A stretch of DNA of 64,000 nt from Ostreococcus lucimarinus. Lineage: Eukaryota. Positions 1 to 64,000 of this stretch are shown here, piece by piece (position 1 is the first letter of the stretch; each line of letters opens with the position of its first letter). The notes beneath the pieces are model-generated. The model was not told where the DNA came from. It was given only the letters and a program-made list of their open reading frames with translations, and did no database searches. Made by a program: the position numbers and the translations under genes. Where the stretch lies: the NCBI GenBank assembly GCA_000092065.1, contig CP000588.1, one strand, 5' to 3'.

Positions 1-46
1 AAAGGGCGCGGGGTCGGGAGACGGCGATGGATCGAACGATAGGGGG

Positions 47-3000
47 GTGAGCGGCGCGAGAGATGGGTCGAATGGGGCGACGGCGCCGGTGGAGGCGCCG
101 CCGCTCGCGGCGCCGGGAGCGACGCCCATTTTGAATAGGATTCGCGCCACCGCGGAGATTAGTAGAGGTAGGAAACAGAAGAAGAGGAAGCGAGTGAAGT
201 TGGCGGACGATAAGTTTATGAACACGCGCGAAGGAGCGATTTATCGCGCCGTGATGGAGGCGGGGGTGCGTTTGAACGCGGAGAAGGAGAAGAGCACCGG
301 CGCCATCGCAGACGACGACGAAGCCTTCAGGCTTCGCGAGTCGAGACGATTGGACAAGGACAAGGAATTGATTCCACGAGTCGTCATCGGTGGTGGTCTT
401 GGTACGTCGACGTACTCCGCCGGCTGGGAGTCTCTCGCAGGCATGGAGGAGCACGTCAAGACGCTCAAGGAGTTGACGCTCCTGCCGCTCGCGTACCCGG
501 AGATGTTTGAAAGTCTCGGCGCGGGCGCCGCGCGTGGCGTGCTTTTGCACGGACCTCCAGGAACGGGAAAAACAGCCGCTGTGCGTGCGATGCTCGGCGC
601 CGCGGCGAGAGGACCGAGACCGATTAGCTTTTTTAGCCGGCTCGGCGCGGATTGTTTGGGCAAGTACAGCGGCGAAGCCGAGCGCAAGCTCCGGTTGTTG
701 TTTGAAGAGGCCGAAAAGCGCCAGCCGAGCATCATATTTTTCGACGAAATCGATGGTTTGGCACCCGCGCGTCGAGGTGGTGGCGGCTCGGGCGCGCAGG
801 ATGAGATTCACTCCTCAGTCGTCGCCACTTTGCTCGCGCTCATGGATGGTTTGTCTGGTCGAGGGTCTGTTGTTGTTGTCGCATCGACGAATCGTCCCGA
901 CGCCGTCGATCCCGCTCTGCGCCGACCTGGGAGATTCGATCGCGAGCTATTTTTTGGTCTTCCAGACGCTGAAGCGCGTGCGGACATATTAGCCGTGCAC
1001 ACGCGCGCCTGGACGCCTCGGCCGAGTCGCGAGACGCTCGAAGCAGTCGCGAGCCGCACGGAGGGTTGTGCCGGTGCTGACTTGCGCGCGGTCGCGAACG
1101 CGGCGTTGATGAGTGCGCTCAAGCGTACGTGTCCATCACTTCTTAGCGGAGATCCAACGCGCGATTCTTTGGCGGTCGAGCTCGAAGCGCGACTGCCGCC
1201 GCCAGAGAGCTCGAAGACGGCTTTGGAGGAGGCTCGCGTGGCGCACGAATCAGGACACGCCGGCGCTTTTTTGGCGCTCAAGCAATTCGACGCGCTCGCG
1301 ATGCGAGTCAAAGTATACTGGCCCTTAGAAGACGCTCATCACGAGGCCACGATTGTCGGCTACGACCGGAATACGGTCAGTCACCGATTGCGATACGACG
1401 ACTCAAACTTGTTCAACGGCGAGGACGTTTGGATGCAACTCTTCCGGCCGAACGTCGGTCTCGAAGTGGTACCGAGCGATTTAGAAAAACATCCGGTAAA
1501 AGCAACGGTACGCACGCGGGTCCGCGAGTCGTTGGAGGACGCGAACGACTTACTCGAGAAGTATCGCAACAGTCGTCGAGACGGCGTTTCTGTGTCTTCG
1601 CGAGACTGGACGCACGCTTTATCCACCACGTCTAACGCGTGTTCGGCGAGAAGCGCCGCTGCGGCGCTCGTGCCGCGCGGGAAACCGCTCGAAAGCTTTT
1701 TAGTCCCTATCCTTGGTGGCTCGGTTCGAAAAGTGATGAGCGAATGCTTCAAGCGCGGCGCACCGATGACGCCCAAGTGTCTCTCCGCGGCGAGCGCGTG
1801 CGCCGACGCCGACGTCGCCGACACAGTCGTCGAAGACGCTCTCATCGCCGCTGGTGCGTTTGAACGCGGTTCAGCTTCAATCGAAGACAGAGATATCGTG
1901 CCTTTGACTCATCCGTCGGCATCCGGGGACGATAATTCCGTTCGAAGCGGATGTCGACTCTTGCTCGCGGGCGAAAGCGACTGCGGCCAGCGGGAAATCG
2001 TAGACGTCGTGCTGAACTCTTTGAGCGGAACTTCAACGCACTTGATCAATCTTGCATCGCTGATATCGCATGGAGATGGCGACGCCGTGCGCGGTGTGGC
2101 GGCTGCCTTACTCGAGCCTCTAAGGCAAGCGACGCGAACGAAAACGACGCTCGTGATGCCAGACTTGGACTTGTGGGCGCTAGCGGCTTCCACCGATGGC
2201 TCCGGCGACGTCATCGGCGTCACGACGACCGCGCTTTGGGATCTCGTGCAGAGCACTATTGCAGATTGCTACGCAGCACCCAGCGCGGGCGATGGTGGCC
2301 TGTACGTCGTGTCGTTCGTCAACTTGCCCACAGAGACGCTTCCTGAAGCCGTACTCCACTTTTTCGAGTGCGACGGCGCGGCGATGGATGTCGAACCTCA
2401 GTTCTCCGAAGACCGCGTCAAAGAGTGTGTTGAGCGCGCGGTGTACGAGATCGCCACCGTCGACGTCGCGTCTGCATACGCCGAAGCGCGGCATCACGCA
2501 TACGCGAAGAGGATTGCCTCGCGGCGCGCGCCGAAGACGCCGTCCCCCGCCGTCGTCGCGGACGAGGAAACGGCGAACGAAGCCGCGTGCGAGGCGCTTC
2601 GAATCCGTGTCAGACGCGCACGTGCCATCGTTCGCGCGGCAATCGCAAAGTGTGTCAAAGAGCTTCTGAAAACGCACCGATTCGATCGATTTTTCAACCG
2701 CTCCGAGCAGGCTGGAAAACTCATTCAACTGGCGTTGGATCGTAAAATAGGCAATCCGAATCGGTTCGTGAAAGATCTTCGCGCGTGCGCCAGAGCTTTG
2801 AAGCCTCGACGCGTGACGCACGCCAACATACACAAACCGATCGCGTCGTTGGGATTCAGCGCGGTGGACACCCTCGAAAGTTGGTTCCATCTCGGCGTCG
2901 CCAAGCTCTACGACGAGTACGTCGCGACGGACGCCGAATACGACGAAGCCTTGGCGTCGCTCGCCAAAGTCTCCGGCTTTTCCTCGTCGACGACGCGCGC

Positions 3001-3256
3001 CGCGAGACCCGAGGTGAGCGCACTGTCGACAATTCGTCCCCCGACGCCGTCCTCGGACGTCGTCGCGCCGCCCCGTCTCCCTCCGCGTCCGCTCGACGTC
3101 GTCGTCGACGACGTTCGCGCCGCCCTCGCGCGCGCGCTCCCCGCCTCATCCGCCGACGTCTCCCTCACCCTTCCCGCGCTGCGTCGCGCCGTGGACGCCA
3201 CCAGACTCGACGCGCGCGCCCTCGAGCGCGTCTGCGTCGCCGTGAATCCGCGGTGA
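47..3256 (+). CDS. AAA+ ATPase, ATAD2/Yta7-like (active AAA domain followed by a degenerate second AAA-like domain; possibly 5'-partial)
   Basis: Walker A GPPGTGKT, Walker B IIFFDEIDGLAP, sensor/arginine finger ASTNRPDAVDPALRRPGRFDRELFF. ORF opens with a non-ATG codon near the window edge, so the N-terminus may lie upstream. No bromodomain recognised. Confidence 0.7.
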   Translation: MSGARDGSNGATAPVEAPPLAAPGATPILNRIRATAEISRGRKQKKRKRVKLADDKFMNTREGAIYRAVMEAGVRLNAEKEKSTGAIADDDEAFRLRESRRLDKDKELIPRVVIGGGLGTSTYSAGWESLAGMEEHVKTLKELTLLPLAYPEMFESLGAGAARGVLLHGPPGTGKTAAVRAMLGAAARGPRPISFFSRLGADCLGKYSGEAERKLRLLFEEAEKRQPSIIFFDEIDGLAPARRGGGGSGAQDEIHSSVVATLLALMDGLSGRGSVVVVASTNRPDAVDPALRRPGRFDRELFFGLPDAEARADILAVHTRAWTPRPSRETLEAVASRTEGCAGADLRAVANAALMSALKRTCPSLLSGDPTRDSLAVELEARLPPPESSKTALEEARVAHESGHAGAFLALKQFDALAMRVKVYWPLEDAHHEATIVGYDRNTVSHRLRYDDSNLFNGEDVWMQLFRPNVGLEVVPSDLEKHPVKATVRTRVRESLEDANDLLEKYRNSRRDGVSVSSRDWTHALSTTSNACSARSAAAALVPRGKPLESFLVPILGGSVRKVMSECFKRGAPMTPKCLSAASACADADVADTVVEDALIAAGAFERGSASIEDRDIVPLTHPSASGDDNSVRSGCRLLLAGESDCGQREIVDVVLNSLSGTSTHLINLASLISHGDGDAVRGVAAALLEPLRQATRTKTTLVMPDLDLWALAASTDGSGDVIGVTTTALWDLVQSTIADCYAAPSAGDGGLYVVSFVNLPTETLPEAVLHFFECDGAAMDVEPQFSEDRVKECVERAVYEIATVDVASAYAEARHHAYAKRIASRRAPKTPSPAVVADEETANEAACEALRIRVRRARAIVRAAIAKCVKELLKTHRFDRFFNRSEQAGKLIQLALDRKIGNPNRFVKDLRACARALKPRRVTHANIHKPIASLGFSAVDTLESWFHLGVAKLYDEYVATDAEYDEALASLAKVSGFSSSTTRAARPEVSALSTIRPPTPSSDVVAPPRLPPRPLDVVVDDVRAALARALPASSADVSLTLPALRRAVDATRLDARALERVCVAVNPR

Positions 3257-3384
3257 ACCGTCCGAGCGCGCCGCGTCGTCGCGAGCGCGAATGTAAGATG
3301 TCAACCAACCGACTGACCGACCGACCGACCGTGCTCCGACCGTCCGCACACCTCCGCGCGTCGGCGCGTCGCGTCGCGCGCGCC

Positions 3385-4047
3385 ATGGGCGCGTCCCTCG
3401 CCGCGTGCGCGTCCCCCTCGCGCGTCGACGGCGTCGCCGTCACCGACGTCGACGTCGCCGTGCTCGACCTCAAGCGCGCCGAGCGCCGACTCGACGCCCA
3501 CCTGCGCCGCGTCGACGCCGACATCGCGCGCGACGTCGCGCGCGCGCGCGCGCACGCGTCCTCCCCGAGCGTCGCGCGCGCGCACCTGCGCGCGAAGCGC
3601 GCGCGCGAGGCGGTGCGCGCGCGATTGAGCGCGCTGACGCTGACGGTCGCGACGGCGCTGATGGAGATCGACGCCGCGCAGGCGAGCGCGGAGACCGCGC
3701 GGGCGCTCAAGAGCGGCGCGGACGCGATGCGCGACGTCATCGCGGCGTGCGGTGACGTCGAGGCGGCGATGGAGGACGCGGAACGCGCGAGGGCGTGGGC
3801 GGCGGCGGCGAGCGCGGACGCGCCGACCGGGACGCGGGACGAGGACGTCGCGGACGAGTACGAGGCGATGGTGCGCGAGATGAACGCGGAGGCGAACGAG
3901 GCGCGCGCTATGGTCGAGGATGCGTTAGAGTTACCGTCGGTGCCGACGCGCGCGAGCGCAGACGCGCGAGGCGAGATGGGGACGGACGAGGCGAGCGCGG
4001 CGACGCGCGCGGCGTCGAGGCGGCGCGAACGCGCGGCGGCAGAGTGA
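3385..4047 (+). CDS. CHMP6: ESCRT-III subunit CHMP6/Vps20 (Snf7 family)
   Basis: N-terminal MG (myristoylation-type) followed by SRV..L.LKR..RL, similar to CHMP6 MGNLFGRKKQSRVTEQDKAILQLK. Snf7 core ALKSGADAMRDVIAACGDVEAAMEDAERARAW plus an acidic DEDVADEYEAM tail. The in-frame R-rich ORF extension upstream (2785..3384) is judged non-coding. Confidence 0.65.
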   Translation: MGASLAACASPSRVDGVAVTDVDVAVLDLKRAERRLDAHLRRVDADIARDVARARAHASSPSVARAHLRAKRAREAVRARLSALTLTVATALMEIDAAQASAETARALKSGADAMRDVIAACGDVEAAMEDAERARAWAAAASADAPTGTRDEDVADEYEAMVREMNAEANEARAMVEDALELPSVPTRASADARGEMGTDEASAATRAASRRRERAAAE

Positions 4048-4057
4048 CGCGCGCGAG

Positions 4058-5218
4058 ATGTCGCGCGAGGTCGCGAGAAGCGCGCGGACGGTCGCGCGCG
4101 TTTCGAGGCGTCGCGCGGGAGGCGCGCGGGCGACGCGCGACGCGAGGCGCGGGAATCGTCGTCGGGAACGGGACGCCGTCGCGGGATCCTTTTTCGGACG
4201 CGACGACGCCGAGCAGTGGCTCGCGGCGGGCGACGGCGCGATCGATGATTCGACGTCGACGTCGGCGACGTCCATCGATGCGTCGCTCGCCGAGCTCACC
4301 AAGCGCCGCCGCGGGTTGACGCTGTTCGAACGAGAGATGGATAAAGAGGACGAGGACGACGTAGACTTGCTGGCGTGCGCGTGCTACGTCGCCGCGCACG
4401 CGAATCCAGACATCGACGTCGAAGACGTGCGACGGGAAATCGACGCGTGCGCCGCGCTCGTGCGACGTCGATTGGACGCCGACGTCGACGCGCGGTTCCC
4501 GTTGCGCACGATCAAAACGATTTCCCGGGCGTGGTCCACGGATTTAGGCTTCAAGGGCAACGTAGAGAATTATTACGAGGTGGAAAACTCGTGCGTCGAC
4601 GACGTGCTGAGGCGAAAAGTTGGGATTCCCATCACGCTGTGTTTGATGTACATGGAAATCGCCAAGCGCGTCGGCGTCGACATGGTCGACGTCGGGATTC
4701 CCGGACACTTGCTGTGTCGACCGCTGGCTGAAGGCATGGAGGTGCTCGTGGATCCGTTCAACCAAGGCGACGTCTTATTCATCGAAGAAGTCGAGGATAT
4801 TTTGAGCAAAAATTCCTTGTTCGGAGAAGGCGGCAAAGTGCAGATCGAGCGCTCGTTTCTCCAAGAGACAAAGATACGTAAAAAGGCGTTTCTGACGAGG
4901 ATGCTGGTGAATCTCAAGTCGATTTACTTCGCTCGCGAAGATTACGAGCGCGCGCTGCAGATCACCGAGTACATGATGGCGTGTAACCCGTACGAGTCGC
5001 TGCGAACACCCCTCGTGCGCACGATGGGGGTTCTATATTTCAAAACCGAGCGTTGGATGGACGCCCTGGAGACGTTTACGTCGCTGAGCGACGCCGACGT
5101 CGACGACGAGATCGACGCGTACGTCGAGCACATTCGTCGCGTTTTAGCGCTCGAGAAGGACGTCGTCGCGGACGAACAAAACGACGACGACGACGACGAC
5201 GGCGAAGCGCGCGCGTAG
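4058..5218 (+). CDS. Transglutaminase-like (Transglut_core2) plus TPR protein, SirB1/YchA(UPF0162)-like
   Basis: VLRRKVGIPITLCLMYMEIAKRVGVDMVDVGIPGHLLCR core followed by a TPR-like helical C-terminus. The true start may instead be the internal ATG at 4337 (MDKEDEDD...). Confidence 0.5.
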   Translation: MSREVARSARTVARVSRRRAGGARATRDARRGNRRRERDAVAGSFFGRDDAEQWLAAGDGAIDDSTSTSATSIDASLAELTKRRRGLTLFEREMDKEDEDDVDLLACACYVAAHANPDIDVEDVRREIDACAALVRRRLDADVDARFPLRTIKTISRAWSTDLGFKGNVENYYEVENSCVDDVLRRKVGIPITLCLMYMEIAKRVGVDMVDVGIPGHLLCRPLAEGMEVLVDPFNQGDVLFIEEVEDILSKNSLFGEGGKVQIERSFLQETKIRKKAFLTRMLVNLKSIYFAREDYERALQITEYMMACNPYESLRTPLVRTMGVLYFKTERWMDALETFTSLSDADVDDEIDAYVEHIRRVLALEKDVVADEQNDDDDDDGEARA

Positions 5219-5278
5219 CGATAGCGATAGATACTAGTAGCGATGATACATTTCTCGAAACGCGCGCGCCCTTCGTCG

Positions 5279-5779
5279 TCAACACCGCCTCGCCTTGCGC
5301 GCGTTCAACTTTTTATTCTTCTTCTTCTTCTTCCGCGCCGCCGTCCCGATTCGCGGTTCTCGCCCCTCCCCCTCCCGTTCGCCCCCCCCTTTCGCTCTCG
5401 TCTCCAGCGCGACGTCGCTCGCGCCGTCGAACGCCAACTTCCCGATCAACCCTCCGCTCGTGCTCGCCACCGCCGCCGCGCTCGACGCCGCGCGCGTCGC
5501 CTCCCTGTACGCCTCCGCGTCGATCGTCGCCCGCCGCGCCGTCTCCCGCGCCGGCATCACCCCCACCACCGTCGGCGTCCCCCCCGCGTCGCTCGCGCGC
5601 GCCCCTTCGCGTCCCTCCGCGGCGTCCCGCGCCGCCAGCCGCTCGAGCGCCGCCTCGACGAACGCCGCCTTCCGTCGATGCGCCTCCGTGCGCGCGCGCT
5701 TCTTCAGCGCCGCGACGCGCGCGTTGTGCGCGTACTTTTTCGTCAGTCCCTTGGTGCGCGTGCCCTTGGGGCACACCAT
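5279..5779 (-). CDS. Hypothetical small basic protein (MVCPKGTRTKGLTKKYAHNARVAALKKRAR...)
   Basis: Less arginine-biased than the overlapping plus-strand ORFs and has a Lys-rich tail. No family recognised. Confidence 0.25.
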   Translation of the reverse strand: MVCPKGTRTKGLTKKYAHNARVAALKKRARTEAHRRKAAFVEAALERLAARDAAEGREGARASDAGGTPTVVGVMPARETARRATIDAEAYREATRAASSAAAVASTSGGLIGKLAFDGASDVALETRAKGGGEREGEGREPRIGTAARKKKKKNKKLNARKARRC

Positions 5780-6224
5780 CGCGTCGCGCGTCGCCGCGTC
5801 GCCGCGACGAGTGCGGCCGTCGTCGTCGCGCGCGCGCCGACCCGTAACACCGACGACGACACCGCGCGACGCGCGACGCGGAGTCGCGTTCGTCTTTCGA
5901 CTTCCGTGAGTTTTATAAGCAGTTGGTTTGCGTTGTCGATTTTTTTATACGTAAATTCGTCATTAAACGCGTCCGTACGCGACAGAGGTCGCGGATGCGG
6001 TCGAACTGTGGTGTCTTTCATGTTGCCCCTTTCATGGGTCGTCGCACGCATATCGCGCGCGAAATCGCCCATCATCTTTTACCGCGCGGTCGGTCGGTCG
6101 GTCGTCGCGACGCGGCGCGCGCGCGTCTGGTGGTGGTTTAAACTAACCGACGCGCGCGATGGCGACGGTGGCGCCGTCGACGCGAGGCGCGCCGGACGCG
6201 GTGACGTGCGAAGTGATGTGCGCG

Positions 6225-6290
6225 GCGACGCGACGCGACGCGACGCGACGCGCGACGCGACGAGGGACGCGACGCGACGAAGGATGCGAC
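6225..6290. repeat. (GCGACG)n hexanucleotide microsatellite
   Basis: About 10 tandem GCGACG units visible directly in the sequence. Confidence 0.8.
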
Positions 6291-6341
6291 GCGATGCGAT
6301 CGACGCGATGGTGCGTGGATGCGCAACCACGCTGACGAGCG

Positions 6342-7409
6342 ATGACGCGATCTCGCGCGCGCAGGAGGGAGAAGTTACGCGTGCGATCGATGTGGCTCGA
6401 GCGGGAGTCGGGAGGGGGGGCGAGCGGCGCGAGCGGCGGCGGCGCGGCGGCGAAGACGGCGGCGGCGGCGCCGCGCGAGACGGCGAGTTCGCGAGCGGCG
6501 GCGAAGGCGGCGACGGAGAAACGCGAGAAGGCGGCGGAGACGCCGGTGCGAGCGGTGAAAACGATGAGCGCGGATGCGATCGCGAAGGCGTCGGACAGGC
6601 TGTATCGCGGAGAGAGCGGCGTCGCGAAATCTGTGAAAACGACGACGGCGGAGGCGGAGACGTCGTTCGCGCCGAAGATTAGCGAGGCGAGTCGACGATT
6701 GGCGAAGAAATATCGGGAAAAACAACGAACGAACGACGCGAAACCGGCGGCGAGCGATCGCGCGTCGACGTTGCCGACGCGCGAGCGCGAGGAATTGAAG
6801 GAATTGGAATCGTGCACGTTTGCGCCGAACATTTCGAGACGGTCTCGAGAAATCTCGGCGTCTTTGTACAAGAAAAAGTCTGGATCTTTCGTCGAACGTT
6901 CGCGCGTGTGGGCGCAACGTAAAGAAGCGATTCTCGAGGCCGAGCGCGAGGCGAAAGTCGAGGATGATTTGCGCGATTGTACGTTCGCGCCAAAGATTAG
7001 CGCCCCGGGGCAGACGTCGCGAGAGCGTCGTTCGACGACGATTCTAGTAGACGATCCGGAGAGCTCCACCGCATCTCCAGCGCCGGCGACGCCGTCGTCG
7101 AGCGGAGTGATGCCGAAAGGTTTGGAGTCGTTCCTGGCGCGACAACAAAGTGCGCGAAAACAGCGGGAGGAAAAGAACGCGCTTGCCAATCGCCTCGACG
7201 GCTCGACGTGGAAACACGAGACGACGACGAGCGAACCTTTCACGTTCGCCACCGCGTCCAAGGCGCGGCATCAAAGACCTCGCGACGTCAAGGAGGACGT
7301 CAAGGTTGAAGCAAATGCGGCGACGCCGACGCAGCGCCGCCCGCCGAAATCGCCGGCGTACGTCGCCGCGCGCGAGCGACTTCGCGGCGTCCATCTGCGC
7401 GACGCTTAG
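6342..7409 (+). CDS. Hypothetical protein with repeated (C)TFAPKIS motifs and a C-terminal PFTFAT motif; possibly TPX2/FAM161-like microtubule-associated protein
   Basis: Three spaced copies of S/CTFAP(K/N)IS, a K/E-rich coiled region and a terminal EPFTFATASKAR resembling the TPX2-type PF.F.T..R motif. Start could be the internal M at 6564. Confidence 0.4.
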   Translation: MTRSRARRREKLRVRSMWLERESGGGASGASGGGAAAKTAAAAPRETASSRAAAKAATEKREKAAETPVRAVKTMSADAIAKASDRLYRGESGVAKSVKTTTAEAETSFAPKISEASRRLAKKYREKQRTNDAKPAASDRASTLPTREREELKELESCTFAPNISRRSREISASLYKKKSGSFVERSRVWAQRKEAILEAEREAKVEDDLRDCTFAPKISAPGQTSRERRSTTILVDDPESSTASPAPATPSSSGVMPKGLESFLARQQSARKQREEKNALANRLDGSTWKHETTTSEPFTFATASKARHQRPRDVKEDVKVEANAATPTQRRPPKSPAYVAARERLRGVHLRDA

Positions 7410-7505
7410 CTCGACGACGCTTAGCGCTTAGCGCGCTCCGTTAGAATGGTTGTATTACAAAGCGAGCAAACGCGGGTCATGGGTGTCGGCGGGAACCGAC
7501 CCCGC

Positions 7506-7511
7506 AAAAAA
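7506..7511 (-). terminator. Pol III terminator (T6 on the transcribed strand), 12 nt downstream of the tRNA 3' end
   Basis: Plus-strand AAAAAA at 7506..7511 is TTTTTT on the tRNA strand. Confidence 0.6.
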
Positions 7512-7558
7512 TTGGATTCTGAGGGGGATGCCGCGAATCGAACGCGGGGCCTCTCCCA

Positions 7559-7592
7559 AGTTCAAGCAAGCGCTATTCAGCGCTGGGTATTA
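7559..7592 (-). other. tRNA intron 2, 34 nt, at canonical position 37/38
   Basis: Sits between anticodon-loop G37 and T38. Contains an internal hairpin AGCGC-TGAATAG-GCGCT, typical of endonuclease-processed tRNA introns. Confidence 0.6.
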
Positions 7593-7606
7593 CCCGAAGG
7601 GAGAAT

Positions 7607-7697
7607 CTATTGATCAACGAACGAGAGCGTACAGTCAGTACATAGGACTTTTCAAGGTGTGGGTATGCGCGAGGTCACGTCGGCGTGAAAGACTCAC
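7607..7697 (-). other. tRNA intron 1, 91 nt, at non-canonical position 23/24 (D-stem), with GTGAGT...TACTGAC...AG boundaries
   Basis: Read on the minus strand: GTGAGTCTTTCACGCC...TCCTATGTACTGACTGTACGCTCTCGTTCGTTGATCAATAG. The 5' end matches the 5' splice-site consensus, the branch-point-like TACTGAC lies about 28 nt upstream of the 3' AG. Confidence 0.6.
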
Positions 7698-7857
7698 CAT
7701 ACCACTAGACCACATCCCCTTTACTAGGTGTTTAATCGCCAGAGTATGACGAACACTTAGCAGAATGACGATAAACTTGAAGAGGAGCGATCGCGTCGCC
7801 TCGGACACGACGAAGTTACGGGTTTTCGTCATCCACGTTACGTCGCCCCGCACGTAA

Positions 7858-8157
7858 TCAATCGCCGTCGCGCCGATCGAACGTCTCGTCGTCCATCGTC
7901 AGCGCGAGCGCGCACAGCAAGACGACGTTCATGCCCGCGAAGACGTCGAGGTACCAGTACCCCGTGAGCGCGCCCAAGCCGTCGATCGGGCTCGACGAGG
8001 CGAAGAAACCTTCGAGTGGGTTGCTGCCGTCGGGATAGCTCCACGGCGAGGCGCGCGCGACGCGAGGCGCGCGATGCGTCACCGGTGAGGGTCGCGACGG
8101 CGACTGTCGGAGACGGGGCGCGAGCGCGCCCGAAGGCGACGCGAGACGCGCGGACAT
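7858..8157 (-). CDS. Hypothetical small protein with one hydrophobic segment (IDGLGALTGYWYLDVFAGMNVVLLCALALT)
   Basis: A 99-codon ORF beginning 12 nt after the KRI1 stop on the same strand. No family recognised; could be real or fortuitous. Confidence 0.25.
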   Translation of the reverse strand: MSARLASPSGALAPRLRQSPSRPSPVTHRAPRVARASPWSYPDGSNPLEGFFASSSPIDGLGALTGYWYLDVFAGMNVVLLCALALTMDDETFDRRDGD

Positions 8158-8171
8158 GTGCGGTTCGACGG

Positions 8172-10238
8172 TTACACGGCGGCGCTCGCTATTTCTTTGG
8201 CTTTGCGCTTCGCGCGCTTCTTCGCGTTTTTCCGAGCGTTCTTACCCACGCCGGTGGATGCGTCATCCGCGGTGGTGTTTCGAAGCGGCGCTTCGGATTT
8301 ACGCTTTTTGCCGAACGCCGAGTCGGCGTACGACCGCGCGCGCGCCTTGGCGTCGTCGTCAGAACCGTCCGAAGCTTCGTCGTCGTCCTCGCGCTTGGTT
8401 TTGTCTTTTCTGCGTCGCGACGAACGATTCTTCTTGTCTTTGGCTTTCTCTAAGAACTCTTTCGCCATGCGACGCGCTCTCGCGCGTTGGTTGGCGTCCA
8501 CGGCGGCGTCGTTTGCGTCGTCGCGATACGGCGCGAGCTTCTTCAAGCCGACGATTTGGTTCAGGTGCTTGTCTTCCATCAGAAGCACGTCGCGCGTGGT
8601 CAGACCGAACATCTTCGGCGCCACCTCCTTGTACGGGAAGCGCGTCGGCGCTTCACCGATGAAATCTTCGGCGTTCAGCTTGTAGTACTCGTCCATCTTC
8701 GCCTCGAGCTCCTTGCGCCACTTCTTCGCGGCGCGCTTGCTAAATTTGTTTTCTTCTTCTTCTTCGTCCGGCGCCGGTTCGTCGTCATCGTCGAAATGAT
8801 CGTCATCATCTAAATCGTCATCGTCAGGTTTCCCTGCACCCTTCAAAAGTTCCTTCATCTCCTCCTCCAAGTCCCCGAACTCGGGCTTTTCCAGCTCGCC
8901 GAAGACTTCGTCTTCGCCGTCCTCTCCCGCGGCGTCGTAATACTCGTCACCGTACATCTCTCGCATCGCTCGGTCGTGCGCTTCGGGGTCGAATTCTTCA
9001 GTTAAATCCGCCACCTTCGCGCCGCCGCCCTTCAACCCACCGACGGCGGAGATTTGACGCATCTTGTTTGCGATTTCTTCGCGCTTGAGATTCTTCAGAC
9101 GACGCACCTCGGCGAGGAGCTTGGCTCGCTCAGATTCTTTGCGCTCTCGCACTTTCTTTCGCTTGTCCTTGCGCTTCGAATCCTCGCGACGAACTAAGCC
9201 TTCGATGTGACGCGAGTGCGACACGAGCCGATCCGCGCCCGGCTCTTCGAATCGAAAGTTGTACTTGTGCTCGAACGCCTCGGCGCGATCGAGGAGTTCG
9301 GAATCGCTCGACTCGTCGTCGGCGCCCGCGTCGTCGTCCTCGTCGCTCGATGGCGGCCCTAATGTTTGAAACCGCACCGCCGCGGAATCTTTCTTCGAGT
9401 CTTCCTTCATCCACTGTTTCTCCAGCAAGTAGTCTCGCAAGAATTTATCCTCGGCGCTCAAATCGTTCGCGTCGCCGCGTCTCGCGTCAAAGTATTCAGA
9501 CAACTTTTCCGTCGCCGCCGTCATCGCCGCCGCGCGCCGTTTCACCACGAGACCACTCTCGTCTTCATCGTCTTCGTCGTCGTCACCGCCCGCCGCCGCG
9601 TCCTTGAACGCGCGCTTCAGCGCCGCTTGCTCCTCGACGTACGACGGTTCGTCGTTCGCGCGCGCCGCCTCCGCCTCCGCCTCCGCCTCCTCGAGCGCGG
9701 TGGCCCCACCCTCCAGCAACTGCGTCGCCACGACTTCGCGCAACGTCGCCCTCGTCTTCTTCTTCGTCCTCTTCGTCGACGTCGCCTCCTTCTTCCCCCC
9801 CCCGTCCTCGTCGTCCTCGTCCTCGCTCGCCTCGTCGAACAGCTTCGTCTCCGCGTCGTAAATGCTCGGATCCTTCCTCCGAATCTTCGTCAGCGCCTCC
9901 GCGAACGCCCCGTCCAGCGCTCGCTCCAGCGTCTCTTCCTCATCGCTCGACGTCCCATCGCTCGATTCCCCGCTCGTCTCGCTCTCGCTCTTCCCGTCGC
10001 CGCGCGCGCGCAGCGCGCCCCGCGCGTACTCCCGCTCCAGCTTCGCCTGCAATCGGTGCGTCTCCTTCCTTCGTTCGTTGTGTTCGAACCGCGCGGCGTA
10101 CTTTTCGTTGATTTTCAGCGCGTCGCCTTCGCCGTCGCTCGCCGTCGCGTCGTCGCTCGCCGTCGCGTCGTCGCCGTCGCGTCGTCGCGCGCCGCCGCCG
10201 CGCGCCGTCGCCGGCGCGTCGTCGAACATCGACCGCAT
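8172..10238 (-). CDS. KRI1: KRI1 ribosome-biogenesis protein homologue
   Basis: N-terminal LKINEKYAARFEHNERRKE, similar to KRI1 LKxNKxFAxxYExRKRREEL. C-terminal Kri1_C motif MDEYYKLNAEDFIGEAPTRFPYKEV. Start placed at MRSMFDD; the track ORF extends to 11081 through Arg/Ala-rich sequence. Confidence 0.7.
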   Translation of the reverse strand: MRSMFDDAPATARGGGARRRDGDDATASDDATASDGEGDALKINEKYAARFEHNERRKETHRLQAKLEREYARGALRARGDGKSESETSGESSDGTSSDEEETLERALDGAFAEALTKIRRKDPSIYDAETKLFDEASEDEDDEDGGGKKEATSTKRTKKKTRATLREVVATQLLEGGATALEEAEAEAEAARANDEPSYVEEQAALKRAFKDAAAGGDDDEDDEDESGLVVKRRAAAMTAATEKLSEYFDARRGDANDLSAEDKFLRDYLLEKQWMKEDSKKDSAAVRFQTLGPPSSDEDDDAGADDESSDSELLDRAEAFEHKYNFRFEEPGADRLVSHSRHIEGLVRREDSKRKDKRKKVRERKESERAKLLAEVRRLKNLKREEIANKMRQISAVGGLKGGGAKVADLTEEFDPEAHDRAMREMYGDEYYDAAGEDGEDEVFGELEKPEFGDLEEEMKELLKGAGKPDDDDLDDDDHFDDDDEPAPDEEEEENKFSKRAAKKWRKELEAKMDEYYKLNAEDFIGEAPTRFPYKEVAPKMFGLTTRDVLLMEDKHLNQIVGLKKLAPYRDDANDAAVDANQRARARRMAKEFLEKAKDKKNRSSRRRKDKTKREDDDEASDGSDDDAKARARSYADSAFGKKRKSEAPLRNTTADDASTGVGKNARKNAKKRAKRKAKEIASAAV

Positions 10239-10770
10239 CGCGGCGTCGTCGCGAGGCGCGTCGACGCTTCCGCGACGCGTCGATTCGCGTCGACGCGCGT
10301 CGCGCGCGCGTGTGCGGCCGCGTCGCGCCGCGCGCGCGGATTCGCGACGCGCGACGATGCGCGCGTTCGCACCGCTGACTGTTTGCCCATACGAAGTCGC
10401 GTCGTCGTCGACGGATTCCGCGCGCGCGCGCGCCGCACACCTCGACGCGCGAGCGCGCGCGCGCGGCGCGTCGCGGAAGCGCGCGGTCGAGCCCTCCGCG
10501 CGCATCGCGGGCGCTCCGCGCGGATCGGGACGACGCGCGCGCGGAATCCGTCGACGACGCGGAACGACGTCGACGCGTCGATCGCCCGAGGCGAACGCGT
10601 CGAACGACGCGACGCGCGCGCGCGATACGGCGAGGCTCGAGCGTCGCGAGGGCGCGCTCGAGGACGCGGGCGTCGTCGGTGACGACCGGGAGGCGCGCGC
10701 GAGGACGCGCGAGGACGGGCGAAGGCGCGGGATCGATCGGGACGCGGCGCGGCGATAAGGCGCGAACGCG

Positions 10771-12327
10771 ATGGTGAGCTTTCGCGAGGCGAAGCGCGTC
10801 GCCGCGAACGGGACGAACGGAACGGCGACGGCGACGGGGACGACGAACGAAGACGACGGGGCGTGGGACGTGGTGATCGTGGGCGCGGGCGTGGCGGGGG
10901 CGAGCCTGGCGCATTCGCTCGGCGGCGAGGGTCGCAGGGTGCTGTGCGTGGAGCGAGACTTGAGCACGCCGGATCGAATCGTGGGGGAGTTGCTGCAGCC
11001 GGGAGGGTACTTGAAGCTCAAGGAGCTTGGGCTGGAGTCGTGCGTGGAGGGGATCGACGCGCAAAAGGTGTATGGATACACGATGTTTAAAAACGGCGAG
11101 GTGGCGACGATGACGTACCCGCTCGAGGGGCGGTCGGACGACGTCGCGGGGCGCAGTTTTCACAACGGGCGATTCGTACAAAAGCTTCGCCAGGCGGCGA
11201 TGAAGGTTGAGGGCGTCGAATTGCGTCAAGGCACGGTGAAGAAGCTGTTGAATCGCGAGGGTGGCGATTGGAAGGAGGGCGAAACCGTCGGCGGGGTGTC
11301 GTACACCGTCGGCGACGTCTGGGACGAGAAGAAGCAACAGGTGATACCCGGGCCCAGCGTCACGAAAACCGTGTTTGCGCCGCTTACGATCGTGTGCGAC
11401 GGCCACTTTAGCAGTCTGCGCTCCAAACTGAGCCCGCAGGCGTCGCCGGACCATCCGAGCCACTTTGTCGGCGTGATTTTAAAAGGCGCGCCGAGCGATT
11501 TACTTCCAAACGGCAGCCACGGACACGTGGTGCTAGGCGACCCGTCGCCCGTGTTGTTCTATCCGATCTCCTCGACCGAAGTGCGATGTTTGGTTGACAT
11601 TCCGGCGTCGGTGAAGATGCCGAGCGTGGCCAAAGGCGAGATGGCCAAGTACGTGCTCGAGAAAATCGTGCCGCAGGTTCCGGAGCAACTCCAGCCGCAC
11701 TTAATCAAGGCGGTCGAGAACGGGCAGTTTAGATCCATGCCAAATAAAACGATGGCGGCGAAACCGCAGCGTACGCCCGGTGCCGTGATGTTGGGTGACG
11801 CATTCAACATGCGTCACCCGCTCACCGGCGGCGGCATGACGGTGGCGCTCAACGACATCGCCACCTTCAAATCTATGCTCTCGCCTTTACCCGATTTCTC
11901 AGACGCAGCGCTGACCGGGGCGAAACTTGATGAGTTTTATCGTCATCGCACGCGTCCGGCGCTGACTATCAACACGTTGGCGAACGCGTTGTACGCCGTC
12001 TTTTGCTCGAGCGGGGACACGAGCATGGAGGAGATGCGTCAGGCGTGCTTCGAGTACCTCAAGCTCGGCGGTAGCTACGCCCGAGGTCCGATCGCGCTTT
12101 TGGGCGGTCTTGATCCGAATCCGCTCAATTTGGTCAGTCACTTTTTCAGCGTCGCGCTCTTCGGCATCGGTCGCCTCATGGTGCCGCTTCCGACGCCCGA
12201 GCGCTTGTTTAAAGGCGGCAACATTTTAGCCGGCGCGTGCAAGATCATCTTCCCGATCGTCAAAGGCGAAGGGTTTACTCGTATGTTCTTCCCAGCATGG
12301 CTCAGAACGCGTTTAGGGATTATTTAA
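10771..12327 (+). CDS. SQE: Squalene monooxygenase (squalene epoxidase)
   Basis: FAD-binding fold VVIVGAGVAGASLAHSLGGEGRRVLCVERD and squalene-epoxidase-type GDAFNMRHPLTGGGMTVAL, with a C-terminal membrane-associated region. Confidence 0.9.
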   Translation: MVSFREAKRVAANGTNGTATATGTTNEDDGAWDVVIVGAGVAGASLAHSLGGEGRRVLCVERDLSTPDRIVGELLQPGGYLKLKELGLESCVEGIDAQKVYGYTMFKNGEVATMTYPLEGRSDDVAGRSFHNGRFVQKLRQAAMKVEGVELRQGTVKKLLNREGGDWKEGETVGGVSYTVGDVWDEKKQQVIPGPSVTKTVFAPLTIVCDGHFSSLRSKLSPQASPDHPSHFVGVILKGAPSDLLPNGSHGHVVLGDPSPVLFYPISSTEVRCLVDIPASVKMPSVAKGEMAKYVLEKIVPQVPEQLQPHLIKAVENGQFRSMPNKTMAAKPQRTPGAVMLGDAFNMRHPLTGGGMTVALNDIATFKSMLSPLPDFSDAALTGAKLDEFYRHRTRPALTINTLANALYAVFCSSGDTSMEEMRQACFEYLKLGGSYARGPIALLGGLDPNPLNLVSHFFSVALFGIGRLMVPLPTPERLFKGGNILAGACKIIFPIVKGEGFTRMFFPAWLRTRLGII

Positions 12328-12448
12328 AGCATTTTTAGCGGCGATTCATTGTAGCGATCCATCACCTTCACAAGCCTCTTTTCTTCGCGCGAAGACGTCG
12401 TCGTTCGGTTCTCTTACGCGCGTCGGCGCTCTACATACATTACATCTC

Positions 12449-13021
12449 TCAATCGTCGAAAGGATACTCCTCGGGCACGAGCTCTAATAGCTTCACCCGA
12501 ATCGCGAATCGTTCGCCCTCCCCTCTCAAGGGATCGCTCTCGAACGCGCACGTCGTCCGCACGCGAACCGTCTCCAACGCCCCGCGAATCGCCCCGCACA
12601 GCGCGTTACAGTAACTCAAATCCCCATATTTCCCCGGCAACTCCACAAACTCCGCCAACGGATTACTCTCCATCTCAATCACGCACTCGTCTCGCTCCTC
12701 GCTCCAATCCCTCGTCTTCGCGTCGACGTTTAAAAACATCTTCAATCCCACCCGCGTCGTCATCTCCATCGCTTCCTCGAACGTCGCGCACGCCCCTCCG
12801 CTCGCGTTCGTCCTCGACAAAAACTCCTCCACCATCCTCGCCCCCATCGCGCGTCCGACGCGCTCGAGCGCCGCGTTCGCGCACTCCACGTCGTCCTCGT
12901 GATCGCGCAAAATCTGTCGCACGAACGCCCCGTGCGTCAGCGCGAACAGCTCCGCGTTCACCTTCTCCGTCGCCGTCCAGCACGCCGCGCCGAGCGCGGT
13001 CCTCGACGCGGCGGCGGGCAT
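12449..13021 (-). CDS. BET3: TRAPP complex subunit BET3 (TRAPPC3)
   Basis: ELFALTHGAFVRQILRD...NPLAEFVELP...LSYCNALCGAIRGALE matches the BET3 signature. Start at MPAAAS; the upstream in-frame ORF part (13022..14011) is low-complexity and judged non-coding. Confidence 0.8.
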   Translation of the reverse strand: MPAAASRTALGAACWTATEKVNAELFALTHGAFVRQILRDHEDDVECANAALERVGRAMGARMVEEFLSRTNASGGACATFEEAMEMTTRVGLKMFLNVDAKTRDWSEERDECVIEMESNPLAEFVELPGKYGDLSYCNALCGAIRGALETVRVRTTCAFESDPLRGEGERFAIRVKLLELVPEEYPFDD

Positions 13022-13063
13022 GTCGACCCGACGCGCGGCGCTCCGCCGTCGCGCGCCGCGTCG

Positions 13064-13277
13064 CGCGCCGCGTCGATCTCGTTCTCGATTCAATCTTCGT
13101 TCGGTCGATCGACGCGTCGAGGTTCGCGCGCGCGACTCGATCGACGCGCCGAGGTTCGATCGACGCGTCGCGCGCCGCGTCGATCTCGATCTCGATTCAA
13201 TCTTCGTTCGGTCGATCGACGCGTCGAGGTTCGCGCGCGCGACTCGATCGACGCGCCGAGGTTCGATCGACGCGTCG
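13064..13277. repeat. Tandem duplication, two copies of about 107 bp, in the BET3/LETM1-like intergenic region
   Basis: CGCGCCGCGTCGATCTCG(T/A)TCTCGATTCAATCTTCGTTCGGTCGATCGACGCGTCGAGGTTCGCGCGCGCGACTCGATCGACGCGCCGAGGTTCGATCGACGCGTCG occurs twice in tandem with one mismatch. Confidence 0.85.
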
Positions 13278-13568
13278 AAGGATCGATCGCGCGCGCGGGG
13301 GACCGAACGCGCGCGCACACGTCGACGCGCGCGACGCGCGCGCGACGCACGACGCGCGATGGCGGCGCGCGCGGCGCCGGGAGGACGAACGGGCGCGGCG
13401 CGCGCGGCGCGCGCGCGGGCGCGCGGGCGCGCGGCGCGCGCGGCGCGGGCGACGACGGCGCGCGCGACGTCGACGTCAATGGGACGCGCGCGCGCGAGGA
13501 CGCGCGAGGACGCGCGCGGAGGCGCGCGGTGGGACGCGGGCGCGCGGTGGGACGACGCGCGAAGCGCG

Positions 13569-15629
13569 ATGGACGCGCGCGGGGCGACGCGCGCGCGCGC
13601 GATCCGAGACGCGGCGTCGGCGGGGGGGGAATCGTCGTCGGGGAAGACGCCGAGCGAGGGGACGGGGAACGAGTGCGAAGGGTTCGGAGACCCGAACGCG
13701 AGCGGGTTCAGTTTCAGCGCGGCGTCGAGCGCGGGCGGGGAACCGTTGAGCAGCGATGAGGGCGCGCGCGCGGACGCCGCGCGGAGGCTGACGCGGTTGG
13801 AGTCGCTGACGCAGTTGCGAGAGCTGTACGGGACGGTGGTGGAGTGCGAAAAGTCGCTCGCGAACGACTTCTTCGTGGTGCACGCGGACGCGGATGGGAA
13901 CGAGTCGAATAAGTTGTTCGGTGGGAAACCGTTGAGTGCGTTCGCGGTGCCGAGCGCGGAGCTGGAGGAGGCGATGAGCGCGTTGGAGGAGATGGTGGAG
14001 GTGATGTCCAAGCTCGAGGTTGAACAGGAAAAATTGCGCGCGGCGCCGGCGGCGATGGCGGGGAGGTGGGACAGCTTGTTCGACGATCCCGACGCCGCGC
14101 GGGCTGAATTGGAAAATAAGTTTGCGGACTTGGGCGCGCGCGTGGAGGCGCGGTGTCGGGAGATGGCGGCGTATCTTCCGTACGGCTCTCGCGCCGAAGC
14201 CGAGCGCGCGCTGGAGCAAGCCGAAGACGCGCTCGAGGCGGCAGAGGAGGATCAGGGGGAGACCCAAGTCGGCGCGAGGTTACGTCCACTCGGACGCAGG
14301 GTGGGGAGATTCACCTCGCGACGCGTGCGAAGCGCGGAGGGCGTCCTCGGGGAGGGTCTAGAGCAGCTCAAGGCGAGCCCGCGCGAGTCCATCAAGAGCG
14401 CGGCGCAGTACTCGCGAGGAGTTTGGGCGCGTATTAACGGGCTTAACATAGGAGACTCGGGCGTCGTAGAAGTTTTGAAGGCATATCCCGTTCCGAGAGT
14501 GCCGCGAGAGAAGCGCGAGGCGCGGGTGCTACGCCTGACTATAGAGGTGCAGGATAGAGACAAGGCGTTGACCGAGGCGCAGCGAGCGCGCGACGCCATC
14601 ATGGCGCAAGGGCGTAACTCTGCGCTTTCGCGCGTCGCGCTCGGAGACAAGATACGTGATAGCGACGAGAAGGTATCGACGCTTCGTCGTGTCTTTGCGG
14701 TGCGTACGTTACAAATGGAGATGGAGCGCATCATGTTGGCGCTCGAGGAAGAAGTGGCGGCGCCGCCGGATACGCTTTCCAGGGGAGAAATGAAGGACAT
14801 GCGTCTCATGGTCGCCGAGTTTGGCGTCATGGACTTGTCCTTGCGAAGGTTAATATCTCTCGTCGATCGCCAACAATCGCAGCTCATCGACGACGAAGCT
14901 TTATCAAAGTTGGCCATGGAAATTCCCGACATGAAGTCGAGATTGGCCATTTCCGACGAACCCAACGTAGCGATGTCGCTGGATATGATGCGAGAGCGCA
15001 TGTCACTGACGGTTAACGAGTCGGTGGAAACCATTCGCGAAGCTGGAACTTTCCTCGTGCGTGGTGTTAGGTTGCTGGGTTCAGACATCGGAACCTCGGT
15101 TCGTCTCTTCTTGCGCGCAGCGTTCGGCACCACCTTGCGCCCGCGCGAGGTGCAAGTCTTGCGCCGCACATTTTTGGACGTCTTCACATTCGTACCCTTC
15201 ATGATAATCCTCATCACGCCCATCACCCCCGTCGGTCACGTCTTGGTGTTTGGTTTCATTCAAAAGTACTTTCCGCAGCTCTTTCCATCGCAGTTCACCA
15301 CGCGAAGGCAAGAGTTGATGCAAAAGTACGAAGAACTCAAGGATCAACTCGCCATGGCAGAAGAGCAAGCTGACGCGGCGAATGAAAGCGAGGCCCTTCG
15401 TCGCGCCGTCGCCGCTGTGAGTTCGGTTCGAGGCATAATTAGCGGCGCCGTCTCCGACGCCGCCGACGCTCTCGCGGGCGGCGTCGACGAGGAAGCCCAG
15501 AGCAAGCTCGAGCAACAGCGCGTCAACGCGCTCCGCGCCGAGCTAGACGAAACCGAGATTCGGCTCAACGAAACTAGCGACGACGACGACGAAGAACCCA
15601 AGACGGCGTCGGCGAAGAAGAGCGATTAA
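13569..15629 (+). CDS. LETM1-like protein (mitochondrial inner-membrane, ribosome-binding LETM1 domain)
   Basis: LETM1 core GVRLLGSDIGTSVRLFLRAAFGTTLRPREVQVLRRTFLDVFTFVPFMIILITPITPVGHVLVFGFIQKYFPQLFPSQF with a single TM and coiled-coil C-terminus. Start ATG chosen at 13569; 13359 or further upstream is possible, and the track ORF begins at 13020. Confidence 0.65.
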   Translation: MDARGATRARAIRDAASAGGESSSGKTPSEGTGNECEGFGDPNASGFSFSAASSAGGEPLSSDEGARADAARRLTRLESLTQLRELYGTVVECEKSLANDFFVVHADADGNESNKLFGGKPLSAFAVPSAELEEAMSALEEMVEVMSKLEVEQEKLRAAPAAMAGRWDSLFDDPDAARAELENKFADLGARVEARCREMAAYLPYGSRAEAERALEQAEDALEAAEEDQGETQVGARLRPLGRRVGRFTSRRVRSAEGVLGEGLEQLKASPRESIKSAAQYSRGVWARINGLNIGDSGVVEVLKAYPVPRVPREKREARVLRLTIEVQDRDKALTEAQRARDAIMAQGRNSALSRVALGDKIRDSDEKVSTLRRVFAVRTLQMEMERIMLALEEEVAAPPDTLSRGEMKDMRLMVAEFGVMDLSLRRLISLVDRQQSQLIDDEALSKLAMEIPDMKSRLAISDEPNVAMSLDMMRERMSLTVNESVETIREAGTFLVRGVRLLGSDIGTSVRLFLRAAFGTTLRPREVQVLRRTFLDVFTFVPFMIILITPITPVGHVLVFGFIQKYFPQLFPSQFTTRRQELMQKYEELKDQLAMAEEQADAANESEALRRAVAAVSSVRGIISGAVSDAADALAGGVDEEAQSKLEQQRVNALRAELDETEIRLNETSDDDDEEPKTASAKKSD

Positions 15630-15892
15630 ATTCGACGAGCGAGCTTTCGTCCACACAGTATCGCAGCACCACTCATGACTCAAAAGCTTTAGCCTGAATG
15701 TGAAATAAAACTTTAGCGCATTCCTTCGCGTCCGTCGCCGCATCCTTCGGCTTTGTCTCTCCGAGAGACGCGCTCTCGGCCGACGTCGCGGCGGCGGTTA
15801 CCCGAACCCACCGCACACCCATGCGTGCGCACGCGGTTTCACGCGCCCAAGCTCCACGCGCGCGCGCGCACGCTCATCGACGTTCATCCGCC

Positions 15893-16048
15893 ATGACCAG
15901 CCCCGCGCGATCGTCCAACAGTCGAGTGAAGCGCGCGAAAACGGCTCAAAGTTCCGCCGACGTGGTCGCTTCCGCCCCGGAAGTCGGCGCTTTGTACACG
16001 GAAGACTATCGCGTGAAAGGTTTGCACGTCCGCGATCACTTCATCGCG
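15893..16048 (+). CDS. Probable 5' exon or segment of proline iminopeptidase (...LYTEDYRVKGLHVRDHFIAV)
   Basis: Matches the conserved N-terminal (Y)LKV.DHffTVPLD segment of S33 prolyl aminopeptidases, but lies in a different reading frame from the main ORF. Confidence 0.4.
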
Positions 16049-16068
16049 GTGCGTCCCGACGCGTGTCG

Positions 16069-17526
16069 ATGCGTTTTCGACTCGACGCGGCGCGCGCGGC
16101 GCGCGAGGGCGAAAAACTGCTGACTGACGGCGACGGCGACGCGACGCAGGTGCCCGTGTGTCACGCTCGAGGCGATTCGAACGCGATGCGCGTGTTTTTT
16201 CGAGAAGTGGTGACGGCGGCTCGAGGGAAACTCACGAGCGAGGAGCGGAAGTCGCTGCCGGCGGTACTGTTTTTGCAAGGCGGACCCGGATTCGAGTGCG
16301 CGGGACCGCTCGAGGCGAGCGGCTGGTTGGGGGAAATGGTCAAGGAACATCGAGTGTTTTTGATGGATCAACGAGGCACGGGACGTAGCGACAGCGAGAT
16401 TGTCCATCCAACGCTCAACCGGGATGCGTCTGGACATCCCTTGTCGTACCCCAGACATTGGACCGACAAAAACACGTCGCCGGCGAAGGCGTGGGCCGTT
16501 CACTTGAAGAATTTCCGAGCAGACAGCATCGTGAAAGACGCCGAGTTGTTCCGTAAGACGGTGCTCGGTGAAGATGTGAAATGGACGCTGCTTGGGCAAT
16601 CCTTCGGCGGCTTTTGCATCACGACGTATTTGTCTTTCGCTCCCGAAGGCGTGAAAGAAGCGCTGCTTACTGGCGGTTTGCCTCCGCTCATCGACGAACC
16701 AGCGAGTGCGTTAAACGCGTATCGAAAATTGTTCGAGCGCGTTCAGACGCAAAACAGAAAATATTTCGAAAGATTTCCGTACGATGTCGACCGCCTCTAT
16801 GCGCTGTATGTCCAACTTCAGAACGAAGGTCCACGGATCTTGCCCGGCGGTGGGTTGCTCACCGTTCCGCTGGTACGAGCGCTCGGTTTTTCTAATTTAG
16901 GCACAGCGCAGGGGATGGAGAGGTTGCATTACATCATGCAGTACGTAGAGATTCATTATGCCGACGAAGAAATTGTTGGAGCTCACTTGCCGCACAAGTT
17001 TTTGATTGAAGTGGAAAACTCGTTTAGGCACTTCGAGACGAACCCGTTGTACGCGGTCCTGCACGAGGCGATTTATTGCAACGGTGCGTGCGCCATCGGT
17101 GCGGCCGACCAAGTGTGGCTCGAGCGAGTTGGCGAAGATCTTTACAGCGCGTTTGGTGAGCCTGAGTCTGATGACTCATTGCGCCGTGCGTTTACGGGGG
17201 AGTGTGTTTACTCTTCATTCTTCGAAGACATCCCATCGCTTCGCCCGTTCAAAGCGATCGTTCAAGAGCTCAAAAAGGACAAAGATTGGCCAAAGGTGTT
17301 GTACGATACGGAGCAGCTGGCCAAGAATACCGTCCCAGTGGCGTGCGCGAGTTACGTCGAGGACATGTTCGTCGATTTCGATCTCGCCTCTGAAACGGCT
17401 GCGAAAATTCGGGGCGCCCGCGTCTGGAGCACCAGCGAATACATGCACTCCGGCATTCGCGAAGACGGCGCCCGCATCGTCCAAAAGCTGTTGTCCTTCG
17501 TTCGCGACGAGGATCCAATTCGTTAG
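16069..17526 (+). CDS. PIP: Proline iminopeptidase / prolyl aminopeptidase (alpha/beta-hydrolase, MEROPS S33)
   Basis: LFLQGGPGFECAGP, HRVFLMDQRGTGRSD, nucleophile elbow GQSFGG. Full-length relative to S33 family members except for an N-terminal frame discontinuity. Confidence 0.85.
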   Translation: MRFRLDAARAAREGEKLLTDGDGDATQVPVCHARGDSNAMRVFFREVVTAARGKLTSEERKSLPAVLFLQGGPGFECAGPLEASGWLGEMVKEHRVFLMDQRGTGRSDSEIVHPTLNRDASGHPLSYPRHWTDKNTSPAKAWAVHLKNFRADSIVKDAELFRKTVLGEDVKWTLLGQSFGGFCITTYLSFAPEGVKEALLTGGLPPLIDEPASALNAYRKLFERVQTQNRKYFERFPYDVDRLYALYVQLQNEGPRILPGGGLLTVPLVRALGFSNLGTAQGMERLHYIMQYVEIHYADEEIVGAHLPHKFLIEVENSFRHFETNPLYAVLHEAIYCNGACAIGAADQVWLERVGEDLYSAFGEPESDDSLRRAFTGECVYSSFFEDIPSLRPFKAIVQELKKDKDWPKVLYDTEQLAKNTVPVACASYVEDMFVDFDLASETAAKIRGARVWSTSEYMHSGIREDGARIVQKLLSFVRDEDPIR

Positions 17527-18058
17527 TGAATGCGCGGGTGTCTACTACGCGTGTTTTGTTGAATTAATTGTCGTCTATTTGTGTGCTATCCTCGGCCTCG
17601 CCTCGCCTCCCGCTCGTTCACTTCCCCCCCTTCCCATCGCTCGTCTCCCGCTTCACCGCCTCGCTCGCCGCGCTGTAATGCAAGAATCCCTTCGCCGCAG
17701 TCGCTGTGAACCACGCGCCGGCGACGCAGGTCGTCGCGAACAGCCCGAACGTCGTCGCTCGAAAAGCGACGTCGACGACGGATGTGCGCGCGCTCATGGC
17801 GCTCTCCGACGCGTGCGGCGTCCGTACGCGTCTCCGCGCGACACGGTGTTGCGACGCGTTTCGTTCGCGTGCGACGCGCGTTCGACTGGCGCTTCGCGCG
17901 GCTTCGCGCGCGGCGTGGTGAGGCGCGAGATGCGTTCGCGGCGGCTTTGACGCCCCCGCGCGGGCGAGGCGAGGGACGAAGGACGCGCGAGGAGTGTTAT
18001 TTCACGGTCAGGGACTAATCACTAGAGTCAACGTAATAAAAGGTAGGTGCCACGCCGG

Positions 18059-19888
18059 TTACCAGTCGTCGTCGGAGTCGGAACCGAATGCGGCGTCGGC
18101 GGCGCCCGCGCCACCGCCAGAGGCGGCGGCGGGCGCGCTCACAATCATGTGCTTGAATTTGTCTTCCACGGCGATGGTGACGCCACCGTCGGTTTCAACG
18201 ACGGATGGTTCGACTGTACGACCTTCTCGCCACGCCTTGGCCTCTTCGCGTTCCTTGGCGCGTGCTTCCCGACCGGTGGCGAACGCGAACGCGTTGCCGG
18301 CTTCAAGCTCCAACAGCGCGCGCTTGATTTGAGCCACGATGAACGAGTCGCGGTCGGTGTAGAAAGAAGTGGAACGACCGGACATACCAGCGCGACCGGT
18401 ACGACCGATGCGGTGGACGTAATCTTCAAAGTTGCGCGGCAAATCGAGATTGACAACGTGCGCGACGCCCTTGACGTCCAAACCGCGAGCGGCGACGTCG
18501 GTGGCGACGAGTACGGAACATCGCCCCGTTTTGTAGTCGTGAAGCGCCGCCTCGCGTTCACCTTGAGAACGACCGCCGTGAAGCGCCGCGGCGGGGACGT
18601 TTTCTGCGTTCAAGAGTTCCGCGATTTCGTCCGCGCGATTCTTGCGTTCGACGAAAATAACCGTCATCGGCATGTCTTGACCGAGCTTCATCGCTTCGCG
18701 CTGCTCGCCTATCAACATAGTCACGAGTCTGTCCACCTTTTCCGCGTCCACGACTTTTTCCAAATGCTGCGACACGTTTGCCGTTGGTGCGCTCGTGGTG
18801 CCGACCTTCACCTTGACCGGCTTATGCAAGTAGTCGCTCGCGAGTGCCTCGACTTCGCTCGGCATCGTCGCGGAGAACAGCAACGTTTGATGAGGCTTGG
18901 GCAAATTCATCAATACCTCGCGAATTTGCGGCTCGAAACCCATGTCCAACATGCGATCGGCCTCGTCCAAAACGACGAAGGAGACGCGGCTGAGATTCGT
19001 GTTCCCTTGCTGCAAGTGATCAATCAATCGCCCCGGCGTGGCGACGACGATCTGCACACCACTTCGCAAAGCGCCTCGTTGTTCACTCATGTTCGTTCCG
19101 CCGACGATGATCGCCGTTCTGAACCCCTTGGAGCTTCTCGTAAACGTCTTTGCTTCGGCTTCAATTTGCTGCGCCAATTCTCTCGTCGGCGCCATAACGA
19201 TGGCGTACGGCCCATCCCCTTGCCTCAACGGCGCCTGATTCAACGCATGCTGAATCATCGGAATCGAAAACGCCGCCGTCTTCCCGCTCCCCGTCTCCGC
19301 GCATCCCAACACGTCGCGTCCGCTCAGGATCACCGGAATCGCCTGCGCCTGGATCGGCGACGGTTTATCGTACTCCCTGTATCGAATGTCCGCCATGATG
19401 TCCCGCACCAGCGTCATGTCCTCGAACGATTCGATCGCGCTCGGCACCGCCGCTTCGCCCTCCTCGATCTCCACCGTCACGCCCAATCGCTCGCGAATCT
19501 CCGTCGTCTGCGCCTCCGTCAGCGCCTCCACGCGCGCGCTCGGCCGCCACGTCGCGAACACCGGCGCGCGATCCATCCGCGCGCCGTCCGCGCGCGCCGA
19601 TCCCCCGCGATCGCCCGTCGGCGCCCGTCGATCGCCGTCGCGCGCGTCGCTCGCGCGTCGCGCGCCGTCCCACTCGCGCGCGCCTCCGCCGTCGCGCGGC
19701 GCGCCCGCCGCGCCCGCCGCGCCGTCGCTCGCGCCTCCGGCGCCGCGCAGGTGCGGGGGCACGTACCCCATGCTCGTCGCCGCGCGCGCGTCGTCGCGAG
19801 GCGTCGTCGTGTGCGGCGCGCGGGCGCGCGCGCGCGCCGGCGCCGCGCGATCGCTGCCCGGGTGTCCGACGTCTGACTGTTTACCCAT
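18059..19888 (-). CDS. DEAD-box ATP-dependent RNA helicase, DDX41/Abstrakt-like
   Basis: Motifs: Q PSPIQAQAIP, I AETGSGKT, Ia APTRELA, II VLDEADRM, III SAT, V LVATDVAARGLD, VI HRIGRTGRAG. ILSGRD and GPYAIV resemble DDX41. The plus-strand ORF 18047..19876 is the antisense artefact. Confidence 0.9.
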   Translation of the reverse strand: MGKQSDVGHPGSDRAAPARARARAPHTTTPRDDARAATSMGYVPPHLRGAGGASDGAAGAAGAPRDGGGAREWDGARRASDARDGDRRAPTGDRGGSARADGARMDRAPVFATWRPSARVEALTEAQTTEIRERLGVTVEIEEGEAAVPSAIESFEDMTLVRDIMADIRYREYDKPSPIQAQAIPVILSGRDVLGCAETGSGKTAAFSIPMIQHALNQAPLRQGDGPYAIVMAPTRELAQQIEAEAKTFTRSSKGFRTAIIVGGTNMSEQRGALRSGVQIVVATPGRLIDHLQQGNTNLSRVSFVVLDEADRMLDMGFEPQIREVLMNLPKPHQTLLFSATMPSEVEALASDYLHKPVKVKVGTTSAPTANVSQHLEKVVDAEKVDRLVTMLIGEQREAMKLGQDMPMTVIFVERKNRADEIAELLNAENVPAAALHGGRSQGEREAALHDYKTGRCSVLVATDVAARGLDVKGVAHVVNLDLPRNFEDYVHRIGRTGRAGMSGRSTSFYTDRDSFIVAQIKRALLELEAGNAFAFATGREARAKEREEAKAWREGRTVEPSVVETDGGVTIAVEDKFKHMIVSAPAAASGGGAGAADAAFGSDSDDDW

Positions 19889-20439
19889 ACGCGACCCGTG
19901 TGGAGTATGAAACCCCGTCCGTTACCGCGCACGTCGTCGCGCGCCGTCCCGGCGCGGCGTCGCGCGCGCGCCGCCTTTCACACGCGCGCGGCGAGCGACC
20001 ATGGCCAAGGGTGAACCGACGAGGTGCGCGCGAAATCTTCGACCGCGCGGCGCGCGACGCGACGGCGCGCGACGGCGCGCGCGCGCGTGGAGCGCGACGC
20101 GGAACGACGCGACGCGATCGCGGGTTAGGGCTTCGGTCGCGCGATGTCGACGCCGAGGGGACGCGCGCGACGCGCGCGCGCGGTCGAACGCGGCGTCGAA
20201 CGATCGAGGGGTATCGCGCGCGCGTTCGAGAGCGTCGGAAAGGGGGAGAACGCGCGCGCGCGCGGAGGTTGGGGGCGGATGACGGTGACGATGGGCGCGC
20301 GCGAGCCCTAACGACGATGGGCGCGCGGGGCGACGACGACGCGCGGGGGGGGCGCGCGGGAATCCGGACGGGTGGTGCGATGCGGAATGTTTGCGAACGC
20401 GACGACTGACGAACGACGCGCTCGGCGAATCGCGATAGA

Positions 20440-20745
20440 TTGTATGTGCGAGGGTTGATTTTGGGGTACAAGCGCGCGCGCACGAACCAATACAACCACA
20501 CGTCGCTCATTAAGCTCGAGGGCGTGTCTGACGCCCCGTCGACGGCGTTCTACGGTGGTAAGAAGTTGTGCTATGTGTACAAGGCGAAGACGAAGAAGCA
20601 AGGGACGGCGTACCGCACGATTTGGGGCAAGGTGATGCGGGCGCACGGAACGAGCGGCGTCGTTCGCGCGAAGTTCAAGTCGCATTTGCCGTCGAACTCC
20701 ATCGGTGGTAAGGTGCGATGCATGCTTTACCCGTCGAACATTTAA
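20440..20745 (+). CDS. RPL35A: 60S ribosomal protein L35a (eL33); the first few N-terminal codons are probably on an upstream exon
   Basis: [29 protein letters not shown]...[17 protein letters not shown] is the L35Ae signature. The ORF has no in-frame ATG (it starts at TTG) and AG at 20437-38 is a candidate acceptor. Confidence 0.8.
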
Positions 20746-20882
20746 GCGACTTCGAACGTGGACTTTAGAGTCGGACTAGAACACAGAATCGACGCGGTGT
20801 AATTTGAAAACGTTTCGTCGAGTCGTCTTTCGTCGCATCGTCGACAACCCGCTAGCGCTAGTGGTATTTCTCTAACTCGTCA

Positions 20883-21845
20883 TCAATACGCGCGTTTGAA
20901 CGCGTGCCAGGCGATGGCGCCTTGCGTCAAGAGCGGGGCGCCGCCCTTGGCGACGGCTTCGTCGAAAACGTCGAAATCTCTCGCCTCGAGCGCGTCTAAA
21001 TACCTCCCAACGGGGACCGCTTGCAGAAGGAACGGCTTGGCGTCGTCGGGAACTCTGCTCGCCATCGCGCGCGCGCTATCTAAATGCCCCTTGGCCGCGC
21101 TCGCGACTTCGTGCGCGACGTTACGCACGCCCTCGCTCGGCTCCATGCGATAGACGCTCTCGGTGCTCACCCCGTGCCGCGCGCACGCGTCGCTCGGTAA
21201 GTAACATCGACGCTGTTTCGCGTGCGCCACGGTACCGCGCAATAACGCACTTAGTCCTATCGCTTGCCCTAAGTGACTCACCGCGTGATCCGCGTCCGCA
21301 TTCCTGACTCCGCACGCGTCGAGCGCGAGCGTCAACGCGCTCCCGTGCGCGTCGCTCGCATACCGCTCTAGATCTGCAATCGTCCGCGGCGGTCCATCCG
21401 AGCGCGCGTCCGCGATCCTCGCCTCAATCATTCGTCGCATCCAAGTTCTCGCGCGCGCGTTCGGCTCGTTTCCCAGCGCTGCGAGCGTTGCGAGCGCCAC
21501 CGGGTGACCCGCCCGTGTCCCGGCGCTCCCCGCCGTCATCGTCTCTCGCCACCACATCAACCGCGCCACCGCCGCGTCGACGGATTCCGCGTTCCCGACC
21601 ACCGAACCGGTCTCCGCGTTCAGCGCGCGCACGGCGAACGCCGCGGGCGCGCTCGCGCGGGGCAGGGCGAGCGTGCAGAGATAGGTTTCGTAGTCTCTCG
21701 CGCGAACGATTTCGACGCAGTGACGAAACGCGGCGCGCAGATCGTCCGTGGACGCGCTCGTCGACGCGCTCGCGCGTGAGATTCGCCCGCGCTCGCTCGC
21801 GACGCGCGCCGCGACGCGAGCGATCGAGGACGGATTCGGAGCCAT
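20883..21845 (-). CDS. NDUFAF6: NDUFAF6-like protein (squalene/phytoene-synthase fold; complex I assembly factor 6 homologue)
   Basis: CVEIVRARDYETYLCTLALP...FAVRALNAETGSV parallels NDUFAF6 LVRKRDYEGFLCSLLLP...FALRAFNVEL. Confidence 0.6.
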   Translation of the reverse strand: MAPNPSSIARVAARVASERGRISRASASTSASTDDLRAAFRHCVEIVRARDYETYLCTLALPRASAPAAFAVRALNAETGSVVGNAESVDAAVARLMWWRETMTAGSAGTRAGHPVALATLAALGNEPNARARTWMRRMIEARIADARSDGPPRTIADLERYASDAHGSALTLALDACGVRNADADHAVSHLGQAIGLSALLRGTVAHAKQRRCYLPSDACARHGVSTESVYRMEPSEGVRNVAHEVASAAKGHLDSARAMASRVPDDAKPFLLQAVPVGRYLDALEARDFDVFDEAVAKGGAPLLTQGAIAWHAFKRAY

Positions 21846-21903
21846 GCGGCGCGGAATGAGGACAGTTGAACGCCGGCGCGCGCATCTCGGCGCGCGCGTT
21901 CGA

Positions 21904-24510
21904 TTACAACTCAGCGTCGAGCGAGGCTAAAACATCGCGAATGGCGTCCACATCGGGATGGTCCGGGCCTAAAATATTCGTCTGAAGCTCCAACGCGCGC
22001 TGGAGCAGAGGACGGCCGAGATTGTTGTCCTCGCGGTCGAGGTGGCAAATAGCGAGATCCGTGAGCGTCTGCACCGTCTCGGGATGCTCGGCGCCGAGGG
22101 TGGTCTCTTGAATCGACAGCGCGCGCTCGAACAGCGCTTGTGCTCGTTCAAAGTTCTCGTTTTCGCTGTAGAGTGTGGCTAGATCGTTCATGGCGGCGGC
22201 GACGTCTGGGTGGTCTTCTCCGTGCGCCTCGATGCGACGAGTGATTTCGCGTTCGAGCGTCGTCGCGCTGGCGGACATCTCGGGTGATATGTCGTCTCTC
22301 GGCACGCTCGGACTCGGCTGATTCCAATCATCACCGCGTCCACGACTCGGGGAAAACACAACACCGCCACGAGTGGATGCGGGACTGGACGCCGTCCACA
22401 TGGACTTGCTCGGCGATTTGCTCGCCCCAGAGTTTCTGCCGCGAATGTCATACGGGTCTTCGTTCTCATCGATCGCCGCTTCAATGACATCCTTGATCGC
22501 ACTCTTGAGCGTTCGCGGAAGGTAGGTGCGAACATTCGAACCAACGATGTCTACGCACGCCAAAACAACCTTCATGGCCACGCCTCTCGCCTCACCGTTG
22601 GCGCTGTCGAAGCACTTCGTCGCAAACTTCATGACTTGTTCCAACGCGAATGAATTTTCCTTTTCTGGCGCATCCAATCCGTACGTTGGCACAAGCTCTA
22701 GAAGCAGAGTGAGCCTTCCAGTCAGCACTCGCCACAAGTTCAACTTTTGCACCGGTTTGCAAAGCGCATTCGCTAAGATATTCACTCCTCCTGGGGCGTC
22801 GCTTGCGAAGGCGTGCAGCGCCTCGCGAATGCTCTCGCGAAGTCTAGGATTGGTGTCGCCAAGTTTATCGACTAATAACGACATCGAGTCCCCGACCGCT
22901 TCGCGCACGTCCCGGGCGGAAACGAACTCAGCGTACGCCTTGGCCGCAGACGCAAGCGTGATCGCTGCCGCACACGTCACGTTAGCCACCTTGTCGTTGA
23001 ATAATCGATCGCCGAGCGTCTTGCACAACGTGTGAAACGTCTCGCGAGGCTCCGCTCCGACCACGGCAGAGGAGTCTGCGTTCTCCCACGCAGCGATAAG
23101 TCGCTTGTTGATGGCCTGCAACGCAGTCTCGCGGTGTAACCATGCTTGGCTGAAGAGCTTGACGATGACATCTTCCCCAAACGCCTCGATGATGGGCGCC
23201 GCGTTGACTTGCTCAGACGGCGACAGTGGCGCCAGCGGCGGAAGATCATCTTCCTCGCTCGACTTGACTGATTGCTTCGTCGCGCTCACGACTTTATCTT
23301 CGTGCTCTTGTTCGAAAAACGCGGCTGCTTCAGCCTCGAGCTCAGGAGGCACACGACGGCCAGCGGCCACCGCGGGGACCTCGTCGTTGCTCATACCGGC
23401 GGCACTCACGTCGTCTTCGCGAAAGGTGTTTGACTTGGTAATCTCGATTGGTTTCGGCCGGGGCGGATCTTTCGGCGCACTGCTCGCGACACTCATAGAT
23501 CGTTCGATGTCGTTTTCGTCGTGCTCGACGGCTTTCCCACCCGTCAAATCTCGCATAGCGTCGGCGTGTTTCGAACGAATCGGCACGTCGTCGAACGAAA
23601 ACGTGGCTCGCGCCGACGGCGCCGCGGCTACAGGTGACCCCAGAGGTGGCAACACTCGCACCTCTTCTGTCACCTGAGCGCTTGAGCTCGGTGACCGCAC
23701 GCTCGAACGCGGCGAAGACGCCGCGGTGAACGCATCGTCGTACCCATTCGATCGCATCTTGTCGATTTCAATCTTCAACCGTTTCGCCTCGTCGTAATCT
23801 TCTGCGTCCACGGCGCGCATTTTTTCTTCCTGTAACACCTTCACCTTCACCCCAAACTCACGAAGCTTCGCGATAACGTCACGCAAACGTTTCGCCTCGT
23901 CGTAATCTTCCGCATCAACCGCGTGTTCCTTGCGAACCATCACCTCTCGAATCTTCTCCGCCGTCAACGCGTCCACCTCCGTCGTCGCGTCCCCAGCCGC
24001 CGACATCACTCGATGACCCAGCAAAGGCGTGCGCGCCGTCACCGCCTCACTCGCGCTATCACGCTCGCTCACTTCCCCGATCAGCGTTAGCGCCATCAAT
24101 CCAATCTGTCGTCCATCGTTCCTCGCGTTTTCGTGACATCCCGGAAATTCCAACCGCACCTCCGTCGCCTCCTTGACGTTCACGTGCACCGTCTTCAACT
24201 CCCTCGCCTTGTACCCGCACTCCGCGTTGCTCTCAAATCTCAACGTCCCCAACTTCTTCACGCGTCCATCTTTCGTCGTCACGTGCACGTGCGCCGCGAT
24301 CGCAATCTTAGACTCGTGCGACAGCAACCGTAACTGCCTCAAGTCGCTCGCTCGCCGCAACCGCGCCGTCACGTACGCCGGAAATCCCGCGTTTCTCTCC
24401 GTGTACCACCCGCGCGCGCGTTCGCCATGTTTCACGTGAAGCTCCTCCGCGCGATGATTCGCGTCCTGCGCGCGCGAAGTCGTCAGTCCTTCGTTTCTTT
24501 CGGAAGTCAA
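21904..24510 (-). CDS. CEP104/FAP256-like ciliary-tip protein: N-terminal jelly-roll domain, UVR-like EDYDEAKRL repeats, TOG/HEAT domain, and C-terminal KLC-type TPRs
   Basis: N-term CGYKARELKTVHVNVKEATEVRLEFPGCHENARNDGRQIGLMALTLIGE resembles human CEP104 TGCKARELKSVYVDAVGQFLKLIFHQNHVN...VALVAINIIGD. The middle has HEAT-like repeats. The C-terminus has TPRs (ALFERALSIQETTLGAEHPETVQTL). Confidence 0.65.
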   Translation of the reverse strand: MTSERNEGLTTSRAQDANHRAEELHVKHGERARGWYTERNAGFPAYVTARLRRASDLRQLRLLSHESKIAIAAHVHVTTKDGRVKKLGTLRFESNAECGYKARELKTVHVNVKEATEVRLEFPGCHENARNDGRQIGLMALTLIGEVSERDSASEAVTARTPLLGHRVMSAAGDATTEVDALTAEKIREVMVRKEHAVDAEDYDEAKRLRDVIAKLREFGVKVKVLQEEKMRAVDAEDYDEAKRLKIEIDKMRSNGYDDAFTAASSPRSSVRSPSSSAQVTEEVRVLPPLGSPVAAAPSARATFSFDDVPIRSKHADAMRDLTGGKAVEHDENDIERSMSVASSAPKDPPRPKPIEITKSNTFREDDVSAAGMSNDEVPAVAAGRRVPPELEAEAAAFFEQEHEDKVVSATKQSVKSSEEDDLPPLAPLSPSEQVNAAPIIEAFGEDVIVKLFSQAWLHRETALQAINKRLIAAWENADSSAVVGAEPRETFHTLCKTLGDRLFNDKVANVTCAAAITLASAAKAYAEFVSARDVREAVGDSMSLLVDKLGDTNPRLRESIREALHAFASDAPGGVNILANALCKPVQKLNLWRVLTGRLTLLLELVPTYGLDAPEKENSFALEQVMKFATKCFDSANGEARGVAMKVVLACVDIVGSNVRTYLPRTLKSAIKDVIEAAIDENEDPYDIRGRNSGASKSPSKSMWTASSPASTRGGVVFSPSRGRGDDWNQPSPSVPRDDISPEMSASATTLEREITRRIEAHGEDHPDVAAAMNDLATLYSENENFERAQALFERALSIQETTLGAEHPETVQTLTDLAICHLDREDNNLGRPLLQRALELQTNILGPDHPDVDAIRDVLASLDAEL

Positions 24511-24771
24511 CGCGCGATTTCAAATTCATCGTAAATGTCGCGCGCGAATGCGTCGCGAACGCGGCGTGCGCGCGCGCGACGGCGACGAACCTCGGACGAG
24601 CGATCGACGATGGTGTACTCTAGCGCCCTGTCGCTCGGCGCGCCCGCCGCGGGCGCGCGGGCGGGCGCGCGGTGCGCGAGAGGCATGGTGTGACGGCGAG
24701 CGGGTCGCTCGGAGGGGCTGCTTCGGGACGCGCGTTGACCGCGGTTCGGATACGATTCGATTCGATGGAAA

Positions 24772-26790
24772 CTACGCGTCGTCGTCGGCGGCCTGACGCT
24801 TGAGCCAGTCCCAAGCGCGCGTGAAAGGATTGGCGTCGACGGCGTCCGCGATGGGAGCGATGGGCGCGGCGTCGTCGGCGGGCGCGGACGCGCGGCGAGG
24901 ATGGTGCGTGCGGCGAGCGCGAGCGTCTTCGCCGTAAAAGTCGGGGATGGAGTCGTCGTCGTCGGTATCGGTGCCGATGTCGGGAACGTGATGGGATGGT
25001 CGTGGACCGGGGGCGGTGGCGCCGGCGTCGTGGGCGTCGCGCTTGAACGCGTCGTCGTCTTCGTCGCCGTCGATGCCGAGGAAGTTGCGAACGGAGCGCC
25101 ATCCTCGGCGCGCGCCGGAGCGGACGTCTTGGGCGTGAAGAAACGCGCTCACGGCGTCTTCCTCGTCTTCGTCGTCGGAATCGCGATTGGAAGCATCGTG
25201 CTCGACCCAGGATTGTCCACCGGCTTTGACACGATCGTGAATCGCCTTCACCGCGGCTTGGTACGTTCCCGGAATGTGGTCGAGCATCATGTACGGGTCG
25301 AGGACGACGTCTGTGAACGCCGTGGGGTGTTTATACTCCGCAGTCGGTGCGTCTGAACGCACGTGCTTGAGGTGGATAACTCGTCCCGGTTGAACCATGA
25401 AATCGCTCGCCGCGTGATCACGAAGTTCGAGGCCGACGACGCCCTCTACCTCGCCCCAAGCGCCTTGGCATTTGCGCCGACTGTCCCCGCGCTTCTTAGG
25501 AGGCGACACCGACGCAGCTTTCGAGACGTCGCGCGCTCCAGCGCCACTTGCTAACTCACTATCTTTGCTAACGTTGTCTAAATCTTGCGCTACCTCGGTG
25601 ATTTCTTCCTCGGTCGCGCTCACTTCTCGCTCCAACGCCGGCCTGTCCCTGCCGCCGAGCACCGAGGATACGGCGCGCAACATCGCGTGCGACGGTGCGG
25701 CGTGGTTCAACCGACGTAATAGTCGGCGAACGGAAGCGTGACATAATCGCGGTATAACATCAGCGCCGGCGACGACGCACGTGATGTAATCGCTCGCCGC
25801 CTCGCTCAAGTCCATGCTGCTCACGCTCGGCGCCGCGATACACACGCACGTGCACGACGCCAGTCGTCGCAATATTTCTCTTCTCTCCTCCTCGACGACA
25901 TCGCTCAATCCCTCTAGCGCGAGCGACTCGATATCTTTATCCGTACTATGCATGAGCATCGCGACGCACGCGGCTACACCGCCGCCCATACTGTGACCGG
26001 TGACGAGAAACTCGTATCCCGAAAGCTTGCGCATCGAACGCGCCACGGCGGGAAGCATGCGCTTTAACACTTGCCACGCCGATGCCACCATCCCAGAGTG
26101 CGCCCAGCCGTTCAAGAACTTCACACTTTCGCTGCTCACGTCCGTTAACGCGTCGTGAAACTCCCACGTCCCGCGCACAGAAAGCACCACCTTGCCCGCG
26201 GCGCGATCGACGGCGACGAACGAGCTCGGCGAAAATTCCGTCCCACTCCACTCCGCATCCACCACATCTTTCGTCTCGATCTCGCAGCTCCTCGCGCATG
26301 CCTCCGTCGCTTTCGCGTGCATCGCTTCGTAATCCCCCATTCCGCGCGTTTCACCGCCGCCGCCCGCAGCCTTTAAACTCTTCAATTTGTCCCGAAACGA
26401 CGCGTCGCTCAGCACGCTCGACGCCGTCCCATACGCCCCGATCGCGTATTTCACCGCCACTCGCAGCGACGCGAGTTCAATTTCACCCGGGCTTTCGGGT
26501 TTCATCGTCTCATTCGGGTACAGCTCTCGCATCGTCCTCGTTCGATCGCGTTCCGCCTCGCGCTGCTCGCTCCACAGCACGAACCCAGCCATCGGGTCAA
26601 ACGTCGCCATCCCGACCACGCCCAGCGGCGCGAGCTCGCGCACGACGCCGCCGTAGACGACGCGCAGCGCGCGTTCGAGCTCGAGCCATCCCGCGGTGGG
26701 ATGCGCGCGCTTGGGCGCGCGCGCGGGCGTCGTTTCCGACGTCGTGACGTTCGCGCTGTCGCGCGCGCGCGGCGAATCGGCGTCGCGCAT
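24772..26790 (-). CDS. Class-3 lipase family alpha/beta-hydrolase (DAG-lipase-like)
   Basis: Lipase_3 nucleophile elbow LVTGHSMGGGVAACVA with surrounding fold; Asp-rich acidic C-terminus. Start may be internal. Confidence 0.7.
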   Translation of the reverse strand: MRDADSPRARDSANVTTSETTPARAPKRAHPTAGWLELERALRVVYGGVVRELAPLGVVGMATFDPMAGFVLWSEQREAERDRTRTMRELYPNETMKPESPGEIELASLRVAVKYAIGAYGTASSVLSDASFRDKLKSLKAAGGGGETRGMGDYEAMHAKATEACARSCEIETKDVVDAEWSGTEFSPSSFVAVDRAAGKVVLSVRGTWEFHDALTDVSSESVKFLNGWAHSGMVASAWQVLKRMLPAVARSMRKLSGYEFLVTGHSMGGGVAACVAMLMHSTDKDIESLALEGLSDVVEEERREILRRLASCTCVCIAAPSVSSMDLSEAASDYITCVVAGADVIPRLCHASVRRLLRRLNHAAPSHAMLRAVSSVLGGRDRPALEREVSATEEEITEVAQDLDNVSKDSELASGAGARDVSKAASVSPPKKRGDSRRKCQGAWGEVEGVVGLELRDHAASDFMVQPGRVIHLKHVRSDAPTAEYKHPTAFTDVVLDPYMMLDHIPGTYQAAVKAIHDRVKAGGQSWVEHDASNRDSDDEDEEDAVSAFLHAQDVRSGARRGWRSVRNFLGIDGDEDDDAFKRDAHDAGATAPGPRPSHHVPDIGTDTDDDDSIPDFYGEDARARRTHHPRRASAPADDAAPIAPIADAVDANPFTRAWDWLKRQAADDDA

Positions 26791-26926
26791 GCGCTCAGCG
26801 GGACTCGCGACGCATCGAGACGCGCGCGATGCGTCGGCGCTTTCGTTCGGGTCGGTGTCGGGGCGCGCGCGCGGGGCGCGGTGAAGTGCGGCGCGCGTTT
26901 ACTCTTGACGTCGAATTCGCCGAGCG

Positions 26927-28306
26927 TCACGCGGCGAAGGCGACGGCGAAGGCGACGAAAGCGTCGCCGCCGTCGTCCGCCGCGCGTCTTCTAGGACCTA
27001 CGCTAATGCTATGGTGTTTGGCCGTCGTTGGTAACGCGCACGGGTGCTTGATGCCGAACCTGAGCTCGAGCGCGCCGCGAGGCCGGAGTCGCGCGTCGAC
27101 GACGCACTCGGCGGGCGACAGCTCGAGGGCGAGACGGGATTTTCCGTCTCGAGAGAGCTTGAGGGCGTACTTCGTGAGCGGTACGGAGGCCTTGATGATG
27201 GCTTTGATCGTGGTCGTCGAGGACGCGGGCTTGAAATCACGACCGAGCTCGAGGTCGACGCCGTGGGTGCCGCCGCGAAATTTCGTGCGCGCCGCGACTT
27301 GCGCGCGCGATTCCCCGAGACGAGTTCGAGCGACGACGCGCAGTGCGTGCGCGTCGAGCGCGTTCGACGTCGCTCTTAAGTTTAAATCAAGCGCTCGCGC
27401 GTTCGACGGCGGCTTCGAGTGCGCCGTAAACGTGAGGCGAGGCGACGGCTTGGCCAAGTTTCTCGCAAACGCAAACTTGGCGCTCGACGTTCGCGCGGTC
27501 GGTGGCTCGTCGTCTTTGCGCGCCTTCGCTTCGCCCGACTTCTCCACGTCGTCGTCTTCAGCGCCGTGTAACATTTTAAACGCGTCAAACGGCTTCACCG
27601 GCGTGCCGATGGACCACGACTGCGACGTCGGCGCGGCGAAGCCCGAATCCAGCCGCGTCGTCACGCTTTGCCGAAACTCCAACCCAAAATCCCTGTGCAC
27701 GCTCCCGAGCTCCAATTCCGCCTCTCTCGTCAGCGAATGCGCGCTCACCGTCGCGTGAAACGCGCGAAACTCGGCAGAATCGCCGTCGTCCCTCCCCATT
27801 CTCCGCTCCGCGTCGCCCTGCGCGTCCCACCTCGCCTCGCTCGGACACCTCCCGCCCGCCTCCGCGTCGCTCCACACCCGCACCACCCCCCGCGTCCCGC
27901 GCTCGAGCGCCCGCGTCACCGTCACCGCGAACGCCGCGTCCGATCTCTTTCCCGCGCTCTTCTTCCCCCTCGCGCCCTCGCGCGCGTCGTCGTCGTCGTC
28001 GCCGTCGTCTCGCGCGCGTCCCGCGTCTCGCGCGCGTCCCTTCCCCCCTCCCACCGCCCACGCCGGCGCGTACCGCGCCGTCGTCACCGCGCCCCTCGCG
28101 TCGTCGCCCTCGTCGACGTTCGCGCCTCTCGCGTCGCACCGCACCCGCGTCGTCGCCCCTCGCGTCGTCGTCGTCGTCGTCGTCGTCCCGCCGTCGTCTC
28201 CCCGCGCGTCGTCTTCGCGCGTCGCGTCGTCGTCCGGGACGCGCGTCGTCGTCGTATAGGACGCGAACGCGCGCGCGTCGTCGCGCGCACGACGCGCGCC
28301 GGCCAT
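26927..28306 (-). CDS. Hypothetical protein; C-terminal half has alternating hydrophobic/polar beta-strand-like periodicity (possible beta-barrel), N-terminus low-complexity (T/D/R-rich)
   Basis: Protein-like composition, in contrast to the Arg-rich overlapping plus ORF 26829..27758. No family recognised. Confidence 0.4.
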   Translation of the reverse strand: MAGARRARDDARAFASYTTTTRVPDDDATREDDARGDDGGTTTTTTTTRGATTRVRCDARGANVDEGDDARGAVTTARYAPAWAVGGGKGRARDAGRARDDGDDDDDAREGARGKKSAGKRSDAAFAVTVTRALERGTRGVVRVWSDAEAGGRCPSEARWDAQGDAERRMGRDDGDSAEFRAFHATVSAHSLTREAELELGSVHRDFGLEFRQSVTTRLDSGFAAPTSQSWSIGTPVKPFDAFKMLHGAEDDDVEKSGEAKARKDDEPPTARTSSAKFAFARNLAKPSPRLTFTAHSKPPSNARALDLNLRATSNALDAHALRVVARTRLGESRAQVAARTKFRGGTHGVDLELGRDFKPASSTTTIKAIIKASVPLTKYALKLSRDGKSRLALELSPAECVVDARLRPRGALELRFGIKHPCALPTTAKHHSISVGPRRRAADDGGDAFVAFAVAFAA

Positions 28307-28632
28307 CGCGCCGTCGTCGGCGCGTCACCGCGCCGCGCGCGTCGCGACGGTTGGCGTCTGCGGGCCGCGACGCACGAAAACCCATAACAGTGCCGACAAT
28401 CCCGCGGCGACCGACCGACCGCCTCGACCCGTCGCGTCCCCGACGCGCGCGCGTATACATACATGTACTACTTGTATACGTGAGATATTTCATACATCGC
28501 GTGCATCGAACGGTATGTTTCAATCACGATCGCGGCGTCACGGAAAGCACCGCCATCGGCGACGCGCGCGGTCGTCCGATCGCGCGATCGCGCGTCGGCG
28601 TTATTATGTATGATGGCCCCGATCGCATGTTA

Positions 28633-28654
28633 TATACGTGAGATCTCACGTATA
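28633..28654. promoter_or_regulatory. Perfect 22-bp palindrome TATACGTGAGATCTCACGTATA (two inverted ACGTG half-sites) in a 670-bp bidirectional promoter; the half-site recurs at 28476..28487
   Basis: Seen directly. A related GC palindrome CGCGAGATCTCGCG lies at 28687..28700. Confidence 0.45.
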
Positions 28655-28901
28655 CAATACATAGCCGCGAAACGATCGGCCGAACGCGCGAGATCTCGCG
28701 CGCGCCGCGAAACGATTGGTCGACCGACGAGCAAAGAGAGGGTTTGCGCGCGCCGCGCGCGAGACGCGCGCGCGCGGTCGCGCGAATCCCGCGTCGGCGC
28801 GCAGCGGGCGATCGCGAGCGCGCGCGGCGTCGCGGCGCGCGAACGCCGCGCGAACACCGCGCGAGACCGCGAATACCGCGTCGTGTCGTCGCGCGCGCGC
28901 G

Positions 28902-28940
28902 CATTCATTCATTCATTCATTCATTCATTCATTCATTCAT
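28902..28940. repeat. (CATT)n/(ATTC)n tetranucleotide microsatellite, about 9.5 units, 35 bp upstream of the 28975 start codon
   Basis: cattcattcattcattcattcattcattcattcattcat visible in the sequence. Confidence 0.9.
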
Positions 28941-28974
28941 CGATTCGCGACGCGTTCGGGGGGGATTCGCGGGC

Positions 28975-30342
28975 ATGGGCGAGGGATGGCGGCTCGGGAC
29001 GACGGTGCGGGCGTGCGCGGTGATGGCGGTGGCGATCGCGGGCGCGCGGGCGCGGGCGCGGGCGGTGGAGGGAGGGAAGGGACGCGACGCGCGCGACGCG
29101 GAGGCGAGCGGAGGCGAGGGCGAGGCGACGCGGGAGGAGGAGACGGCGTCGACGACGACGGTGTCGAGGAGCGGGAGCGTGCCGGAGTTTGATGAGGTGC
29201 GGGCGATGTATCACGACGCGATGAACACGCTGAGCACGCTGGATGGGGATCAGGGGTACGACGTGGCGACGCGGGCGTTTGGGCGCATCGCGAATCTGGC
29301 CAAGGAGAGGGGAGATAAGAATTTGGAGTGCGAGGCGGCGTTGATCGTGGCGGAGATCGAGATTAACTCGCTGCGGAGGATGTATGCGGTGTATGAGCGC
29401 GATGCCGTGCACGATGGGATCGATGCGTCGCAGTTTGAACGCATCACGCAGACGACGCTCAAGTTGGCGTACGACAACGGCGATAAGATTTCCGAGGCGC
29501 GCGCGCACTTGGCGGTTGGAGATTACTATTCCATGGCGGTGAACGATCACGTGGCGGCGCTGGAGCACTACGGACTCGCGCGCGAGTTCGCGCGCGATGA
29601 AGGAATCTTGCCCGTCGAGACTGAGGCGTGTCGAAGGATGCGGTGGACGCAGAGCATTCGAGGCGACGTCGACGGCGCCGTGGCGCTCTCGCGCGAAGTC
29701 TTACGACTCACGCGCGAGTACGTCGCGATGTTGAATGACGAGAAGGAGTCCTCGAAAAGGGACGCGACAGTACCCCTGATGCTTCGTGAGCATTGGTACT
29801 TGGGTGGGTACGAAAATCAAGAGGTGTACGCGCTCAAGGAGCACGGGTGCACGCTTCGCGGCGAGACGCGTTTGTTGTCGAGGCCGCTTGTTTTGGAAAA
29901 GTACCAAGACGAAGCCGTGCGAACGTTCGAGGAAGCGATAGCGACGCTCGATTCGCACTGGAAGCGCAGCGAAAGCTCGTTCGAGACCGACGCGGAGGGC
30001 GCGGCGATAAAATTGAGTCTTTTGGCGCATCTCGGAGACATTTTAGACAACGACCTCGAGCGCACGCCAGAGAACCACGCGTCTGCCGTCGAGTACAGGA
30101 GAACGTACAACGAACTGAAACCAGGATCATTCGGCTCGAATGTCACGTGCGCACTGTGCGAAGAACCGCTCGGCGGTCTATCCATAGACGACGCGAGGAT
30201 CCAGATGACGTACGCCTGGGACGCGTGCGAATCCAGTCATCACTTCCATTCCGCGTGTCTCGAGGCGGCGTTCGACGAGACGGCGCACGCGGGATGTCCT
30301 GGATGCAAGGCTGAAATCCAATCGACGGCGACGTCAAATTAA
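28975..30342 (+). CDS. Secretory-pathway TPR-like protein with a C-terminal RING-H2-like zinc finger
   Basis: N-terminal hydrophobic signal-like segment MGEGWRLGTTVRACAVMAVAIAGARA, helical-repeat middle, and C-terminal CALCEEPL...CESSHHFHSACL...GCPGC. Confidence 0.55.
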   Translation: MGEGWRLGTTVRACAVMAVAIAGARARARAVEGGKGRDARDAEASGGEGEATREEETASTTTVSRSGSVPEFDEVRAMYHDAMNTLSTLDGDQGYDVATRAFGRIANLAKERGDKNLECEAALIVAEIEINSLRRMYAVYERDAVHDGIDASQFERITQTTLKLAYDNGDKISEARAHLAVGDYYSMAVNDHVAALEHYGLAREFARDEGILPVETEACRRMRWTQSIRGDVDGAVALSREVLRLTREYVAMLNDEKESSKRDATVPLMLREHWYLGGYENQEVYALKEHGCTLRGETRLLSRPLVLEKYQDEAVRTFEEAIATLDSHWKRSESSFETDAEGAAIKLSLLAHLGDILDNDLERTPENHASAVEYRRTYNELKPGSFGSNVTCALCEEPLGGLSIDDARIQMTYAWDACESSHHFHSACLEAAFDETAHAGCPGCKAEIQSTATSN

Positions 30343-31213
30343 GTAGAACATTAGATGAGACAGAACATAGAACACCCGGGTCGCGAAGGCAACTTCGCGA
30401 TCTGCACACCATCGTGGTCGTTTGTAACAACCTTCTCAGAATAGACCGATGACTATTTTTGTCCCGCCTCACTCGGGCGCGCGCGATGACGATCGAAACA
30501 ACGCAATCGCCGCCGCCCGCGTCGAATTGGTGCGTCTCGCGCGTGCGTCCGTCTTGAGCGCGCGCGCCACCCTCGTCTCGCCTCGCGACTCCAAAGAGTC
30601 AAACGCCGCTTCGACTGACTGACGCGGTTCTCGCGCAGCGCTCTTGGAAGTGCCCAGAGACTCGAACGCCGCGGCGGATCCCTCGTGGCCATCCCACACT
30701 ACGTGAAAAAGACAGGGTACCGAGCCGCGAACGCGTACGGCGCGAGGCCGGTCTTCGTCGCCGAAACGACATCCGCGAGCGCGCAACAGAAGGTTCTCGG
30801 CGCCGCGCGCGACGCCGGCGGTCGAGGCAAAGGCACCGCCCGAAAAGCGCTCATGCCCTACGCCCCCGACGCGCCGCGAAACCGTCCTCGCGGGAGTTTG
30901 CAAAACACCATCGGTCGCCGATTCGGCCCGTCGTGCGCGGCGACGCTCAAGCGCGAACGCTACCGCGGCGCGAGCTCGATTTCTCTCGCCGACGGTTCCA
31001 TCCACGAGCCCTGGCGCACGACCAATCAAGTCATGGTCCCATCTCAACGCGTGGTTCAGACCACCGGATTAGACAATCCCGGCATCTCGTCGACGATCGC
31101 CAAGCGCGTGCACGCCTCGCAGCGCCGATAGCGCGCGCATTGTAATCGTCGCGTCTCGCGCGCTTTAAAGCTTCCCACAGCCGCCACTTTCGCCATTTCG
31201 AGACGCGCGCGCG

Positions 31214-34200
31214 ATGTACGCCGACGGCATCGACGACGACGACGACCGGCGTCGAGATGACGACGACGACGACCGCGCGGGCGCGCTCGTGGGCGGCTTG
31301 GAGCTCCGCGCGCCGCGCGACGCCGCGACCAATCCGCGCGGTCCCGGTGGATCGACCTCGCGCTTGGGACTCGACGCACTCGCGCACGCGAAGCGACGCG
31401 AGAAGCGCGCGCGCGAGAGCGCGCTGTCGTTCTCACTCGACGCCGAGGACGACGCGGGAGAGGCGCGCGCGAGGCGCGGGGTAGAAGGCGAGAGCAGAGG
31501 ACAGCGGGACGGGAAACAATTCAGAGCGCGCCGGGACGAAACGCCGTCGCATCCGGGAGGACTGAACGCGCACGCCAAGGAAGCGATCGATCGACGCAGA
31601 AAAGATGGAAAGTTTGGACGGGGGTTGCAGGCGCGACGTGAGGATGAACGGGATGGCGAAGATGCGGACGGGCGGCGACGGAGTTGGCGCGGCGACGACG
31701 GCGAGTGGGAGGAGACGCCGAGGAGAGATCGAGACGGACGGATGATGACGCCGAAGTTCGCGAAACATGGATCGTGGGATGATATCGCGGCGCAACCGGC
31801 GACGGCGCGGAGTGGGTCTGGAGGTGGGTGGAGCGGGAACGCGTCGAGCAGTCAACGGTCGCATTCGTTGCGCTTTGAGATGGATACGCCCGCGGCAACG
31901 CCGAGTTGGAAATCCAATGCCTGGGCCACGGGGGCGATGGCGAACGCAAACAAGTTTGTTACCGAAGGTACCGCCGTCGCGGCCGAAGATGACGACGCGC
32001 CAGCCCCGGATGACGACGCGGAGAAGGTTTTGGATCGCGCGTGGTACGACGACGACGAGGGCGGCGGCGCGCACGGCGACGCGCACAACCCTTTTAACAC
32101 GAACGCACGGGATGAGGCGCGTTACGCGAACAAAGAACAAGAATACGCGAAAAGGTTGACTCGACGCGACGGGTCGCTCATGTCCATGGCTGCGTCGCGA
32201 CGCGTCAGTCAACTCAACGCCGATTCAAATCAATGGGAAGAAAATCGTATGATGACGTCCGGTGTGATTCGCACCAAGGAAATTGATTTGGATTTTGATG
32301 ACATGGAAGAAAACCGCGCGGTTTTGCTCGTGCACGACACGAAACCGCCATTCTTAGACGGCCGTATGGTGTTCACGAAGCAGCAAGAGACTGTCGTACC
32401 GGTGAAGGACGTCACGAGCGACATGGCGCAAATCGCGCGCAAAGGAAGCGCGTTGGTGAAGGAAGTGCGTACGAAGCGAGAGGAGAACAAAGGTCGGGAT
32501 CGATTTTGGGAAATGAAAGGGTCGAAGATGGGATCGATCACGGGTACGACACAAGCTGAAAACAAGGAAGCCGCGGAAAACGCGCAAGCGGCGAAAGGTC
32601 GCGATGACGACAGACCAGACGTCGTCGGCGCGGACGGCGAAATCGATTTCAAGGCTGGCGCCAAGTTTGCCGAGCACATGAAAGGTTCGAAGGCGAGCGC
32701 ACAAAGCGAGTTCGCGAAGACGAAGACGATCAAAGAACAGCGTGAGTTCTTACCTGTGTACGGTTGTCGCGAAGACTTGATGCATGTCATTCGCGAAAAT
32801 CAAATCGTAGTCGTCGTCGGCGAAACCGGAAGCGGTAAGACGACGCAAATGACGCAATACATGCACGAGGAAGGTTACTCCACATTCGGGATGGTCGGTT
32901 GCACTCAACCCCGTCGTGTAGCTGCAATGAGCGTCGCGAAGCGTGTGAGCGAGGAAATGGGCTGTGAACTAGGTAAGGAAGTCGGTTACGCCATTCGATT
33001 CGAGGACTGCACGGGGCCTGATACGATTATCAAGTACATGACGGATGGCGTGCTTCTTCGAGAAACTTTGCGCGAACCTGATCTTAACATGTACAGCTGT
33101 ATCATCATGGACGAAGCGCACGAACGATCGTTACACACTGACGTTCTATTCGGTATTCTGAAGAAAGTTGTCGCGCGCCGTCGCGATTTCAAGCTCATCG
33201 TCACGTCGGCGACGTTGAACGCAGAAAAGTTTAGTAACTTCTTTGGATCGGTGCCGGTTTTCCACATTCCTGGTCGCACGTTCCCGGTCGATATTCTGTA
33301 CTCCAAGACACCCGTGGAGGATTACGTCGAAGCTGCGGTGAAGCAAGCGCTCACTGTGCATCTCTCGTCGGGACCGGGTGACATTTTGATCTTCATGACG
33401 GGTCAAGAAGAAATCGAGACGGTGACGTACACGTTGGAAGAGCGCGTCGAGCAGTTGATGAGCGAAGGCACGTGTCCACCGCTGAACGTTTTACCAATCT
33501 ACTCACAACTCCCGAGCGATTTGCAGGCGAAGATTTTTCAAGACGCAGAGGATGGTAACCGAAAGTGCATCGTCAGTACGAACATCGCGGAGACGTCGCT
33601 CACGCTCGACGGCGTCATGTACGTCATCGACAGTGGTTATTGCAAACTTTCAGTGTTTAATCCTCGAATGGGTATGAATGCTTTGCAAGTTTTCCCTTGC
33701 GCGCAAGCTGCGGTGAATCAACGCAGCGGCCGCGCCGGTCGTACTGGACCAGGGACGTGCTATCGCCTGTACACGGAGATGGCGTTCAAGCACGAAATGC
33801 TCGTCTCGACGGTTCCCGAGATTCAACGCACCAACTTGGGTAACGTCGTGTTACTTTTGAAGTCGCTCAACGTGGATAACTTGTTAGATTTTGACTTCAT
33901 GGATCCTCCTCCCCAAGAAAATATCTTGAACAGCATGTATTCCCTGTGGATTTTAGGCGCGCTCGACAACACTGGCGGGCTCACGAAACTCGGCTCGAAG
34001 ATGGTTGAGTTTCCCGTCGACCCGCCGCTGGCGCAGATGCTCATCAAAGCGGAAGAAACGGGCTGCTCGAACGAAATGCTCACCGTCGTCGCGATGTTAT
34101 CGGTTCCGTCAGTGTGGTTCAGGCCGAAGGATCGAGAGGAAGAATCCGACGCCGCGCGCGAAAAGTTCTTCGTTCCCGAAAGCGACCACTTGACGTTGCT

Positions 34201-34906
34201 CAACGTGTACCAGCAATGGAAAAATAACGGGTACAGGAACGATTGGTGCAACAAGCATTTCATTCAGGGCAAAGGTCTGAAGAAAGGTAGAGAGGTGCGC
34301 GCGCAATTGATGGATATCATGAAGCAACAGAAAATCCCGCTCGTGAGCTGTGGGCAAGATTGGGACGTCTGCCGTCGATCCATCGCCGCCGCGTACTTTC
34401 ATCAAGCGGCGCGTTTGAAAGGCGTCGGTGAGTATGTCAATGCTCGCAATGGTATGCCTTGCCACCTTCATCCGAGCTCAGCGCTTTATGGTCTGGGTTA
34501 CACTCCTGATTACGTCGTATACCACGAACTCATCATGACATCGAAAGAATACATGCAATGCGTCACCGCCGTCGAACCGCACTGGCTCGCCGAATTCGGA
34601 CCGATGTTTTTCACGCTCAAGGAGAGCCATTCGAGCATGTTGAAATCAAAGGCGAAGCGCAAAGAGGACAAGGCGAAGATGGAGGCTGAAATGCAAGCTA
34701 AACGCGATGAGGAAGCACAGCTGCAAGAAGCGCAGCGCACGCGAGAAGAAGATCGCCGCGCGAGACAAAGGAGTCAAATCGTGACGCCGGGGCAACGCAG
34801 CGCGGCGACGACGCCGCGCGTAGATTACGGAACGTCGCGTCCCCCATCGAGCGTTCGGCGCGGTGCGGGTGGCCGGACGCCGGGAAGAAAACGCTTTGGA
34901 CTATAG
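31214..34906 (+). CDS. PRP16: Pre-mRNA-splicing factor ATP-dependent RNA helicase PRP16 (DHX38)
   Basis: RD/RS-rich N-terminus, DEAH core ([30 protein letters not shown]), HA2/OB C-terminus, and the PRP16-specific segment [26 protein letters not shown] before the helicase. Confidence 0.9.
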
Positions 34907-34960
34907 ATAGGATTGTAGATTAGCTAATTTTAGACAACCATTACAACGTTTCTAGTCATC

Positions 34961-37414
34961 TCAGTTAGTGGTAACCGCTAAGCGCTTCAAATGATCCATG
35001 AACACTTGCAGACTCACGTCATCCGTGAAAATGATGTCCGATCCGCCACCCATCGTCGCGCTCGAGTTGTACGTCGCGCTCGGATTCAATTTGGCCAACA
35101 AAAAGCGCGCCTGAGAGCCGTGCTGATCGCAATCAACCAAACGCGGCACGGGGAATCTAGTGGCGATTATTTGTTCCGCCTCCGCCTTGGGCGCCGCGAG
35201 CAAGTCTTTGAACGCCACGTGCTCTGGCTGATCTTGATAGTTCGCCTTTCGCCACTGCGCGATCGTCATACCGTGGAAAACGACAACACTGAAGTAAGCG
35301 TCGAGGACCAAGATTTTGTCCGCGGCGATCGAGCACACGTCCAGCAATACGGGCTCGGGAGGACCGTTGAAGGAGTACGCCGTCAACGTGGGTTGAATCA
35401 TCACCAACGAATTGAAGACGTTTTCACGCATCAAAATCATGCGGAAATACGCCGTCTCGTCGGGCGAATTGTTGAACACTTGCACGAACTGCGATCGTCG
35501 CAAGTTGAACATGAACTGCGGGTAAATGCTAAATTGCGGCATGAGCTGAAACGAATGCGGATCGTCCTTTCTGTAATCGCCAAAGCGCTGGCACAGCTGG
35601 ATGAGCTTGCGATCGAGCCATCTCGTCGCCGCGGGGCAATCCGTTTCTTCCTCAGTCTCCATCTTCCAAGACAACTGCCTAGCGACGAGCACGGCTGCGG
35701 CTTCTTGATCGAACCCGGCGGCGATGTCGTTCAAATTTTGTCCTTCGGTCCAACGACGACTCGTCGTGATGACGCGCATGCGCGTCTCGCCGCTGGGGAG
35801 CGTGTACGTGCACAGAAATTGCAGGTAAAACTGTTGCGCTTGCTGCCCTTGCATGGCCATCGGCTGTTGATCTTTCCCACCCGGATTCGCAACATCAAAG
35901 TACACCGCCAGAGACGTTTCGTTCGTGAGTGTGCAAAGCTTCCACGCCGTCGTTCCGCCGCTACCGATGGGCGTGTCGCTCGTCGCGCCTGGCAAACCTT
36001 TTCGATCGAGCGCAGCGCATGGTCCGATCACCCCCGCTGTCCTCACGTCGCGGCTCGTGATTACTTCGAACTGTCCGTTGTACGCGATTCCCAATCCACC
36101 CTCAGCGTCTGGGGCGAAAAGTTTTTGAAACGACGTCTTGAACACGGTGTGCGAAAACGACTCAGCCAGCACGACGTTCCCGCCAGTCTTTTCCACGCAA
36201 ACTTTCATCTCCGCCAGTCCGACTTGATCGAGCGCGCACGCGAACACGTCCAACACGTGTCCATTCGCGCACAGGTTGATCGCCACCTGTTCGTAATACT
36301 TTTTGGCCTTGTGATAAAACGGCGCCGCGCCCTTGACTATGTCCTTGTGCGATCGCACCGCCTGCTCCATATCTTTCGCCACGATCGTTCCACCTCCATC
36401 CGTAGCCGCGCCGCCGGTGAATAACATCGCCCTCGCGTTCATCCCGATCGCGGACGTGGACAACAGACAAGACGCCACCATGAGCGCCGTGCCCGTGCAT
36501 CGCGACCGTCGGCACGACGGCAACGGCGCGAACGCGTCTCGCTGCAATTCCTCCAAAATCGCCGTAAACTGAAATTCACACTCGCTCAGCGGCACCAAGA
36601 ACTTGCTCGTCGGCATCGCTCCCGGGTGTGCGCCGTTCATCCCCGGCTGCGCGCCCGCCATCCCCGGAGCTCGACCGTTCGTCTGCCGGTGCCCGCCCCC
36701 GAGCGTCAACTGGTCCTTAATCTGCTGTTGCGTAAACTCCTTATTTCCCCGAAACACGTACGATTTCGGGCAATCCGCGAACCCCAACTCGTGCACGTGC
36801 ACGTGCGTCCCGAACGTCACCAACCCAACCCGCGCGTCCTCCGGCAACAGACTCAGCGCCTGCGTCAGCGCCTGCTTCAGCGCCGTCAACTCCTCCTCCT
36901 CCGCGCACGCGTCGACGACGAACAGATACCCCGGTCCGCATCCCGTCCCCTGTCCCGCTCGCGGCACCGCGTACTCTATCGTCGTGTAGCTCGGGAACAG
37001 CTCCGCCGGCAGATTCGTCTCGCTCAGCGCGTTGTAGTGCGGCGGAAAGTGATTCCTCGCGTGGCACAGGCAGCACACCCAGATCTTGCTCGCGAAATCC
37101 ACCCTCGCGTACGGGTTCAGCCCCCCCCCGCACCCCTTGCACCGCACGCACTCGTACGGCACGCGCGGCGCGACCTCCGACGCGATCTCTCGCAGCGGCG
37201 TGACGACCGCGCCGAACGGCACGACGCACTTCGTCATCTCGGCTCGCGAATTCGCCACCACGTTCCACGACATTCGCACGCCGTCGCACGCCTCCAGCGC
37301 GCTCCAATCCACGCCCGCGCGCGCGACATCGTTGGCGCTCCGCGCGCGCGCCGCGGGGTCGTCGCGCGACGCCATGACGGCGTCGTCGTGTGCCGATCGA
37401 CGCATTCGCGCCAA
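34961..37414 (-). CDS. SEC23: COPII coat protein Sec23
   Basis: [13 protein letters not shown]-term, Zn-finger [36 protein letters not shown], trunk, helical and gelsolin-like domains. Confidence 0.9.
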
Positions 37415-37491
37415 CGAATCATCACCTCATTCGACGAATCGACGCGCGACGACGCGCGCACACGGCGACGCGCGCCGGATCGCGTCGCGCG

Positions 37492-38880
37492 ATGTCGCGC
37501 GCGTCGTCGCGCGTCGCGCCGGCGCTGGCTCGGCGCGCGCGCGCGGCGACGCGCGACGCGCGGGGCGCGACGACGACGACGCGCGACGACGACGCGACGC
37601 GACGACGACGACGCGCGACGACGGAGGCGCGCGACGACGGGCAGCGACGCGCGCTGGACGCGCTGGAGCGGTTCTACGACGGCGCGCGCCTCGGGACGCG
37701 CGCGGGGCGAGGGGTGTACCTGCACGGAGGCGTCGGGCGAGGGAAGACGGCGCTCGCGGACGCGACGAGCGAGGACGCGAGAGAAAAGGGCGGACTCGAG
37801 GTCGAGCGAACGCATTTTCACGCGTTCATGGCGAGGATACATCGAGCGCTGCACGAGAGCGCGATGAAGGCGCGCGGCGAGGGCGGGGGGGGGGCGGATG
37901 ATCCGCTGTGGACGCTGGGGAAAAACATGGCGACGAAGACGCGGCAACACGTGCTGTGCCTGGACGAGATGGAGATCAGCGACGTGGCGGACGCGATGGT
38001 GATCGAGAGGTTGATGCGATCGTACTTCGCGCACGGCGGAGCGCTGGTGACGACGTCGAATTGCGCGCCGGAAAGATTGTATTACGGTGGGATTAATCGA
38101 GCGGCGTTCGCGGGATTCGCGGACGGGTTGCGAGCGCGGTGCGAAGTGGTGGATTTGGACGCGCGCGAGAGCGTGGATTATCGTCGGCGCGCGCGCGATG
38201 AAGACGTGGAGGATGGAGTGATCTTCGTCGGCGATGACGACGCGACGCGTGAGCGACTGTCGCGCGCGTGGGATCGTTTCACGCGAGACGCCGAAGGCGA
38301 ACGCGAAGTCGACGCCGACGTCGGCCGTCTGCGCGCGAAGGCTCGCGTGGGCGCGCACGCGAGGTTCACGTTCGATGATATTTGCGGGCGGCGATCGCGC
38401 GCGGCGCCGAGCGATTACGTCGCGCTCGCCGAGCGATTCAAAGTGATTTGCGTGGAGGACGTCCCGAGACTGCCCGTCGACGCGAGCGAAAACGAAGCGC
38501 GGCGGTTCATCAACCTCATCGACGTCTTATACGAGCATCGCGTCGTGCTCCTGGCGAATCTATGGACGTCCCCCGACGATCTCTTCGACGTCGTCGACGG
38601 CGCCGTCGACGATTCCGACGCGTTCCGCGAGCTCGCGCCTCGCGAACGCACGCGAATCGAAAACGCGTTTCAGAGCACGCTTTCCGTCACCCGGGACGGC
38701 GGCAGCAGCGGTCGCTCGACGACGATGCTCGCTCCCGAGCTCGAGTGGTCCGCCACCGGTCGCGTCGGCGCCTCGTTAGCGCACGTCTCCGGCGTCAATT
38801 TCACGCTCGCCGCGAGTCCGCGCGCCGCGTCTCGCTTGCACCACATGCGCTCGAGCGCGTATTTCAATACTTCTCCCTAG
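37492..38880 (+). CDS. AFG1: AFG1-like (LACE1) mitochondrial ATPase
   Basis: P-loop GVYLHGGVGRGKT, LCLDEMEISDVADAM, RLMRSYFAHGGALVTTSNCAPERLYYGGINR. Start uncertain; the track ORF starts at 37390 and overlaps the Sec23 start head-to-head. Confidence 0.75.
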   Translation: MSRASSRVAPALARRARAATRDARGATTTTRDDDATRRRRRATTEARDDGQRRALDALERFYDGARLGTRAGRGVYLHGGVGRGKTALADATSEDAREKGGLEVERTHFHAFMARIHRALHESAMKARGEGGGGADDPLWTLGKNMATKTRQHVLCLDEMEISDVADAMVIERLMRSYFAHGGALVTTSNCAPERLYYGGINRAAFAGFADGLRARCEVVDLDARESVDYRRRARDEDVEDGVIFVGDDDATRERLSRAWDRFTRDAEGEREVDADVGRLRAKARVGAHARFTFDDICGRRSRAAPSDYVALAERFKVICVEDVPRLPVDASENEARRFINLIDVLYEHRVVLLANLWTSPDDLFDVVDGAVDDSDAFRELAPRERTRIENAFQSTLSVTRDGGSSGRSTTMLAPELEWSATGRVGASLAHVSGVNFTLAASPRAASRLHHMRSSAYFNTSP

Positions 38881-38919
38881 CGCCCATCCCCAGAACCGCA
38901 CGCCCGCTCGCGCGCGACC

Positions 38920-39114
38920 ATGTTCGCCGCCGCCCGCCCCCGAACGATCGCGCGACCGTCCGTTCGCGCCGCCGCGTCCGCGAGGCGCGCGTCTCGCGCC
39001 GCCGCGCGCGTCCACGCGCGCGCGAACGACGGTGACGTCAACGTGGATCGCCGCGAGTTCGTTCGCAACGCCGCGTTCGCGGCGCTGTCCGCGACGCTCG
39101 TCGCCCCGCGAGAG
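38920..39114 (+). CDS. PSB27: Psb27 (photosystem II repair/assembly lumenal protein) exon 1: transit peptide plus twin-arginine lumenal signal
   Basis: MFAAARPRTIARPS... then DRREFVRNAAFAALSATLVAP (RR motif plus hydrophobic core). Exon ends at a GTGCGC donor. Confidence 0.7.
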
Positions 39115-39367
39115 GTGCGCGCGCGAGCGATGCGCGCGATCGATGACGCGCGAGCGACGCGCGCGCGCGGGAGACGCGAGCGAGGCCGCGCGCGCGGTCG
39201 GGACGGCGGGGACGCCTTATCGGGACGGTTCGGCGTGCGCGACGGCGACGCGCGGCGACGCGGGGACGCGGCGACGCGCGCGCGCGAGGGCAGCGACGAA
39301 TGATTCGACCGCGGATCGCGCGATTCGATGACTGACGACGACGGCACGGGCGCGTGGACGTTCGCAG
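39115..39367 (+). other. Spliceosomal intron in psb27 (253 nt, GT...AG, phase 0)
   Basis: Donor GAG|GTGCGC, branch-like GATGACTGAC, acceptor TTCGCAG|GCG. Splicing joins ...TLVAPRE to ARAGFFGGDKEEKYQ..., giving an AxA (ARA) signal-peptidase site and restoring Psb27 homology. Confidence 0.7.
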
Positions 39368-39712
39368 GCGCGCGCGGGTTTCTTCGGCGGGGATAAGGAG
39401 GAAAAGTACCAGACGGAGACGAAAGCCATCATCGAGCAAGTGAAGCAGACGTTGGAGATGGCGCCCGGTACGGAAGGTCGCGAAGAGTCTATTAACACGA
39501 CGCGCAACATGACCAACGCGTGGGTGGCGAAGTACCGCAGAGATAATAAGACGACGGGCAAGCCGTCGTACGGTCAGGTGTACAGCGCGTTGAACGCGGT
39601 GAGCGGTCACTTCAACAACTTTGGCACCAAGTACCCGTTCCCGGCGAAGAGAAAGGATCGCGTGTTCGCGGAATTCGAGCAGGCTGAGCTCTTGCTTTCG
39701 CGCGGAAGATAA
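39368..39712 (+). CDS. PSB27: Psb27 exon 2 (mature lumenal domain)
   Basis: EEKYQTETKAIIEQVKQTL...NAWVAKYRRDNKTTGKPSYGQVYSALNAVSGHFNNFGTKYPFPAKRKDRVFAEFEQAELLLSRGR is near-collinear with plant Psb27-H1 (NSWVAKYRKEK...IYSALNAVSGHY.SFGP.APIPAKRKARILEE...AEKALSRGR). Confidence 0.85.
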   Translation, partial: ARAGFFGGDKEEKYQTETKAIIEQVKQTLEMAPGTEGREESINTTRNMTNAWVAKYRRDNKTTGKPSYGQVYSALNAVSGHFNNFGTKYPFPAKRKDRVFAEFEQAELLLSRGR

Positions 39713-39845
39713 TTTTTCGGTATGCGTTCGAGCGCCGAGTGCAATGACAAGAAAACCAAAACGTTTTGCTCGCTCGCGGCGTCGAGTCTCGCCCGCGCCA
39801 TCGTCGTCGTCCCTTTTCGAACGTTACAACCGTCTACGCGTTACG

Positions 39846-40418
39846 TTATTTCGACGCGCGCTCGCACAATTCGTCGTCGATCTGTCGAAGGACGCCGACG
39901 ATGAATTCTTCGCAGCTCTTTTTCAGCGCCGCGTAGCACGCGTCCTCGCGCTCGCGATGTTCCTTCTTGCGGTTTTCGACTTTGATCTCAAACGCGCACT
40001 CCTCATCTTCGGCGCAATCGCGGGAGAACTCAGGGATGTGAATCGTACCCTGAACCTCCACTGCCGCCTCGTCTCCGTCTTCGTCTTCGCCGTCTTCGCC
40101 GTCTTCTTCGGCGAACGAAGCGCGCCACTCCAGCGTCGTCTCGAAATCAAACCCATGTCGCGGTTTCCCTCGAATCATCACCACGCTCGCATCGCCTTCG
40201 CACTTCTTCACCCCGACCACGCGCGCGACGACGCCCGCGAACGCGCCGTCCAAGTCAAACTTTCCTCGCTCGACGACGAGCGTCTCCAGGCGCGCGCGCG
40301 CCCAATCCGTGTGCCCTCGCTCTTCCCACGTCCCCGCCGCGTTCCACGCCGATATCTGCGTCGATGACACTTGTCTCGTCAACGCCGCCGCTTCCTCGCT
40401 CGTGATTCGCTGCGTCAT
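39846..40418 (-). CDS. Aha1 N-terminal-domain protein (Hsp90 ATPase activator-like, N-domain only)
   Basis: ISAWNAAGTWEERGHTDWARARLETLV...CEGDASVVMIRGKPRHGFDFETTLEW...VQGTIHIPEFS matches the Aha1_N pattern (NNWHWTEKD...GEASINNRKGK...GTVEIPNLS). Confidence 0.65.
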   Translation of the reverse strand: MTQRITSEEAAALTRQVSSTQISAWNAAGTWEERGHTDWARARLETLVVERGKFDLDGAFAGVVARVVGVKKCEGDASVVMIRGKPRHGFDFETTLEWRASFAEEDGEDGEDEDGDEAAVEVQGTIHIPEFSRDCAEDEECAFEIKVENRKKEHREREDACYAALKKSCEEFIVGVLRQIDDELCERASK

Positions 40419-40446
40419 TCAACAGTCGTTCCTCGTCAGTCGTCGT

Positions 40447-40477
<31 letters not shown>

Positions 40478-40879
40478 GCTCGCGTCGTCGCTCCCCCGCT
40501 CCGCACCTTCGCCGTCGCCGCCGGCGCCTCTCCCGCGTTCCGACCGTGCCAATAATGATACGACAGCTCGCCCTTCCCGTCGCCGTCGCGCCGTCGCGCG
40601 CGCGCGTCGTCGTCGTCGTCGCTCATGGCGTCGAAAGATGTTCCACGACCGTCGAACCTCCCCTCTCGCGCGCGCGCGCGCGTCGTCGCGCGCGCGCGCG
40701 CGACGCCGACGCCGCGCGCGCGATCCGCGTCGCGTCGCGCGCGCGATCCGCGTCGCGCGCGCCGCGCGACGCGTCGTCGCGCGTCGCGATGTGCGCGCGC
40801 CCGCGTCGTCACAAATCGCCGCGCGCGGCGCCGCCGCCGACGCCTCGCGCGACGCGCGCGCGGCGAGCGACGCGAAACG

Positions 40880-42124
40880 ATGCGCGTCGACGACGGCGCG
40901 CGCGACGGCGCGCGAGGCGACGGCGCGCGCGACGCGACGCGCGAGGGATGGACGACCGGGCGCGATGCGTCGACGGTGTCGCGCGCGCGCCTGCACGGCG
41001 CGCCGCGCGGCCGCGCGCGCGGACGCGCGTGGCCGCGCCGAGGACGCGCGCGACGACCGGGAGACGTCGTGTTCTGGCATCGCGTCGCGCGCGAGTTTTT
41101 CGACGTCGGGTTCGAGCACTGGGCGGTGTACGTCGGACGCGTCGGCGTCGCGGACGACGCGCTGGGGATTTGGCGGTGGATGCGGGACGGCGACGACGTC
41201 GACGCGGCGGTGGAGTGCGTGGTGCACCTGTGGGGGGCGCCCGAGGGCGGCGAGGACGAGGGAGGGGAGAGGAATCGAGACATGGACGCGAACGCGGCGT
41301 GCGTGCTGAGCCCGCTGGCGGACGTCGGCGAGGACCCGAGGTGCGGGAACGAGCGGTTCGACGCGACGCACGCGCCGCTGAGAATCGGAGAGATCGTCGA
41401 TCGGTGTCGATTGGCGGTGGATCAGGGGTTCTACGAGGGACGATACGGGGCGTATTGCGTGCGGGCGAATAACTGCGAGCACTTCGCCACGTGGGCGCGG
41501 TACGGGGTTCGATTCAGTCAGCAAATCGAAGACACGGTGTCGTTGGGGGTGAACATAGCGCGAGTCGCGGCGTCGCTGTTGGCGCGGCGAGACGTGGGGA
41601 CGGATCCGAACGCGATGAACATGGCGAAGCATCTCATCATGGGCACGCGCGTCAATCCCAACGACGAAGAGGAAATCGCGGCCGCCGTCAAGGACATGCA
41701 CGGCGGCGAGTCGCCAAAGTACACCGCCGAGGAAGACGTGGCGTATGTTCTTGACTATATCATCGATCGCGTCGACGTCGAGGTCGAAGATCAGCTCGAG
41801 AGAGACCGTGAGAGAGTGCACGTGCCGTGGTCTTCGAGACCGGTGCCGGCGAGTCGCGAAATCGCGACGCTTTCGTTCGGTCGCGCGCGCTCGGTTCGTC
41901 CGGGTGTGCCCGAGGAAGAAGAGTCGCTCTCCATCACTGCTGGTCAAGTGTCGGCGTTCGCCGGTCAGGTTGGTAGATTCGTCGGTCAAGCGTCCACGAG
42001 CGCGTTTCGCATATTGGGCGCCGGTTTGGAGGAATTGGCCAGAACAAGTCAACCGCCGCCGAGCGCGGATCCACCGATCTCGCCGCCAGCGACGACCGCG
42101 GGCGAACGCGAAACCGATAGCTGA
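40880..42124 (+). CDS. LRAT/PLAAT (NlpC/P60 superfamily) domain protein
   Basis: HWAVYVG ... YGAYCVRANNCEHFATWARYG (conserved His and NCEHF catalytic-Cys motif), with a long C-terminal extension. Start uncertain; the track ORF begins at 40625. Confidence 0.6.
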   Translation: MRVDDGARDGARGDGARDATREGWTTGRDASTVSRARLHGAPRGRARGRAWPRRGRARRPGDVVFWHRVAREFFDVGFEHWAVYVGRVGVADDALGIWRWMRDGDDVDAAVECVVHLWGAPEGGEDEGGERNRDMDANAACVLSPLADVGEDPRCGNERFDATHAPLRIGEIVDRCRLAVDQGFYEGRYGAYCVRANNCEHFATWARYGVRFSQQIEDTVSLGVNIARVAASLLARRDVGTDPNAMNMAKHLIMGTRVNPNDEEEIAAAVKDMHGGESPKYTAEEDVAYVLDYIIDRVDVEVEDQLERDRERVHVPWSSRPVPASREIATLSFGRARSVRPGVPEEEESLSITAGQVSAFAGQVGRFVGQASTSAFRILGAGLEELARTSQPPPSADPPISPPATTAGERETDS

Positions 42125-42170
42125 TTAGATCTAGGACTGAAGTATAGTTACACAGTTACACGATCCGTAG

Positions 42171-43217
42171 TCACTGTTGAGGCGAAAAAAACGCCGGCGG
42201 CGCGTCTGCGCGCGTGGGCGCCGGGCGGTTGCGAAATAACAACGACGAGACGCGATCGTTCAACCTTGTCATGCTCTCTCGCGCACGACGCTTGTACTCT
42301 TCGACGATCGCCGGCAACGCTTCGTCGTGGTCTATATATATATCATCCATGCTCTCGACTAACTCATCCTCCGCCGCGGAGAGAGCATGGCGAAAACGGT
42401 CCATCTCGTCGACGTCGGCGTCGGCGTCTGCGAACTCGATTTCCGTGATTCGATCGTCCAGTTCCCGCAGAACCCCGATCTGCTGACGCAGGTACTCCAC
42501 CGCGACGACGGTCGAGTCCGGCGTCGGCATCGAGTATTCCGATTCCCCCTCCGATTCCTCGCCCGCGTTCGCCGGCATCGCGAGTTCCGTCGTCGCCTCG
42601 CCGCTCCCCAACGCGCGGTACCGAACCGTCTCCACCGACGACGACGTCGTCGTCGATCGCGCGCGCTCCACTCGCGACACCGTCTTCAGCGACGCCGCGT
42701 CCTCGTTCACCTCGCTCAACGACCGCCCTCGAATCTTCGTCTCCGCGCGTCTCTTCGCCAACGCCTCCGCGCCCGCCGGATACTTTTCGCGCACGTACGC
42801 CTCCAAGCTCTCGAACCCAACCCTCGTCGCGTGCGCCTCCAGAATCTCACCAAACGTCAAAAACGCTTCCCTCGCCGCGAGCGCCATCGCCAGCGCGCAC
42901 GCGCCGTCCGCCTCCGCCGTCGGGTCGGCGCCGTATCGCGTCAGCAGCGTCTCCGCGAATTCCCCCTTGCCCGTCTTCACCGCCTCCGTCAGCATCGTCA
43001 GCCCGCGTCCGTTGAGCGTGTTAAACTTCAGCGACACCACGCCGACGCCGCCGTAGACTCGCACCGCGGCGTCGAGGTTGCGCTCGAACTGGTCGCGCTT
43101 GTCGCGCTTCATGTCGGCGACGGCGAGCAATAAATTCACCGACGCCGACGCGCGCTTCGCGCGATCCAGCGGCAGCGCGCGCGCGATGGACGACAGATCG
43201 AATCCCGCGATCGACAT
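42171..43217 (-). CDS. Hypothetical ankyrin-repeat protein with acidic C-terminus
   Basis: NGRGLTMLTEAVKTGKGEFAETLLTRYGADPTAEADGACALAMA fits the ankyrin consensus. Confidence 0.5.
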   Translation of the reverse strand: MSIAGFDLSSIARALPLDRAKRASASVNLLLAVADMKRDKRDQFERNLDAAVRVYGGVGVVSLKFNTLNGRGLTMLTEAVKTGKGEFAETLLTRYGADPTAEADGACALAMALAAREAFLTFGEILEAHATRVGFESLEAYVREKYPAGAEALAKRRAETKIRGRSLSEVNEDAASLKTVSRVERARSTTTSSSVETVRYRALGSGEATTELAMPANAGEESEGESEYSMPTPDSTVVAVEYLRQQIGVLRELDDRITEIEFADADADVDEMDRFRHALSAAEDELVESMDDIYIDHDEALPAIVEEYKRRARESMTRLNDRVSSLLFRNRPAPTRADAPPAFFSPQQ

Positions 43218-43337
43218 CGCGCGCGCGGTCGCGCCGCGCGAGGCGCGCGTCGCGAACGGACGCGCGGACGCGCGCCGTCCCGCGCGCGCGCGCCCACATC
43301 GCTCACATTTTTATATAGCGTCATTGGACGTATTATA

Positions 43338-44735
43338 GTGCCTCAGAGTCCATATAATGACGGTACGCATACCCATTTACCAGAGAATGACAAAGACCCC
43401 GTCGAGATCGACGCGCGGGGGAACCAACGCGCGAACGATTTCGTCGGTTCGGTTCCCGCGTCACATCGCGCGGCGACCGACGCGACGCGCGACGACGCGA
43501 CGCGCGACGACGGGATGTTTGAAAATTTCGCGTCGACCTCGCGCTCGACGCTCGAGCGCGGCGCGTCGAGCGAACGCGAACGGCGACCGTTCGCGGATTT
43601 GCGAAACGACGCGAGCGCGGGACGGGGGGACTCGGGCGCGTCGCGCGCGTCCACGGTGGAGCTGCGACGGGGCGCGCGATGGGCGCGGGATGATTTCGTC
43701 GAGACGCCCGCGGCGCTGCGAAAGCGAGTGGAGTCGCTGGACGCGTTCGGGACGGTGCGAAGGACGGAGGACGCGACGCCGGCGAGCTTCGCGGCGGAGA
43801 CGACGACGGACGGAGGACGAATGACGGAGGAGTTCGATCGGAAGCGGGCGCTGACGCCGTATTACGGCGAGATGCGAGGCGAGCGAGTGGCGTGCGGGGT
43901 GGTGCAGACGCCGGAGACGGAGAGCGTGGGAGAGGCGATGCGGCGGGAGACGCGGCGGCGCGCGGAGGCGAGCGAGGGGTACGGAGCGCGGGGCGCGGTG
44001 CTGGAGGTGTTGTTGTGGCGAGACGCCGCGCGATCGGCGATTCATTTCACGATTGGGATGACGATGTTGTTGTTCGTGCGTCTCGCGCCGCGGTCGACGG
44101 TGAGTGGGGTGAGTTTGACGGCGTACGCGTCGATGGCGTACTTGGCGTACAAGTACGTGTGGGCGGTGATGTTTCCGCGACTGTCGTACGGTTTAGAGCT
44201 GAACGATCGCGCGGTGGGAGATATGGCGCAGCGGTGGGCGATTTCATTCAACGCGTGGGCGTCCAGACACCGAGGCGTGCTCGCGGGACGGGACAACAGC
44301 GCCGTGTTTCGAACGTTTCTCGCGTTGTACGCCGTCAGCGCGCTCGGGCACGTCATGTCCGCGTGGGCCGTCGCCACGACGCTCTGGGTCGGCGCGTTCA
44401 CCGTGCCTCCATTTTTCGACGCGTATAGATACTCGATCACCAACGCCTACGTCACCGCTCACATTTTCACGTCCTCTCGCTTCAACGCGCTGAGCGCGCC
44501 GAAGCGTTGGATCGGCGGTTTACTCCTCGGCGCCTTCGCCTTCGCCTCGGTCAACGTCAAGGCGAGATTTTGTCTCTCCTTCCTCGCCCTCGTCGCCTTT
44601 CGCATGTTCCGCGAAACGCACGTCAAGGAGCTCGCGGCGTTCGAGAACATCGTCCGAAGCGCCAGCCGTCGAGTGTCCCGCAGCATGAACGAGTTCGCCA
44701 TGATTTTATCCCCCGCCGCGCGCCACCGCCGATGA
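43338..44735 (+). CDS. Reticulon-like protein (C-terminal reticulon homology domain)
   Basis: VLEVLLWRDAARSAIHFTIGMTMLLFV... followed by two long hydrophobic hairpins and YRYSIT; typical RHD topology. N-terminal extent uncertain. Confidence 0.65.
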   Translation: MPQSPYNDGTHTHLPENDKDPVEIDARGNQRANDFVGSVPASHRAATDATRDDATRDDGMFENFASTSRSTLERGASSERERRPFADLRNDASAGRGDSGASRASTVELRRGARWARDDFVETPAALRKRVESLDAFGTVRRTEDATPASFAAETTTDGGRMTEEFDRKRALTPYYGEMRGERVACGVVQTPETESVGEAMRRETRRRAEASEGYGARGAVLEVLLWRDAARSAIHFTIGMTMLLFVRLAPRSTVSGVSLTAYASMAYLAYKYVWAVMFPRLSYGLELNDRAVGDMAQRWAISFNAWASRHRGVLAGRDNSAVFRTFLALYAVSALGHVMSAWAVATTLWVGAFTVPPFFDAYRYSITNAYVTAHIFTSSRFNALSAPKRWIGGLLLGAFAFASVNVKARFCLSFLALVAFRMFRETHVKELAAFENIVRSASRRVSRSMNEFAMILSPAARHRR

Positions 44736-44851
44736 GTTAGTTAGAGTCGATGACGATGACGATGACACTGGCACGACGACGACGATCCACGCGACACTTC
44801 ACGACGACGCGCCCGTCCCGGCGCTTCGCATTGTAACGCAAATTTATGCCA

Positions 44852-46151
44852 TCACCACTCTTCGTTAATGCGCACGGCGAGTTGATTCGCCAAAGCCTTG
44901 ACGGCGCGCCGGGCGTAAAAACTGCGAAACGGTTCGGGCAACTCGTCCAACGCGCTCCCCGCGCGCGAGGCGAGATCACACGCCTCTTTGCCCGCAACCA
45001 AGTCTTTATTACCGTAGATATCACTCGGATTGTACGCGCTCGGTTCAAACGTGCGAAAGAACACATTCACCGCCACGGACGCGCCGTCGCCCGAGGCGTA
45101 GACGTGATGAAACCAAAACGCGGGAATGAACAGAGCGTCGCCCGGGCGAAGCTTGATTTTCAACGCCGCGTCTTTGGCGTACTTATCGAACAGTGGAAAT
45201 TCTCCGGGCGCGTCGTTTGGGTAATTCACGCGCGAACTCGAGCCTTGGACGTACATGTACGAGTCCACCTCTGGTGGAAACAACGTCACCTCCTTTTCGC
45301 CGGCGAGTTGAATCAGAACGTTATCGTGCGTGTCAAAGTGCGTCTGGAGCGTCGTCTCGGACGAACTGATTCGCAACACGGAGCTGTGAAAGCGCGTCTC
45401 GGGCCACACGCATTCGAGCTCGAGCGCCCGAGCGAGTCCCGGATGCGTTCGACGCACGTCCGCGCGCGCCTTACCGTCGACGCTTCTCAAATAATATCGC
45501 TCACCTTCCCCAATCAACGGTTCGCGTCCCGCGCGCTCGCTCACGCGATCGAGAAACTCACCGAACGCCATCTTTCGGAACTGAAAGTTTCTCGGCGTCC
45601 CCGGCGCGCGGTGTCCGGCTAAATCTATGACGCGCTCGGCGCACACGTGCACGTCGACGACGGCGTCGACGTCGCACGCCTCGCGCACGCGTTCGATCGA
45701 CCACGCGCTCGAGCAGTACCCCCGACACACCATCGGCCCGCGCGCGCATTCACCTCCCGAACCGCTCGACGCCAGCATCGCCCGCATCGCGTCCGCGTCC
45801 ACGTCCGATCCTCCCTCGCGTTCGCTCGCCGCGCGTCTCGCCGGAAACAACCACCGCGCGTCTCTTCCCGGATCCTCCCGAATCCGCCCCACTCGCGCCG
45901 CGCCCGCGTCCGCGTCCCGCGTCTCCGCGCGTCGCCGCCTCCCCCCTCGCGCGCCGTCGCGCTCGTCGCGCAGTCTCACCGCGAAGACGACGTCCCGCTC
46001 GCTCGCCGTCGCGTCCCGCGCCGCCGCCAGCCTTCGCGCTCGCACCGGCACCGCCAGCACCTCGCGCGCGCGCGCCCCACCGAACCGCGTCTCGCGCATC
46101 TCTCGCGTCGTCATCGTCGTCGTCGTCGCGCCGTCGAGCGCGAGCCACGTC

Positions 46152-46185
<34 letters not shown>

Positions 46186-46342
46186 GCGCCGTCACCGAAC
46201 CGTCATCCTCATCGTCGTCGTCGTCGTCGCCGACGCGCGCGAGCGTCCGCGCGCGCCCGCCCGCGGCGCCGACGCGTTTCACCGCGTCCTTCACGCGTTT
46301 CCCGACGCCGTTCGTCACCGGCGCGCACGCGTGGATCGACAT
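44852..46342 (-). CDS. JmjC-domain 2OG/Fe(II) oxygenase (JMJD7/TYW5/HSPBAP1-like small JmjC hydroxylase)
   Basis: HFDTHDNVLIQLAGEKEVTLFPP (HxD) and FIPAFWFHHVYA (distal His). The N-terminal part of the track ORF is poly-Asp/Arg low complexity and the start is probably internal (about 45650). Confidence 0.65.
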
Positions 46343-46752
46343 CGTTCGATTCGCGATTCGCGCGCGACGAAATGCGTCGCGACGACGTCCTCGCCGCGTC
46401 GCCTCGCGTTCCGACCATCGCGCGCGCGTCGCATTTTTTCGCGTCGTCGCGTTTTTTCGCCCGACGCGGCGCGCGCGCGGTCGCGCGCGCGCCGTCGACG
46501 CGCGCGCGACTCGACGTAAAAACGCATCGAAAACGTCTTCCGAGGCGGATCTCCGCGCGCGCGCCGGCGCGACGGTCGCGTCGGCGCGTCGGCGCGCGCT
46601 CGAGCGCGCGCGACTATTTTTTTTCGCGCGACGTCGCGGTCGAGCGCGCGCTCGATCGTCGTCGACGGCGCCGCGCCGCGCGCGGTCGGTCGCCGCGCGC
46701 GGTCGCGCGTCGCGCGCGTCGCGGCGCGACGCGCGTCACGGCGCGACGCGTC

Positions 46753-47985
46753 ATGGACGTCGAGCGCGACGCGGCGCGCGCGCTCGCGGCGATGTCGACG
46801 ACGATCGAGCGCGCGACGACGACGCGCGACCGCGCGAACGACGCGCGACTCGGGTCGGGCGCGCGACGCGAGACGATGGACGAGGCGAAGGGCGCGACGG
46901 CGACGGCGCGAGGATCGGCGACGAGGGCGGCGTCGGCGCGCGAGACGGCGGTGCGAACGCCGATGATTCGCGAGGCGCGGCGGCGGGCGACGACGAGGAC
47001 GAGGACGCGCGAGGGGGGGGAGGGCGGGCGCGGGGCGCGCGAGGACGGTTTGAAATTCAAAGTCGGCGGCGACGACGAGACGCGGTCGACGAGAGGGGCG
47101 AGCGCGAGCGCGTCGGGGGGGGCGCGCGAGGCGGTGGTGGTTGGAATGCGATTAGACGCGCTGTTTGACGCCGCCGCGGATCGGGAGACGAGGGATTCGG
47201 AAGCGGCGACGAGGGCGGACGATTTGACGGCGTTCGCGGCGGCGATGACGCCGCGGGCGCGCGAGAGAGCGCCGCGGCGCGCGCTGGCGGTGTACGAGAA
47301 GACATTCGTGTGTGGGATAGGAGGGTGTGAGAAGAGTTACGGGAGCGCTTCGAGTTTGTGCGCGCATAAACGAGCGAGACATCCGGGTTGGCGCGAAGCG
47401 GCGACCGCGACGAAGGCGACGACGATCAAGAAGGAAGACGACGAAGACGTGATCGACGGCGCCGGAGACGCCGGAGACGCGGTCGATGATGATGGTAACG
47501 TCTTCGACGACGCGTCGATGCGCCTGGCGCGCAAACGCGGGGCGAGCGGTTTGAACGACGCGAACCGCGCGTCGGCGCTCGGCGCCTACTTTGAAATCGT
47601 CGCCGCGGATGCGCACGGACGTTTGAGTTCGGCGAATCGAACCAAACGGCGTCTCGTTCGTCTTTCTAAAGACGCGGGCGCGTGCGCGAACGACCCGAGC
47701 GAGCCCGCGGAACGGCGCGCCGCCGCCGCCGCCGCCGCGCGCGTCTTCGCGACGGTGGAAGAGTCCGTCGACGGCGAGCAAGAGCGCGCCAGCGCTTGGT
47801 TACACACCCTCGACGACGCCTCGAGGGCGGTTTCGAAAACTCAAACCTCGTCGTCGATCATCGACGCACGAGCGCTCGACCCGGACGCGCGTTCGCACGC
47901 GCCGGAGCTCGTCCGCGCGTGCGTTCGGCACCGCATCGCTCGCGTCTTACGCCGAGCCTTCGTCCAAGCCGCGTCGCCGGCGTGA
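46753..47985 (+). CDS. Hypothetical C2H2 zinc-finger protein
   Basis: FVCGIGGCEKSYGSASSLCAHKRARH classic C2H2 finger; the rest is low complexity. Start uncertain. Confidence 0.5.
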   Translation: MDVERDAARALAAMSTTIERATTTRDRANDARLGSGARRETMDEAKGATATARGSATRAASARETAVRTPMIREARRRATTRTRTREGGEGGRGAREDGLKFKVGGDDETRSTRGASASASGGAREAVVVGMRLDALFDAAADRETRDSEAATRADDLTAFAAAMTPRARERAPRRALAVYEKTFVCGIGGCEKSYGSASSLCAHKRARHPGWREAATATKATTIKKEDDEDVIDGAGDAGDAVDDDGNVFDDASMRLARKRGASGLNDANRASALGAYFEIVAADAHGRLSSANRTKRRLVRLSKDAGACANDPSEPAERRAAAAAAARVFATVEESVDGEQERASAWLHTLDDASRAVSKTQTSSSIIDARALDPDARSHAPELVRACVRHRIARVLRRAFVQAASPA

Positions 47986-48154
47986 TTTATTTCATTTTTA
48001 ATACTATTTCCCGACCGAACGCCAGCGAAACCGATCGCGTCGATCGCTGCCTCGCGGCCGTGCCCGGCCCATCATGAGCAGCCCGGCCGGTCACGGCGCG
48101 GGCGGCGTCAACAGTTAAAATAGTGACAATAAGAGAAGACAATTTTTACCGCAC

Positions 48155-48823
48155 ATGCGCGCGCGCGCCTCGCCCGTCGGCGCGCGCGCGATGGGCGCCC
48201 CCACCCGCGGCGCCGCCCGCGCGCCTCGCGCGACGCTCCCCGAGCTCGACGCGCGCGCCGACGCGCGTCCGATCCGTCCCCGCCACCTCGTCGCGAACGA
48301 AATCATCGTCGTCGACGACGCCCTCACCGCGCGAGACTGCGCGCGAATCGTCGACGCGATCGGCGATGACTTCGCGGCGAGCTCGAGCCGCGGACCGCGG
48401 CACGGCGAGGCGCGGCGACGAAACGGACGGTTCGCGGAGACGAGCGAGGCGTTCGCGCGACGGCTGTACGAGAGGGCGAACGTCGCGGCGACGTTTGGAT
48501 TTGAAATCGACGACGCGGTGGGATTGAATCCAAACATACGAGTGTATCGGTATCGAGCGCGCGAACACTTCGGCGCGCACGTCGACGAGCGCGTGACGGC
48601 GCTCGGGAGACGAAGTAAGTACACGGCGTTGTTTTATCTGAGCGAAGACGTCGAGGGCGGGTCGACTATTTTTTACGACGAGGTCGGAGAAGAACGGTGT
48701 CGAGTGCGACCGAAGATCGGACGGGCGCTTTATTTCAGGCACGGTGCGGACATGCCCGAGCACGAGGGGGAGGAAGTGCGCGAGGGGACGAAGTACGTGC
48801 TCAGGAGCGACGTGTTGTTTTGA
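48155..48823 (+). CDS. Prolyl 4-hydroxylase alpha-like 2OG-Fe(II) oxygenase
   Basis: PNIRVYRYRAREHFGAHVDE (HxD), GGSTIFYDE, RALYFRHGADMPEHEGEEV (distal His), KYVLRSDV (RxS 2OG-binding). Confidence 0.7.
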   Translation: MRARASPVGARAMGAPTRGAARAPRATLPELDARADARPIRPRHLVANEIIVVDDALTARDCARIVDAIGDDFAASSSRGPRHGEARRRNGRFAETSEAFARRLYERANVAATFGFEIDDAVGLNPNIRVYRYRAREHFGAHVDERVTALGRRSKYTALFYLSEDVEGGSTIFYDEVGEERCRVRPKIGRALYFRHGADMPEHEGEEVREGTKYVLRSDVLF

Positions 48824-48916
48824 TGAGATGATGTACTGTACAGTCGTCGTCGCGAAAACTAGATGAAGAGCGAGCGGGAGTAGGAGTAGAGTAGGAGTAG
48901 AACAGGTGTGATCGAA

Positions 48917-50680
48917 TCAGCGCTTGAACATGCCCGTGAACGTGGTCGGTCCCTTTTCGCCACCGTTTTCTCGCACGCCGGGGGCGCGCGAACGCGTCGC
49001 CGCAAAGTCGCGCAAGAATTGCGAATCGCCCGCTTCGAAACCCAACAGAGAATCGGAGATACCCATACCCATCGCGTTGAGCGTGTCGCCACCGCCAAAA
49101 TCAGGAATTCCTGGTTCTATGTCGTCTATACCATCGAGCACACCGAGAAGCGATGCGTCGGAGTGTGGCATAAGTTTCGACTTCTTGGGCGAGCGGAAAA
49201 TGTCGCTCAGCGGAGGCGCCGCGGGCTGGGAGTTGACGCGCGCCAGCGGTTGACGCCCACGGGAACCAAGCGTAGGTGGAGGATTCGTGTCGCCGATATC
49301 GGCGAAGTCGCCCATCGTAAGCTCACCGGTCCCAATGTCTAACGGTTGCTTTACCGTCTTCGTCGCCGGCGTGTCGCCGGGAATCGGATCGAAAGTGACG
49401 GCGCCGATGGAGATGCCGCTGAACGCGTTAGACTTGCGTTTCTCGACCGTCTTCGGCGGCGTTTGACCGGGCGCGCGTGCCTTAGTCTCGTGCACCCACG
49501 CATATCGCAACCGAAAACACCTCGGTTCGTCCAGAGAAGCGAACAGGTCCGTCATCTTCAAGTCGCCAAACTTGACGTTCCAAGGACCGAGGGCGCCGGA
49601 TGCGCTTGAAAACGGGTAAATTTGTAAAATATGACTCGGCGTCGGCCGCGCATGCACCCACTTCTCGCTCAAGTGCAACGCGAGAGACGACACGGTCTTC
49701 CTTTGCCTCAACGCAAGCTCTAAAATCGGATTGAACCCTTTCGTCCCGGCGACTTGGTCGTACGTCTCCCGGTTGAGCGGGAACATTTGCACCACAAATT
49801 TAGGCTTGCCGTTTTCGACGATGACCGAGTCCGTCCCTTCAATATTCTCCCCGAACTCATCCACTACATCGTGCGTCACGTCAGTCTTCGCCACGGCGTC
49901 ACCTTTCCCGCGCCCGCTCGCCTCCATCTCGCCCATATTCCGCCACTCCGGCCGAAGCCCGGTCGCGCTCAAGTCTCTCCGCAGCGCCTCGGCGCACTTC
50001 TTTTGCAGCCCGTGCACCTTCGACCCCAATCGCTGTCCAAATGCCCGCACACTCTCACCCTCCAACCCCGCCGCCTGGCGAAACTTCCAATATGATCGAA
50101 ACGCCTCCAAAACCTCCCTCTTGTCCTTCGTATCCAAGCTCAAATTCAAACTCTTCAGGCACCCCTGCAACCGCCGCGTCGCGTTGAATCGAAACTTTTG
50201 CACCAACTTCCGATCCCGCTCGTACGGCGCCCGCTCCATCGCATCACACACTTTCTTCATGTTCCCATTCGTGCTCAGATACGTCTCGTAAAACATCCTC
50301 TCTTCCTCCAGCGTCCATTCCTTCTTCGCGTCGCGTCGCCCGTCGTCCTCGTCGTCCTCGTCCGCCTCCTCATCGCTCGCCAAGCTCCCCATCGGGCTCG
50401 ATTCGCTCTCCAGGCTCCCCATCGGTTGACTTCCGCTCGCGCTCGCGTCGTCCGCGTCCGCGCGTTCGTCGCTCGCGCGTTCGTCGCCGTCGCGCGTCGT
50501 CGTTCGATCGACGTCTTCACCGTCGTCGATCGACGACGCCTCGCGCGCGCGCGCCGCGACGGCGTCCGTCGCGCGCGTCGGCGCGGCTAACAGTGCCGTC
50601 ATCATGCGCGCCGCGCGCGTCGCCGCGACTCCGCGCGTCGATCGCGCGTCGCCGCGCGCGCGAATGAGGTTTGAATTCAA
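48917..50680 (-). CDS. Hypothetical protein with SANT/Myb-like segment (KKEWTLEEERMFYETYL) and acidic N-terminus
   Basis: W..EE...F...Y spacing is typical of SANT/Myb. No confident family call. Confidence 0.4.
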   Translation of the reverse strand: MNSNLIRARGDARSTRGVAATRAARMMTALLAAPTRATDAVAARAREASSIDDGEDVDRTTTRDGDERASDERADADDASASGSQPMGSLESESSPMGSLASDEEADEDDEDDGRRDAKKEWTLEEERMFYETYLSTNGNMKKVCDAMERAPYERDRKLVQKFRFNATRRLQGCLKSLNLSLDTKDKREVLEAFRSYWKFRQAAGLEGESVRAFGQRLGSKVHGLQKKCAEALRRDLSATGLRPEWRNMGEMEASGRGKGDAVAKTDVTHDVVDEFGENIEGTDSVIVENGKPKFVVQMFPLNRETYDQVAGTKGFNPILELALRQRKTVSSLALHLSEKWVHARPTPSHILQIYPFSSASGALGPWNVKFGDLKMTDLFASLDEPRCFRLRYAWVHETKARAPGQTPPKTVEKRKSNAFSGISIGAVTFDPIPGDTPATKTVKQPLDIGTGELTMGDFADIGDTNPPPTLGSRGRQPLARVNSQPAAPPLSDIFRSPKKSKLMPHSDASLLGVLDGIDDIEPGIPDFGGGDTLNAMGMGISDSLLGFEAGDSQFLRDFAATRSRAPGVRENGGEKGPTTFTGMFKR

Positions 50681-50878
50681 ATATTTGAATCGTCGTTTTG
50701 ACGATCGACCGCACTCCGACGCGTCGCGCCTCGCCTCTTCGCGCGCGACGCGCGTCGCGCGCTCGAGACCGTCGCTCGCGACGCGCGACGGCGATCGAGC
50801 GCGCGTCGCGCGCGCGCGCGCGCTCGACGAGGCCCGCGGCGCGAGGTTTCCGCGCGACGGTCGCGACCGGCGAGGGCG

Positions 50879-52273
50879 TTGACTCGAGCGCGCGACGACA
50901 TGGACGCGCCGGGCGCGTCGCCGACGTCGCGCATGATACGCGAGCTCGCGGCGGAGGTGCTGCGAACGCCCGAGGGCGCGGCGCGGGCGAAGGCGAGCGA
51001 TGCGGGACGGCGAGGGCGCGCGCGCGAGGACGGCGAGGGCGACGCGTTGACCGACGGCGGCGCGGCGACGGGGAGGGAGACGGAGGACGCGTCTATGGCG
51101 ACGAGCGCGTTCGAACGGCGGTTAGAGATGCTTGAACGCGAGGCAGAGCGCGTGGGGGTGAGTCTGGAGCGAGACGAGGCGGAGACGCGATCTGCGGCGG
51201 CGCGCGCGACGAGCGACGCGGAGCGCGAGGCGCTCGCGGCGGCGGCGGCGCGACGGGCGGCGGCGGCGGTCGAGGCCAGAGATGTGAGCCTGCGGGACGC
51301 GTTGAAAACGAAAGAACGCGCGATCGAGAGTCTCAGTGCGAGTTTGGCGTCGACGCGGGAGTCGTACGAGCGACGGTTACGCGTCGAGGCGGAGGCGAGC
51401 GCGGCGAACGCGGCGAGGGAGGAGGCTTTGCGGGGCGATATGCGCGCGCTGAGCGAGCGCGTGCGCTCGCTAGAGACGAAAGCGGAGGTTCGTGAACACA
51501 GGATAGCGTCGCAGCACGAGACGATCGGCAAGTTGACTCGCGATCTCGAAGCGAAGCGAGCGTTTGACGTGGAAGTCGCCGACCAGACGCGGACGTTGGA
51601 GATTGATCGTTTGGAACAGCGTTTGAGCGCCAGCGAGGCGCGCGCCGACGCGGCGGAACGGAAATTAGAGACATACTTTCTCGAGAAAGTTTCACTCGAG
51701 CGCGAGATCGCCGACTTGCGGGAGCGACTCGCGCGCGTACCCTCACAAGAGGCGCAAGACGAGGCGTTTCGTCTTCGAGTCGAGCGCGCCGCCGAGGCGA
51801 GAATCGCCACCGAACGGCTGGTGAACGAAGAGATGCAGACCAAAGCCGAACTCGCCGGGCTGTTCGCGCAAATTCGCGAGATGACGCTTCGAAGCGCGGG
51901 CGTGACGTCCGCGCCGCCGCCGACGGCGACGAGCGCCGCCGACGAACTCGCGCGAGTGAAGCGCGCCGCCGAAGCCGAAATCGAGTCCCGCGAGCGCGAG
52001 TTCGCGAGTCTCCAGGCCGACATCGGGCGTGAAAACGCCACCCTTCGTCGCGAACTCGCGTCGGTGCGCGCGAAGCTCAACGCCAAATTGGGCGTCGGAG
52101 CCGCGACGAACGCCGAATCCGAATCGTCGCCGTGGGCCGCCGAATTCTCCTTCGCCTCTCCCGCCTCCTTCGCCGCCGTCGAGTCTTCGCCATCGCGAAA
52201 ACCATCTCGCGCGTCTCCGTGCGATTCCACGGAGTCCTTCATAGAAATCATCCCGAGCGCCCGTGACGTGTAG
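50879..52273 (+). CDS. Hypothetical coiled-coil protein
   Basis: Long heptad-like E/R/A/L-rich segments. Chosen over the antisense ORF 50677..52251, which is S/A/R-biased. Confidence 0.4.
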   Translation: MTRARDDMDAPGASPTSRMIRELAAEVLRTPEGAARAKASDAGRRGRAREDGEGDALTDGGAATGRETEDASMATSAFERRLEMLEREAERVGVSLERDEAETRSAAARATSDAEREALAAAAARRAAAAVEARDVSLRDALKTKERAIESLSASLASTRESYERRLRVEAEASAANAAREEALRGDMRALSERVRSLETKAEVREHRIASQHETIGKLTRDLEAKRAFDVEVADQTRTLEIDRLEQRLSASEARADAAERKLETYFLEKVSLEREIADLRERLARVPSQEAQDEAFRLRVERAAEARIATERLVNEEMQTKAELAGLFAQIREMTLRSAGVTSAPPPTATSAADELARVKRAAEAEIESREREFASLQADIGRENATLRRELASVRAKLNAKLGVGAATNAESESSPWAAEFSFASPASFAAVESSPSRKPSRASPCDSTESFIEIIPSARDV

Positions 52274-52335
52274 TGCGACGCCGCGACGCTCGCGCGCTCG
52301 CCTCTTCTTCTTCGCTCGCCGCCGCACTCGTCGTC

Positions 52336-53709
52336 ATGCGTCCCTTCACCACCGACGCCGACGCGCTGGTGTGCCTGAACAATCGAGAGTTCATCGTGGA
52401 CGCCCTGCGCGGCGACGACGAGGGCGGCCCGTTCCGCGGCGACGGACGCGAGCCCGACGACGCGCGCGCGGGCGCCGACTTTGAAATCAAACTCGGCCCG
52501 CTCGAGGGCGTCTGCGTCGTCCGTCTCGGGCGCACGATCGCGTGCGCGTCGACGAGCGCGATGTTAGAGCGGCCGCAGAGCGCCGGGGCGTCGTCCGAGG
52601 GCGTCCTGCGCGTGGATTGCGAGTTTTCGAGCGGGGCGTGCGAGGGGTTCGCGCGCGAGGGACGAGCGAATCGAGAGACGCGACAGAGAGCGAAGGATTT
52701 GGGCGCGCTGCTCGAGCGCGGGCTGAAGGATGCGCGAGCGGTGGACGTGGAGTCGCTGTGCGTGCTGGCGGGGAAGCGGGTGTGGGTGGTGACGTGCGCG
52801 GTGACGATTTTGGCGCACGACGGAAACTTGGCGGGCGCCGCGAGTCTGGCGGCGTGCGGATCGTTGATGACGTATCGTCGCCCCGAATGCGCGGTCGATC
52901 CGAACACTGGAACGGTGACCGTGCACAGCGCGGACGCGCGAGAGGCGATACCGCTGAATATGCATCACTTTCCCATCGCGTCGACGTATTGCTTCTTCGA
53001 CGAGGTTCCCGGGTTAGCCGTGGCGGATCCGACGTTGGAGGAGGAAGTCACCGCGGATGCCTCTATCGTGGTCGTCGTCAACACGCACGATGAAGTCTGC
53101 GCGTTGTCTAAGACTGGAAACGGCGTGCCGAGCGAGGACTTGAAGCGATGCGTGCGGAACGCTTCGCGAACGGCGCGCGAGTGGACCGAACTCCTCAAGG
53201 AAGCCGCCGCCGATTTCGAAGCCGATCGCTTGGCGAATAAAGTGCGCACGCATTACGACGGATACAGAGACGCCCCAGACGACGACTATTTGCTCGACGC
53301 ATTTTACAAGCCCGGACAAAACCTCGGCGTCGAAGGCGACGCCGAGCCCGCGAACGGCGAACCGCAGAGCGACAGCGCGGAGGACGAAGACAGCGACGCC
53401 ACGGACGCCGACGCCGTGGACGCCGACGCCGTGGACGACGCCGACGCACCATCGACTTCCAAGGCGTCGCGCGCGAAACCGACCAAACTCGCGCCAGAGA
53501 AGCCGCGCGACGATTCGGACGACGACGTGCGATTCGACGCCGACGACGACATCGACGCTCTCTTCGCCAAGGCTGAAAAGAAGAACAAGAACAAACTCGG
53601 CGCGTGGGACGAACTCCCTGGCGACGGCACCGACCTCGCGAGCGCCCTCAAACCTCGCAAAAAGCTCAAGAAGACTTCGAGCTCGAAAAAATCCACCAAG
53701 AAGCGATGA
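52336..53709 (+). CDS. RRP45: Exosome non-catalytic RNase PH-like subunit, RRP45 (EXOSC9)-like, with long charged C-terminal tail
   Basis: RNase_PH-like core (LRVDCEFSS..., VWVVTCAVTILAHDGNLAGAASLAACGSLM) plus a D/E/K-rich tail ending KKLKKTSSSKKSTKKR, as in RRP45/PM-Scl75. Confidence 0.65.
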   Translation: MRPFTTDADALVCLNNREFIVDALRGDDEGGPFRGDGREPDDARAGADFEIKLGPLEGVCVVRLGRTIACASTSAMLERPQSAGASSEGVLRVDCEFSSGACEGFAREGRANRETRQRAKDLGALLERGLKDARAVDVESLCVLAGKRVWVVTCAVTILAHDGNLAGAASLAACGSLMTYRRPECAVDPNTGTVTVHSADAREAIPLNMHHFPIASTYCFFDEVPGLAVADPTLEEEVTADASIVVVVNTHDEVCALSKTGNGVPSEDLKRCVRNASRTAREWTELLKEAAADFEADRLANKVRTHYDGYRDAPDDDYLLDAFYKPGQNLGVEGDAEPANGEPQSDSAEDEDSDATDADAVDADAVDDADAPSTSKASRAKPTKLAPEKPRDDSDDDVRFDADDDIDALFAKAEKKNKNKLGAWDELPGDGTDLASALKPRKKLKKTSSSKKSTKKR

Positions 53710-53794
53710 TTTCGCGCTCGCCGCGAGACGCGTCTCCCCCCTCTCTCGACGTCTTCGTCGTCCTCGCCTCACCCTCCCCGGTCACCACCGCGAT

Positions 53795-54673
53795 TTGTAT
53801 TATTTTTACAGCCCTCTCCCATCGCCCATCGTCACCGCGTCTTCGCCGCCCGCTCCAGACCGCCTCTCTCGCCGCCGCTCGCCCGCCTCGAGGGGGGCGG
53901 TTCCCGAGGTCTTAGGGCAACTTCATCGCTCGACGTCCACCTCACTCGCGCGCGCGCTTCCGATGCTCGCCTCGCGACACGCCCTCGCGAACACCGCGTT
54001 CGCGCGCGCGCCCGCGCGTCCGCGCGCCGCCCGCGCGTCCGCGCGCGCCTCCGTGCGCGTCCGCGCCGCGTCCACCATCTACGACTTCACGCTCAAGACG
54101 CTCGGCGGTGGCGCGCGCGACGCGCCCACGGACGGCGAGGACCTCCCGCTGAGCCGATACAAGGGCAAAGTCGTCCTCATCAACAACGTCGCGACGTTCT
54201 GAGGCACGACCGTCAGGGACTTTGTTCAGTTGAACGCCCTGAAGGAAAAGTACGGGGACGACTTGGTCGTCCTCGGCGTGCCGTGCAACCAATTCGGACA
54301 CCAGTGCTACGATAAAGACTTTGAATTGCTGAACACGCTGAAGTACGTGCGACCGGGAGATGGATACGAACCGAAATTCACGATCACGGGGAAGATGACG
54401 ATCAACGGGGACGAAGAGGACCCGTTTTGGACGTTTTTGAAGAATTCGATTCGCGAACCGGCGGACGACAAGGGCGGACTGGGATCGGATCACATTTATA
54501 AGACGCAACCGAACTCCATGCCGATTCAGTGGTCGCCGGTGCGACGGGCGGATGTGACGTGGAACTTTGAAAAGTTCCTCATCGGCAAGGATGGAGTTCC
54601 GGCGAAGCGGTACTCGCCAAAGTTTGAAAACGCAAACTTGACGGCGGATATCGACGCGCTCATGAAGGCGTGA
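53795..54673 (+). CDS. GPX: Glutathione peroxidase, selenocysteine-containing (in-frame TGA at 54200..54202 read as Sec)
   Basis: Two track ORFs in the same frame are separated only by TGA. The TGA falls at the catalytic position of the GPX motif (LINNVATF-U-GTT, compare VASQ-U-GKT/VASKCG). Downstream GPX signatures follow: LGVPCNQFGHQ, WNFEKFLIGKDG. Confidence 0.8.
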
Positions 54674-54740
54674 GCGCGGAATCGAGTCGCGCTTCGGTTG
54701 AACTAGAACGAGCTCGGAGTGGAAAGAACCGCGCGCGCCG

Positions 54741-54812
54741 CGACGTGACGAAGGATGAAGAAAGACCAAACGCTCGACGTAGGTTTTCATTCTTTTGATT
54801 TCACGCGACGCC
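54741..54812 (+). promoter_or_regulatory. Candidate SECIS element in the GPX 3' UTR
   Basis: Helix CGTGA(54744-48)/TCACG(54801-05), core quartet ATGA(54755-58) opposite TGAT(54796-99), apical AAA(54768-70). Folding not computed. Confidence 0.45.
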
Positions 54813-54938
54813 GCGCGAGTTCATCTCCGAGCGCGATGTTTTGACTTTTAATTTTAATATCAAAGTTGTTTTGACGATCGCTTCGGAGCGCGATGCCTCT
54901 AAGCGCGCACCTCGCGGCCTACCGGTTCATCTAATTCT

Positions 54939-55739
54939 CTAAATCTCTTCCTCTCGCGTGAAATCGAGCGTCACACGTCCCTCGTCGTCGCTTTCGTCGT
55001 CGACGATGCTCCCGGTTCGCTCCATGCGCTCGACGAGCGTTCGCGTCAACGCGTCGTCCTCGAACGGCACATCGCGAAACAACGACGCGCTCGAACTTCT
55101 GTACAGCACGCTCACGAAAATTGCCGAGTGTCCGCGCGCGGGATCGCCCTCGCTCACGACGCGAAACCGCCAATCCAACCCCAGCCTCGTCGTCTCGCGT
55201 TTTAGAAATACAAATCTCGCCACGGCTGAGAACGACACGCTCAAGATTATCCCGTCCTCTCTCGTCATACGCAACATCTCATCCATGAGCGCGCGCTTAT
55301 CTTCGTCTCCGTTGAGCGCGTCCAACGTACCCTTATCGATCACGCACGTCGCGCTTCCGTCCGCGACGTCGGCTCGACAGTCCCGGCAATCCGCCGCGCG
55401 ACACCGCACCCGCGCGTCCTCCGCGTACCGCGCCCGCAGCACCTCGATCACCCGTTCGCTCACGTCCAACAGCACGACGTCACCCCTAAACCCGTACTCA
55501 TCCGCCGCGTCGACGCCGATGCTCGACGATCCGCACCCGACGTCGACGAGCGCCGCCGCGCCCGCCGCGCTCGCGCTCGCCGCCGCCCGCAGAAACCCAT
55601 CCGCGACCTCGAAGCACGCCTCCGACGCCGCGTGCCACTCGCGCGCGAGCTGCGACGCCGAATCGTACACCCCGTCCCAGTGCGCGGCGTACGCGCGCGC
55701 CGACGTCCCCTCGGCGCCGGCGTCGTCGCGTCGCGACAT
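54939..55739 (-). CDS. Class I SAM-dependent methyltransferase
   Basis: Motif I LVDVGCGSS, motif post-I VVLLDVS, motif II CVIDKGTLDAL, motif III GIILSVS. Confidence 0.7.
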   Translation of the reverse strand: MSRRDDAGAEGTSARAYAAHWDGVYDSASQLAREWHAASEACFEVADGFLRAAASASAAGAAALVDVGCGSSSIGVDAADEYGFRGDVVLLDVSERVIEVLRARYAEDARVRCRAADCRDCRADVADGSATCVIDKGTLDALNGDEDKRALMDEMLRMTREDGIILSVSFSAVARFVFLKRETTRLGLDWRFRVVSEGDPARGHSAIFVSVLYRSSSASLFRDVPFEDDALTRTLVERMERTGSIVDDESDDEGRVTLDFTREEEI

Positions 55740-55989
55740 TCCCGACAGCTTCCGAAACCACCCTTCGCGCGACGTTCGCGTCGCCGCCCGCGCGCCCGCG
55801 TCGTCGCGCGCGCGCCCGCGACCTCACGCACACCGTCGCGCGCTCGCGCGCGCGCGCGCGCGTCCCGAATCGCCCCGCGCGCGCGCCGATCCCGTCGCGA
55901 AGCCGCGTCCCGGTGTCCCGACATCGTCGCGAGACGTCGTCGTTCCGGCGTCACTCCGTCGCGCGTCGCGATCGCGTCGCGATTCCGCG

Positions 55990-57312
55990 ATGCCGCGAAG
56001 CGCGCGAAAAGAATCCTTCTACGCCGTCGCGCGCGGGCGCGCGCGCGGCGTGTACACGACGTGGGACGACGCGAAGAAGCAGGTGCAAAACTTTGGGGGC
56101 GCGATGCACAAGGTGCGACGACATCGGACGACGACGGCGCGCGCGACGCGCGACGCGCCCTCGCGACGGCGCGAACGCGCGAAGACTAATTTTTCGCACT
56201 CGAATTCGCGCGCGCAGAAATTCGCGACGCTGGACGAGGCGCGGGCGTACCTGGAGGCGCATCGGGGGGACGACGCGACCGACGGCGGCGTAACGGCTCG
56301 AACGGTCGAGGCGACGCGCGACGACGACGGAATTCGCGACGGCGACGCGACGGAGAGCGCGAGATCGGCGAACGAAGACGCGCGAGTGATGGAGAAAAAA
56401 GTGAGCGCGCGTAAGCGCGGGACTTCGGGGGGACGAGGGATGTCGACGCGCGCGGGGGAGGACGCGGAGGACGGGATCGAGGCGCGCGTGCGAGCGCTCG
56501 CGAGCGCGGCGAACGCGCCGAAGGAGGATCGGAGCGAGGATGAGTACGTGTTGGAGTTCGACGGGGCGAGTCGTGGGAATCCGGGGGAGGCGGGGGCGGG
56601 GGCACTGCTGCGAAGGAAGCGGGACGATCGAATCGTGGAGGAGTTGTTGGAGTATTTGGGGAACGAGCGGACGGTGAACGAAGCCGAGTACGCGGCGCTG
56701 TGCTTGGGGTTGCGCAAGGCGGTGGAGCTCGGGATCACGAAGATTGAGGTGCGAGGGGACAGTAAACTCATCGTGAATCAAGTTGAAGGATCGTTCAAGC
56801 TGAAGTCGGCGAATTTGAAGTCCATGCACGCCGAAGCGTGCGAGTTGAAGGAAAAGTTTACCGAGTTTAAGATCTCTCACGTCAAGCGCGAGTTTAACAA
56901 ACACGCCGATCATTTGGCCAACATGGCGGTGGACTTCGGGCTTAGCCCGAGTCGAATGTCCGGCGATGCGTCCACGTCTGCGACGAAGCGGTTCGAGAGC
57001 GGTGGTGGGGGTTTGGGCGGAGGCGGGGACGACGCCGACGCGAAGCGGCGCAAGCTCGGCGGCGAACAGCGTTACGCGCGCCTCTTCCGCTCCTTCGCCG
57101 GCGGTGCGGCGGCGGCGCCCACGCGTCTGGGACGTGGGTATCACGCATACGCGCGCGCATCGGTGTCACACGATGGTGAGGCTTCGAACATGGCGTCCGG
57201 AGCTCCCTTGGTTGTCGGCGGTGGAGCGTCGCGCGTCGCGCTCGCCTCGGCTCGACGATCGTGGATTCCTCTCACGCGCGCCGCCATGGGTTTCGCGCGG
57301 CTTCGTTTATGA
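55990..57312 (+). CDS. RNH1: Ribonuclease H1 (N-terminal hybrid-binding domain plus RNase H catalytic domain)
   Basis: HBD SFYAVARGRARGVYTTWDDAKKQVQNFGGAMHKV. RNase H domain FDGASRGNPGEAGAGALL...NEAEYAALCLGL...GDSKLIVNQVEGS...HVKREFNKHADHLAN with the D-E-D-D residues. The upstream part of track ORF 54958.. is antisense to the methyltransferase. Confidence 0.8.
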   Translation: MPRSARKESFYAVARGRARGVYTTWDDAKKQVQNFGGAMHKVRRHRTTTARATRDAPSRRRERAKTNFSHSNSRAQKFATLDEARAYLEAHRGDDATDGGVTARTVEATRDDDGIRDGDATESARSANEDARVMEKKVSARKRGTSGGRGMSTRAGEDAEDGIEARVRALASAANAPKEDRSEDEYVLEFDGASRGNPGEAGAGALLRRKRDDRIVEELLEYLGNERTVNEAEYAALCLGLRKAVELGITKIEVRGDSKLIVNQVEGSFKLKSANLKSMHAEACELKEKFTEFKISHVKREFNKHADHLANMAVDFGLSPSRMSGDASTSATKRFESGGGGLGGGGDDADAKRRKLGGEQRYARLFRSFAGGAAAAPTRLGRGYHAYARASVSHDGEASNMASGAPLVVGGGASRVALASARRSWIPLTRAAMGFARLRL

Positions 57313-57382
57313 CGCGATCTAAATATTTTGTTGAATACGTTACAGTACACTCGTTGGCTACCTATATCCAGTCGCACCCCGA

Positions 57383-60300
57383 TCACACCGCCGAGTCGTC
57401 GTCATCGTCGGCGGAAACTTCCGAAACGGGGACGCGGCGAGTCGGCTTGACGATTTCTTCGTACGCCTCGCCGGTTTGCGGTTGCGTCACCTTGATCGGA
57501 CGCGGAAATCGCTGCACGACATCCCGTCGAACCGGCGACTCGTCTTCATCCGAGCTCGGCGAGCTCGGCGAGCTCGGCGGGATTTCGGATGAAACCGAGA
57601 CGCTTCGCACGTGCGGTTGACGCGTCTTTGAGGCGAGCAGCGGCGCGCGTTCCGCGACGCCCGGCGACATTCTTCGAACTTGTCTCGGCGGTAACTGCCC
57701 AAAGAACATATCGCCGCCCGTCACCGCGGTCGGCCACTTGCTCGCAACGGTCATCAAGGCCAAAGCGAGGATGACGACGGCTAAGGCAACGCTCAATTCG
57801 GCGGACGATTGTTGAAACCATCGTTGCATGGCGTTGCCGTGCAAGTGCGCGTGCTGGTGCTCGTGGAACCTGTGCGCGGCGCGCCTCAAATGTTGCGGTC
57901 GGGCGAGTGCGGACGCGTCGTCTTCCGTTTGAAGAACTGGTTTGATTACCACGTGCGAGTGCGCACACGGTTCTGCAACGAATGAGCACGATGCGAACCT
58001 CGTCGGCGTGCAATCAAACACCGCCGCCAAAAAGGCCGTTTTCGCCGCGTCTTCCTTTGAGCGCGGACATTTTCGAACTTGTCTACACTCAAGATCGTCA
58101 CTCGCAAAACCTCGCTTGCCGATCACTTCACCACACTGCTGCACAATGCCCGTGTGCGGGCATCCAAGTCCAGCGCGCGAGTGCATCGCGGAACACGCGT
58201 CAGCGGCTTGCTCGGACGATCCGAGCGCGCTGGCGTCGACGTCAAAGCACGTCGCTTGCGACGTCTTCGTGTTCGGGCACCCGCACACGCAAGATCCACG
58301 CATTGAATGCGGGACAACGTGCGTATCACCGAGTTTTGGCAAGGAAAACGTGCCGTCATCGGCGTCTTCTTTGGTGTCGCCACGCCTATTGTCCTCGAAA
58401 TCAATTTTCTCCGAGGCGCGAAGACCGATGCTGCGCATCTTTTCAGAGACGCCGCTCATGACGGAGGAAAGATCGTCGATGGCGTTCGGTTTCGCACGGT
58501 GTGCGGCGACCGAGCCGAGATCACTTCCCTTGTTCTTTGACGCGCCGAAACCGACGTCTTCATCGCCCTTCAACGGAGGAAGCGTCGCCTTACGCCAAGA
58601 GTCCAACTGCTGTAACGCCTGCTTACCCGTCTCTTCAATCTTGTTGACAGCTTCGAGGTACTCTGCCGCGGCGACGTCTTCTGCTTGCGCACGCTGAGCT
58701 ACATTTGTAATTGACTGCGCCGCACGCATAGCCTTTTGGTATTTTTCGCGCGTTTGCTTCAACGCTTTGCGATAATCCTTCTGCACTCCGGCTTCAAACT
58801 TTTTGTACTCGCGTTCTTGCATTTGACGCGCGTATTCAATCTGACGCTTCTCGTACTCCTCCGCGGCTAAGTCGCCAGGACTTGGCATTGGTAACCGAAA
58901 CGTCGTCGGTTTCATCTCGCCAGCGTCGCCGGGAGCCTCGTACGTCGCGTGATCGTCGTGAATTAATCCATCCTTCTTCGCCTCGCCCCCCATGACTTCC
59001 GTGATGGCTTCGCGCACGGCGTCGAGAATACTGCTCGACGCGCCCTCGCTCGAGCCTTCGCTCGCCACGCGATCGTCGCTATCTGTGCTATGCTTTTTTG
59101 AATGTTTCGATGCCTTCTTTTCCTCCCATCTGTGCCAGTCATGCTCGAGCGCGGCGGTGCGTTTTGACTTTTTCGTCGGCGAGTCCAACTCCACCGGCTT
59201 CAGCGCGCCGCCCATGGCAGACCAGATCGTGCGCATCAAATACGCATCGTCTCTTCGACCGCTACCCACCTTGGCGACGACATCCGAGGGTGCCACTGGA
59301 CACGCAGGTGATCCGGGCGCTGTGCGTCCCAGAGTGACCACCACCGTCTTCGTCTCCGGCAACATGAAAATCATCGATCCTTCATCGCCCAAGCTCACAG
59401 CCACGGGCGCGTGCGGAGCGTTTCTCCCGAGTATCGGCCCACTGATGGCTTCTGCACTCATTCCGCACGACGTTTTCGTCGTTCGCGGTGCGCAGCATTG
59501 CGTCCCGGTTGCGCTCACCGGGACGTGAAGCCACGTCATCAAGCCGTGCGCTTGGTTGAGCGACGGATAACTCACCGACAACGCCGATACCGCAAAGGTG
59601 GGATCAAACATCTGTCGCGTGCTCCCATCGACGCTCGTCCACCTTCCTTGGTTCACGAATAACTGTCCGAGCTTGGCGGCGTCGCGACAAGACATTCGCA
59701 AATCTCTCCAAAGTGACGCGCCGTCGTTCCCGTCCGCCCTAGACGAGCTCGCAAACATCTCCGGCGCGCCGAGTTTTTCCCCGACATTCACGCGCGCCCA
59801 TTCCGAGAGCTTCATCCCACTTCTCAACTCAATTATGTCACCGACTATATCCAAGAACCCATCATTTCTCGGGTCGTCGCGTTCGAACGTCGTCCCCGGT
59901 TCGCGCGAACCGCCGCCGTGCGTCTGCGCCAACAGCTGTCGCACGCTCACCTTATCCGCGTACGCCCCGAACGCCTCCTCAACCGAGCGCAAGTCGTACT
60001 TCGACAACGGCGCGTCTAACTCAAACAATCCTTGCTGCACCGCGACGCCGACCGCCGCGACCAGCGCGAGCGCGCCGACGCCATCCGTCGTCGTTTGGGT
60101 GTTGGCGTCGTTCGCGCCGTAGTAGGACTCGTGCACGATCGCCCCATCCTTCGCCACGAGGAAGCAATCTCGCGAGACGATCGTTTCAACGTTGCTCGAA
60201 GCTTCCTCGAGCGCGTTCGTGCTCAGGCCGTGCAGTTCAGCGCGTTCGACGATCCACGGGCGCGCGCCGGGGGCACCGGACGCGCGCGGTGTCGACGCGC

Positions 60301-60397
60301 TCGCGTGCGCGCTGGCGCAGCACAGCGCCGCGGCGAGCGCGCAGGCGAGCGCACGACGCATCGTACGCGTGTGCGGTGTCGACGCGCGGCGTCGCAT
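57383..60397 (-). CDS. Beta-lactamase/transpeptidase-fold protein with signal peptide, long Cys-containing middle region and C-terminal TM anchor; catalytic SxxK apparently replaced
   Basis: Signal MRRALACALAAALCCASAHASAS. Beta-lactamase-like N-domain (CFLVAKDGAIVHESYYGA...GVGALALVAAVGVAVQQGLFELDAPLSKY) in which the expected S-x-x-K reads G-x-x-A. TM LSVALAVVILALALMTVA near the C-terminus. Confidence 0.55.
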   Translation of the reverse strand: MRRRASTPHTRTMRRALACALAAALCCASAHASASTPRASGAPGARPWIVERAELHGLSTNALEEASSNVETIVSRDCFLVAKDGAIVHESYYGANDANTQTTTDGVGALALVAAVGVAVQQGLFELDAPLSKYDLRSVEEAFGAYADKVSVRQLLAQTHGGGSREPGTTFERDDPRNDGFLDIVGDIIELRSGMKLSEWARVNVGEKLGAPEMFASSSRADGNDGASLWRDLRMSCRDAAKLGQLFVNQGRWTSVDGSTRQMFDPTFAVSALSVSYPSLNQAHGLMTWLHVPVSATGTQCCAPRTTKTSCGMSAEAISGPILGRNAPHAPVAVSLGDEGSMIFMLPETKTVVVTLGRTAPGSPACPVAPSDVVAKVGSGRRDDAYLMRTIWSAMGGALKPVELDSPTKKSKRTAALEHDWHRWEEKKASKHSKKHSTDSDDRVASEGSSEGASSSILDAVREAITEVMGGEAKKDGLIHDDHATYEAPGDAGEMKPTTFRLPMPSPGDLAAEEYEKRQIEYARQMQEREYKKFEAGVQKDYRKALKQTREKYQKAMRAAQSITNVAQRAQAEDVAAAEYLEAVNKIEETGKQALQQLDSWRKATLPPLKGDEDVGFGASKNKGSDLGSVAAHRAKPNAIDDLSSVMSGVSEKMRSIGLRASEKIDFEDNRRGDTKEDADDGTFSLPKLGDTHVVPHSMRGSCVCGCPNTKTSQATCFDVDASALGSSEQAADACSAMHSRAGLGCPHTGIVQQCGEVIGKRGFASDDLECRQVRKCPRSKEDAAKTAFLAAVFDCTPTRFASCSFVAEPCAHSHVVIKPVLQTEDDASALARPQHLRRAAHRFHEHQHAHLHGNAMQRWFQQSSAELSVALAVVILALALMTVASKWPTAVTGGDMFFGQLPPRQVRRMSPGVAERAPLLASKTRQPHVRSVSVSSEIPPSSPSSPSSDEDESPVRRDVVQRFPRPIKVTQPQTGEAYEEIVKPTRRVPVSEVSADDDDDSAV

Positions 60398-60496
60398 CGC
60401 GCGCGCGCCGAGTTGTGCCGCGATGGATCAGGCGGAAGTGCAAGTATAATACAATGTGTGCGCTCGCGCGAGCGGCTAGAATGCGGCGCGACGGCG

Positions 60497-61924
60497 TTAG
60501 AGGTTGGAGAGGCGAGGTCGCGCGAGTTCGGCTTCGCTTGGATCCCACGATATAATTTTCCCGGGATTCATGATGTTGAGCGGATCGAGCGCGCGCTTGA
60601 TTCGGCGCTGGATATCCACGTGCGCCACACCGTGCTCCATGATGATGTACTTTTGTTTTCCGATGCCGACGCCGTGTTCGCCGGAGGCGGAGCCGCCCAT
60701 AGCGATGGCGTTCCCGATGACTTTGTCTTCGAGCGCCAACAAGGCGGCGCGTTCGTGCTCTTGAAAGGGTATGAGACAGTGGAAGTTGCCGTCGGCGATG
60801 TGCGCGCAAATGACGCACGGAAACCGCGCTTTTTTGAACTCGAGCTCCGTGGCCGCGATGCACGCCGAAAGTTTGGACGCCGGAACGCACACGTCTCCAA
60901 CGTACACGCTCTCCTTCGCGTTCGTCCCCGCTTCTAATCCGCGATAGCGCATCGCGCCTAGATAACATCCACGTCTCGCGTCCCACAGCTCGTCCAACTC
61001 CTCGCCGTTTGACGCGAAATCGTGAGACGCGCTCCCGTTCGACTTCGCGATGCGAAGAAAACTTTCCCAATCCTCCTCCATCTCGCCCTGCCGATTCCCC
61101 ACAAACTCTAAAAACAGCGTCGGCACGCACGGTAAAGACGTTTGAAACACCACATTCGTCACTTTAATCCCTTCGTCGTTCATCAACTCGCATCGAAGCA
61201 ACGTCGACAGATTCGCCGCCGTCGCCTCAGCCACCGTCTTCCCCGCCGCCCCGACGGTCGGAAATCGCACGATGGCGCCGCATCGCCGCTTCGGCAGCGG
61301 AACAATCTTCACCACCAGCTCCACGATCACCCCCAGCGTGCCCTCCGCGCCTAAATAGAGCGCGTTCAGCTCGTAACCGGTGCTCGATTTCCGAACCTCG
61401 GCGCGCGTCCGAATGATTTCCCCATCCGGCGTCACCACCGTCATGCTTCGCACGTTCTCCTTCGTCGTTCCGTACTTCAGCGTGCTCAGCCCGCTCCCTC
61501 CCGTGCTCGCCATCCCTCCCAGCGTCGGATTCGAGCTCGGATCCGGCCCGAACGCGAATCCGCGCTTCGCCAGCGCCGCGTTCAGCTCGCTCTTCAGCGC
61601 CCCCGCGCCGACTCTCGCGCACATGTTCGCCTCGTCGATCTCGATCGCGCGCAACATTCGCGTGTCCAACACGCACCCTCCGCCGTACGCGACGGCGCCG
61701 CCCTCGAGCCCCGTGCCCGCGCCGCGCGCGACGATGGGTCGTCGGTGCCTCGCGCACGTCCGGACGATCGCCGCCACCTCCTCGACCGTTCGCGGCGCGC
61801 ACACCGCGTCCGGCCGCGCGCCGGCGTGCGCGCCCATGTCTCGCGCGCGCGCGTCGAGCGCCGCGGCGTCCGCGCGCGTGTCCGCGCACGCGCGTCGCAA
61901 ATCATCGAGCCACGACCGGGACAT
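60497..61924 (-). CDS. DLD: FAD-linked oxidase: D-lactate / D-2-hydroxyacid dehydrogenase (FAD_binding_4 plus FAD-oxidase_C)
   Basis: RRPIVARGAGTGLEGGAV FAD-binding motif and full two-domain architecture ending GVGIGKQKYI...NPGKI. Confidence 0.85.
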   Translation of the reverse strand: MSRSWLDDLRRACADTRADAAALDARARDMGAHAGARPDAVCAPRTVEEVAAIVRTCARHRRPIVARGAGTGLEGGAVAYGGGCVLDTRMLRAIEIDEANMCARVGAGALKSELNAALAKRGFAFGPDPSSNPTLGGMASTGGSGLSTLKYGTTKENVRSMTVVTPDGEIIRTRAEVRKSSTGYELNALYLGAEGTLGVIVELVVKIVPLPKRRCGAIVRFPTVGAAGKTVAEATAANLSTLLRCELMNDEGIKVTNVVFQTSLPCVPTLFLEFVGNRQGEMEEDWESFLRIAKSNGSASHDFASNGEELDELWDARRGCYLGAMRYRGLEAGTNAKESVYVGDVCVPASKLSACIAATELEFKKARFPCVICAHIADGNFHCLIPFQEHERAALLALEDKVIGNAIAMGGSASGEHGVGIGKQKYIIMEHGVAHVDIQRRIKRALDPLNIMNPGKIISWDPSEAELARPRLSNL

Positions 61925-62206
61925 CGGACGGCGTCGTCGACGCGATGTGACGCCCGCAGACGCGCGCGCGCGCCGAGCGGCGATCGAATGCGCGCGCGGG
62001 CGACGCGGACGCGCGCGTGGACGCCGCGCGCGCGACCGCGAGGCGATCGACGCGGTCGACGCGCGCCGGGGCGCGGTCCGACGGTCGACGCGCCGAACGG
62101 GGTGCCTCTAACCGTCGCGACGTCGACGCGCGACGACGCGCGGCGCGACGACGACGCGGCGACGAGGGCGAGCGACGCGCCGAGCGACGCGGAGACGATG
62201 TCTCGA

Positions 62207-63772
62207 AACGCGAGCGACGCGCACGCGCGGATGGCGCGCGAGCGGGCGCGGATTCGAGCGAAATTGGATAAGACGAAGGTGTCGCGGCTGTGGCGGGCGC
62301 CGACGGGGGAGACGCTGGATCGCGTGACGGGGCTGGAGGTGACGGTGAGCGGTGAAGCGCTGCGGCGCGTGATGCCAGGGAATGGATACGTCGAGAATAG
62401 CACGCTCGCGGCGGAGCTGCGGGCGGCGGAGGCCAAGGCGGGGGCGCTGCGGGACGGGTTGCGACGCGCCGAGGCGGATCTCGCCGAGCTGAGGCGGGCG
62501 AGCGCGAACGGAGCGACGACGTGGCCGTTGAGGCAGCCGGCGGTGCAAGCGAGCGATCCAGACGAGGTTCGACGCGCGGGTGCGCGACGAGGGACGGCGG
62601 CGCTGCGGAAGTTGTCTCGCGCGCGGTCGTTGTCTAGTAAGAAGCGAGGAGGTTCGTCGACGGAGACGACGACGGAGACGACGACGGAGACGACGACGTC
62701 CACCTCGACCGCATCGGTGCGCGAGGTGGTGAGCAAGTTCGTGCGCGATACGCCGATACCAGAGGGTATGACCGCGGCGCCGAGTGATAGCAAATTGCCG
62801 AAACCCATATTCGTCGTGAGCGATTCGACGGGCGCCACGGCGACGCAGGCGGTGCAAGCTGCGCTCGGCCAATTTGAAAAGTGCATGGATATTTCCTATC
62901 CGACGAATTTAGAAGTTTTCAGATTCATCAACGACAATAAAGAGCTCGCGACCATCGTCGCTCAGGCGAAAGAAGACGGGGCGATGATCGTGTACACGCT
63001 GGCGGAGGTTGAGATGTCAGAAAGCATGGCGCGGATGGCCGCCGCGGCGGGCGTCGACGCCGTCAACGTCTGGGGCACACTTTTGCGTCAAATGGAGGGG
63101 CATTTGGAGATGCCTTCGATGAATCTACCGATGATCAAGCGACCGATTCGTTCGAGCGGATCGACGAACTCGATGTCGAGCGCGAGCGTGTCGGCGGCGT
63201 TGTTGTCGAGCGATTACTACCGTATGATCGAAGCCGTGGAATACACTCGACAGTGCGACGACGGCGCGTCGAGCGCGAAGTGGAAAGAGGCCGATATCCT
63301 CATTCTAGGCATCAGTCGCACCGGAAAAACTCCGCTGAGCATCTTTCTCGGACAGCGCGGATACAAAGTCGCGAATTTACCCTTGGTCCCCGTCAACGGC
63401 GAATTACGAATCCCGTCCTACATCGCCGACGTCGATCCAAACCGCATCTTCGGCCTCAAAATCTCCCCCGACGTTCTCCACGCCATCCGCGCGCACCGCC
63501 TCAGGACGATGGGGGTCACCGAGGCCGAATCCCAGGCCAGGAGCGACGCCACGGGCGTCTCCAATCGCGCGGCGTCGCGCCGCTCCTCCTACTCGGACCT
63601 CTCCGTGGTTCGCCAAGAGCTCGACCTCGCCGAAGCCTTATTCCGGCGAAACCCGACGTGGAAAGTCTTGGACGTCACGCACAAGGGAGTTGAAGAGACC
63701 GCGGCGCGCATCATGGCCGTGATGACCGAGCGTTTCGGCCGCGCCCACGTTCTCTCGCGCTTCTCCGCGTGA
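62207..63772 (+). CDS. PDRP: Pyruvate phosphate dikinase regulatory protein (PDRP/RP1; bifunctional kinase/pyrophosphorylase, DUF299)
   Basis: PIFVVSDSTGATA, P-loop GISRTGKTPLSIFLGQRGYKVANLPLV, and C-terminal family conservation. N-terminal extent uncertain; the track ORF starts at 61745 and overlaps the D-LDH gene. Confidence 0.75.
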   Translation, partial: NASDAHARMARERARIRAKLDKTKVSRLWRAPTGETLDRVTGLEVTVSGEALRRVMPGNGYVENSTLAAELRAAEAKAGALRDGLRRAEADLAELRRASANGATTWPLRQPAVQASDPDEVRRAGARRGTAALRKLSRARSLSSKKRGGSSTETTTETTTETTTSTSTASVREVVSKFVRDTPIPEGMTAAPSDSKLPKPIFVVSDSTGATATQAVQAALGQFEKCMDISYPTNLEVFRFINDNKELATIVAQAKEDGAMIVYTLAEVEMSESMARMAAAAGVDAVNVWGTLLRQMEGHLEMPSMNLPMIKRPIRSSGSTNSMSSASVSAALLSSDYYRMIEAVEYTRQCDDGASSAKWKEADILILGISRTGKTPLSIFLGQRGYKVANLPLVPVNGELRIPSYIADVDPNRIFGLKISPDVLHAIRAHRLRTMGVTEAESQARSDATGVSNRAASRRSSYSDLSVVRQELDLAEALFRRNPTWKVLDVTHKGVEETAARIMAVMTERFGRAHVLSRFSA

Positions 63773-64000
63773 GCGTCTCGATCCTTCCCCGCGCCGTGCG
63801 CACACAGCCCGCACGCACGCACATCGAACAAATAATCCTCACTGTATGACCAAATGTCCGAGTTTCTTTATTTATCCCGTCACGTCACCGTCAACGCGAC
63901 GGCGGCCGCGCGCGCGTCAGATTCGCGCGCGCCATGTTCGGCCGCCAGCCCGGACGCAGGGTGCGCGCGCGCGCCGATAGCCTCGAAGCGCGCCTCGCCC

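Follow-up and report, generated by a model that had tools for sequence, protein, structure and literature searches.

Introns are conventionally divided between two kinds of transcript, the spliceosomal ones being found in RNAs made by polymerase II and the protein-spliced ones in tRNAs. tRNA introns that are ectopic or multiple have reportedly been described by Soma (2007, 2013) and Kawach (2005), circularly permuted tRNA genes are said to have been found in Ostreococcus and Micromonas by Maruyama (2010), and accounts of the introner elements of Micromonas reportedly come from Worden (2009) and Simmons (2015).

A spliceosomal intron is documented in the U6 snRNA of S. pombe, which polymerase III transcribes, and such introns are also on record for other snRNAs and for rRNA genes (PMC5855946); in some fungi they interrupt the genes for U1, U2 and U5 snRNA and for rRNA (Tani & Ohshima 1989, 1991, as reviewed in PMC5855946). 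The mRNA-type intron of fission-yeast U6 snRNA is the nearest precedent for one of the two introns of a tRNA-Pro(CGG) gene that we describe here from a 64-kb stretch of Ostreococcus lucimarinus DNA (the window). In both cases an intron with GT-AG ends and a branch site resides in a small, conserved and structured non-coding RNA gene of the polymerase III type, whose A and B boxes are internal and whose terminator is a run of Ts, and in both the intron is lineage-specific and needs precise removal. They differ in that splicing of U6 is proven, whereas for tRNA-Pro(CGG) we infer it, and in that the tRNA transcript contains a second intron needing the tRNA endonuclease. Unlike the snRNAs, a tRNA also stands outside the spliceosome, so that the explanation usually given for snRNA introns, reverse splicing into an RNA at the catalytic centre, is not directly applicable.

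Three other systems invite comparison. First, the ectopic tRNA introns of Cyanidioschyzon merolae, Chondrus crispus, nucleomorphs and Crenarchaeota (PMC3728597, PMC4090602, PMC13578239) resemble this locus in that the tRNA gene is multiply split, has an intron in the D-arm and is missed by standard finders; those introns, however, use a strict or relaxed bulge-helix-bulge (BHB) and the tRNA endonuclease, whereas the D-arm intron described here lacks a BHB and has spliceosomal signals. Second, permuted tRNA genes occur in the same algal group, in Ostreococcus and Micromonas (PMC3978253), and one related locus (L005) carries the same tRNA permuted at the same place, so that the structure of this tRNA-Pro gene is unstable across the genus. 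The window gene is colinear, whereas the maturation of permuted genes goes through BHB cleavage and circularisation rather than through the spliceosome. Third, the introners of Micromonas are likewise recent spliceosomal intron gains with strong consensus signals in a mamiellophyte, but they exist in many copies within protein-coding hosts, whereas the intron considered here is single in the examined DNA and has a tRNA host. Our literature search found no earlier description of any tRNA gene with both a spliceosomal-type and an ordinary tRNA intron.

A tRNA-Pro(CGG) gene in three exons

The gene lies on the minus strand in three pieces that are 91 and 34 nt apart, where an earlier reading of the sequence by itself (the sequence-only reading) had placed them. 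Exon 1 (7719..7698; 22 nt, Sprinzl positions 1-23) provides the acceptor 5′ strand, the D-stem 5′ strand, the D-loop and the first two bases of the D-stem 3′ strand, and includes the A box TGGTCTAGTGG; it is identical in L001, L002, L008-L010 and L013-L023. Intron 1 (7697..7607; 91 nt) interrupts the D-stem at position 23/24. Exon 2 (7606..7593; 14 nt) supplies the remainder of the D-stem 3′ strand, position 26, the anticodon stem 5′ strand, the anticodon CGG and G37, and is followed at the canonical position 37/38 by intron 2 (7592..7559; 34 nt). Exon 3 (7558..7523; 36 nt) contains position 38, the anticodon stem 3′ strand, the variable loop, the T arm with the B box GTTCGATTC, the acceptor 3′ strand and the discriminator C.

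When the exons are joined, ARAGORN reports a clean 72-nt tRNA-Pro(CGG), one nucleotide shorter than the 73 nt first claimed, with a 5-bp T stem and G37 together with the perfect 7-bp acceptor stem and the anticodon loop TTCGGGT that had been noticed from the sequence; the two promoter boxes are confirmed as well. The joined exons form acceptor, D, anticodon and T arms with the anticodon CGG, G37 and a conserved T-loop, as in a cytosolic elongator tRNA-Pro(CGG). The neighbouring KRI1 and squalene epoxidase genes, the syntenic orthologues and the conservation of the locus all agree with the proposal that this is a eukaryotic nuclear gene in three exons.

The polymerase III signals are intact, with the A box in exon 1, the B box in exon 3 and a T6 run downstream (7511..7506, minus strand). 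This terminator had been proposed, and we can add that it begins 11 nt past the tRNA 3′ end; a T5-T6 run is found at the same place in L002, in O. tauri and in the permuted L005 gene. No run of four or more Ts occurs in the introns, the longest T run within the precursor being three, and the A and B boxes stand about 160 nt apart, a stretched spacing. Directly 5′ of the tRNA is a relatively A+T-rich element of 46 nt (7765..7720, minus strand; …GATTAAACACCTAGTAAA) that is 93.5% identical in L002, whereas the spacer next beyond it is only 67% identical. This block is probably a promoter element of the tRNA gene, judging from its position and conservation.

The gene is not seen by standard tools. 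ARAGORN finds no gene at the split tRNA-Pro(CGG) with default settings, and its intron-aware mode, while responding to the locus, miscalls it as a tRNA-Arg with a 105-nt intron; Rfam models run over the whole window, at the gathering threshold and at E<=5, give no tRNA match and nothing in intron 1. A generic split-tRNA search of the window and related loci recovered only the tRNA-Pro(CGG) gene and its orthologues, showing that it is not a chance assembly. Two further intron-containing predictions of ARAGORN -i, a tRNA-Ala at 13287-13425 and a tRNA-Arg at 46557-47573 with a 925-nt intron, are unsupported by the split-tRNA search and were taken as false positives. Finders of the tRNAscan, Rfam and BHB-based types are blind to split tRNA genes of this kind. 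There are 44 annotated tRNA genes in O. lucimarinus and 47 in O. tauri (PMC3673656), and the "missing" tRNAs of compact algal genomes, of which these numbers are an example, may partly be hidden genes.

Signals and folds of the two introns

Intron 2 is by its predicted fold a normal canonical tRNA intron with a BHB-like structure. The anticodon stem, a 4-bp helix and a 3-nt bulge form an hBH arrangement (H 4/4, h 7 bp) in the window and in L002, and the intron has an internal hairpin (AGCGCT/AGCGCT) and folds stably relative to shuffled sequences (z=-2.25). It shares with canonical eukaryotic 37/38 pre-tRNA introns its position, the anticodon-intron helix and the 3-nt bulge at the 3′ splice site. 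An intron at 37/38 is conserved across the genus, and the core of intron 2 is conserved as far as O. tauri. Intron 1, in contrast, is in the D-stem, beyond the ruler mechanism of the eukaryotic endonuclease.

Because it starts with GTGAGT (7697..7692), contains the host branch box TACTGAC (7640..7634) and ends with TAG (7609..7607; all minus strand), we class intron 1 by its sequence signals as a spliceosomal-type (U2-type) intron. The branch A is 28 nt from the 3′ end, and the boundaries read ATG/GTGAGT...AATAG/A, with a donor of the GTRAGT type that is kept in L002. The intron has a GC content of 50.5% and T runs of no more than three. A one-base G ambiguity allows two splice registers, which give an identical product. 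The excision junction (...GGTATG/ATTCTC...) is a contiguous sequence in O. tauri, L004, L005 and L007, and all of the recovered contigs represent the unspliced genomic form.

To place these signals in context we defined host introns independently of intron 1. Finding them by GC3 and ORF joining was too noisy in this GC-rich genome, whereas inspection of each ACTGAC box worked. Exact solution of two O. tauri mRNA introns from gene models gives GTGCGA/GTGCGT...ACTGAC...CAG, and host mRNA introns generally have the architecture GTGCGT...ACTGAC...15-32 nt...YAG with lengths of 61-130 nt. With the tRNA intron left out, eight of the 17 ACTGAC boxes in the window are preceded by a donor, followed at 15-35 nt by a YAG and accompanied by a long ORF; among boxes with these letters in other orders the share is 5.8% (Fisher p=2e-6). 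One of the host introns, at 16049-16149, was validated in that the spliced protein aligns unbroken across the junction to the aminopeptidase AT3g61540. Intron 1 fits this architecture in its donor, its branch box and the distance from there to its TAG, and in its length. The composite pattern GTRAGT..ACTGAC..YAG has a single match on both strands of the window (128 kb), precisely at intron 1, and shuffled sequences yield 0.125 matches per 128 kb.

Intron 1 could alternatively be an ectopic tRNA intron, likened to those of C. merolae, of cryptophyte and chlorarachniophyte nucleomorphs and of Crenarchaeota, which is removed by the endonuclease and ligase and whose GT...AG ends are a coincidence or a relic of its origin. 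Mamiellophytes already process odd tRNA genes, including the permuted genes of Ostreococcus and Micromonas (PMC3978253) and that of L005 at this same locus, and nucleomorph introns in the D- and T-arms are known to be excised without an obvious BHB (PMC4090602); moreover, the endonuclease is needed on the same transcript anyway for intron 2. However, when a BHB was sought as splice sites in 3-nt bulges 4 bp apart, neither a strict nor a relaxed form was found at the ends of intron 1 in the two registers and the two species (H 2/4, h 0, h′ 0), and bulges of 2-4 nt did no better than the canonical geometry, whereas intron 2 was positive as a control with the same script. The length of 91 nt compares with 3-24 nt for the ectopic introns of nucleomorphs (PMC4090602), and the lack of structure in intron 1 (z=+0.85 versus shuffles) argues against an endonuclease-type intron. 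That GTGAGT, a YAG and the host branch box at its usual host distance should occur together in a random insert at fixed boundaries also has an analytic chance of only about 7e-8. We regard the ectopic alternative as quite improbable. The sequence-only reading was therefore right that a long intron occupies an ectopic position in the D-stem, but its assignment to the archaeal and algal ectopic class fails on the BHB test, and it did not remark on GTGAGT, the branch box or the terminal TAG; a spliceosomal-type intron 1 makes the locus more unusual than first proposed.

Other structures in intron 1 were also considered. In the predicted fold, GTGAG of the 5′ splice site pairs with an internal CTCGC, which could hinder U1 binding, and the fold is no more stable than that of shuffled sequence. 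A helix joining the end of exon 1 to a segment within intron 1 was rejected as a functional structure; it recurs in L002, but with z values of 0.06 and 0.77 versus shuffles. A box C/D or H/ACA snoRNA was dismissed too, with the boxes in the wrong order and no Rfam match in the intron.

Lineage distribution, intron gain and constraint

Orthologous loci were anchored by the syntenic KRI1-like gene (10232..8172, minus strand; the start is approximate and taken from a 686-aa orthologue), and the tRNA gene has a syntenic orthologue in each of five other lineages. Only the window, L001 and L002 contain intron 1. O. tauri (L003), L004 and L007 lack it and have an intron at 37/38 alone, and it is missing too from L005, in which the tRNA-Pro gene at the same locus is circularly permuted. 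Since the D-arm intron is limited to the window species and its close sister, it is by this distribution a recent gain, made in the ancestor that these two closely related lineages share.

The joined exons are 97-100% identical to the orthologues that are uninterrupted at the D-stem. Across lineages there are compensatory changes in both the acceptor stem (GGGGATG/CATCCCC, GGGGGTG/CACCCCC and GGGGTAA/TTACCCC) and the T stem (CCGCG/CGCGG, CCGAG/CTCGG and CGGAG/CTCCG), showing that this is a functional tRNA lineage.

As to the origin of intron 1, it may have arrived as a copy of a mobile introner-like element, a transposon with splice signals that is tolerated because it is spliced. This proposal concerns the origin only and is compatible with removal of the two introns by two machineries. 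Introners are known in the sister genus Micromonas (PMC4540971), and intron 1 is a recent lineage-specific gain with near-consensus splice signals. Against this, neither the 64-kb window nor about 80 kb of related loci contains another copy of intron 1, and inspection of the boundaries reveals neither terminal inverted repeats nor a target-site duplication, only a single shared G. BLAST searches with introns 1 and 2 against the window and related loci found no repeat family. We consider an introner origin very unlikely.

Comparison of the window with L002 provides a measure of constraint. The exons are identical at all 72 positions, and the likelihood of no exon change ranges from 0.004 to 1e-12 according to the neutral benchmark chosen, fourfold sites being 92.7% identical and unconstrained nearby spacers 67-68%. 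Intron 1 matches at 82 of 88 positions with four indels (93%) and keeps all three splice signals. It is more conserved than the spacers (p=1e-7) but diverges at the fourfold-site rate (p=1.0), such that the size of the constraint depends on the neutral benchmark; conservation is higher in the exons than in intron 1 (p=0.0025, with indels counted). None of the ten intron 1 changes hits a splice signal, for which the chance alone is about 0.15. These values have the depth of two close lineages carrying intron 1, with no compensatory evidence for the intron itself. Conservation has sharp edges: it begins 46 nt upstream of the tRNA and includes the tRNA itself, and the sequence to either side of this stretch is diverged.

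Across 14 independent contigs from different samples the gene does not vary, which indicates that it is alive; together with the exon comparison, we conclude from sequence conservation that the split gene is live and under purifying selection. Ten population loci found through the small upstream protein are all identical across the gene and are therefore uninformative on constraint. A metagenome scan that fixed the tRNA exons and left the intron free, and was hence blind to copies of intron 1 elsewhere, found only three contigs identical to the window lineage and no new lineage.

A contrary reading is that this is a dead or dying tRNA gene, in which a fragment derived from a spliceosomal intron has inactivated the D-stem; tRNA-Pro(UGG) or a further tRNA-Pro(CGG) copy would then decode CCG, and the similarity between lineages would have a cause other than tRNA function. 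Insertions in the D- and T-arms of eukaryotic tRNA genes are usually taken in reviews as the mark of a pseudogene (PMC4090602), and tRNA gene losses may occur, given 44 genes in O. lucimarinus and 47 in O. tauri (PMC3673656); tRNA-Pro(CGG) is also dispensable in principle because UGG reads CCG by the established wobble rules. However, the unchanged exons next to diverged spacers and fourfold sites are not expected of a dead gene, the sharp edges match the functional unit, and the exons exceed intron 1 in conservation. The T-run terminator and both promoter boxes are kept, and neither lineage has lost a splice signal. Mamiellophyte tRNA sets are minimal, with 45-47 genes in O. tauri (PMC13578239, PMC3673656), which makes a spare copy unlikely. 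At about 64% GC, CCG is expected to be common as a codon. Death of the gene is thus an unlikely explanation.

Candidate transcripts and a proposed route of maturation

Two general facts speak against spliceosomal splicing of a tRNA: its precursors are short-lived products of polymerase III bound by La, and spliceosome assembly is normally coupled to polymerase II. We nevertheless think that a live, single-locus nuclear tRNA-Pro(CGG) gene, from which the spliceosome would remove intron 1 and the tRNA endonuclease intron 2, is the likely explanation of the data. The splicing itself, the machinery, the transcript and the order of events we infer from the signals described above. A U2-type spliceosomal intron would have entered the D-stem in the common ancestor of the two lineages. 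The spliceosome would recognise GTGAGT, TACTGAC and TAG and release intron 1 as a lariat, restoring the exact D-stem sequence of the orthologues without this intron, and intron 2 would be cut by the tRNA splicing endonuclease at its BHB-like fold and sealed by tRNA ligase. As the D-arm would be unable to form before intron 1 is removed, spliceosomal splicing probably precedes the steps that read the L-shape of the tRNA.

The substrate could be either of two transcripts. One is the polymerase III primary transcript, which the A and B boxes, the T6 run and the lack of T4+ runs in the introns would allow. The other is a polymerase II transcript of a small conserved protein gene on the same strand as the tRNA (8157..7858, minus strand), which encodes 99 aa with a hydrophobic C-terminus; it starts 14 nt after the KRI1 stop, and its own stop codon precedes the tRNA by 138 nt. 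The protein is 94% identical in L002 and 60% in O. tauri, and its exact sequence is indexed in 531 blocks of public assemblies. The first TGTAA after its stop (7459..7455) is beyond the tRNA, in a block, GCTCGCTTTGTAATACAACC (7467..7448, minus strand), that is conserved in L002 within an otherwise unalignable flank. This TGTAA block is possibly the poly(A) signal of a polymerase II transcript running through the tRNA. It could instead be part of the 3′ UTR of a convergent plus-strand gene ending at 7409, and O. tauri has no TGTAA within 800 nt at the corresponding place; for these two reasons the TGTAA makes a weak argument for the polymerase II route.

We lean towards regarding this as the first tRNA gene with a true spliceosomal intron, one whose maturation would need both the spliceosome and the tRNA endonuclease, either through splicing of a polymerase III pre-tRNA or by carving of the tRNA from the 3′ UTR of a spliced polymerase II mRNA, and whose intron is a dated recent gain. 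As an intron gain it is clean, with the insertion point known to the nucleotide, an empty site in close relatives and carriers that are slightly diverged. If the explanation is correct, the locus would lend itself naturally to testing gain by reverse splicing or by intron transposition, with intron-less and permuted sister alleles at the same position. It would also mean that the spliceosome can serve tRNA maturation, by way of a selected tRNA gene with one intron of each kind, and would extend the non-coding RNAs invaded by spliceosomal introns, namely snRNAs and some rRNAs, to the most abundant class of small RNA.

Anatomy and setting of the tRNA-Pro(CGG) gene

The minus-strand tRNA-Pro(CGG) gene consists of three exons (7719..7698, 7606..7593 and 7558..7523) separated by intron 1 of 91 nt (7697..7607) and intron 2 of 34 nt (7592..7559). 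These are the three pieces and two gaps of the sequence-only reading, although the joined exons amount to 72 nt rather than the 73 nt claimed there. ARAGORN run on the joined exons returns the same tRNA-Pro(CGG) identity, perfect acceptor stem and anticodon loop TTCGGGT, together with a 5-bp T stem and G37, and the reported T6 terminator begins 11 nt past the tRNA 3' end. Default ARAGORN calls no tRNA genes in the whole window, Rfam reports no tRNA there at either the gathering threshold or E<=5, and the proposed check with intron-aware ARAGORN does call the locus but assigns it wrongly to tRNA-Arg; the split gene is thus invisible to routine annotation. The intron mode also calls a tRNA-Ala(cgc) at 13287-13425 (minus) and a tRNA-Arg(tcg) with a 925-nt intron at 46557-47573 (plus), both of which are probably false positives because they lie within G+C-rich coding sequence and gain no support from a generic split-tRNA search.

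At ~64% G+C, the window, from an Ostreococcus-type mamiellophyte, codes for eukaryotic proteins that include KRI1 and squalene epoxidase, which are 57% and 83% identical, respectively, to those of O. tauri, the closest named relative. The two share the gene order TRAPP, squalene epoxidase, KRI1, small ORF, tRNA-Pro, and, further on, a transglutaminase-like gene and an AAA ATPase. A conserved 99-aa ORF (7858-8157, minus; PDGSNPLEGFFAS...GLGALTGYWYLDVFAGMNVVLL, with a hydrophobic C-terminus) starts only 14 nt past the KRI1 stop codon and ends 138 nt upstream of the tRNA on the same strand. It has no Pfam family on record, and 531 indexed blocks of public assemblies contain the exact protein, indicating that its carrier is an abundant natural population. 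The Logan contig SRR23274481 matches window positions 6230-13076 at 100% identity; this and a second, independent Logan assembly (SRR1179203), also a 100% match, both stop exactly at 13076, which hints at a repeat or polymorphic site just beyond. Elsewhere, G+C falls to only 54% over the 4 kb at 32001-36000, inside a gene for a 1230-aa DEAH-box helicase (ORF 31214-34906, plus; DEAD, Helicase_C, HA2 and OB_NTP_bind).

Intron 1 and the introns of host mRNAs

Intron 2 occupies the canonical 37/38 position. In its fold (bulge-helix-bulge, BHB, with central helix 4/4 and flanking helix 7 bp) a 4-bp helix lengthens the anticodon stem, and a 3-nt bulge marks the 3' splice site. Intron 2 contains a stable hairpin, and its fold is more stable than those of shuffled sequence (z=-2.25). 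Intron 1 separates positions 23 and 24 in the 3' strand of the D-stem, and a shared G allows a second splice register with an unchanged product. At intron 1 the script that picks out intron 2 detects no BHB in either register or either carrier species, with the central helix 2/4 paired and both flanking helices at 0 bp, and the intron is unstructured (z=+0.85). It is therefore very unlikely that intron 1 is an endonuclease-type ectopic intron like those of C. merolae or nucleomorphs, a reading that also leaves its splice signals unexplained.

These signals consist of GTGAGT directly after the ATG that ends exon 1, then TACTGAC, 28 nt, and a terminal AATAG before the A of exon 2. At the O. tauri locus, gene ranges and product lengths give an exact solution for two introns, of 61 and 94 nt, which read GTGCGA/GTGCGT...ACTGAC...CAG. 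With the tRNA intron left out, the two strands of the window hold 17 ACTGAC boxes, eight of which have a GTGCG-type donor 25-140 nt upstream and a YAG 15-35 nt downstream, followed by a long open frame; the corresponding figure for all other permutations of these six letters is 5.8% (Fisher p=2e-6). Homology validates one probable mRNA intron, of 101 nt, at 16049-16149 (plus; GTGCGT...ACTGAC, with 22 nt to CAG), since its spliced product aligns with the Arabidopsis aminopeptidase AT3g61540 with no break at the junction. It is the only one so validated, and the other probable ones lie at 40410-40506 (minus) and at ACTGAC boxes 20405, 30614 and 39331 (plus) and 49885, 32209 and 24487 (minus). 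Such introns are 60-130 nt long, with donor GTGCG(T/A/G) and ACTGAC 15-32 nt ahead of YAG, and are often near the gene 5' end.

The window contains a single match to the composite GTRAGT...ACTGAC...YAG, and that match is intron 1 (shuffles give 0.125 per 128 kb), and the joint chance of the signals in a random insert with fixed ends is ~7e-8. Judged by sequence, the architecture of intron 1 is that of host mRNA introns, and a spliceosomal origin appears close to certain. As to how it arose, descent from a mobile introner is highly improbable: a search of the window and about 80 kb of related loci showed no further copy, and neither inverted repeats nor a target duplication are visible at the intron boundaries.

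At 7637-7705 (minus), the end of exon 1 and the 5' splice site (GTGGTATG followed by GTGAG) pair with CTCGC.GCATA.CCCAC at intron nt 25-39, so that intron 1 contains a near inverted copy of the D-arm. This helix, which would bury the 5' splice site, is also present in the close sister lineage L002, where CC>TT makes a G-C pair G-U; the stability of the fold does not exceed that of shuffled sequence (z=0.06 and 0.77).

Constraint and orthologous loci

Constraint was assessed by comparing the window with L002, that is, at one locus in two close lineages. All 72 exon nucleotides are identical, as are 33/34 in intron 2 and 82/88 in intron 1, which also has four indels; fourfold-degenerate sites are 92.7% identical (n=727), the squalene epoxidase/KRI1 spacer 68%, and the distal 92 nt of the spacer upstream of the tRNA 67%. 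Exons free of any change would be expected with a probability of 0.004 at the fourfold rate and 1e-12 at the spacer rate. Intron 1 is conserved far above the spacers (p=1e-7) and below the exons (p=0.0025 with indels counted), the apparent strength of its constraint varying with the neutral benchmark chosen, and none of its changes falls in GTGAGT, TACTGAC or TAG. In 14 independent contigs, drawn from different samples, the gene shows no difference. That the split locus is a dead gene is thus unlikely, as this would leave the sharp-edged conservation unexplained. The 46 nt directly upstream (7720-7765, minus; 93.5% identical), just short of the distal spacer, resemble an upstream element controlling the tRNA gene. 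A core of intron 2, ACCCAGCGCTGA...GCGCT...TTGAAC, is common to the window (7559-7592, minus) and O. tauri (L003:12717-12750), in which the neighbouring spacers are unalignable, and this unusually high conservation suggests a function beyond being spliced out.

A tRNA-Pro(CGG) gene adjoins KRI1 in six lineages, and across these the acceptor and T stems vary by compensatory pairs, indicating a working tRNA lineage. In O. tauri and the further lineages L004 and L007 the sole intron is that at 37/38 (37, 43 and 49 nt, respectively). In L005, the closest outgroup by squalene epoxidase (88%), the gene is circularly permuted (L005:8440-8561, minus; JGI 3300023084 Ga0255778_10004003), with the 3' half, a 13-nt linker ATCTCTGCTTATC, the 5' half, a trailing half-intron and T6; its T stem carries the compensatory change CCGAG/CTCGG, and only 4 nt of contig precede the 3' half, leaving the leader out of view. 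Three tandem GATGTAATTTGGC units, each with a TGTAA, follow its terminator. Among the lineages compared, the D-arm intron is confined to the window's species (L001, L008-L010, L013-L023) and L002 (squalene epoxidase 97% identical, KRI1 about 92% over the aligned region), and by this distribution intron 1 is a recent gain. Its excision at GT...AG restores the exact sequence that is contiguous in the other lineages.

Proposed maturation and precedents

Intron 1 would probably be removed first, because the D-arm cannot form while it remains. The spliceosome substrate could be a polymerase III transcript: the A box in exon 1, the B box in exon 3 and the T6 terminator are all intact, the longest T run within the precursor is 3, and the conservation of the 46 nt upstream, as expected for an upstream promoter element, is consistent with this route. 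A precedent is the U6 snRNA of S. pombe, which is transcribed by polymerase III and has a spliceosomal intron, and spliceosomal introns are also found in U1, U2 and U5 snRNA and rRNA genes (PMC5855946). Alternatively, the substrate could be a polymerase II transcript from the same-strand 99-aa gene. TGTAA lies 4-150 nt past the stops of most long genes in the window (for example at 3292, 30423 and 44832, plus, and at 57344, 42160, 34945, 12444 and 8176, minus, the last, at 8176..8172, overlapping the KRI1 stop), with a modest enrichment within 450 nt of long-ORF stops (67% vs ~50% for same-letter permutations). This placement fits a green-algal poly(A) signal and would imply very short 3' UTRs. 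The first TGTAA past the 99-aa gene stop lies 63 nt beyond the tRNA, inside a block conserved in L002, and is only suggestive of the polymerase II route; O. tauri has no TGTAA at the corresponding place, and the block could instead belong to the convergent gene ending at 7409. By either route, an endonuclease and ligase would then take out intron 2, with RNase P and RNase Z processing the ends.

Reviewed tRNA disruptions comprise canonical introns, BHB-type ectopic introns and permuted genes, and for Ostreococcus only canonical and permuted tRNA genes are described (PMC3978253, PMC4090602 and PMC13578239, the last a review from 2026 covering the tRNA genes of photosynthetic organisms). A full-text literature search turned up no account of a tRNA gene with a spliceosomal intron, which is not proof of absence. 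The finding combines two known phenomena, non-coding RNA genes that carry a spliceosomal intron and tRNA genes interrupted more than once.

What the first reader, a model, noticed from the sequence alone, without database searches (positions are those of the whole stretch)
7607..7697. tRNA intron with spliceosomal-type GTGAGT...TACTGAC...AG signature at position 23/24
The 91-nt intervening sequence in the D-stem starts with the consensus U1-binding 5' splice site GTGAGT and has a near-perfect branch-point TACTGAC about 28 nt before its terminal AG. The psb27 intron in this same window has the same layout (GTGCGC...GATGACTGAC...CAG). It is not at the canonical 37/38 site used by the tRNA splicing endonuclease. 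Either a Pol III transcript is processed by the spliceosome, or this tRNA lies within a Pol II transcript. A BHB-dependent non-canonical endonuclease cut is also possible, and the spliceosomal signals would then be coincidental. Each scenario would be novel.
Basis: partly seen in the sequence, partly recalled or inferred. Interest (0 to 1): 0.85.

Follow-up and report, generated by a model that had tools for sequence, protein, structure and literature searches.

The report
Spliceosome-type intron inside a tRNA gene
In the tiny marine green alga Ostreococcus lucimarinus, the gene for the proline tRNA that reads the commonest proline codon carries a 91-base insert, absent from all five related lineages checked, that looks like an mRNA-type (spliceosomal) intron rather than a tRNA-type one. 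If it is really spliced out, this tRNA would need two unrelated splicing machines.

Summary
On the minus strand, 7719-7523 is a tRNA-Pro(CGG) gene of Ostreococcus lucimarinus in three exons. It has a normal 34-nt intron at 37/38 and a 91-nt insert (7697-7607) that splits the 3' strand of the D-stem at 23/24.

The insert begins GTGAGT. It has ACTGAC, the branch motif of 87% of confirmed O. lucimarinus introns outside chromosome 2, 25 nt before its terminal AG. Only this one of 127,818 91-mers in the window has all three features. It forms no bulge-helix-bulge in either possible register, whereas the 37/38 intron passes the same test.

The insert is identical in all 17 O. lucimarinus-type sequences examined. 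It is missing from the syntenic gene in O. tauri and four other Ostreococcus lineages, so it was gained in one lineage. Exons, A and B boxes, the upstream A/T patch and the T6 terminator are intact. CCG makes up 58% of proline codons.

Best reading (about 0.5): a spliceosomal intron acquired by a Pol III gene and removed by the spliceosome, as in fission-yeast U6. Main rival (about 0.3): a recently disabled gene. No RNA data could be reached, so splicing is inferred, not shown.

The parts
7523..7719 (-). tRNA-Pro(CGG) gene: three exons (22 + 14 + 36 = 72 nt) and two intervening sequences
   Evidence: ARAGORN calls a 72-nt tRNA-Pro(cgg) once the 91 nt are removed. Orthologues in O. tauri and other Ostreococcus are called directly.
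7698..7719 (-). Exon 1: acceptor 5' strand, U8, G9, D-stem 5' strand, D-loop, and positions 22-23. It contains an intact A box (TGGTCTAGTGG).
   Evidence: Sequence read. It is 100% identical to exon 1 of three other Ostreococcus lineages.
7607..7697 (-). 91-nt spliceosomal-type intervening sequence in the D-stem (23/24)
   Evidence: signature unique in the window; no BHB; no stable fold, z = +0.85; absent from orthologues.
7692..7697 (-). 5' splice-site-like GTGAGT
   Evidence: It matches GTRNGT and 5 of 6 positions of the O. lucimarinus consensus GTGCGT.
7634..7640 (-). Branch-site-like TACTGAC (ACTGAC 7639-7634; presumed branch A at 7635)
   Evidence: ACTGAC is present in 87% of EST-confirmed O. 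lucimarinus introns outside chromosome 2.
7609..7633 (-). 25-nt spacer between the branch motif and the AG; 16 of 25 bases are pyrimidines
   Evidence: The published branch-to-AG distance peaks at 20-35 nt.
7607..7608 (-). 3' terminal AG (TAG)
7593..7606 (-). Exon 2: positions 24-37, including anticodon CGG
7559..7592 (-). Canonical 34-nt tRNA intron at 37/38 with a good hBH motif
   Evidence: ARAGORN. The geometric BHB test gives H 4/4 and h 7. The core ACCCAGCGCTGAAnnGCGCT is conserved across species.
7523..7558 (-). Exon 3: positions 38-73, with the B box (GTTCGATTC) and discriminator C
7506..7511 (-). T6 run, 11 nt after the discriminator; a Pol III terminator-like signal
   Evidence: Orthologues also have T5-T7 runs just downstream. 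Neither intervening sequence contains a run of four or more T.
7730..7736 (-). Upstream A/T-rich patch ATTAAAC, at about -11 to -17
   Evidence: Similar patches sit at the same place in orthologues. Their role as an upstream Pol III element is inferred.
7858..8157 (-). Context: p99, a conserved 99-aa protein gene on the same strand. Its stop codon is 139 nt upstream of the tRNA.
   Evidence: GC3 is 0.86. There are 27 homologous representative clusters and orthologues next to the tRNA in O. tauri and two other lineages. No Pfam family matches.

Best explanation
**What it is.** This is the syntenic tRNA-Pro(CGG) gene of Ostreococcus lucimarinus. No second CGG gene of this lineage turned up. After the species split from its relatives, the gene acquired a genuine spliceosomal-type (U2-type GT-AG) intron in the 3' strand of the D-stem. 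It kept its ordinary endonuclease-type intron at 37/38.

**Proposed pathway.**
1. The gene is still transcribed from its internal A and B boxes by RNA polymerase III, up to the T6 terminator.
2. The spliceosome removes the 91-nt intron by branching at the A of ACTGAC and joining G23 to A24, as it does for the Pol III-made U6 precursor of fission yeast.
3. The tRNA splicing endonuclease and ligase remove the 37/38 intron.
4. RNase P and RNase Z trim the ends.

A variant of step 1 is that read-through Pol II transcripts from the upstream p99 gene supply the precursor that gets spliced.

**Shown versus inferred.**
- Shown: gene structure, splice signals, absence of BHB, lineage-specific presence, fixation in the population, and intact exons and Pol III signals.
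- Inferred: transcription, actual splicing, the machinery that does it, and the origin.
For: 1. **Exact boundaries.** The boundaries fixed independently by the cloverleaf coincide with GTGAGT...ACTGAC-25 nt-AG. One of 127,818 91-mers in the window has this, and the product of marginals is 2e-7.
2. **Species profile.** The signals match the species' own intron profile and the psb27 intron in the same window.
3. **No BHB.** In both registers H is 2/4, h is 0 and h' is 0, while the 37/38 intron scores 4/4 and 7. Relaxed offsets give only a chance-level 4-bp helix.
4. **Unstructured intron.** The intron alone folds no better than shuffled sequence (z = +0.85). In the predicted folds the branch motif and the stretch before the AG are mostly unpaired.
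5. **Gain in one lineage.** The syntenic orthologue lacks the insert in:
   - O. tauri, whose acceptor stem carries a compensatory A5:U68 to G5:C68 change, so the orthologue is under selection;
   - four other lineages.
6. **Fixed in the population.** All 17 O. lucimarinus-type sequences (the window plus 16 metagenome contigs) carry it without a single difference in the 197-nt gene. No intron-less O. lucimarinus-type allele exists in JGI metagenome contigs.
7. **Intact gene.**
   - The exons are 100% identical to those of the cluster 1 lineage, although flanks and the 37/38 intron have diverged.
   - The A box, B box, upstream A/T patch and T6 terminator are intact, and there is no T4 run inside either intron.
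8. **Long introns tolerated.** Relatives carry 68-70-nt introns in other Pro tRNA genes, so long A-to-B spacing is tolerated in this group.
9. **Codon demand.** CCG is 58% of proline codons in ten ORFs of the window, so losing the cognate tRNA should cost something.
10. **Precedent.** S. pombe U6, a Pol III transcript, has an intron removed by the spliceosome and thought to come from reverse splicing. Spliceosomal introns are also reported in U1, U2 and U5 snRNA genes and in rRNA genes.
Against: - No RNA evidence of any kind could be reached, neither a mature tRNA nor a lariat.
- From general knowledge (Sisodia et al. 1987, recalled, not checked here), Pol III transcripts are usually poor substrates for the spliceosome in vivo.
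- The 5' exon would be only about 22 nt plus a short uncapped leader.
- The predicted minimum-energy fold buries the 5' splice site in a 13-bp imperfect helix with intron positions 46-60.
- GTGAGT differs at +4 from the dominant GTGCGTG, and TAG differs from the preferred CGCAG.
- tRNA-Pro(UGG) can read CCG in organisms that lack a CGG tRNA (general knowledge), so the gene could be dispensable.
- Population variation is too low to show selection on the intron: 0 SNPs in 91 nt against about 1.7 expected from the flanks, which is not significant.
- If the intron arrived by reverse splicing, exact GT...AG boundaries would follow from the mechanism whether or not the gene still works.
Confidence: 0.5

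Rival explanations
1. Recently disabled gene. A spliceosomal-type intron, or a fragment carrying one, landed in the tRNA-Pro(CGG) gene of the O. lucimarinus lineage. Pol III transcripts are not spliced, the tRNA is no longer made, and CCG is read by tRNA-Pro(UGG). The exons look perfect only because the event is young.
For: - No expression data exist here.
- The gene is invisible to standard tRNA finders.
- Published counts give O. lucimarinus 44 tRNA genes against 47 in O. tauri.
- CNN-anticodon tRNAs are argued to be dispensable in O. tauri.
- The 17 sequences are invariant, so the insertion could be recent.
- The 5' splice site is predicted to be base-paired.
- A reverse-splicing origin explains the exact boundaries without any need for function.
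Against: - The insert is fixed in contigs drawn from many separate metagenome samples, and no intron-less allele was found.
- There is no substitution in 72 nt of exon, and the A box, B box and T6 terminator are intact.
- The tRNA is cognate to 58% of proline codons.
- O. tauri and two other lineages keep an intact gene at this locus, and the cluster 3 lineage keeps a circularly permuted version of it, one with a compensatory stem change. This points to a gene under purifying selection in the genus.
Confidence: 0.3
2. The intron belongs functionally to a Pol II transcript. The p99 mRNA runs through the tRNA gene, and the 91 nt are a 3'-UTR intron of that mRNA. The tRNA is either released from the spliced Pol II transcript by RNase P and RNase Z, or is collateral damage.
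For: - p99 is a real conserved gene 139 nt upstream on the same strand.
- The p99-then-tRNA order and orientation are kept in O. tauri and two other lineages, even where the pair is inverted relative to its neighbours.
- There is no TGTAA between the p99 stop codon and the tRNA in O. lucimarinus. The first one on that strand is at 7459-7455, 64 nt after the tRNA.
- TGTAA is about 7-fold enriched just after stop codons in this window.
Against: - Only 35% of likely genes use TGTAA, normally within 80 nt of the stop. One at 400 nt is within chance expectation.
- In the cluster 3 lineage, TGTAA lies 66-78 nt after the p99 stop, before the tRNA. O. tauri has none at all, and the cluster 1 lineage has the tRNA without p99.
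- All species keep a T-run terminator and A and B boxes, which is typical of an independent Pol III gene.
Confidence: 0.12
3. Non-canonical tRNA intron cut by the tRNA splicing endonuclease through a relaxed bulge-helix-bulge, as in red algae, nucleomorphs and archaea. The spliceosomal signals would be coincidence.
For: - Ostreococcus processes permuted tRNAs through BHB motifs.
- One O. lucimarinus tRNA, Ser(TGA), is reported with a 56-bp intron at 27/28.
- D-loop introns exist in Chondrus crispus and Cyanidioschyzon merolae.
Against: - In both possible registers the central helix has 2 of 4 pairs and both flanking helices have 0. The 37/38 intron of the same gene passes.
- Relaxed offsets give only an isolated 4-bp helix expected by chance.
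- The intron is unstructured.
- The coincidence of splice signals has a probability of about 2e-7.
- Green-algal BHB junctions are reported at 37/38 with hBH motifs, the kind recognised by the eukaryal enzyme.
Confidence: 0.04
4. Transposon or introner-type insertion, or an assembly artefact.
For: Introner elements are known in the related genus Micromonas (the paper is listed; details are from memory).
Against: - There is no second copy in the 64-kb window.
- There is none in 0.9 Mb of fetched Mamiellales DNA beyond the 15 orthologous copies then held.
- Reading the two ends of the insert shows no terminal inverted repeats and no target-site duplication.
- The same sequence occurs in 16 independent assemblies.
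Confidence: 0.03

Closest known systems
Spliceosomal (mRNA-type) intron in the Pol III-transcribed U6 snRNA gene of Schizosaccharomyces pombe. Related cases are reported in U1, U2 and U5 snRNA genes of Rhodotorula and in rRNA genes (Tani & Ohshima 1989, 1991; reviewed in PMC5855946).
   Same: - A GT-AG, branch-site-bearing intron sits in a small structured non-coding RNA gene that has an internal Pol III promoter.
- It is a species-specific insertion in a highly conserved region.
- The proposed origin is reverse splicing followed by reverse transcription.
   Different: - The host is a tRNA, which is not a spliceosome component, so proximity to the catalytic centre cannot explain the insertion.
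- The gene also has an endonuclease-type intron, so two splicing systems would act on one precursor.
- Splicing is demonstrated for S. pombe U6 and not here.
Ordinary spliceosomal introns of O. lucimarinus outside chromosome 2 (Irimia & Roy 2008, PMC2483917), for example the psb27 intron at 39116-39368
   Same: - ACTGAC branch motif.
- A branch-to-AG distance of 25 nt, within the 20-35 range.
- A length of 91 nt against a median of 111.
- GT...AG ends and a pyrimidine-rich 3' part.
   Different: - The 5' site is GTGAGT rather than GTGCGTG.
- The branch context is TACTGACT rather than GACTGACG.
- The 3' end is ATAG rather than CGCAG.
- The host is a tRNA gene with Pol III signals, not a protein gene.
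Non-canonical BHB tRNA introns and disrupted tRNA genes of algae and archaea. Examples are C. merolae, Chondrus crispus D-loop 20/21 introns, Guillardia nucleomorph, Crenarchaeota, and permuted tRNAs of Ostreococcus and Micromonas.
   Same: - An extra intron outside 37/38, in the D-arm, together with a canonical intron in the same gene.
- Standard tRNA finders miss it.
- It occurs in an alga already known for unusual tRNA gene structures.
   Different: - There is no bulge-helix-bulge at the junctions.
- It is longer than the reported C. merolae introns (11-69 bp).
- It carries full spliceosomal signals.
- It is present in one species only.

Membership tests
U2-type spliceosomal intron (O. lucimarinus profile outside chromosome 2) | GT at the 5' end with an extended 5' splice-site consensus (GTGCGTG; GTRNGT on chromosome 2) | tested here: met
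   GTGAGT at 7697-7692 matches 5 of 6 positions of GTGCGT and fits GTRNGT.
U2-type spliceosomal intron (O. lucimarinus profile outside chromosome 2) | ACTGAC branch motif, 20-35 nt upstream of the 3' AG | tested here: met
   ACTGAC lies at 7639-7634, with 25 nt to the AG at 7608-7607.
U2-type spliceosomal intron (O. lucimarinus profile outside chromosome 2) | Terminal YAG, and removal restores an uninterrupted functional sequence | tested here: met
   The intron ends in TAG. Removing it gives a 72-nt tRNA-Pro(CGG) whose exons match those of the intron-less cluster 1 orthologue.
U2-type spliceosomal intron (O. lucimarinus profile outside chromosome 2) | Excised by the spliceosome as a lariat | not testable with these tools
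   No RNA data were reachable. This needs RNA-seq branch reads, RT-PCR or inhibitor experiments.
U2-type spliceosomal intron (O. lucimarinus profile outside chromosome 2) | Resides in a Pol II transcript | tested here: inconclusive
   The host has Pol III signals (A and B boxes, T6). The p99 gene lies 139 nt upstream on the same strand, but the poly(A)-signal evidence is weak and inconsistent.
BHB-type tRNA intron (tRNA splicing endonuclease substrate) | Two 3-nt bulges separated by a 4-bp helix at the two junctions (strict hBHBh' or relaxed hBH/HBh') | tested here: not met
   H is 2/4, h is 0 and h' is 0 in both registers. The control 37/38 intron gives H 4/4 and h 7. Relaxed offsets yield only an isolated 4-bp helix.
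BHB-type tRNA intron (tRNA splicing endonuclease substrate) | Position 37/38, which the eukaryal enzyme measures from the mature domain | tested here: not met
   The insert lies at 23/24 in the D-stem.
Spliceosomal intron in a Pol III non-coding RNA gene (S. pombe U6 type) | Host gene carries Pol III promoter and terminator elements | tested here: met
   The A box TGGTCTAGTGG lies in exon 1, the B box GTTCGATTC in exon 3, and T6 at 7511-7506. There is no T4 run in either intron. Actual Pol III transcription was not tested.
Spliceosomal intron in a Pol III non-coding RNA gene (S. pombe U6 type) | Species-specific insertion relative to orthologous genes | tested here: met
   The insert is absent from O. 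tauri and four other Ostreococcus lineages at the syntenic locus and present in 17 of 17 O. lucimarinus-type sequences.
Spliceosomal intron in a Pol III non-coding RNA gene (S. pombe U6 type) | Mature RNA lacking the intron is produced | not testable with these tools
   No transcript data. The JGI contig scan for an O. lucimarinus-type intron-less junction found nothing, which is uninformative about RNA.
Introner or transposon-derived intron | Many similar copies in the genome; terminal repeats or target-site duplication | tested here: not met
   There is no second copy in the window or in 0.9 Mb of related loci. Reading the ends of the insert shows no terminal inverted repeats or target-site duplication. 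The whole genome was not searchable.
tRNA pseudogene | Decayed exons or lost promoter and terminator | tested here: not met
   The exons are identical to functional orthologues, and the boxes and T6 are intact. This does not exclude a very recent inactivation.

The most novel reading that the evidence does not exclude
A nuclear tRNA whose maturation requires the spliceosome. A Pol III-type tRNA-Pro(CGG) precursor in O. lucimarinus would be spliced twice, once by the spliceosome at D-stem 23/24 and once by the tRNA endonuclease and ligase at 37/38. It would be a young, datable case of a spliceosomal intron gained by a tRNA, probably through reverse splicing. The reported 'no H' intron at 27/28 of the O. 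lucimarinus tRNA-Ser(TGA) gene may be a second case.
Probability: 0.45. Interest if true: 0.9.

Novelty: new variant of a known kind. Interest (0 to 1): 0.72.

Why it matters
Nuclear introns are normally treated as three unrelated classes (spliceosomal, tRNA-type and XBP1-type), each tied to its own kind of transcript.

- **If the tRNA is functional,** it crosses that boundary. It would extend the short list of non-mRNA genes with spliceosomal introns (U6, other snRNAs, rRNA) to tRNAs. It would also show that the spliceosome can act on a tRNA precursor in vivo.
- **As an intron gain,** it is unusually clean and recent. The intron-less ancestral state is preserved at the same locus in five related lineages, which bears on the reverse-splicing model of intron origin.
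- **For annotation,** tRNA finders miss the gene. O. lucimarinus may therefore be wrongly scored as lacking the tRNA for its most-used proline codon, which affects codon-usage and tRNA-repertoire analyses of Mamiellophyceae.
- **If the gene is dead,** it is still a rare documented case of a spliceosomal-type intron inserted into a tRNA gene.

Tried and rejected
- **Standard tRNA and RNA-family detection.** ARAGORN in default mode and Rfam at both gathering and E-value thresholds found nothing. ARAGORN with introns allowed mis-called the gene as tRNA-Arg with a 105-nt intron. It also gave GC-rich false positives at 13287-13425 and in L015.
- **Bulge-helix-bulge.** The strict geometric test, a scan of all cut-site pairs and a relaxed-offset test found no motif that yields a tRNA.
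- **Repeat or introner origin.** There are no other copies in the window or in 0.9 Mb of fetched loci.
- **Intron-less O. lucimarinus allele or spliced precursor.** An exact scan of JGI metagenome contigs for the O. lucimarinus-specific exon 1-exon 2-intron 2 junction gave zero hits.
- **A diverged intron copy to test conservation of the splice signals.** All 16 further copies are identical, including L114, which was chosen through a divergent p99 variant. No test was possible.
- **Poly(A) signal analysis, to place the tRNA inside the p99 mRNA.** The result was suggestive in O. lucimarinus but inconsistent across species.
- **Literature.** Seven full-text searches found no report of a spliceosomal intron in a tRNA gene, or of a D-arm intron in Ostreococcus. 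Maruyama et al. 2010 and Palenik et al. 2007 are not held. The supplement of Michely et al. 2013 is not held either.
- **A protein-space search for ORFs across the spliced junction.** This was considered and dropped. Such ORFs would be 77 codons or fewer, and gene callers do not call ORFs there even on genomic contigs.
Full report
**Source of the window.** Four long ORFs of the window match database proteins exactly. Two of the four clusters carry NCBI entries named Ostreococcus lucimarinus CCE9901, on a 701,771-bp record. One of these, XP_001419414.1, is an exact match. GC content is 63.7%. The O. tauri orthologous region lies on CAID01000008.2. I therefore infer that this is not the atypical chromosome 2.

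The feature is on the minus strand. Reading 7719 to 7523 gives:
- 22 nt of tRNA 5' sequence, GGGGATGTGGTCTAGTGGTATG;
- 91 nt that begin GTGAGT and end CAATAG (7697-7607);
- 14 nt carrying the anticodon loop, ATTCTCCCTTCGGG;
- a 34-nt intron at 37/38 (7592-7559);
- 36 nt of tRNA 3' sequence.

ARAGORN in default mode and Rfam see nothing here. With the 91 nt deleted in silico, ARAGORN returns a clean 72-nt tRNA-Pro(CGG) with a canonical 37/38 intron. In standard numbering the insert lies between G23 and A24, in the 3' strand of the D-stem. A shared G allows a 1-nt slide. The psb27 intron used for comparison is also as described: 39116-39368, GTGCGC...ACTGAC, 31 nt, CAG.

**More than chance.** The tRNA fold fixes the boundaries independently of any splice signal. 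Among all 127,818 91-mers on both strands of the window, only this one starts GTRNGT, ends AG and has ACTGAC 15-40 nt before the AG. The product of the three marginal frequencies is 2e-7.

The signals also match the species' own profile. Irimia and Roy (PMC2483917) report the following for EST-confirmed O. lucimarinus introns outside chromosome 2:
- 87% contain ACTGAC;
- the branch-to-AG distance peaks at 20-35 nt;
- the 5' consensus is GTGCGTG (GTRNGT on chromosome 2);
- the median length of all predicted introns in the genome is 111 nt.

Here ACTGAC lies 25 nt from the AG, the length is 91 nt and the 5' end is GTGAGT. The deviations are A instead of C at +4, TACTGACT instead of GACTGACG, and ATAG instead of CGCAG.

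**Not a bulge-helix-bulge intron.** I wrote out the BHB geometry: a 4-bp helix H, two 3-nt bulges each cut after the second base, and flanking helices h and h'. I checked it first on the 37/38 intron of the same gene, which passes (H 4/4, h 7).

The 91-nt insert fails in both possible registers, with H 2/4, h 0 and h' 0. Allowing the helix ends to shift by up to 2 nt and H to be 3-5 bp gives only an isolated TGGT/ATCA helix with no flanking helices. That is what chance gives over 75 combinations. No other BHB-like geometry in the precursor would produce a tRNA.

The insert alone folds no better than shuffled sequence (-13.8 kcal/mol, z = +0.85). In the predicted fold, most of its 3' two-thirds, which holds the branch motif and the pyrimidine-rich stretch, is unpaired.

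One feature counts against easy splicing. The minimum-energy fold of the whole precursor pairs exon 1 and the 5' splice site (GTGGTATG|GTGAG) with intron positions 46-60.

**A gain in one lineage.** I used the squalene epoxidase gene 3 kb away to fetch syntenic loci. I then scanned JGI metagenome contigs for the exon 1 22-mer.

| Lineage | Loci | State of tRNA-Pro(CGG) at the syntenic locus |
|---|---|---|
| O. tauri (GCA_000214015.2) | L107 | Only the 37/38 intron; compensatory A5:U68 to G5:C68 change in the acceptor stem |
| Uncultured lineage, cluster 1 | L001-L004, L017 type | Only the 37/38 intron |
| Uncultured lineage, cluster 2 | L108-L110, L038/L014/L060 types | Only the 37/38 intron |
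| Uncultured lineage, cluster 3 | L111-L113, L053 type; L072 and L088 variants | Circularly permuted at 37/38; no D-arm insert |

Exon 1 and exon 2 are contiguous in all of these. This gives at least five lineages without the insert against one with it, so a single gain is the parsimonious reading.

Within the O. lucimarinus type, the window and 16 metagenome contigs from different samples all carry the insert. There is no difference anywhere in the 197-nt gene. The flanks show five SNPs and an indel. A scan for an O. lucimarinus-type allele without the insert found nothing. The variation is too low to test selection on the splice signals.

**State of the gene.**
- The three exons are identical to those of the cluster 1 lineage, and exons 1 and 2 also to those of cluster 2. 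The flanks and most of the 37/38 intron have diverged.
- The A box lies wholly in exon 1 and the B box in exon 3.
- An A/T-rich patch sits about 11-17 nt upstream, as in the orthologues.
- A T6 run follows 11 nt after the discriminator.
- Neither intervening sequence has four consecutive T.
- Relatives carry 68-70-nt introns in tRNA-Pro(UGG) and tRNA-Pro(AGG) genes, so long box spacing is normal in this group.
- CCG accounts for 58% of proline codons in ten ORFs of the window.

Nothing in the sequence marks the gene as decayed. A very recent inactivation would look the same.

**Pol II context.** The 99-codon ORF at 8157-7858 on the same strand is a real gene. Its GC3 is 0.86. It has 27 homologous representative clusters. 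Orthologues lie immediately upstream of the tRNA in O. tauri and in clusters 2 and 3, even where the pair is inverted relative to its neighbours. It matches no Pfam family.

TGTAA is enriched just after stop codons (7 of 20 likely genes against 5% of random windows), so it is probably a poly(A) signal. In O. lucimarinus the first TGTAA after the p99 stop on that strand lies beyond the tRNA, at 7459-7455. The pattern does not hold across species, however:
- cluster 3 has TGTAA before the tRNA;
- O. tauri has none;
- cluster 1 has the tRNA without p99.

Co-transcription remains possible but unsupported.

**Most likely mechanism.** The best-supported account is that a spliceosomal intron entered this tRNA gene in the O. 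lucimarinus lineage. The likely route is reverse splicing into a precursor followed by reverse transcription and recombination. This is inferred by analogy with the model for S. pombe U6.

Under this account the intron is removed by the spliceosome from the tRNA precursor, and the 37/38 intron is removed by the usual endonuclease and ligase. I put this at about 0.5. The sequence-level steps are shown. Transcription, splicing and the machinery are inferred.

The rivals are:
- a freshly disabled gene, about 0.3;
- a 3'-UTR intron of the p99 mRNA, with the tRNA either released from that transcript or sacrificed, about 0.12;
- endonuclease cleavage of a relaxed BHB, about 0.04;
- a transposon or an artefact, about 0.03.

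**Comparison with what is known.** It works like the mRNA-type intron of the fission-yeast U6 gene. That is a Pol III gene with a species-specific spliceosomal intron, shown to be spliced. Similar introns are reported in other snRNA genes and in rRNA genes (PMC5855946).

It is not a member of the algal and archaeal class of non-canonical BHB tRNA introns, because the defining motif was tested and not met.

Reviews of disrupted tRNA genes list only canonical introns and permuted genes for Ostreococcus. The one exception is a 56-bp intron at 27/28 in the permuted tRNA-Ser(TGA) of O. lucimarinus, annotated as lacking the central BHB helix (PMC3978253; PMC13578239). That intron deserves the same test but could not be fetched.

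Seven full-text searches found no report of a spliceosomal intron in a tRNA gene. Two key papers are not held, so prior mention cannot be excluded.

**Verdict.** The spliceosomal reading of the sequence is well supported, and the BHB alternative is rejected computationally. Function is unproven.

I rate it a new variant of a known kind: a spliceosomal intron in a non-mRNA, Pol III-type gene, now in a tRNA. Interest is 0.72. The experiment that decides it is simple: look for mature tRNA-Pro(CGG) and for lariat or junction reads in O. lucimarinus RNA.

Noticed in passing
L111 2792-2914 (+), L112 2812-2927; also L053, L062, L073, L081, and variants L072 and L088: At the same syntenic locus, an uncultured Ostreococcus-like lineage has a circularly permuted tRNA-Pro(CGG): 3' half, about 13-nt linker, 5' half, with the junction at 37/38. 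O. tauri, O. lucimarinus and two other lineages have the colinear gene there, with a 37/38 intron. Pro(CGG) is not among the permuted tRNAs listed for green algae in Soma 2014. This is an orthologous colinear/permuted pair.
   Followed up: partly
window 7559-7592 (-) and orthologues (alignments A1, A2): The canonical 37/38 intron keeps a conserved core, ACCCAGCGCTGAAnnGCGCT (a 6-bp hairpin), across all Ostreococcus lineages. The rest of the intron and the gene flanks diverge.
   Followed up: no
window 7858-8157 (-): p99 is a conserved small protein: a transit-peptide-like N-terminus, then PDGSNPLEGFFAS..PIDGLGALTGYWY.DVFA.MNVVLL. It has no Pfam match and 27 homologous clusters. It always lies just upstream of tRNA-Pro(CGG) on the same strand, except in one lineage that lacks it.
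   Followed up: partly
O. lucimarinus genome, outside this window (Soma 2014 Table 1, PMC3978253): The permuted tRNA-Ser(TGA) of O. lucimarinus is reported with a 56-bp intron at 27/28 whose BHB lacks the central helix ('no H'). This may be a second spliceosomal-type tRNA intron. The sequence could not be obtained.
   Followed up: no
window, whole (for example 3292, 30423, 44832 on +; 8176, 12444, 21908, 34945, 42160, 57344 on -): TGTAA occurs within 80 nt after, or overlapping, the stop codon of 7 of 20 likely genes, against 5% of random 210-nt windows. It is probably the poly(A) signal, as in other green algae.
   Followed up: partly
window 38921-39712 (+): psb27 has one intron, 39116-39368 (GTGCGC...GATGACTGACG, 31 nt, CAG). 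Other intron-like GTGCGT...GACTGAC...AG candidates start at 16049 (+), 30543 (+) and 1515 (-).
   Followed up: partly
L107 2689-2801 (-), O. tauri CAID01000008.2: O. tauri tRNA-Pro(CGG) differs from the other lineages by a compensatory acceptor-stem change (A5:U68 to G5:C68). This is direct evidence that the orthologue is under structural selection.
   Followed up: yes
L111 about 2935-2985 (+); same in L053: Three tandem copies of GATGTAATTTGGC, each containing TGTAA, follow the T6 terminator of the permuted tRNA gene.
   Followed up: no
window 13287-13425 (-); L015 1189-1523: With long introns allowed, ARAGORN calls spurious 'tRNA-Ala' genes in very GC-rich coding DNA. It also mis-assigns the real gene as tRNA-Arg(tcg) with a 105-nt intron.
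   Followed up: yes
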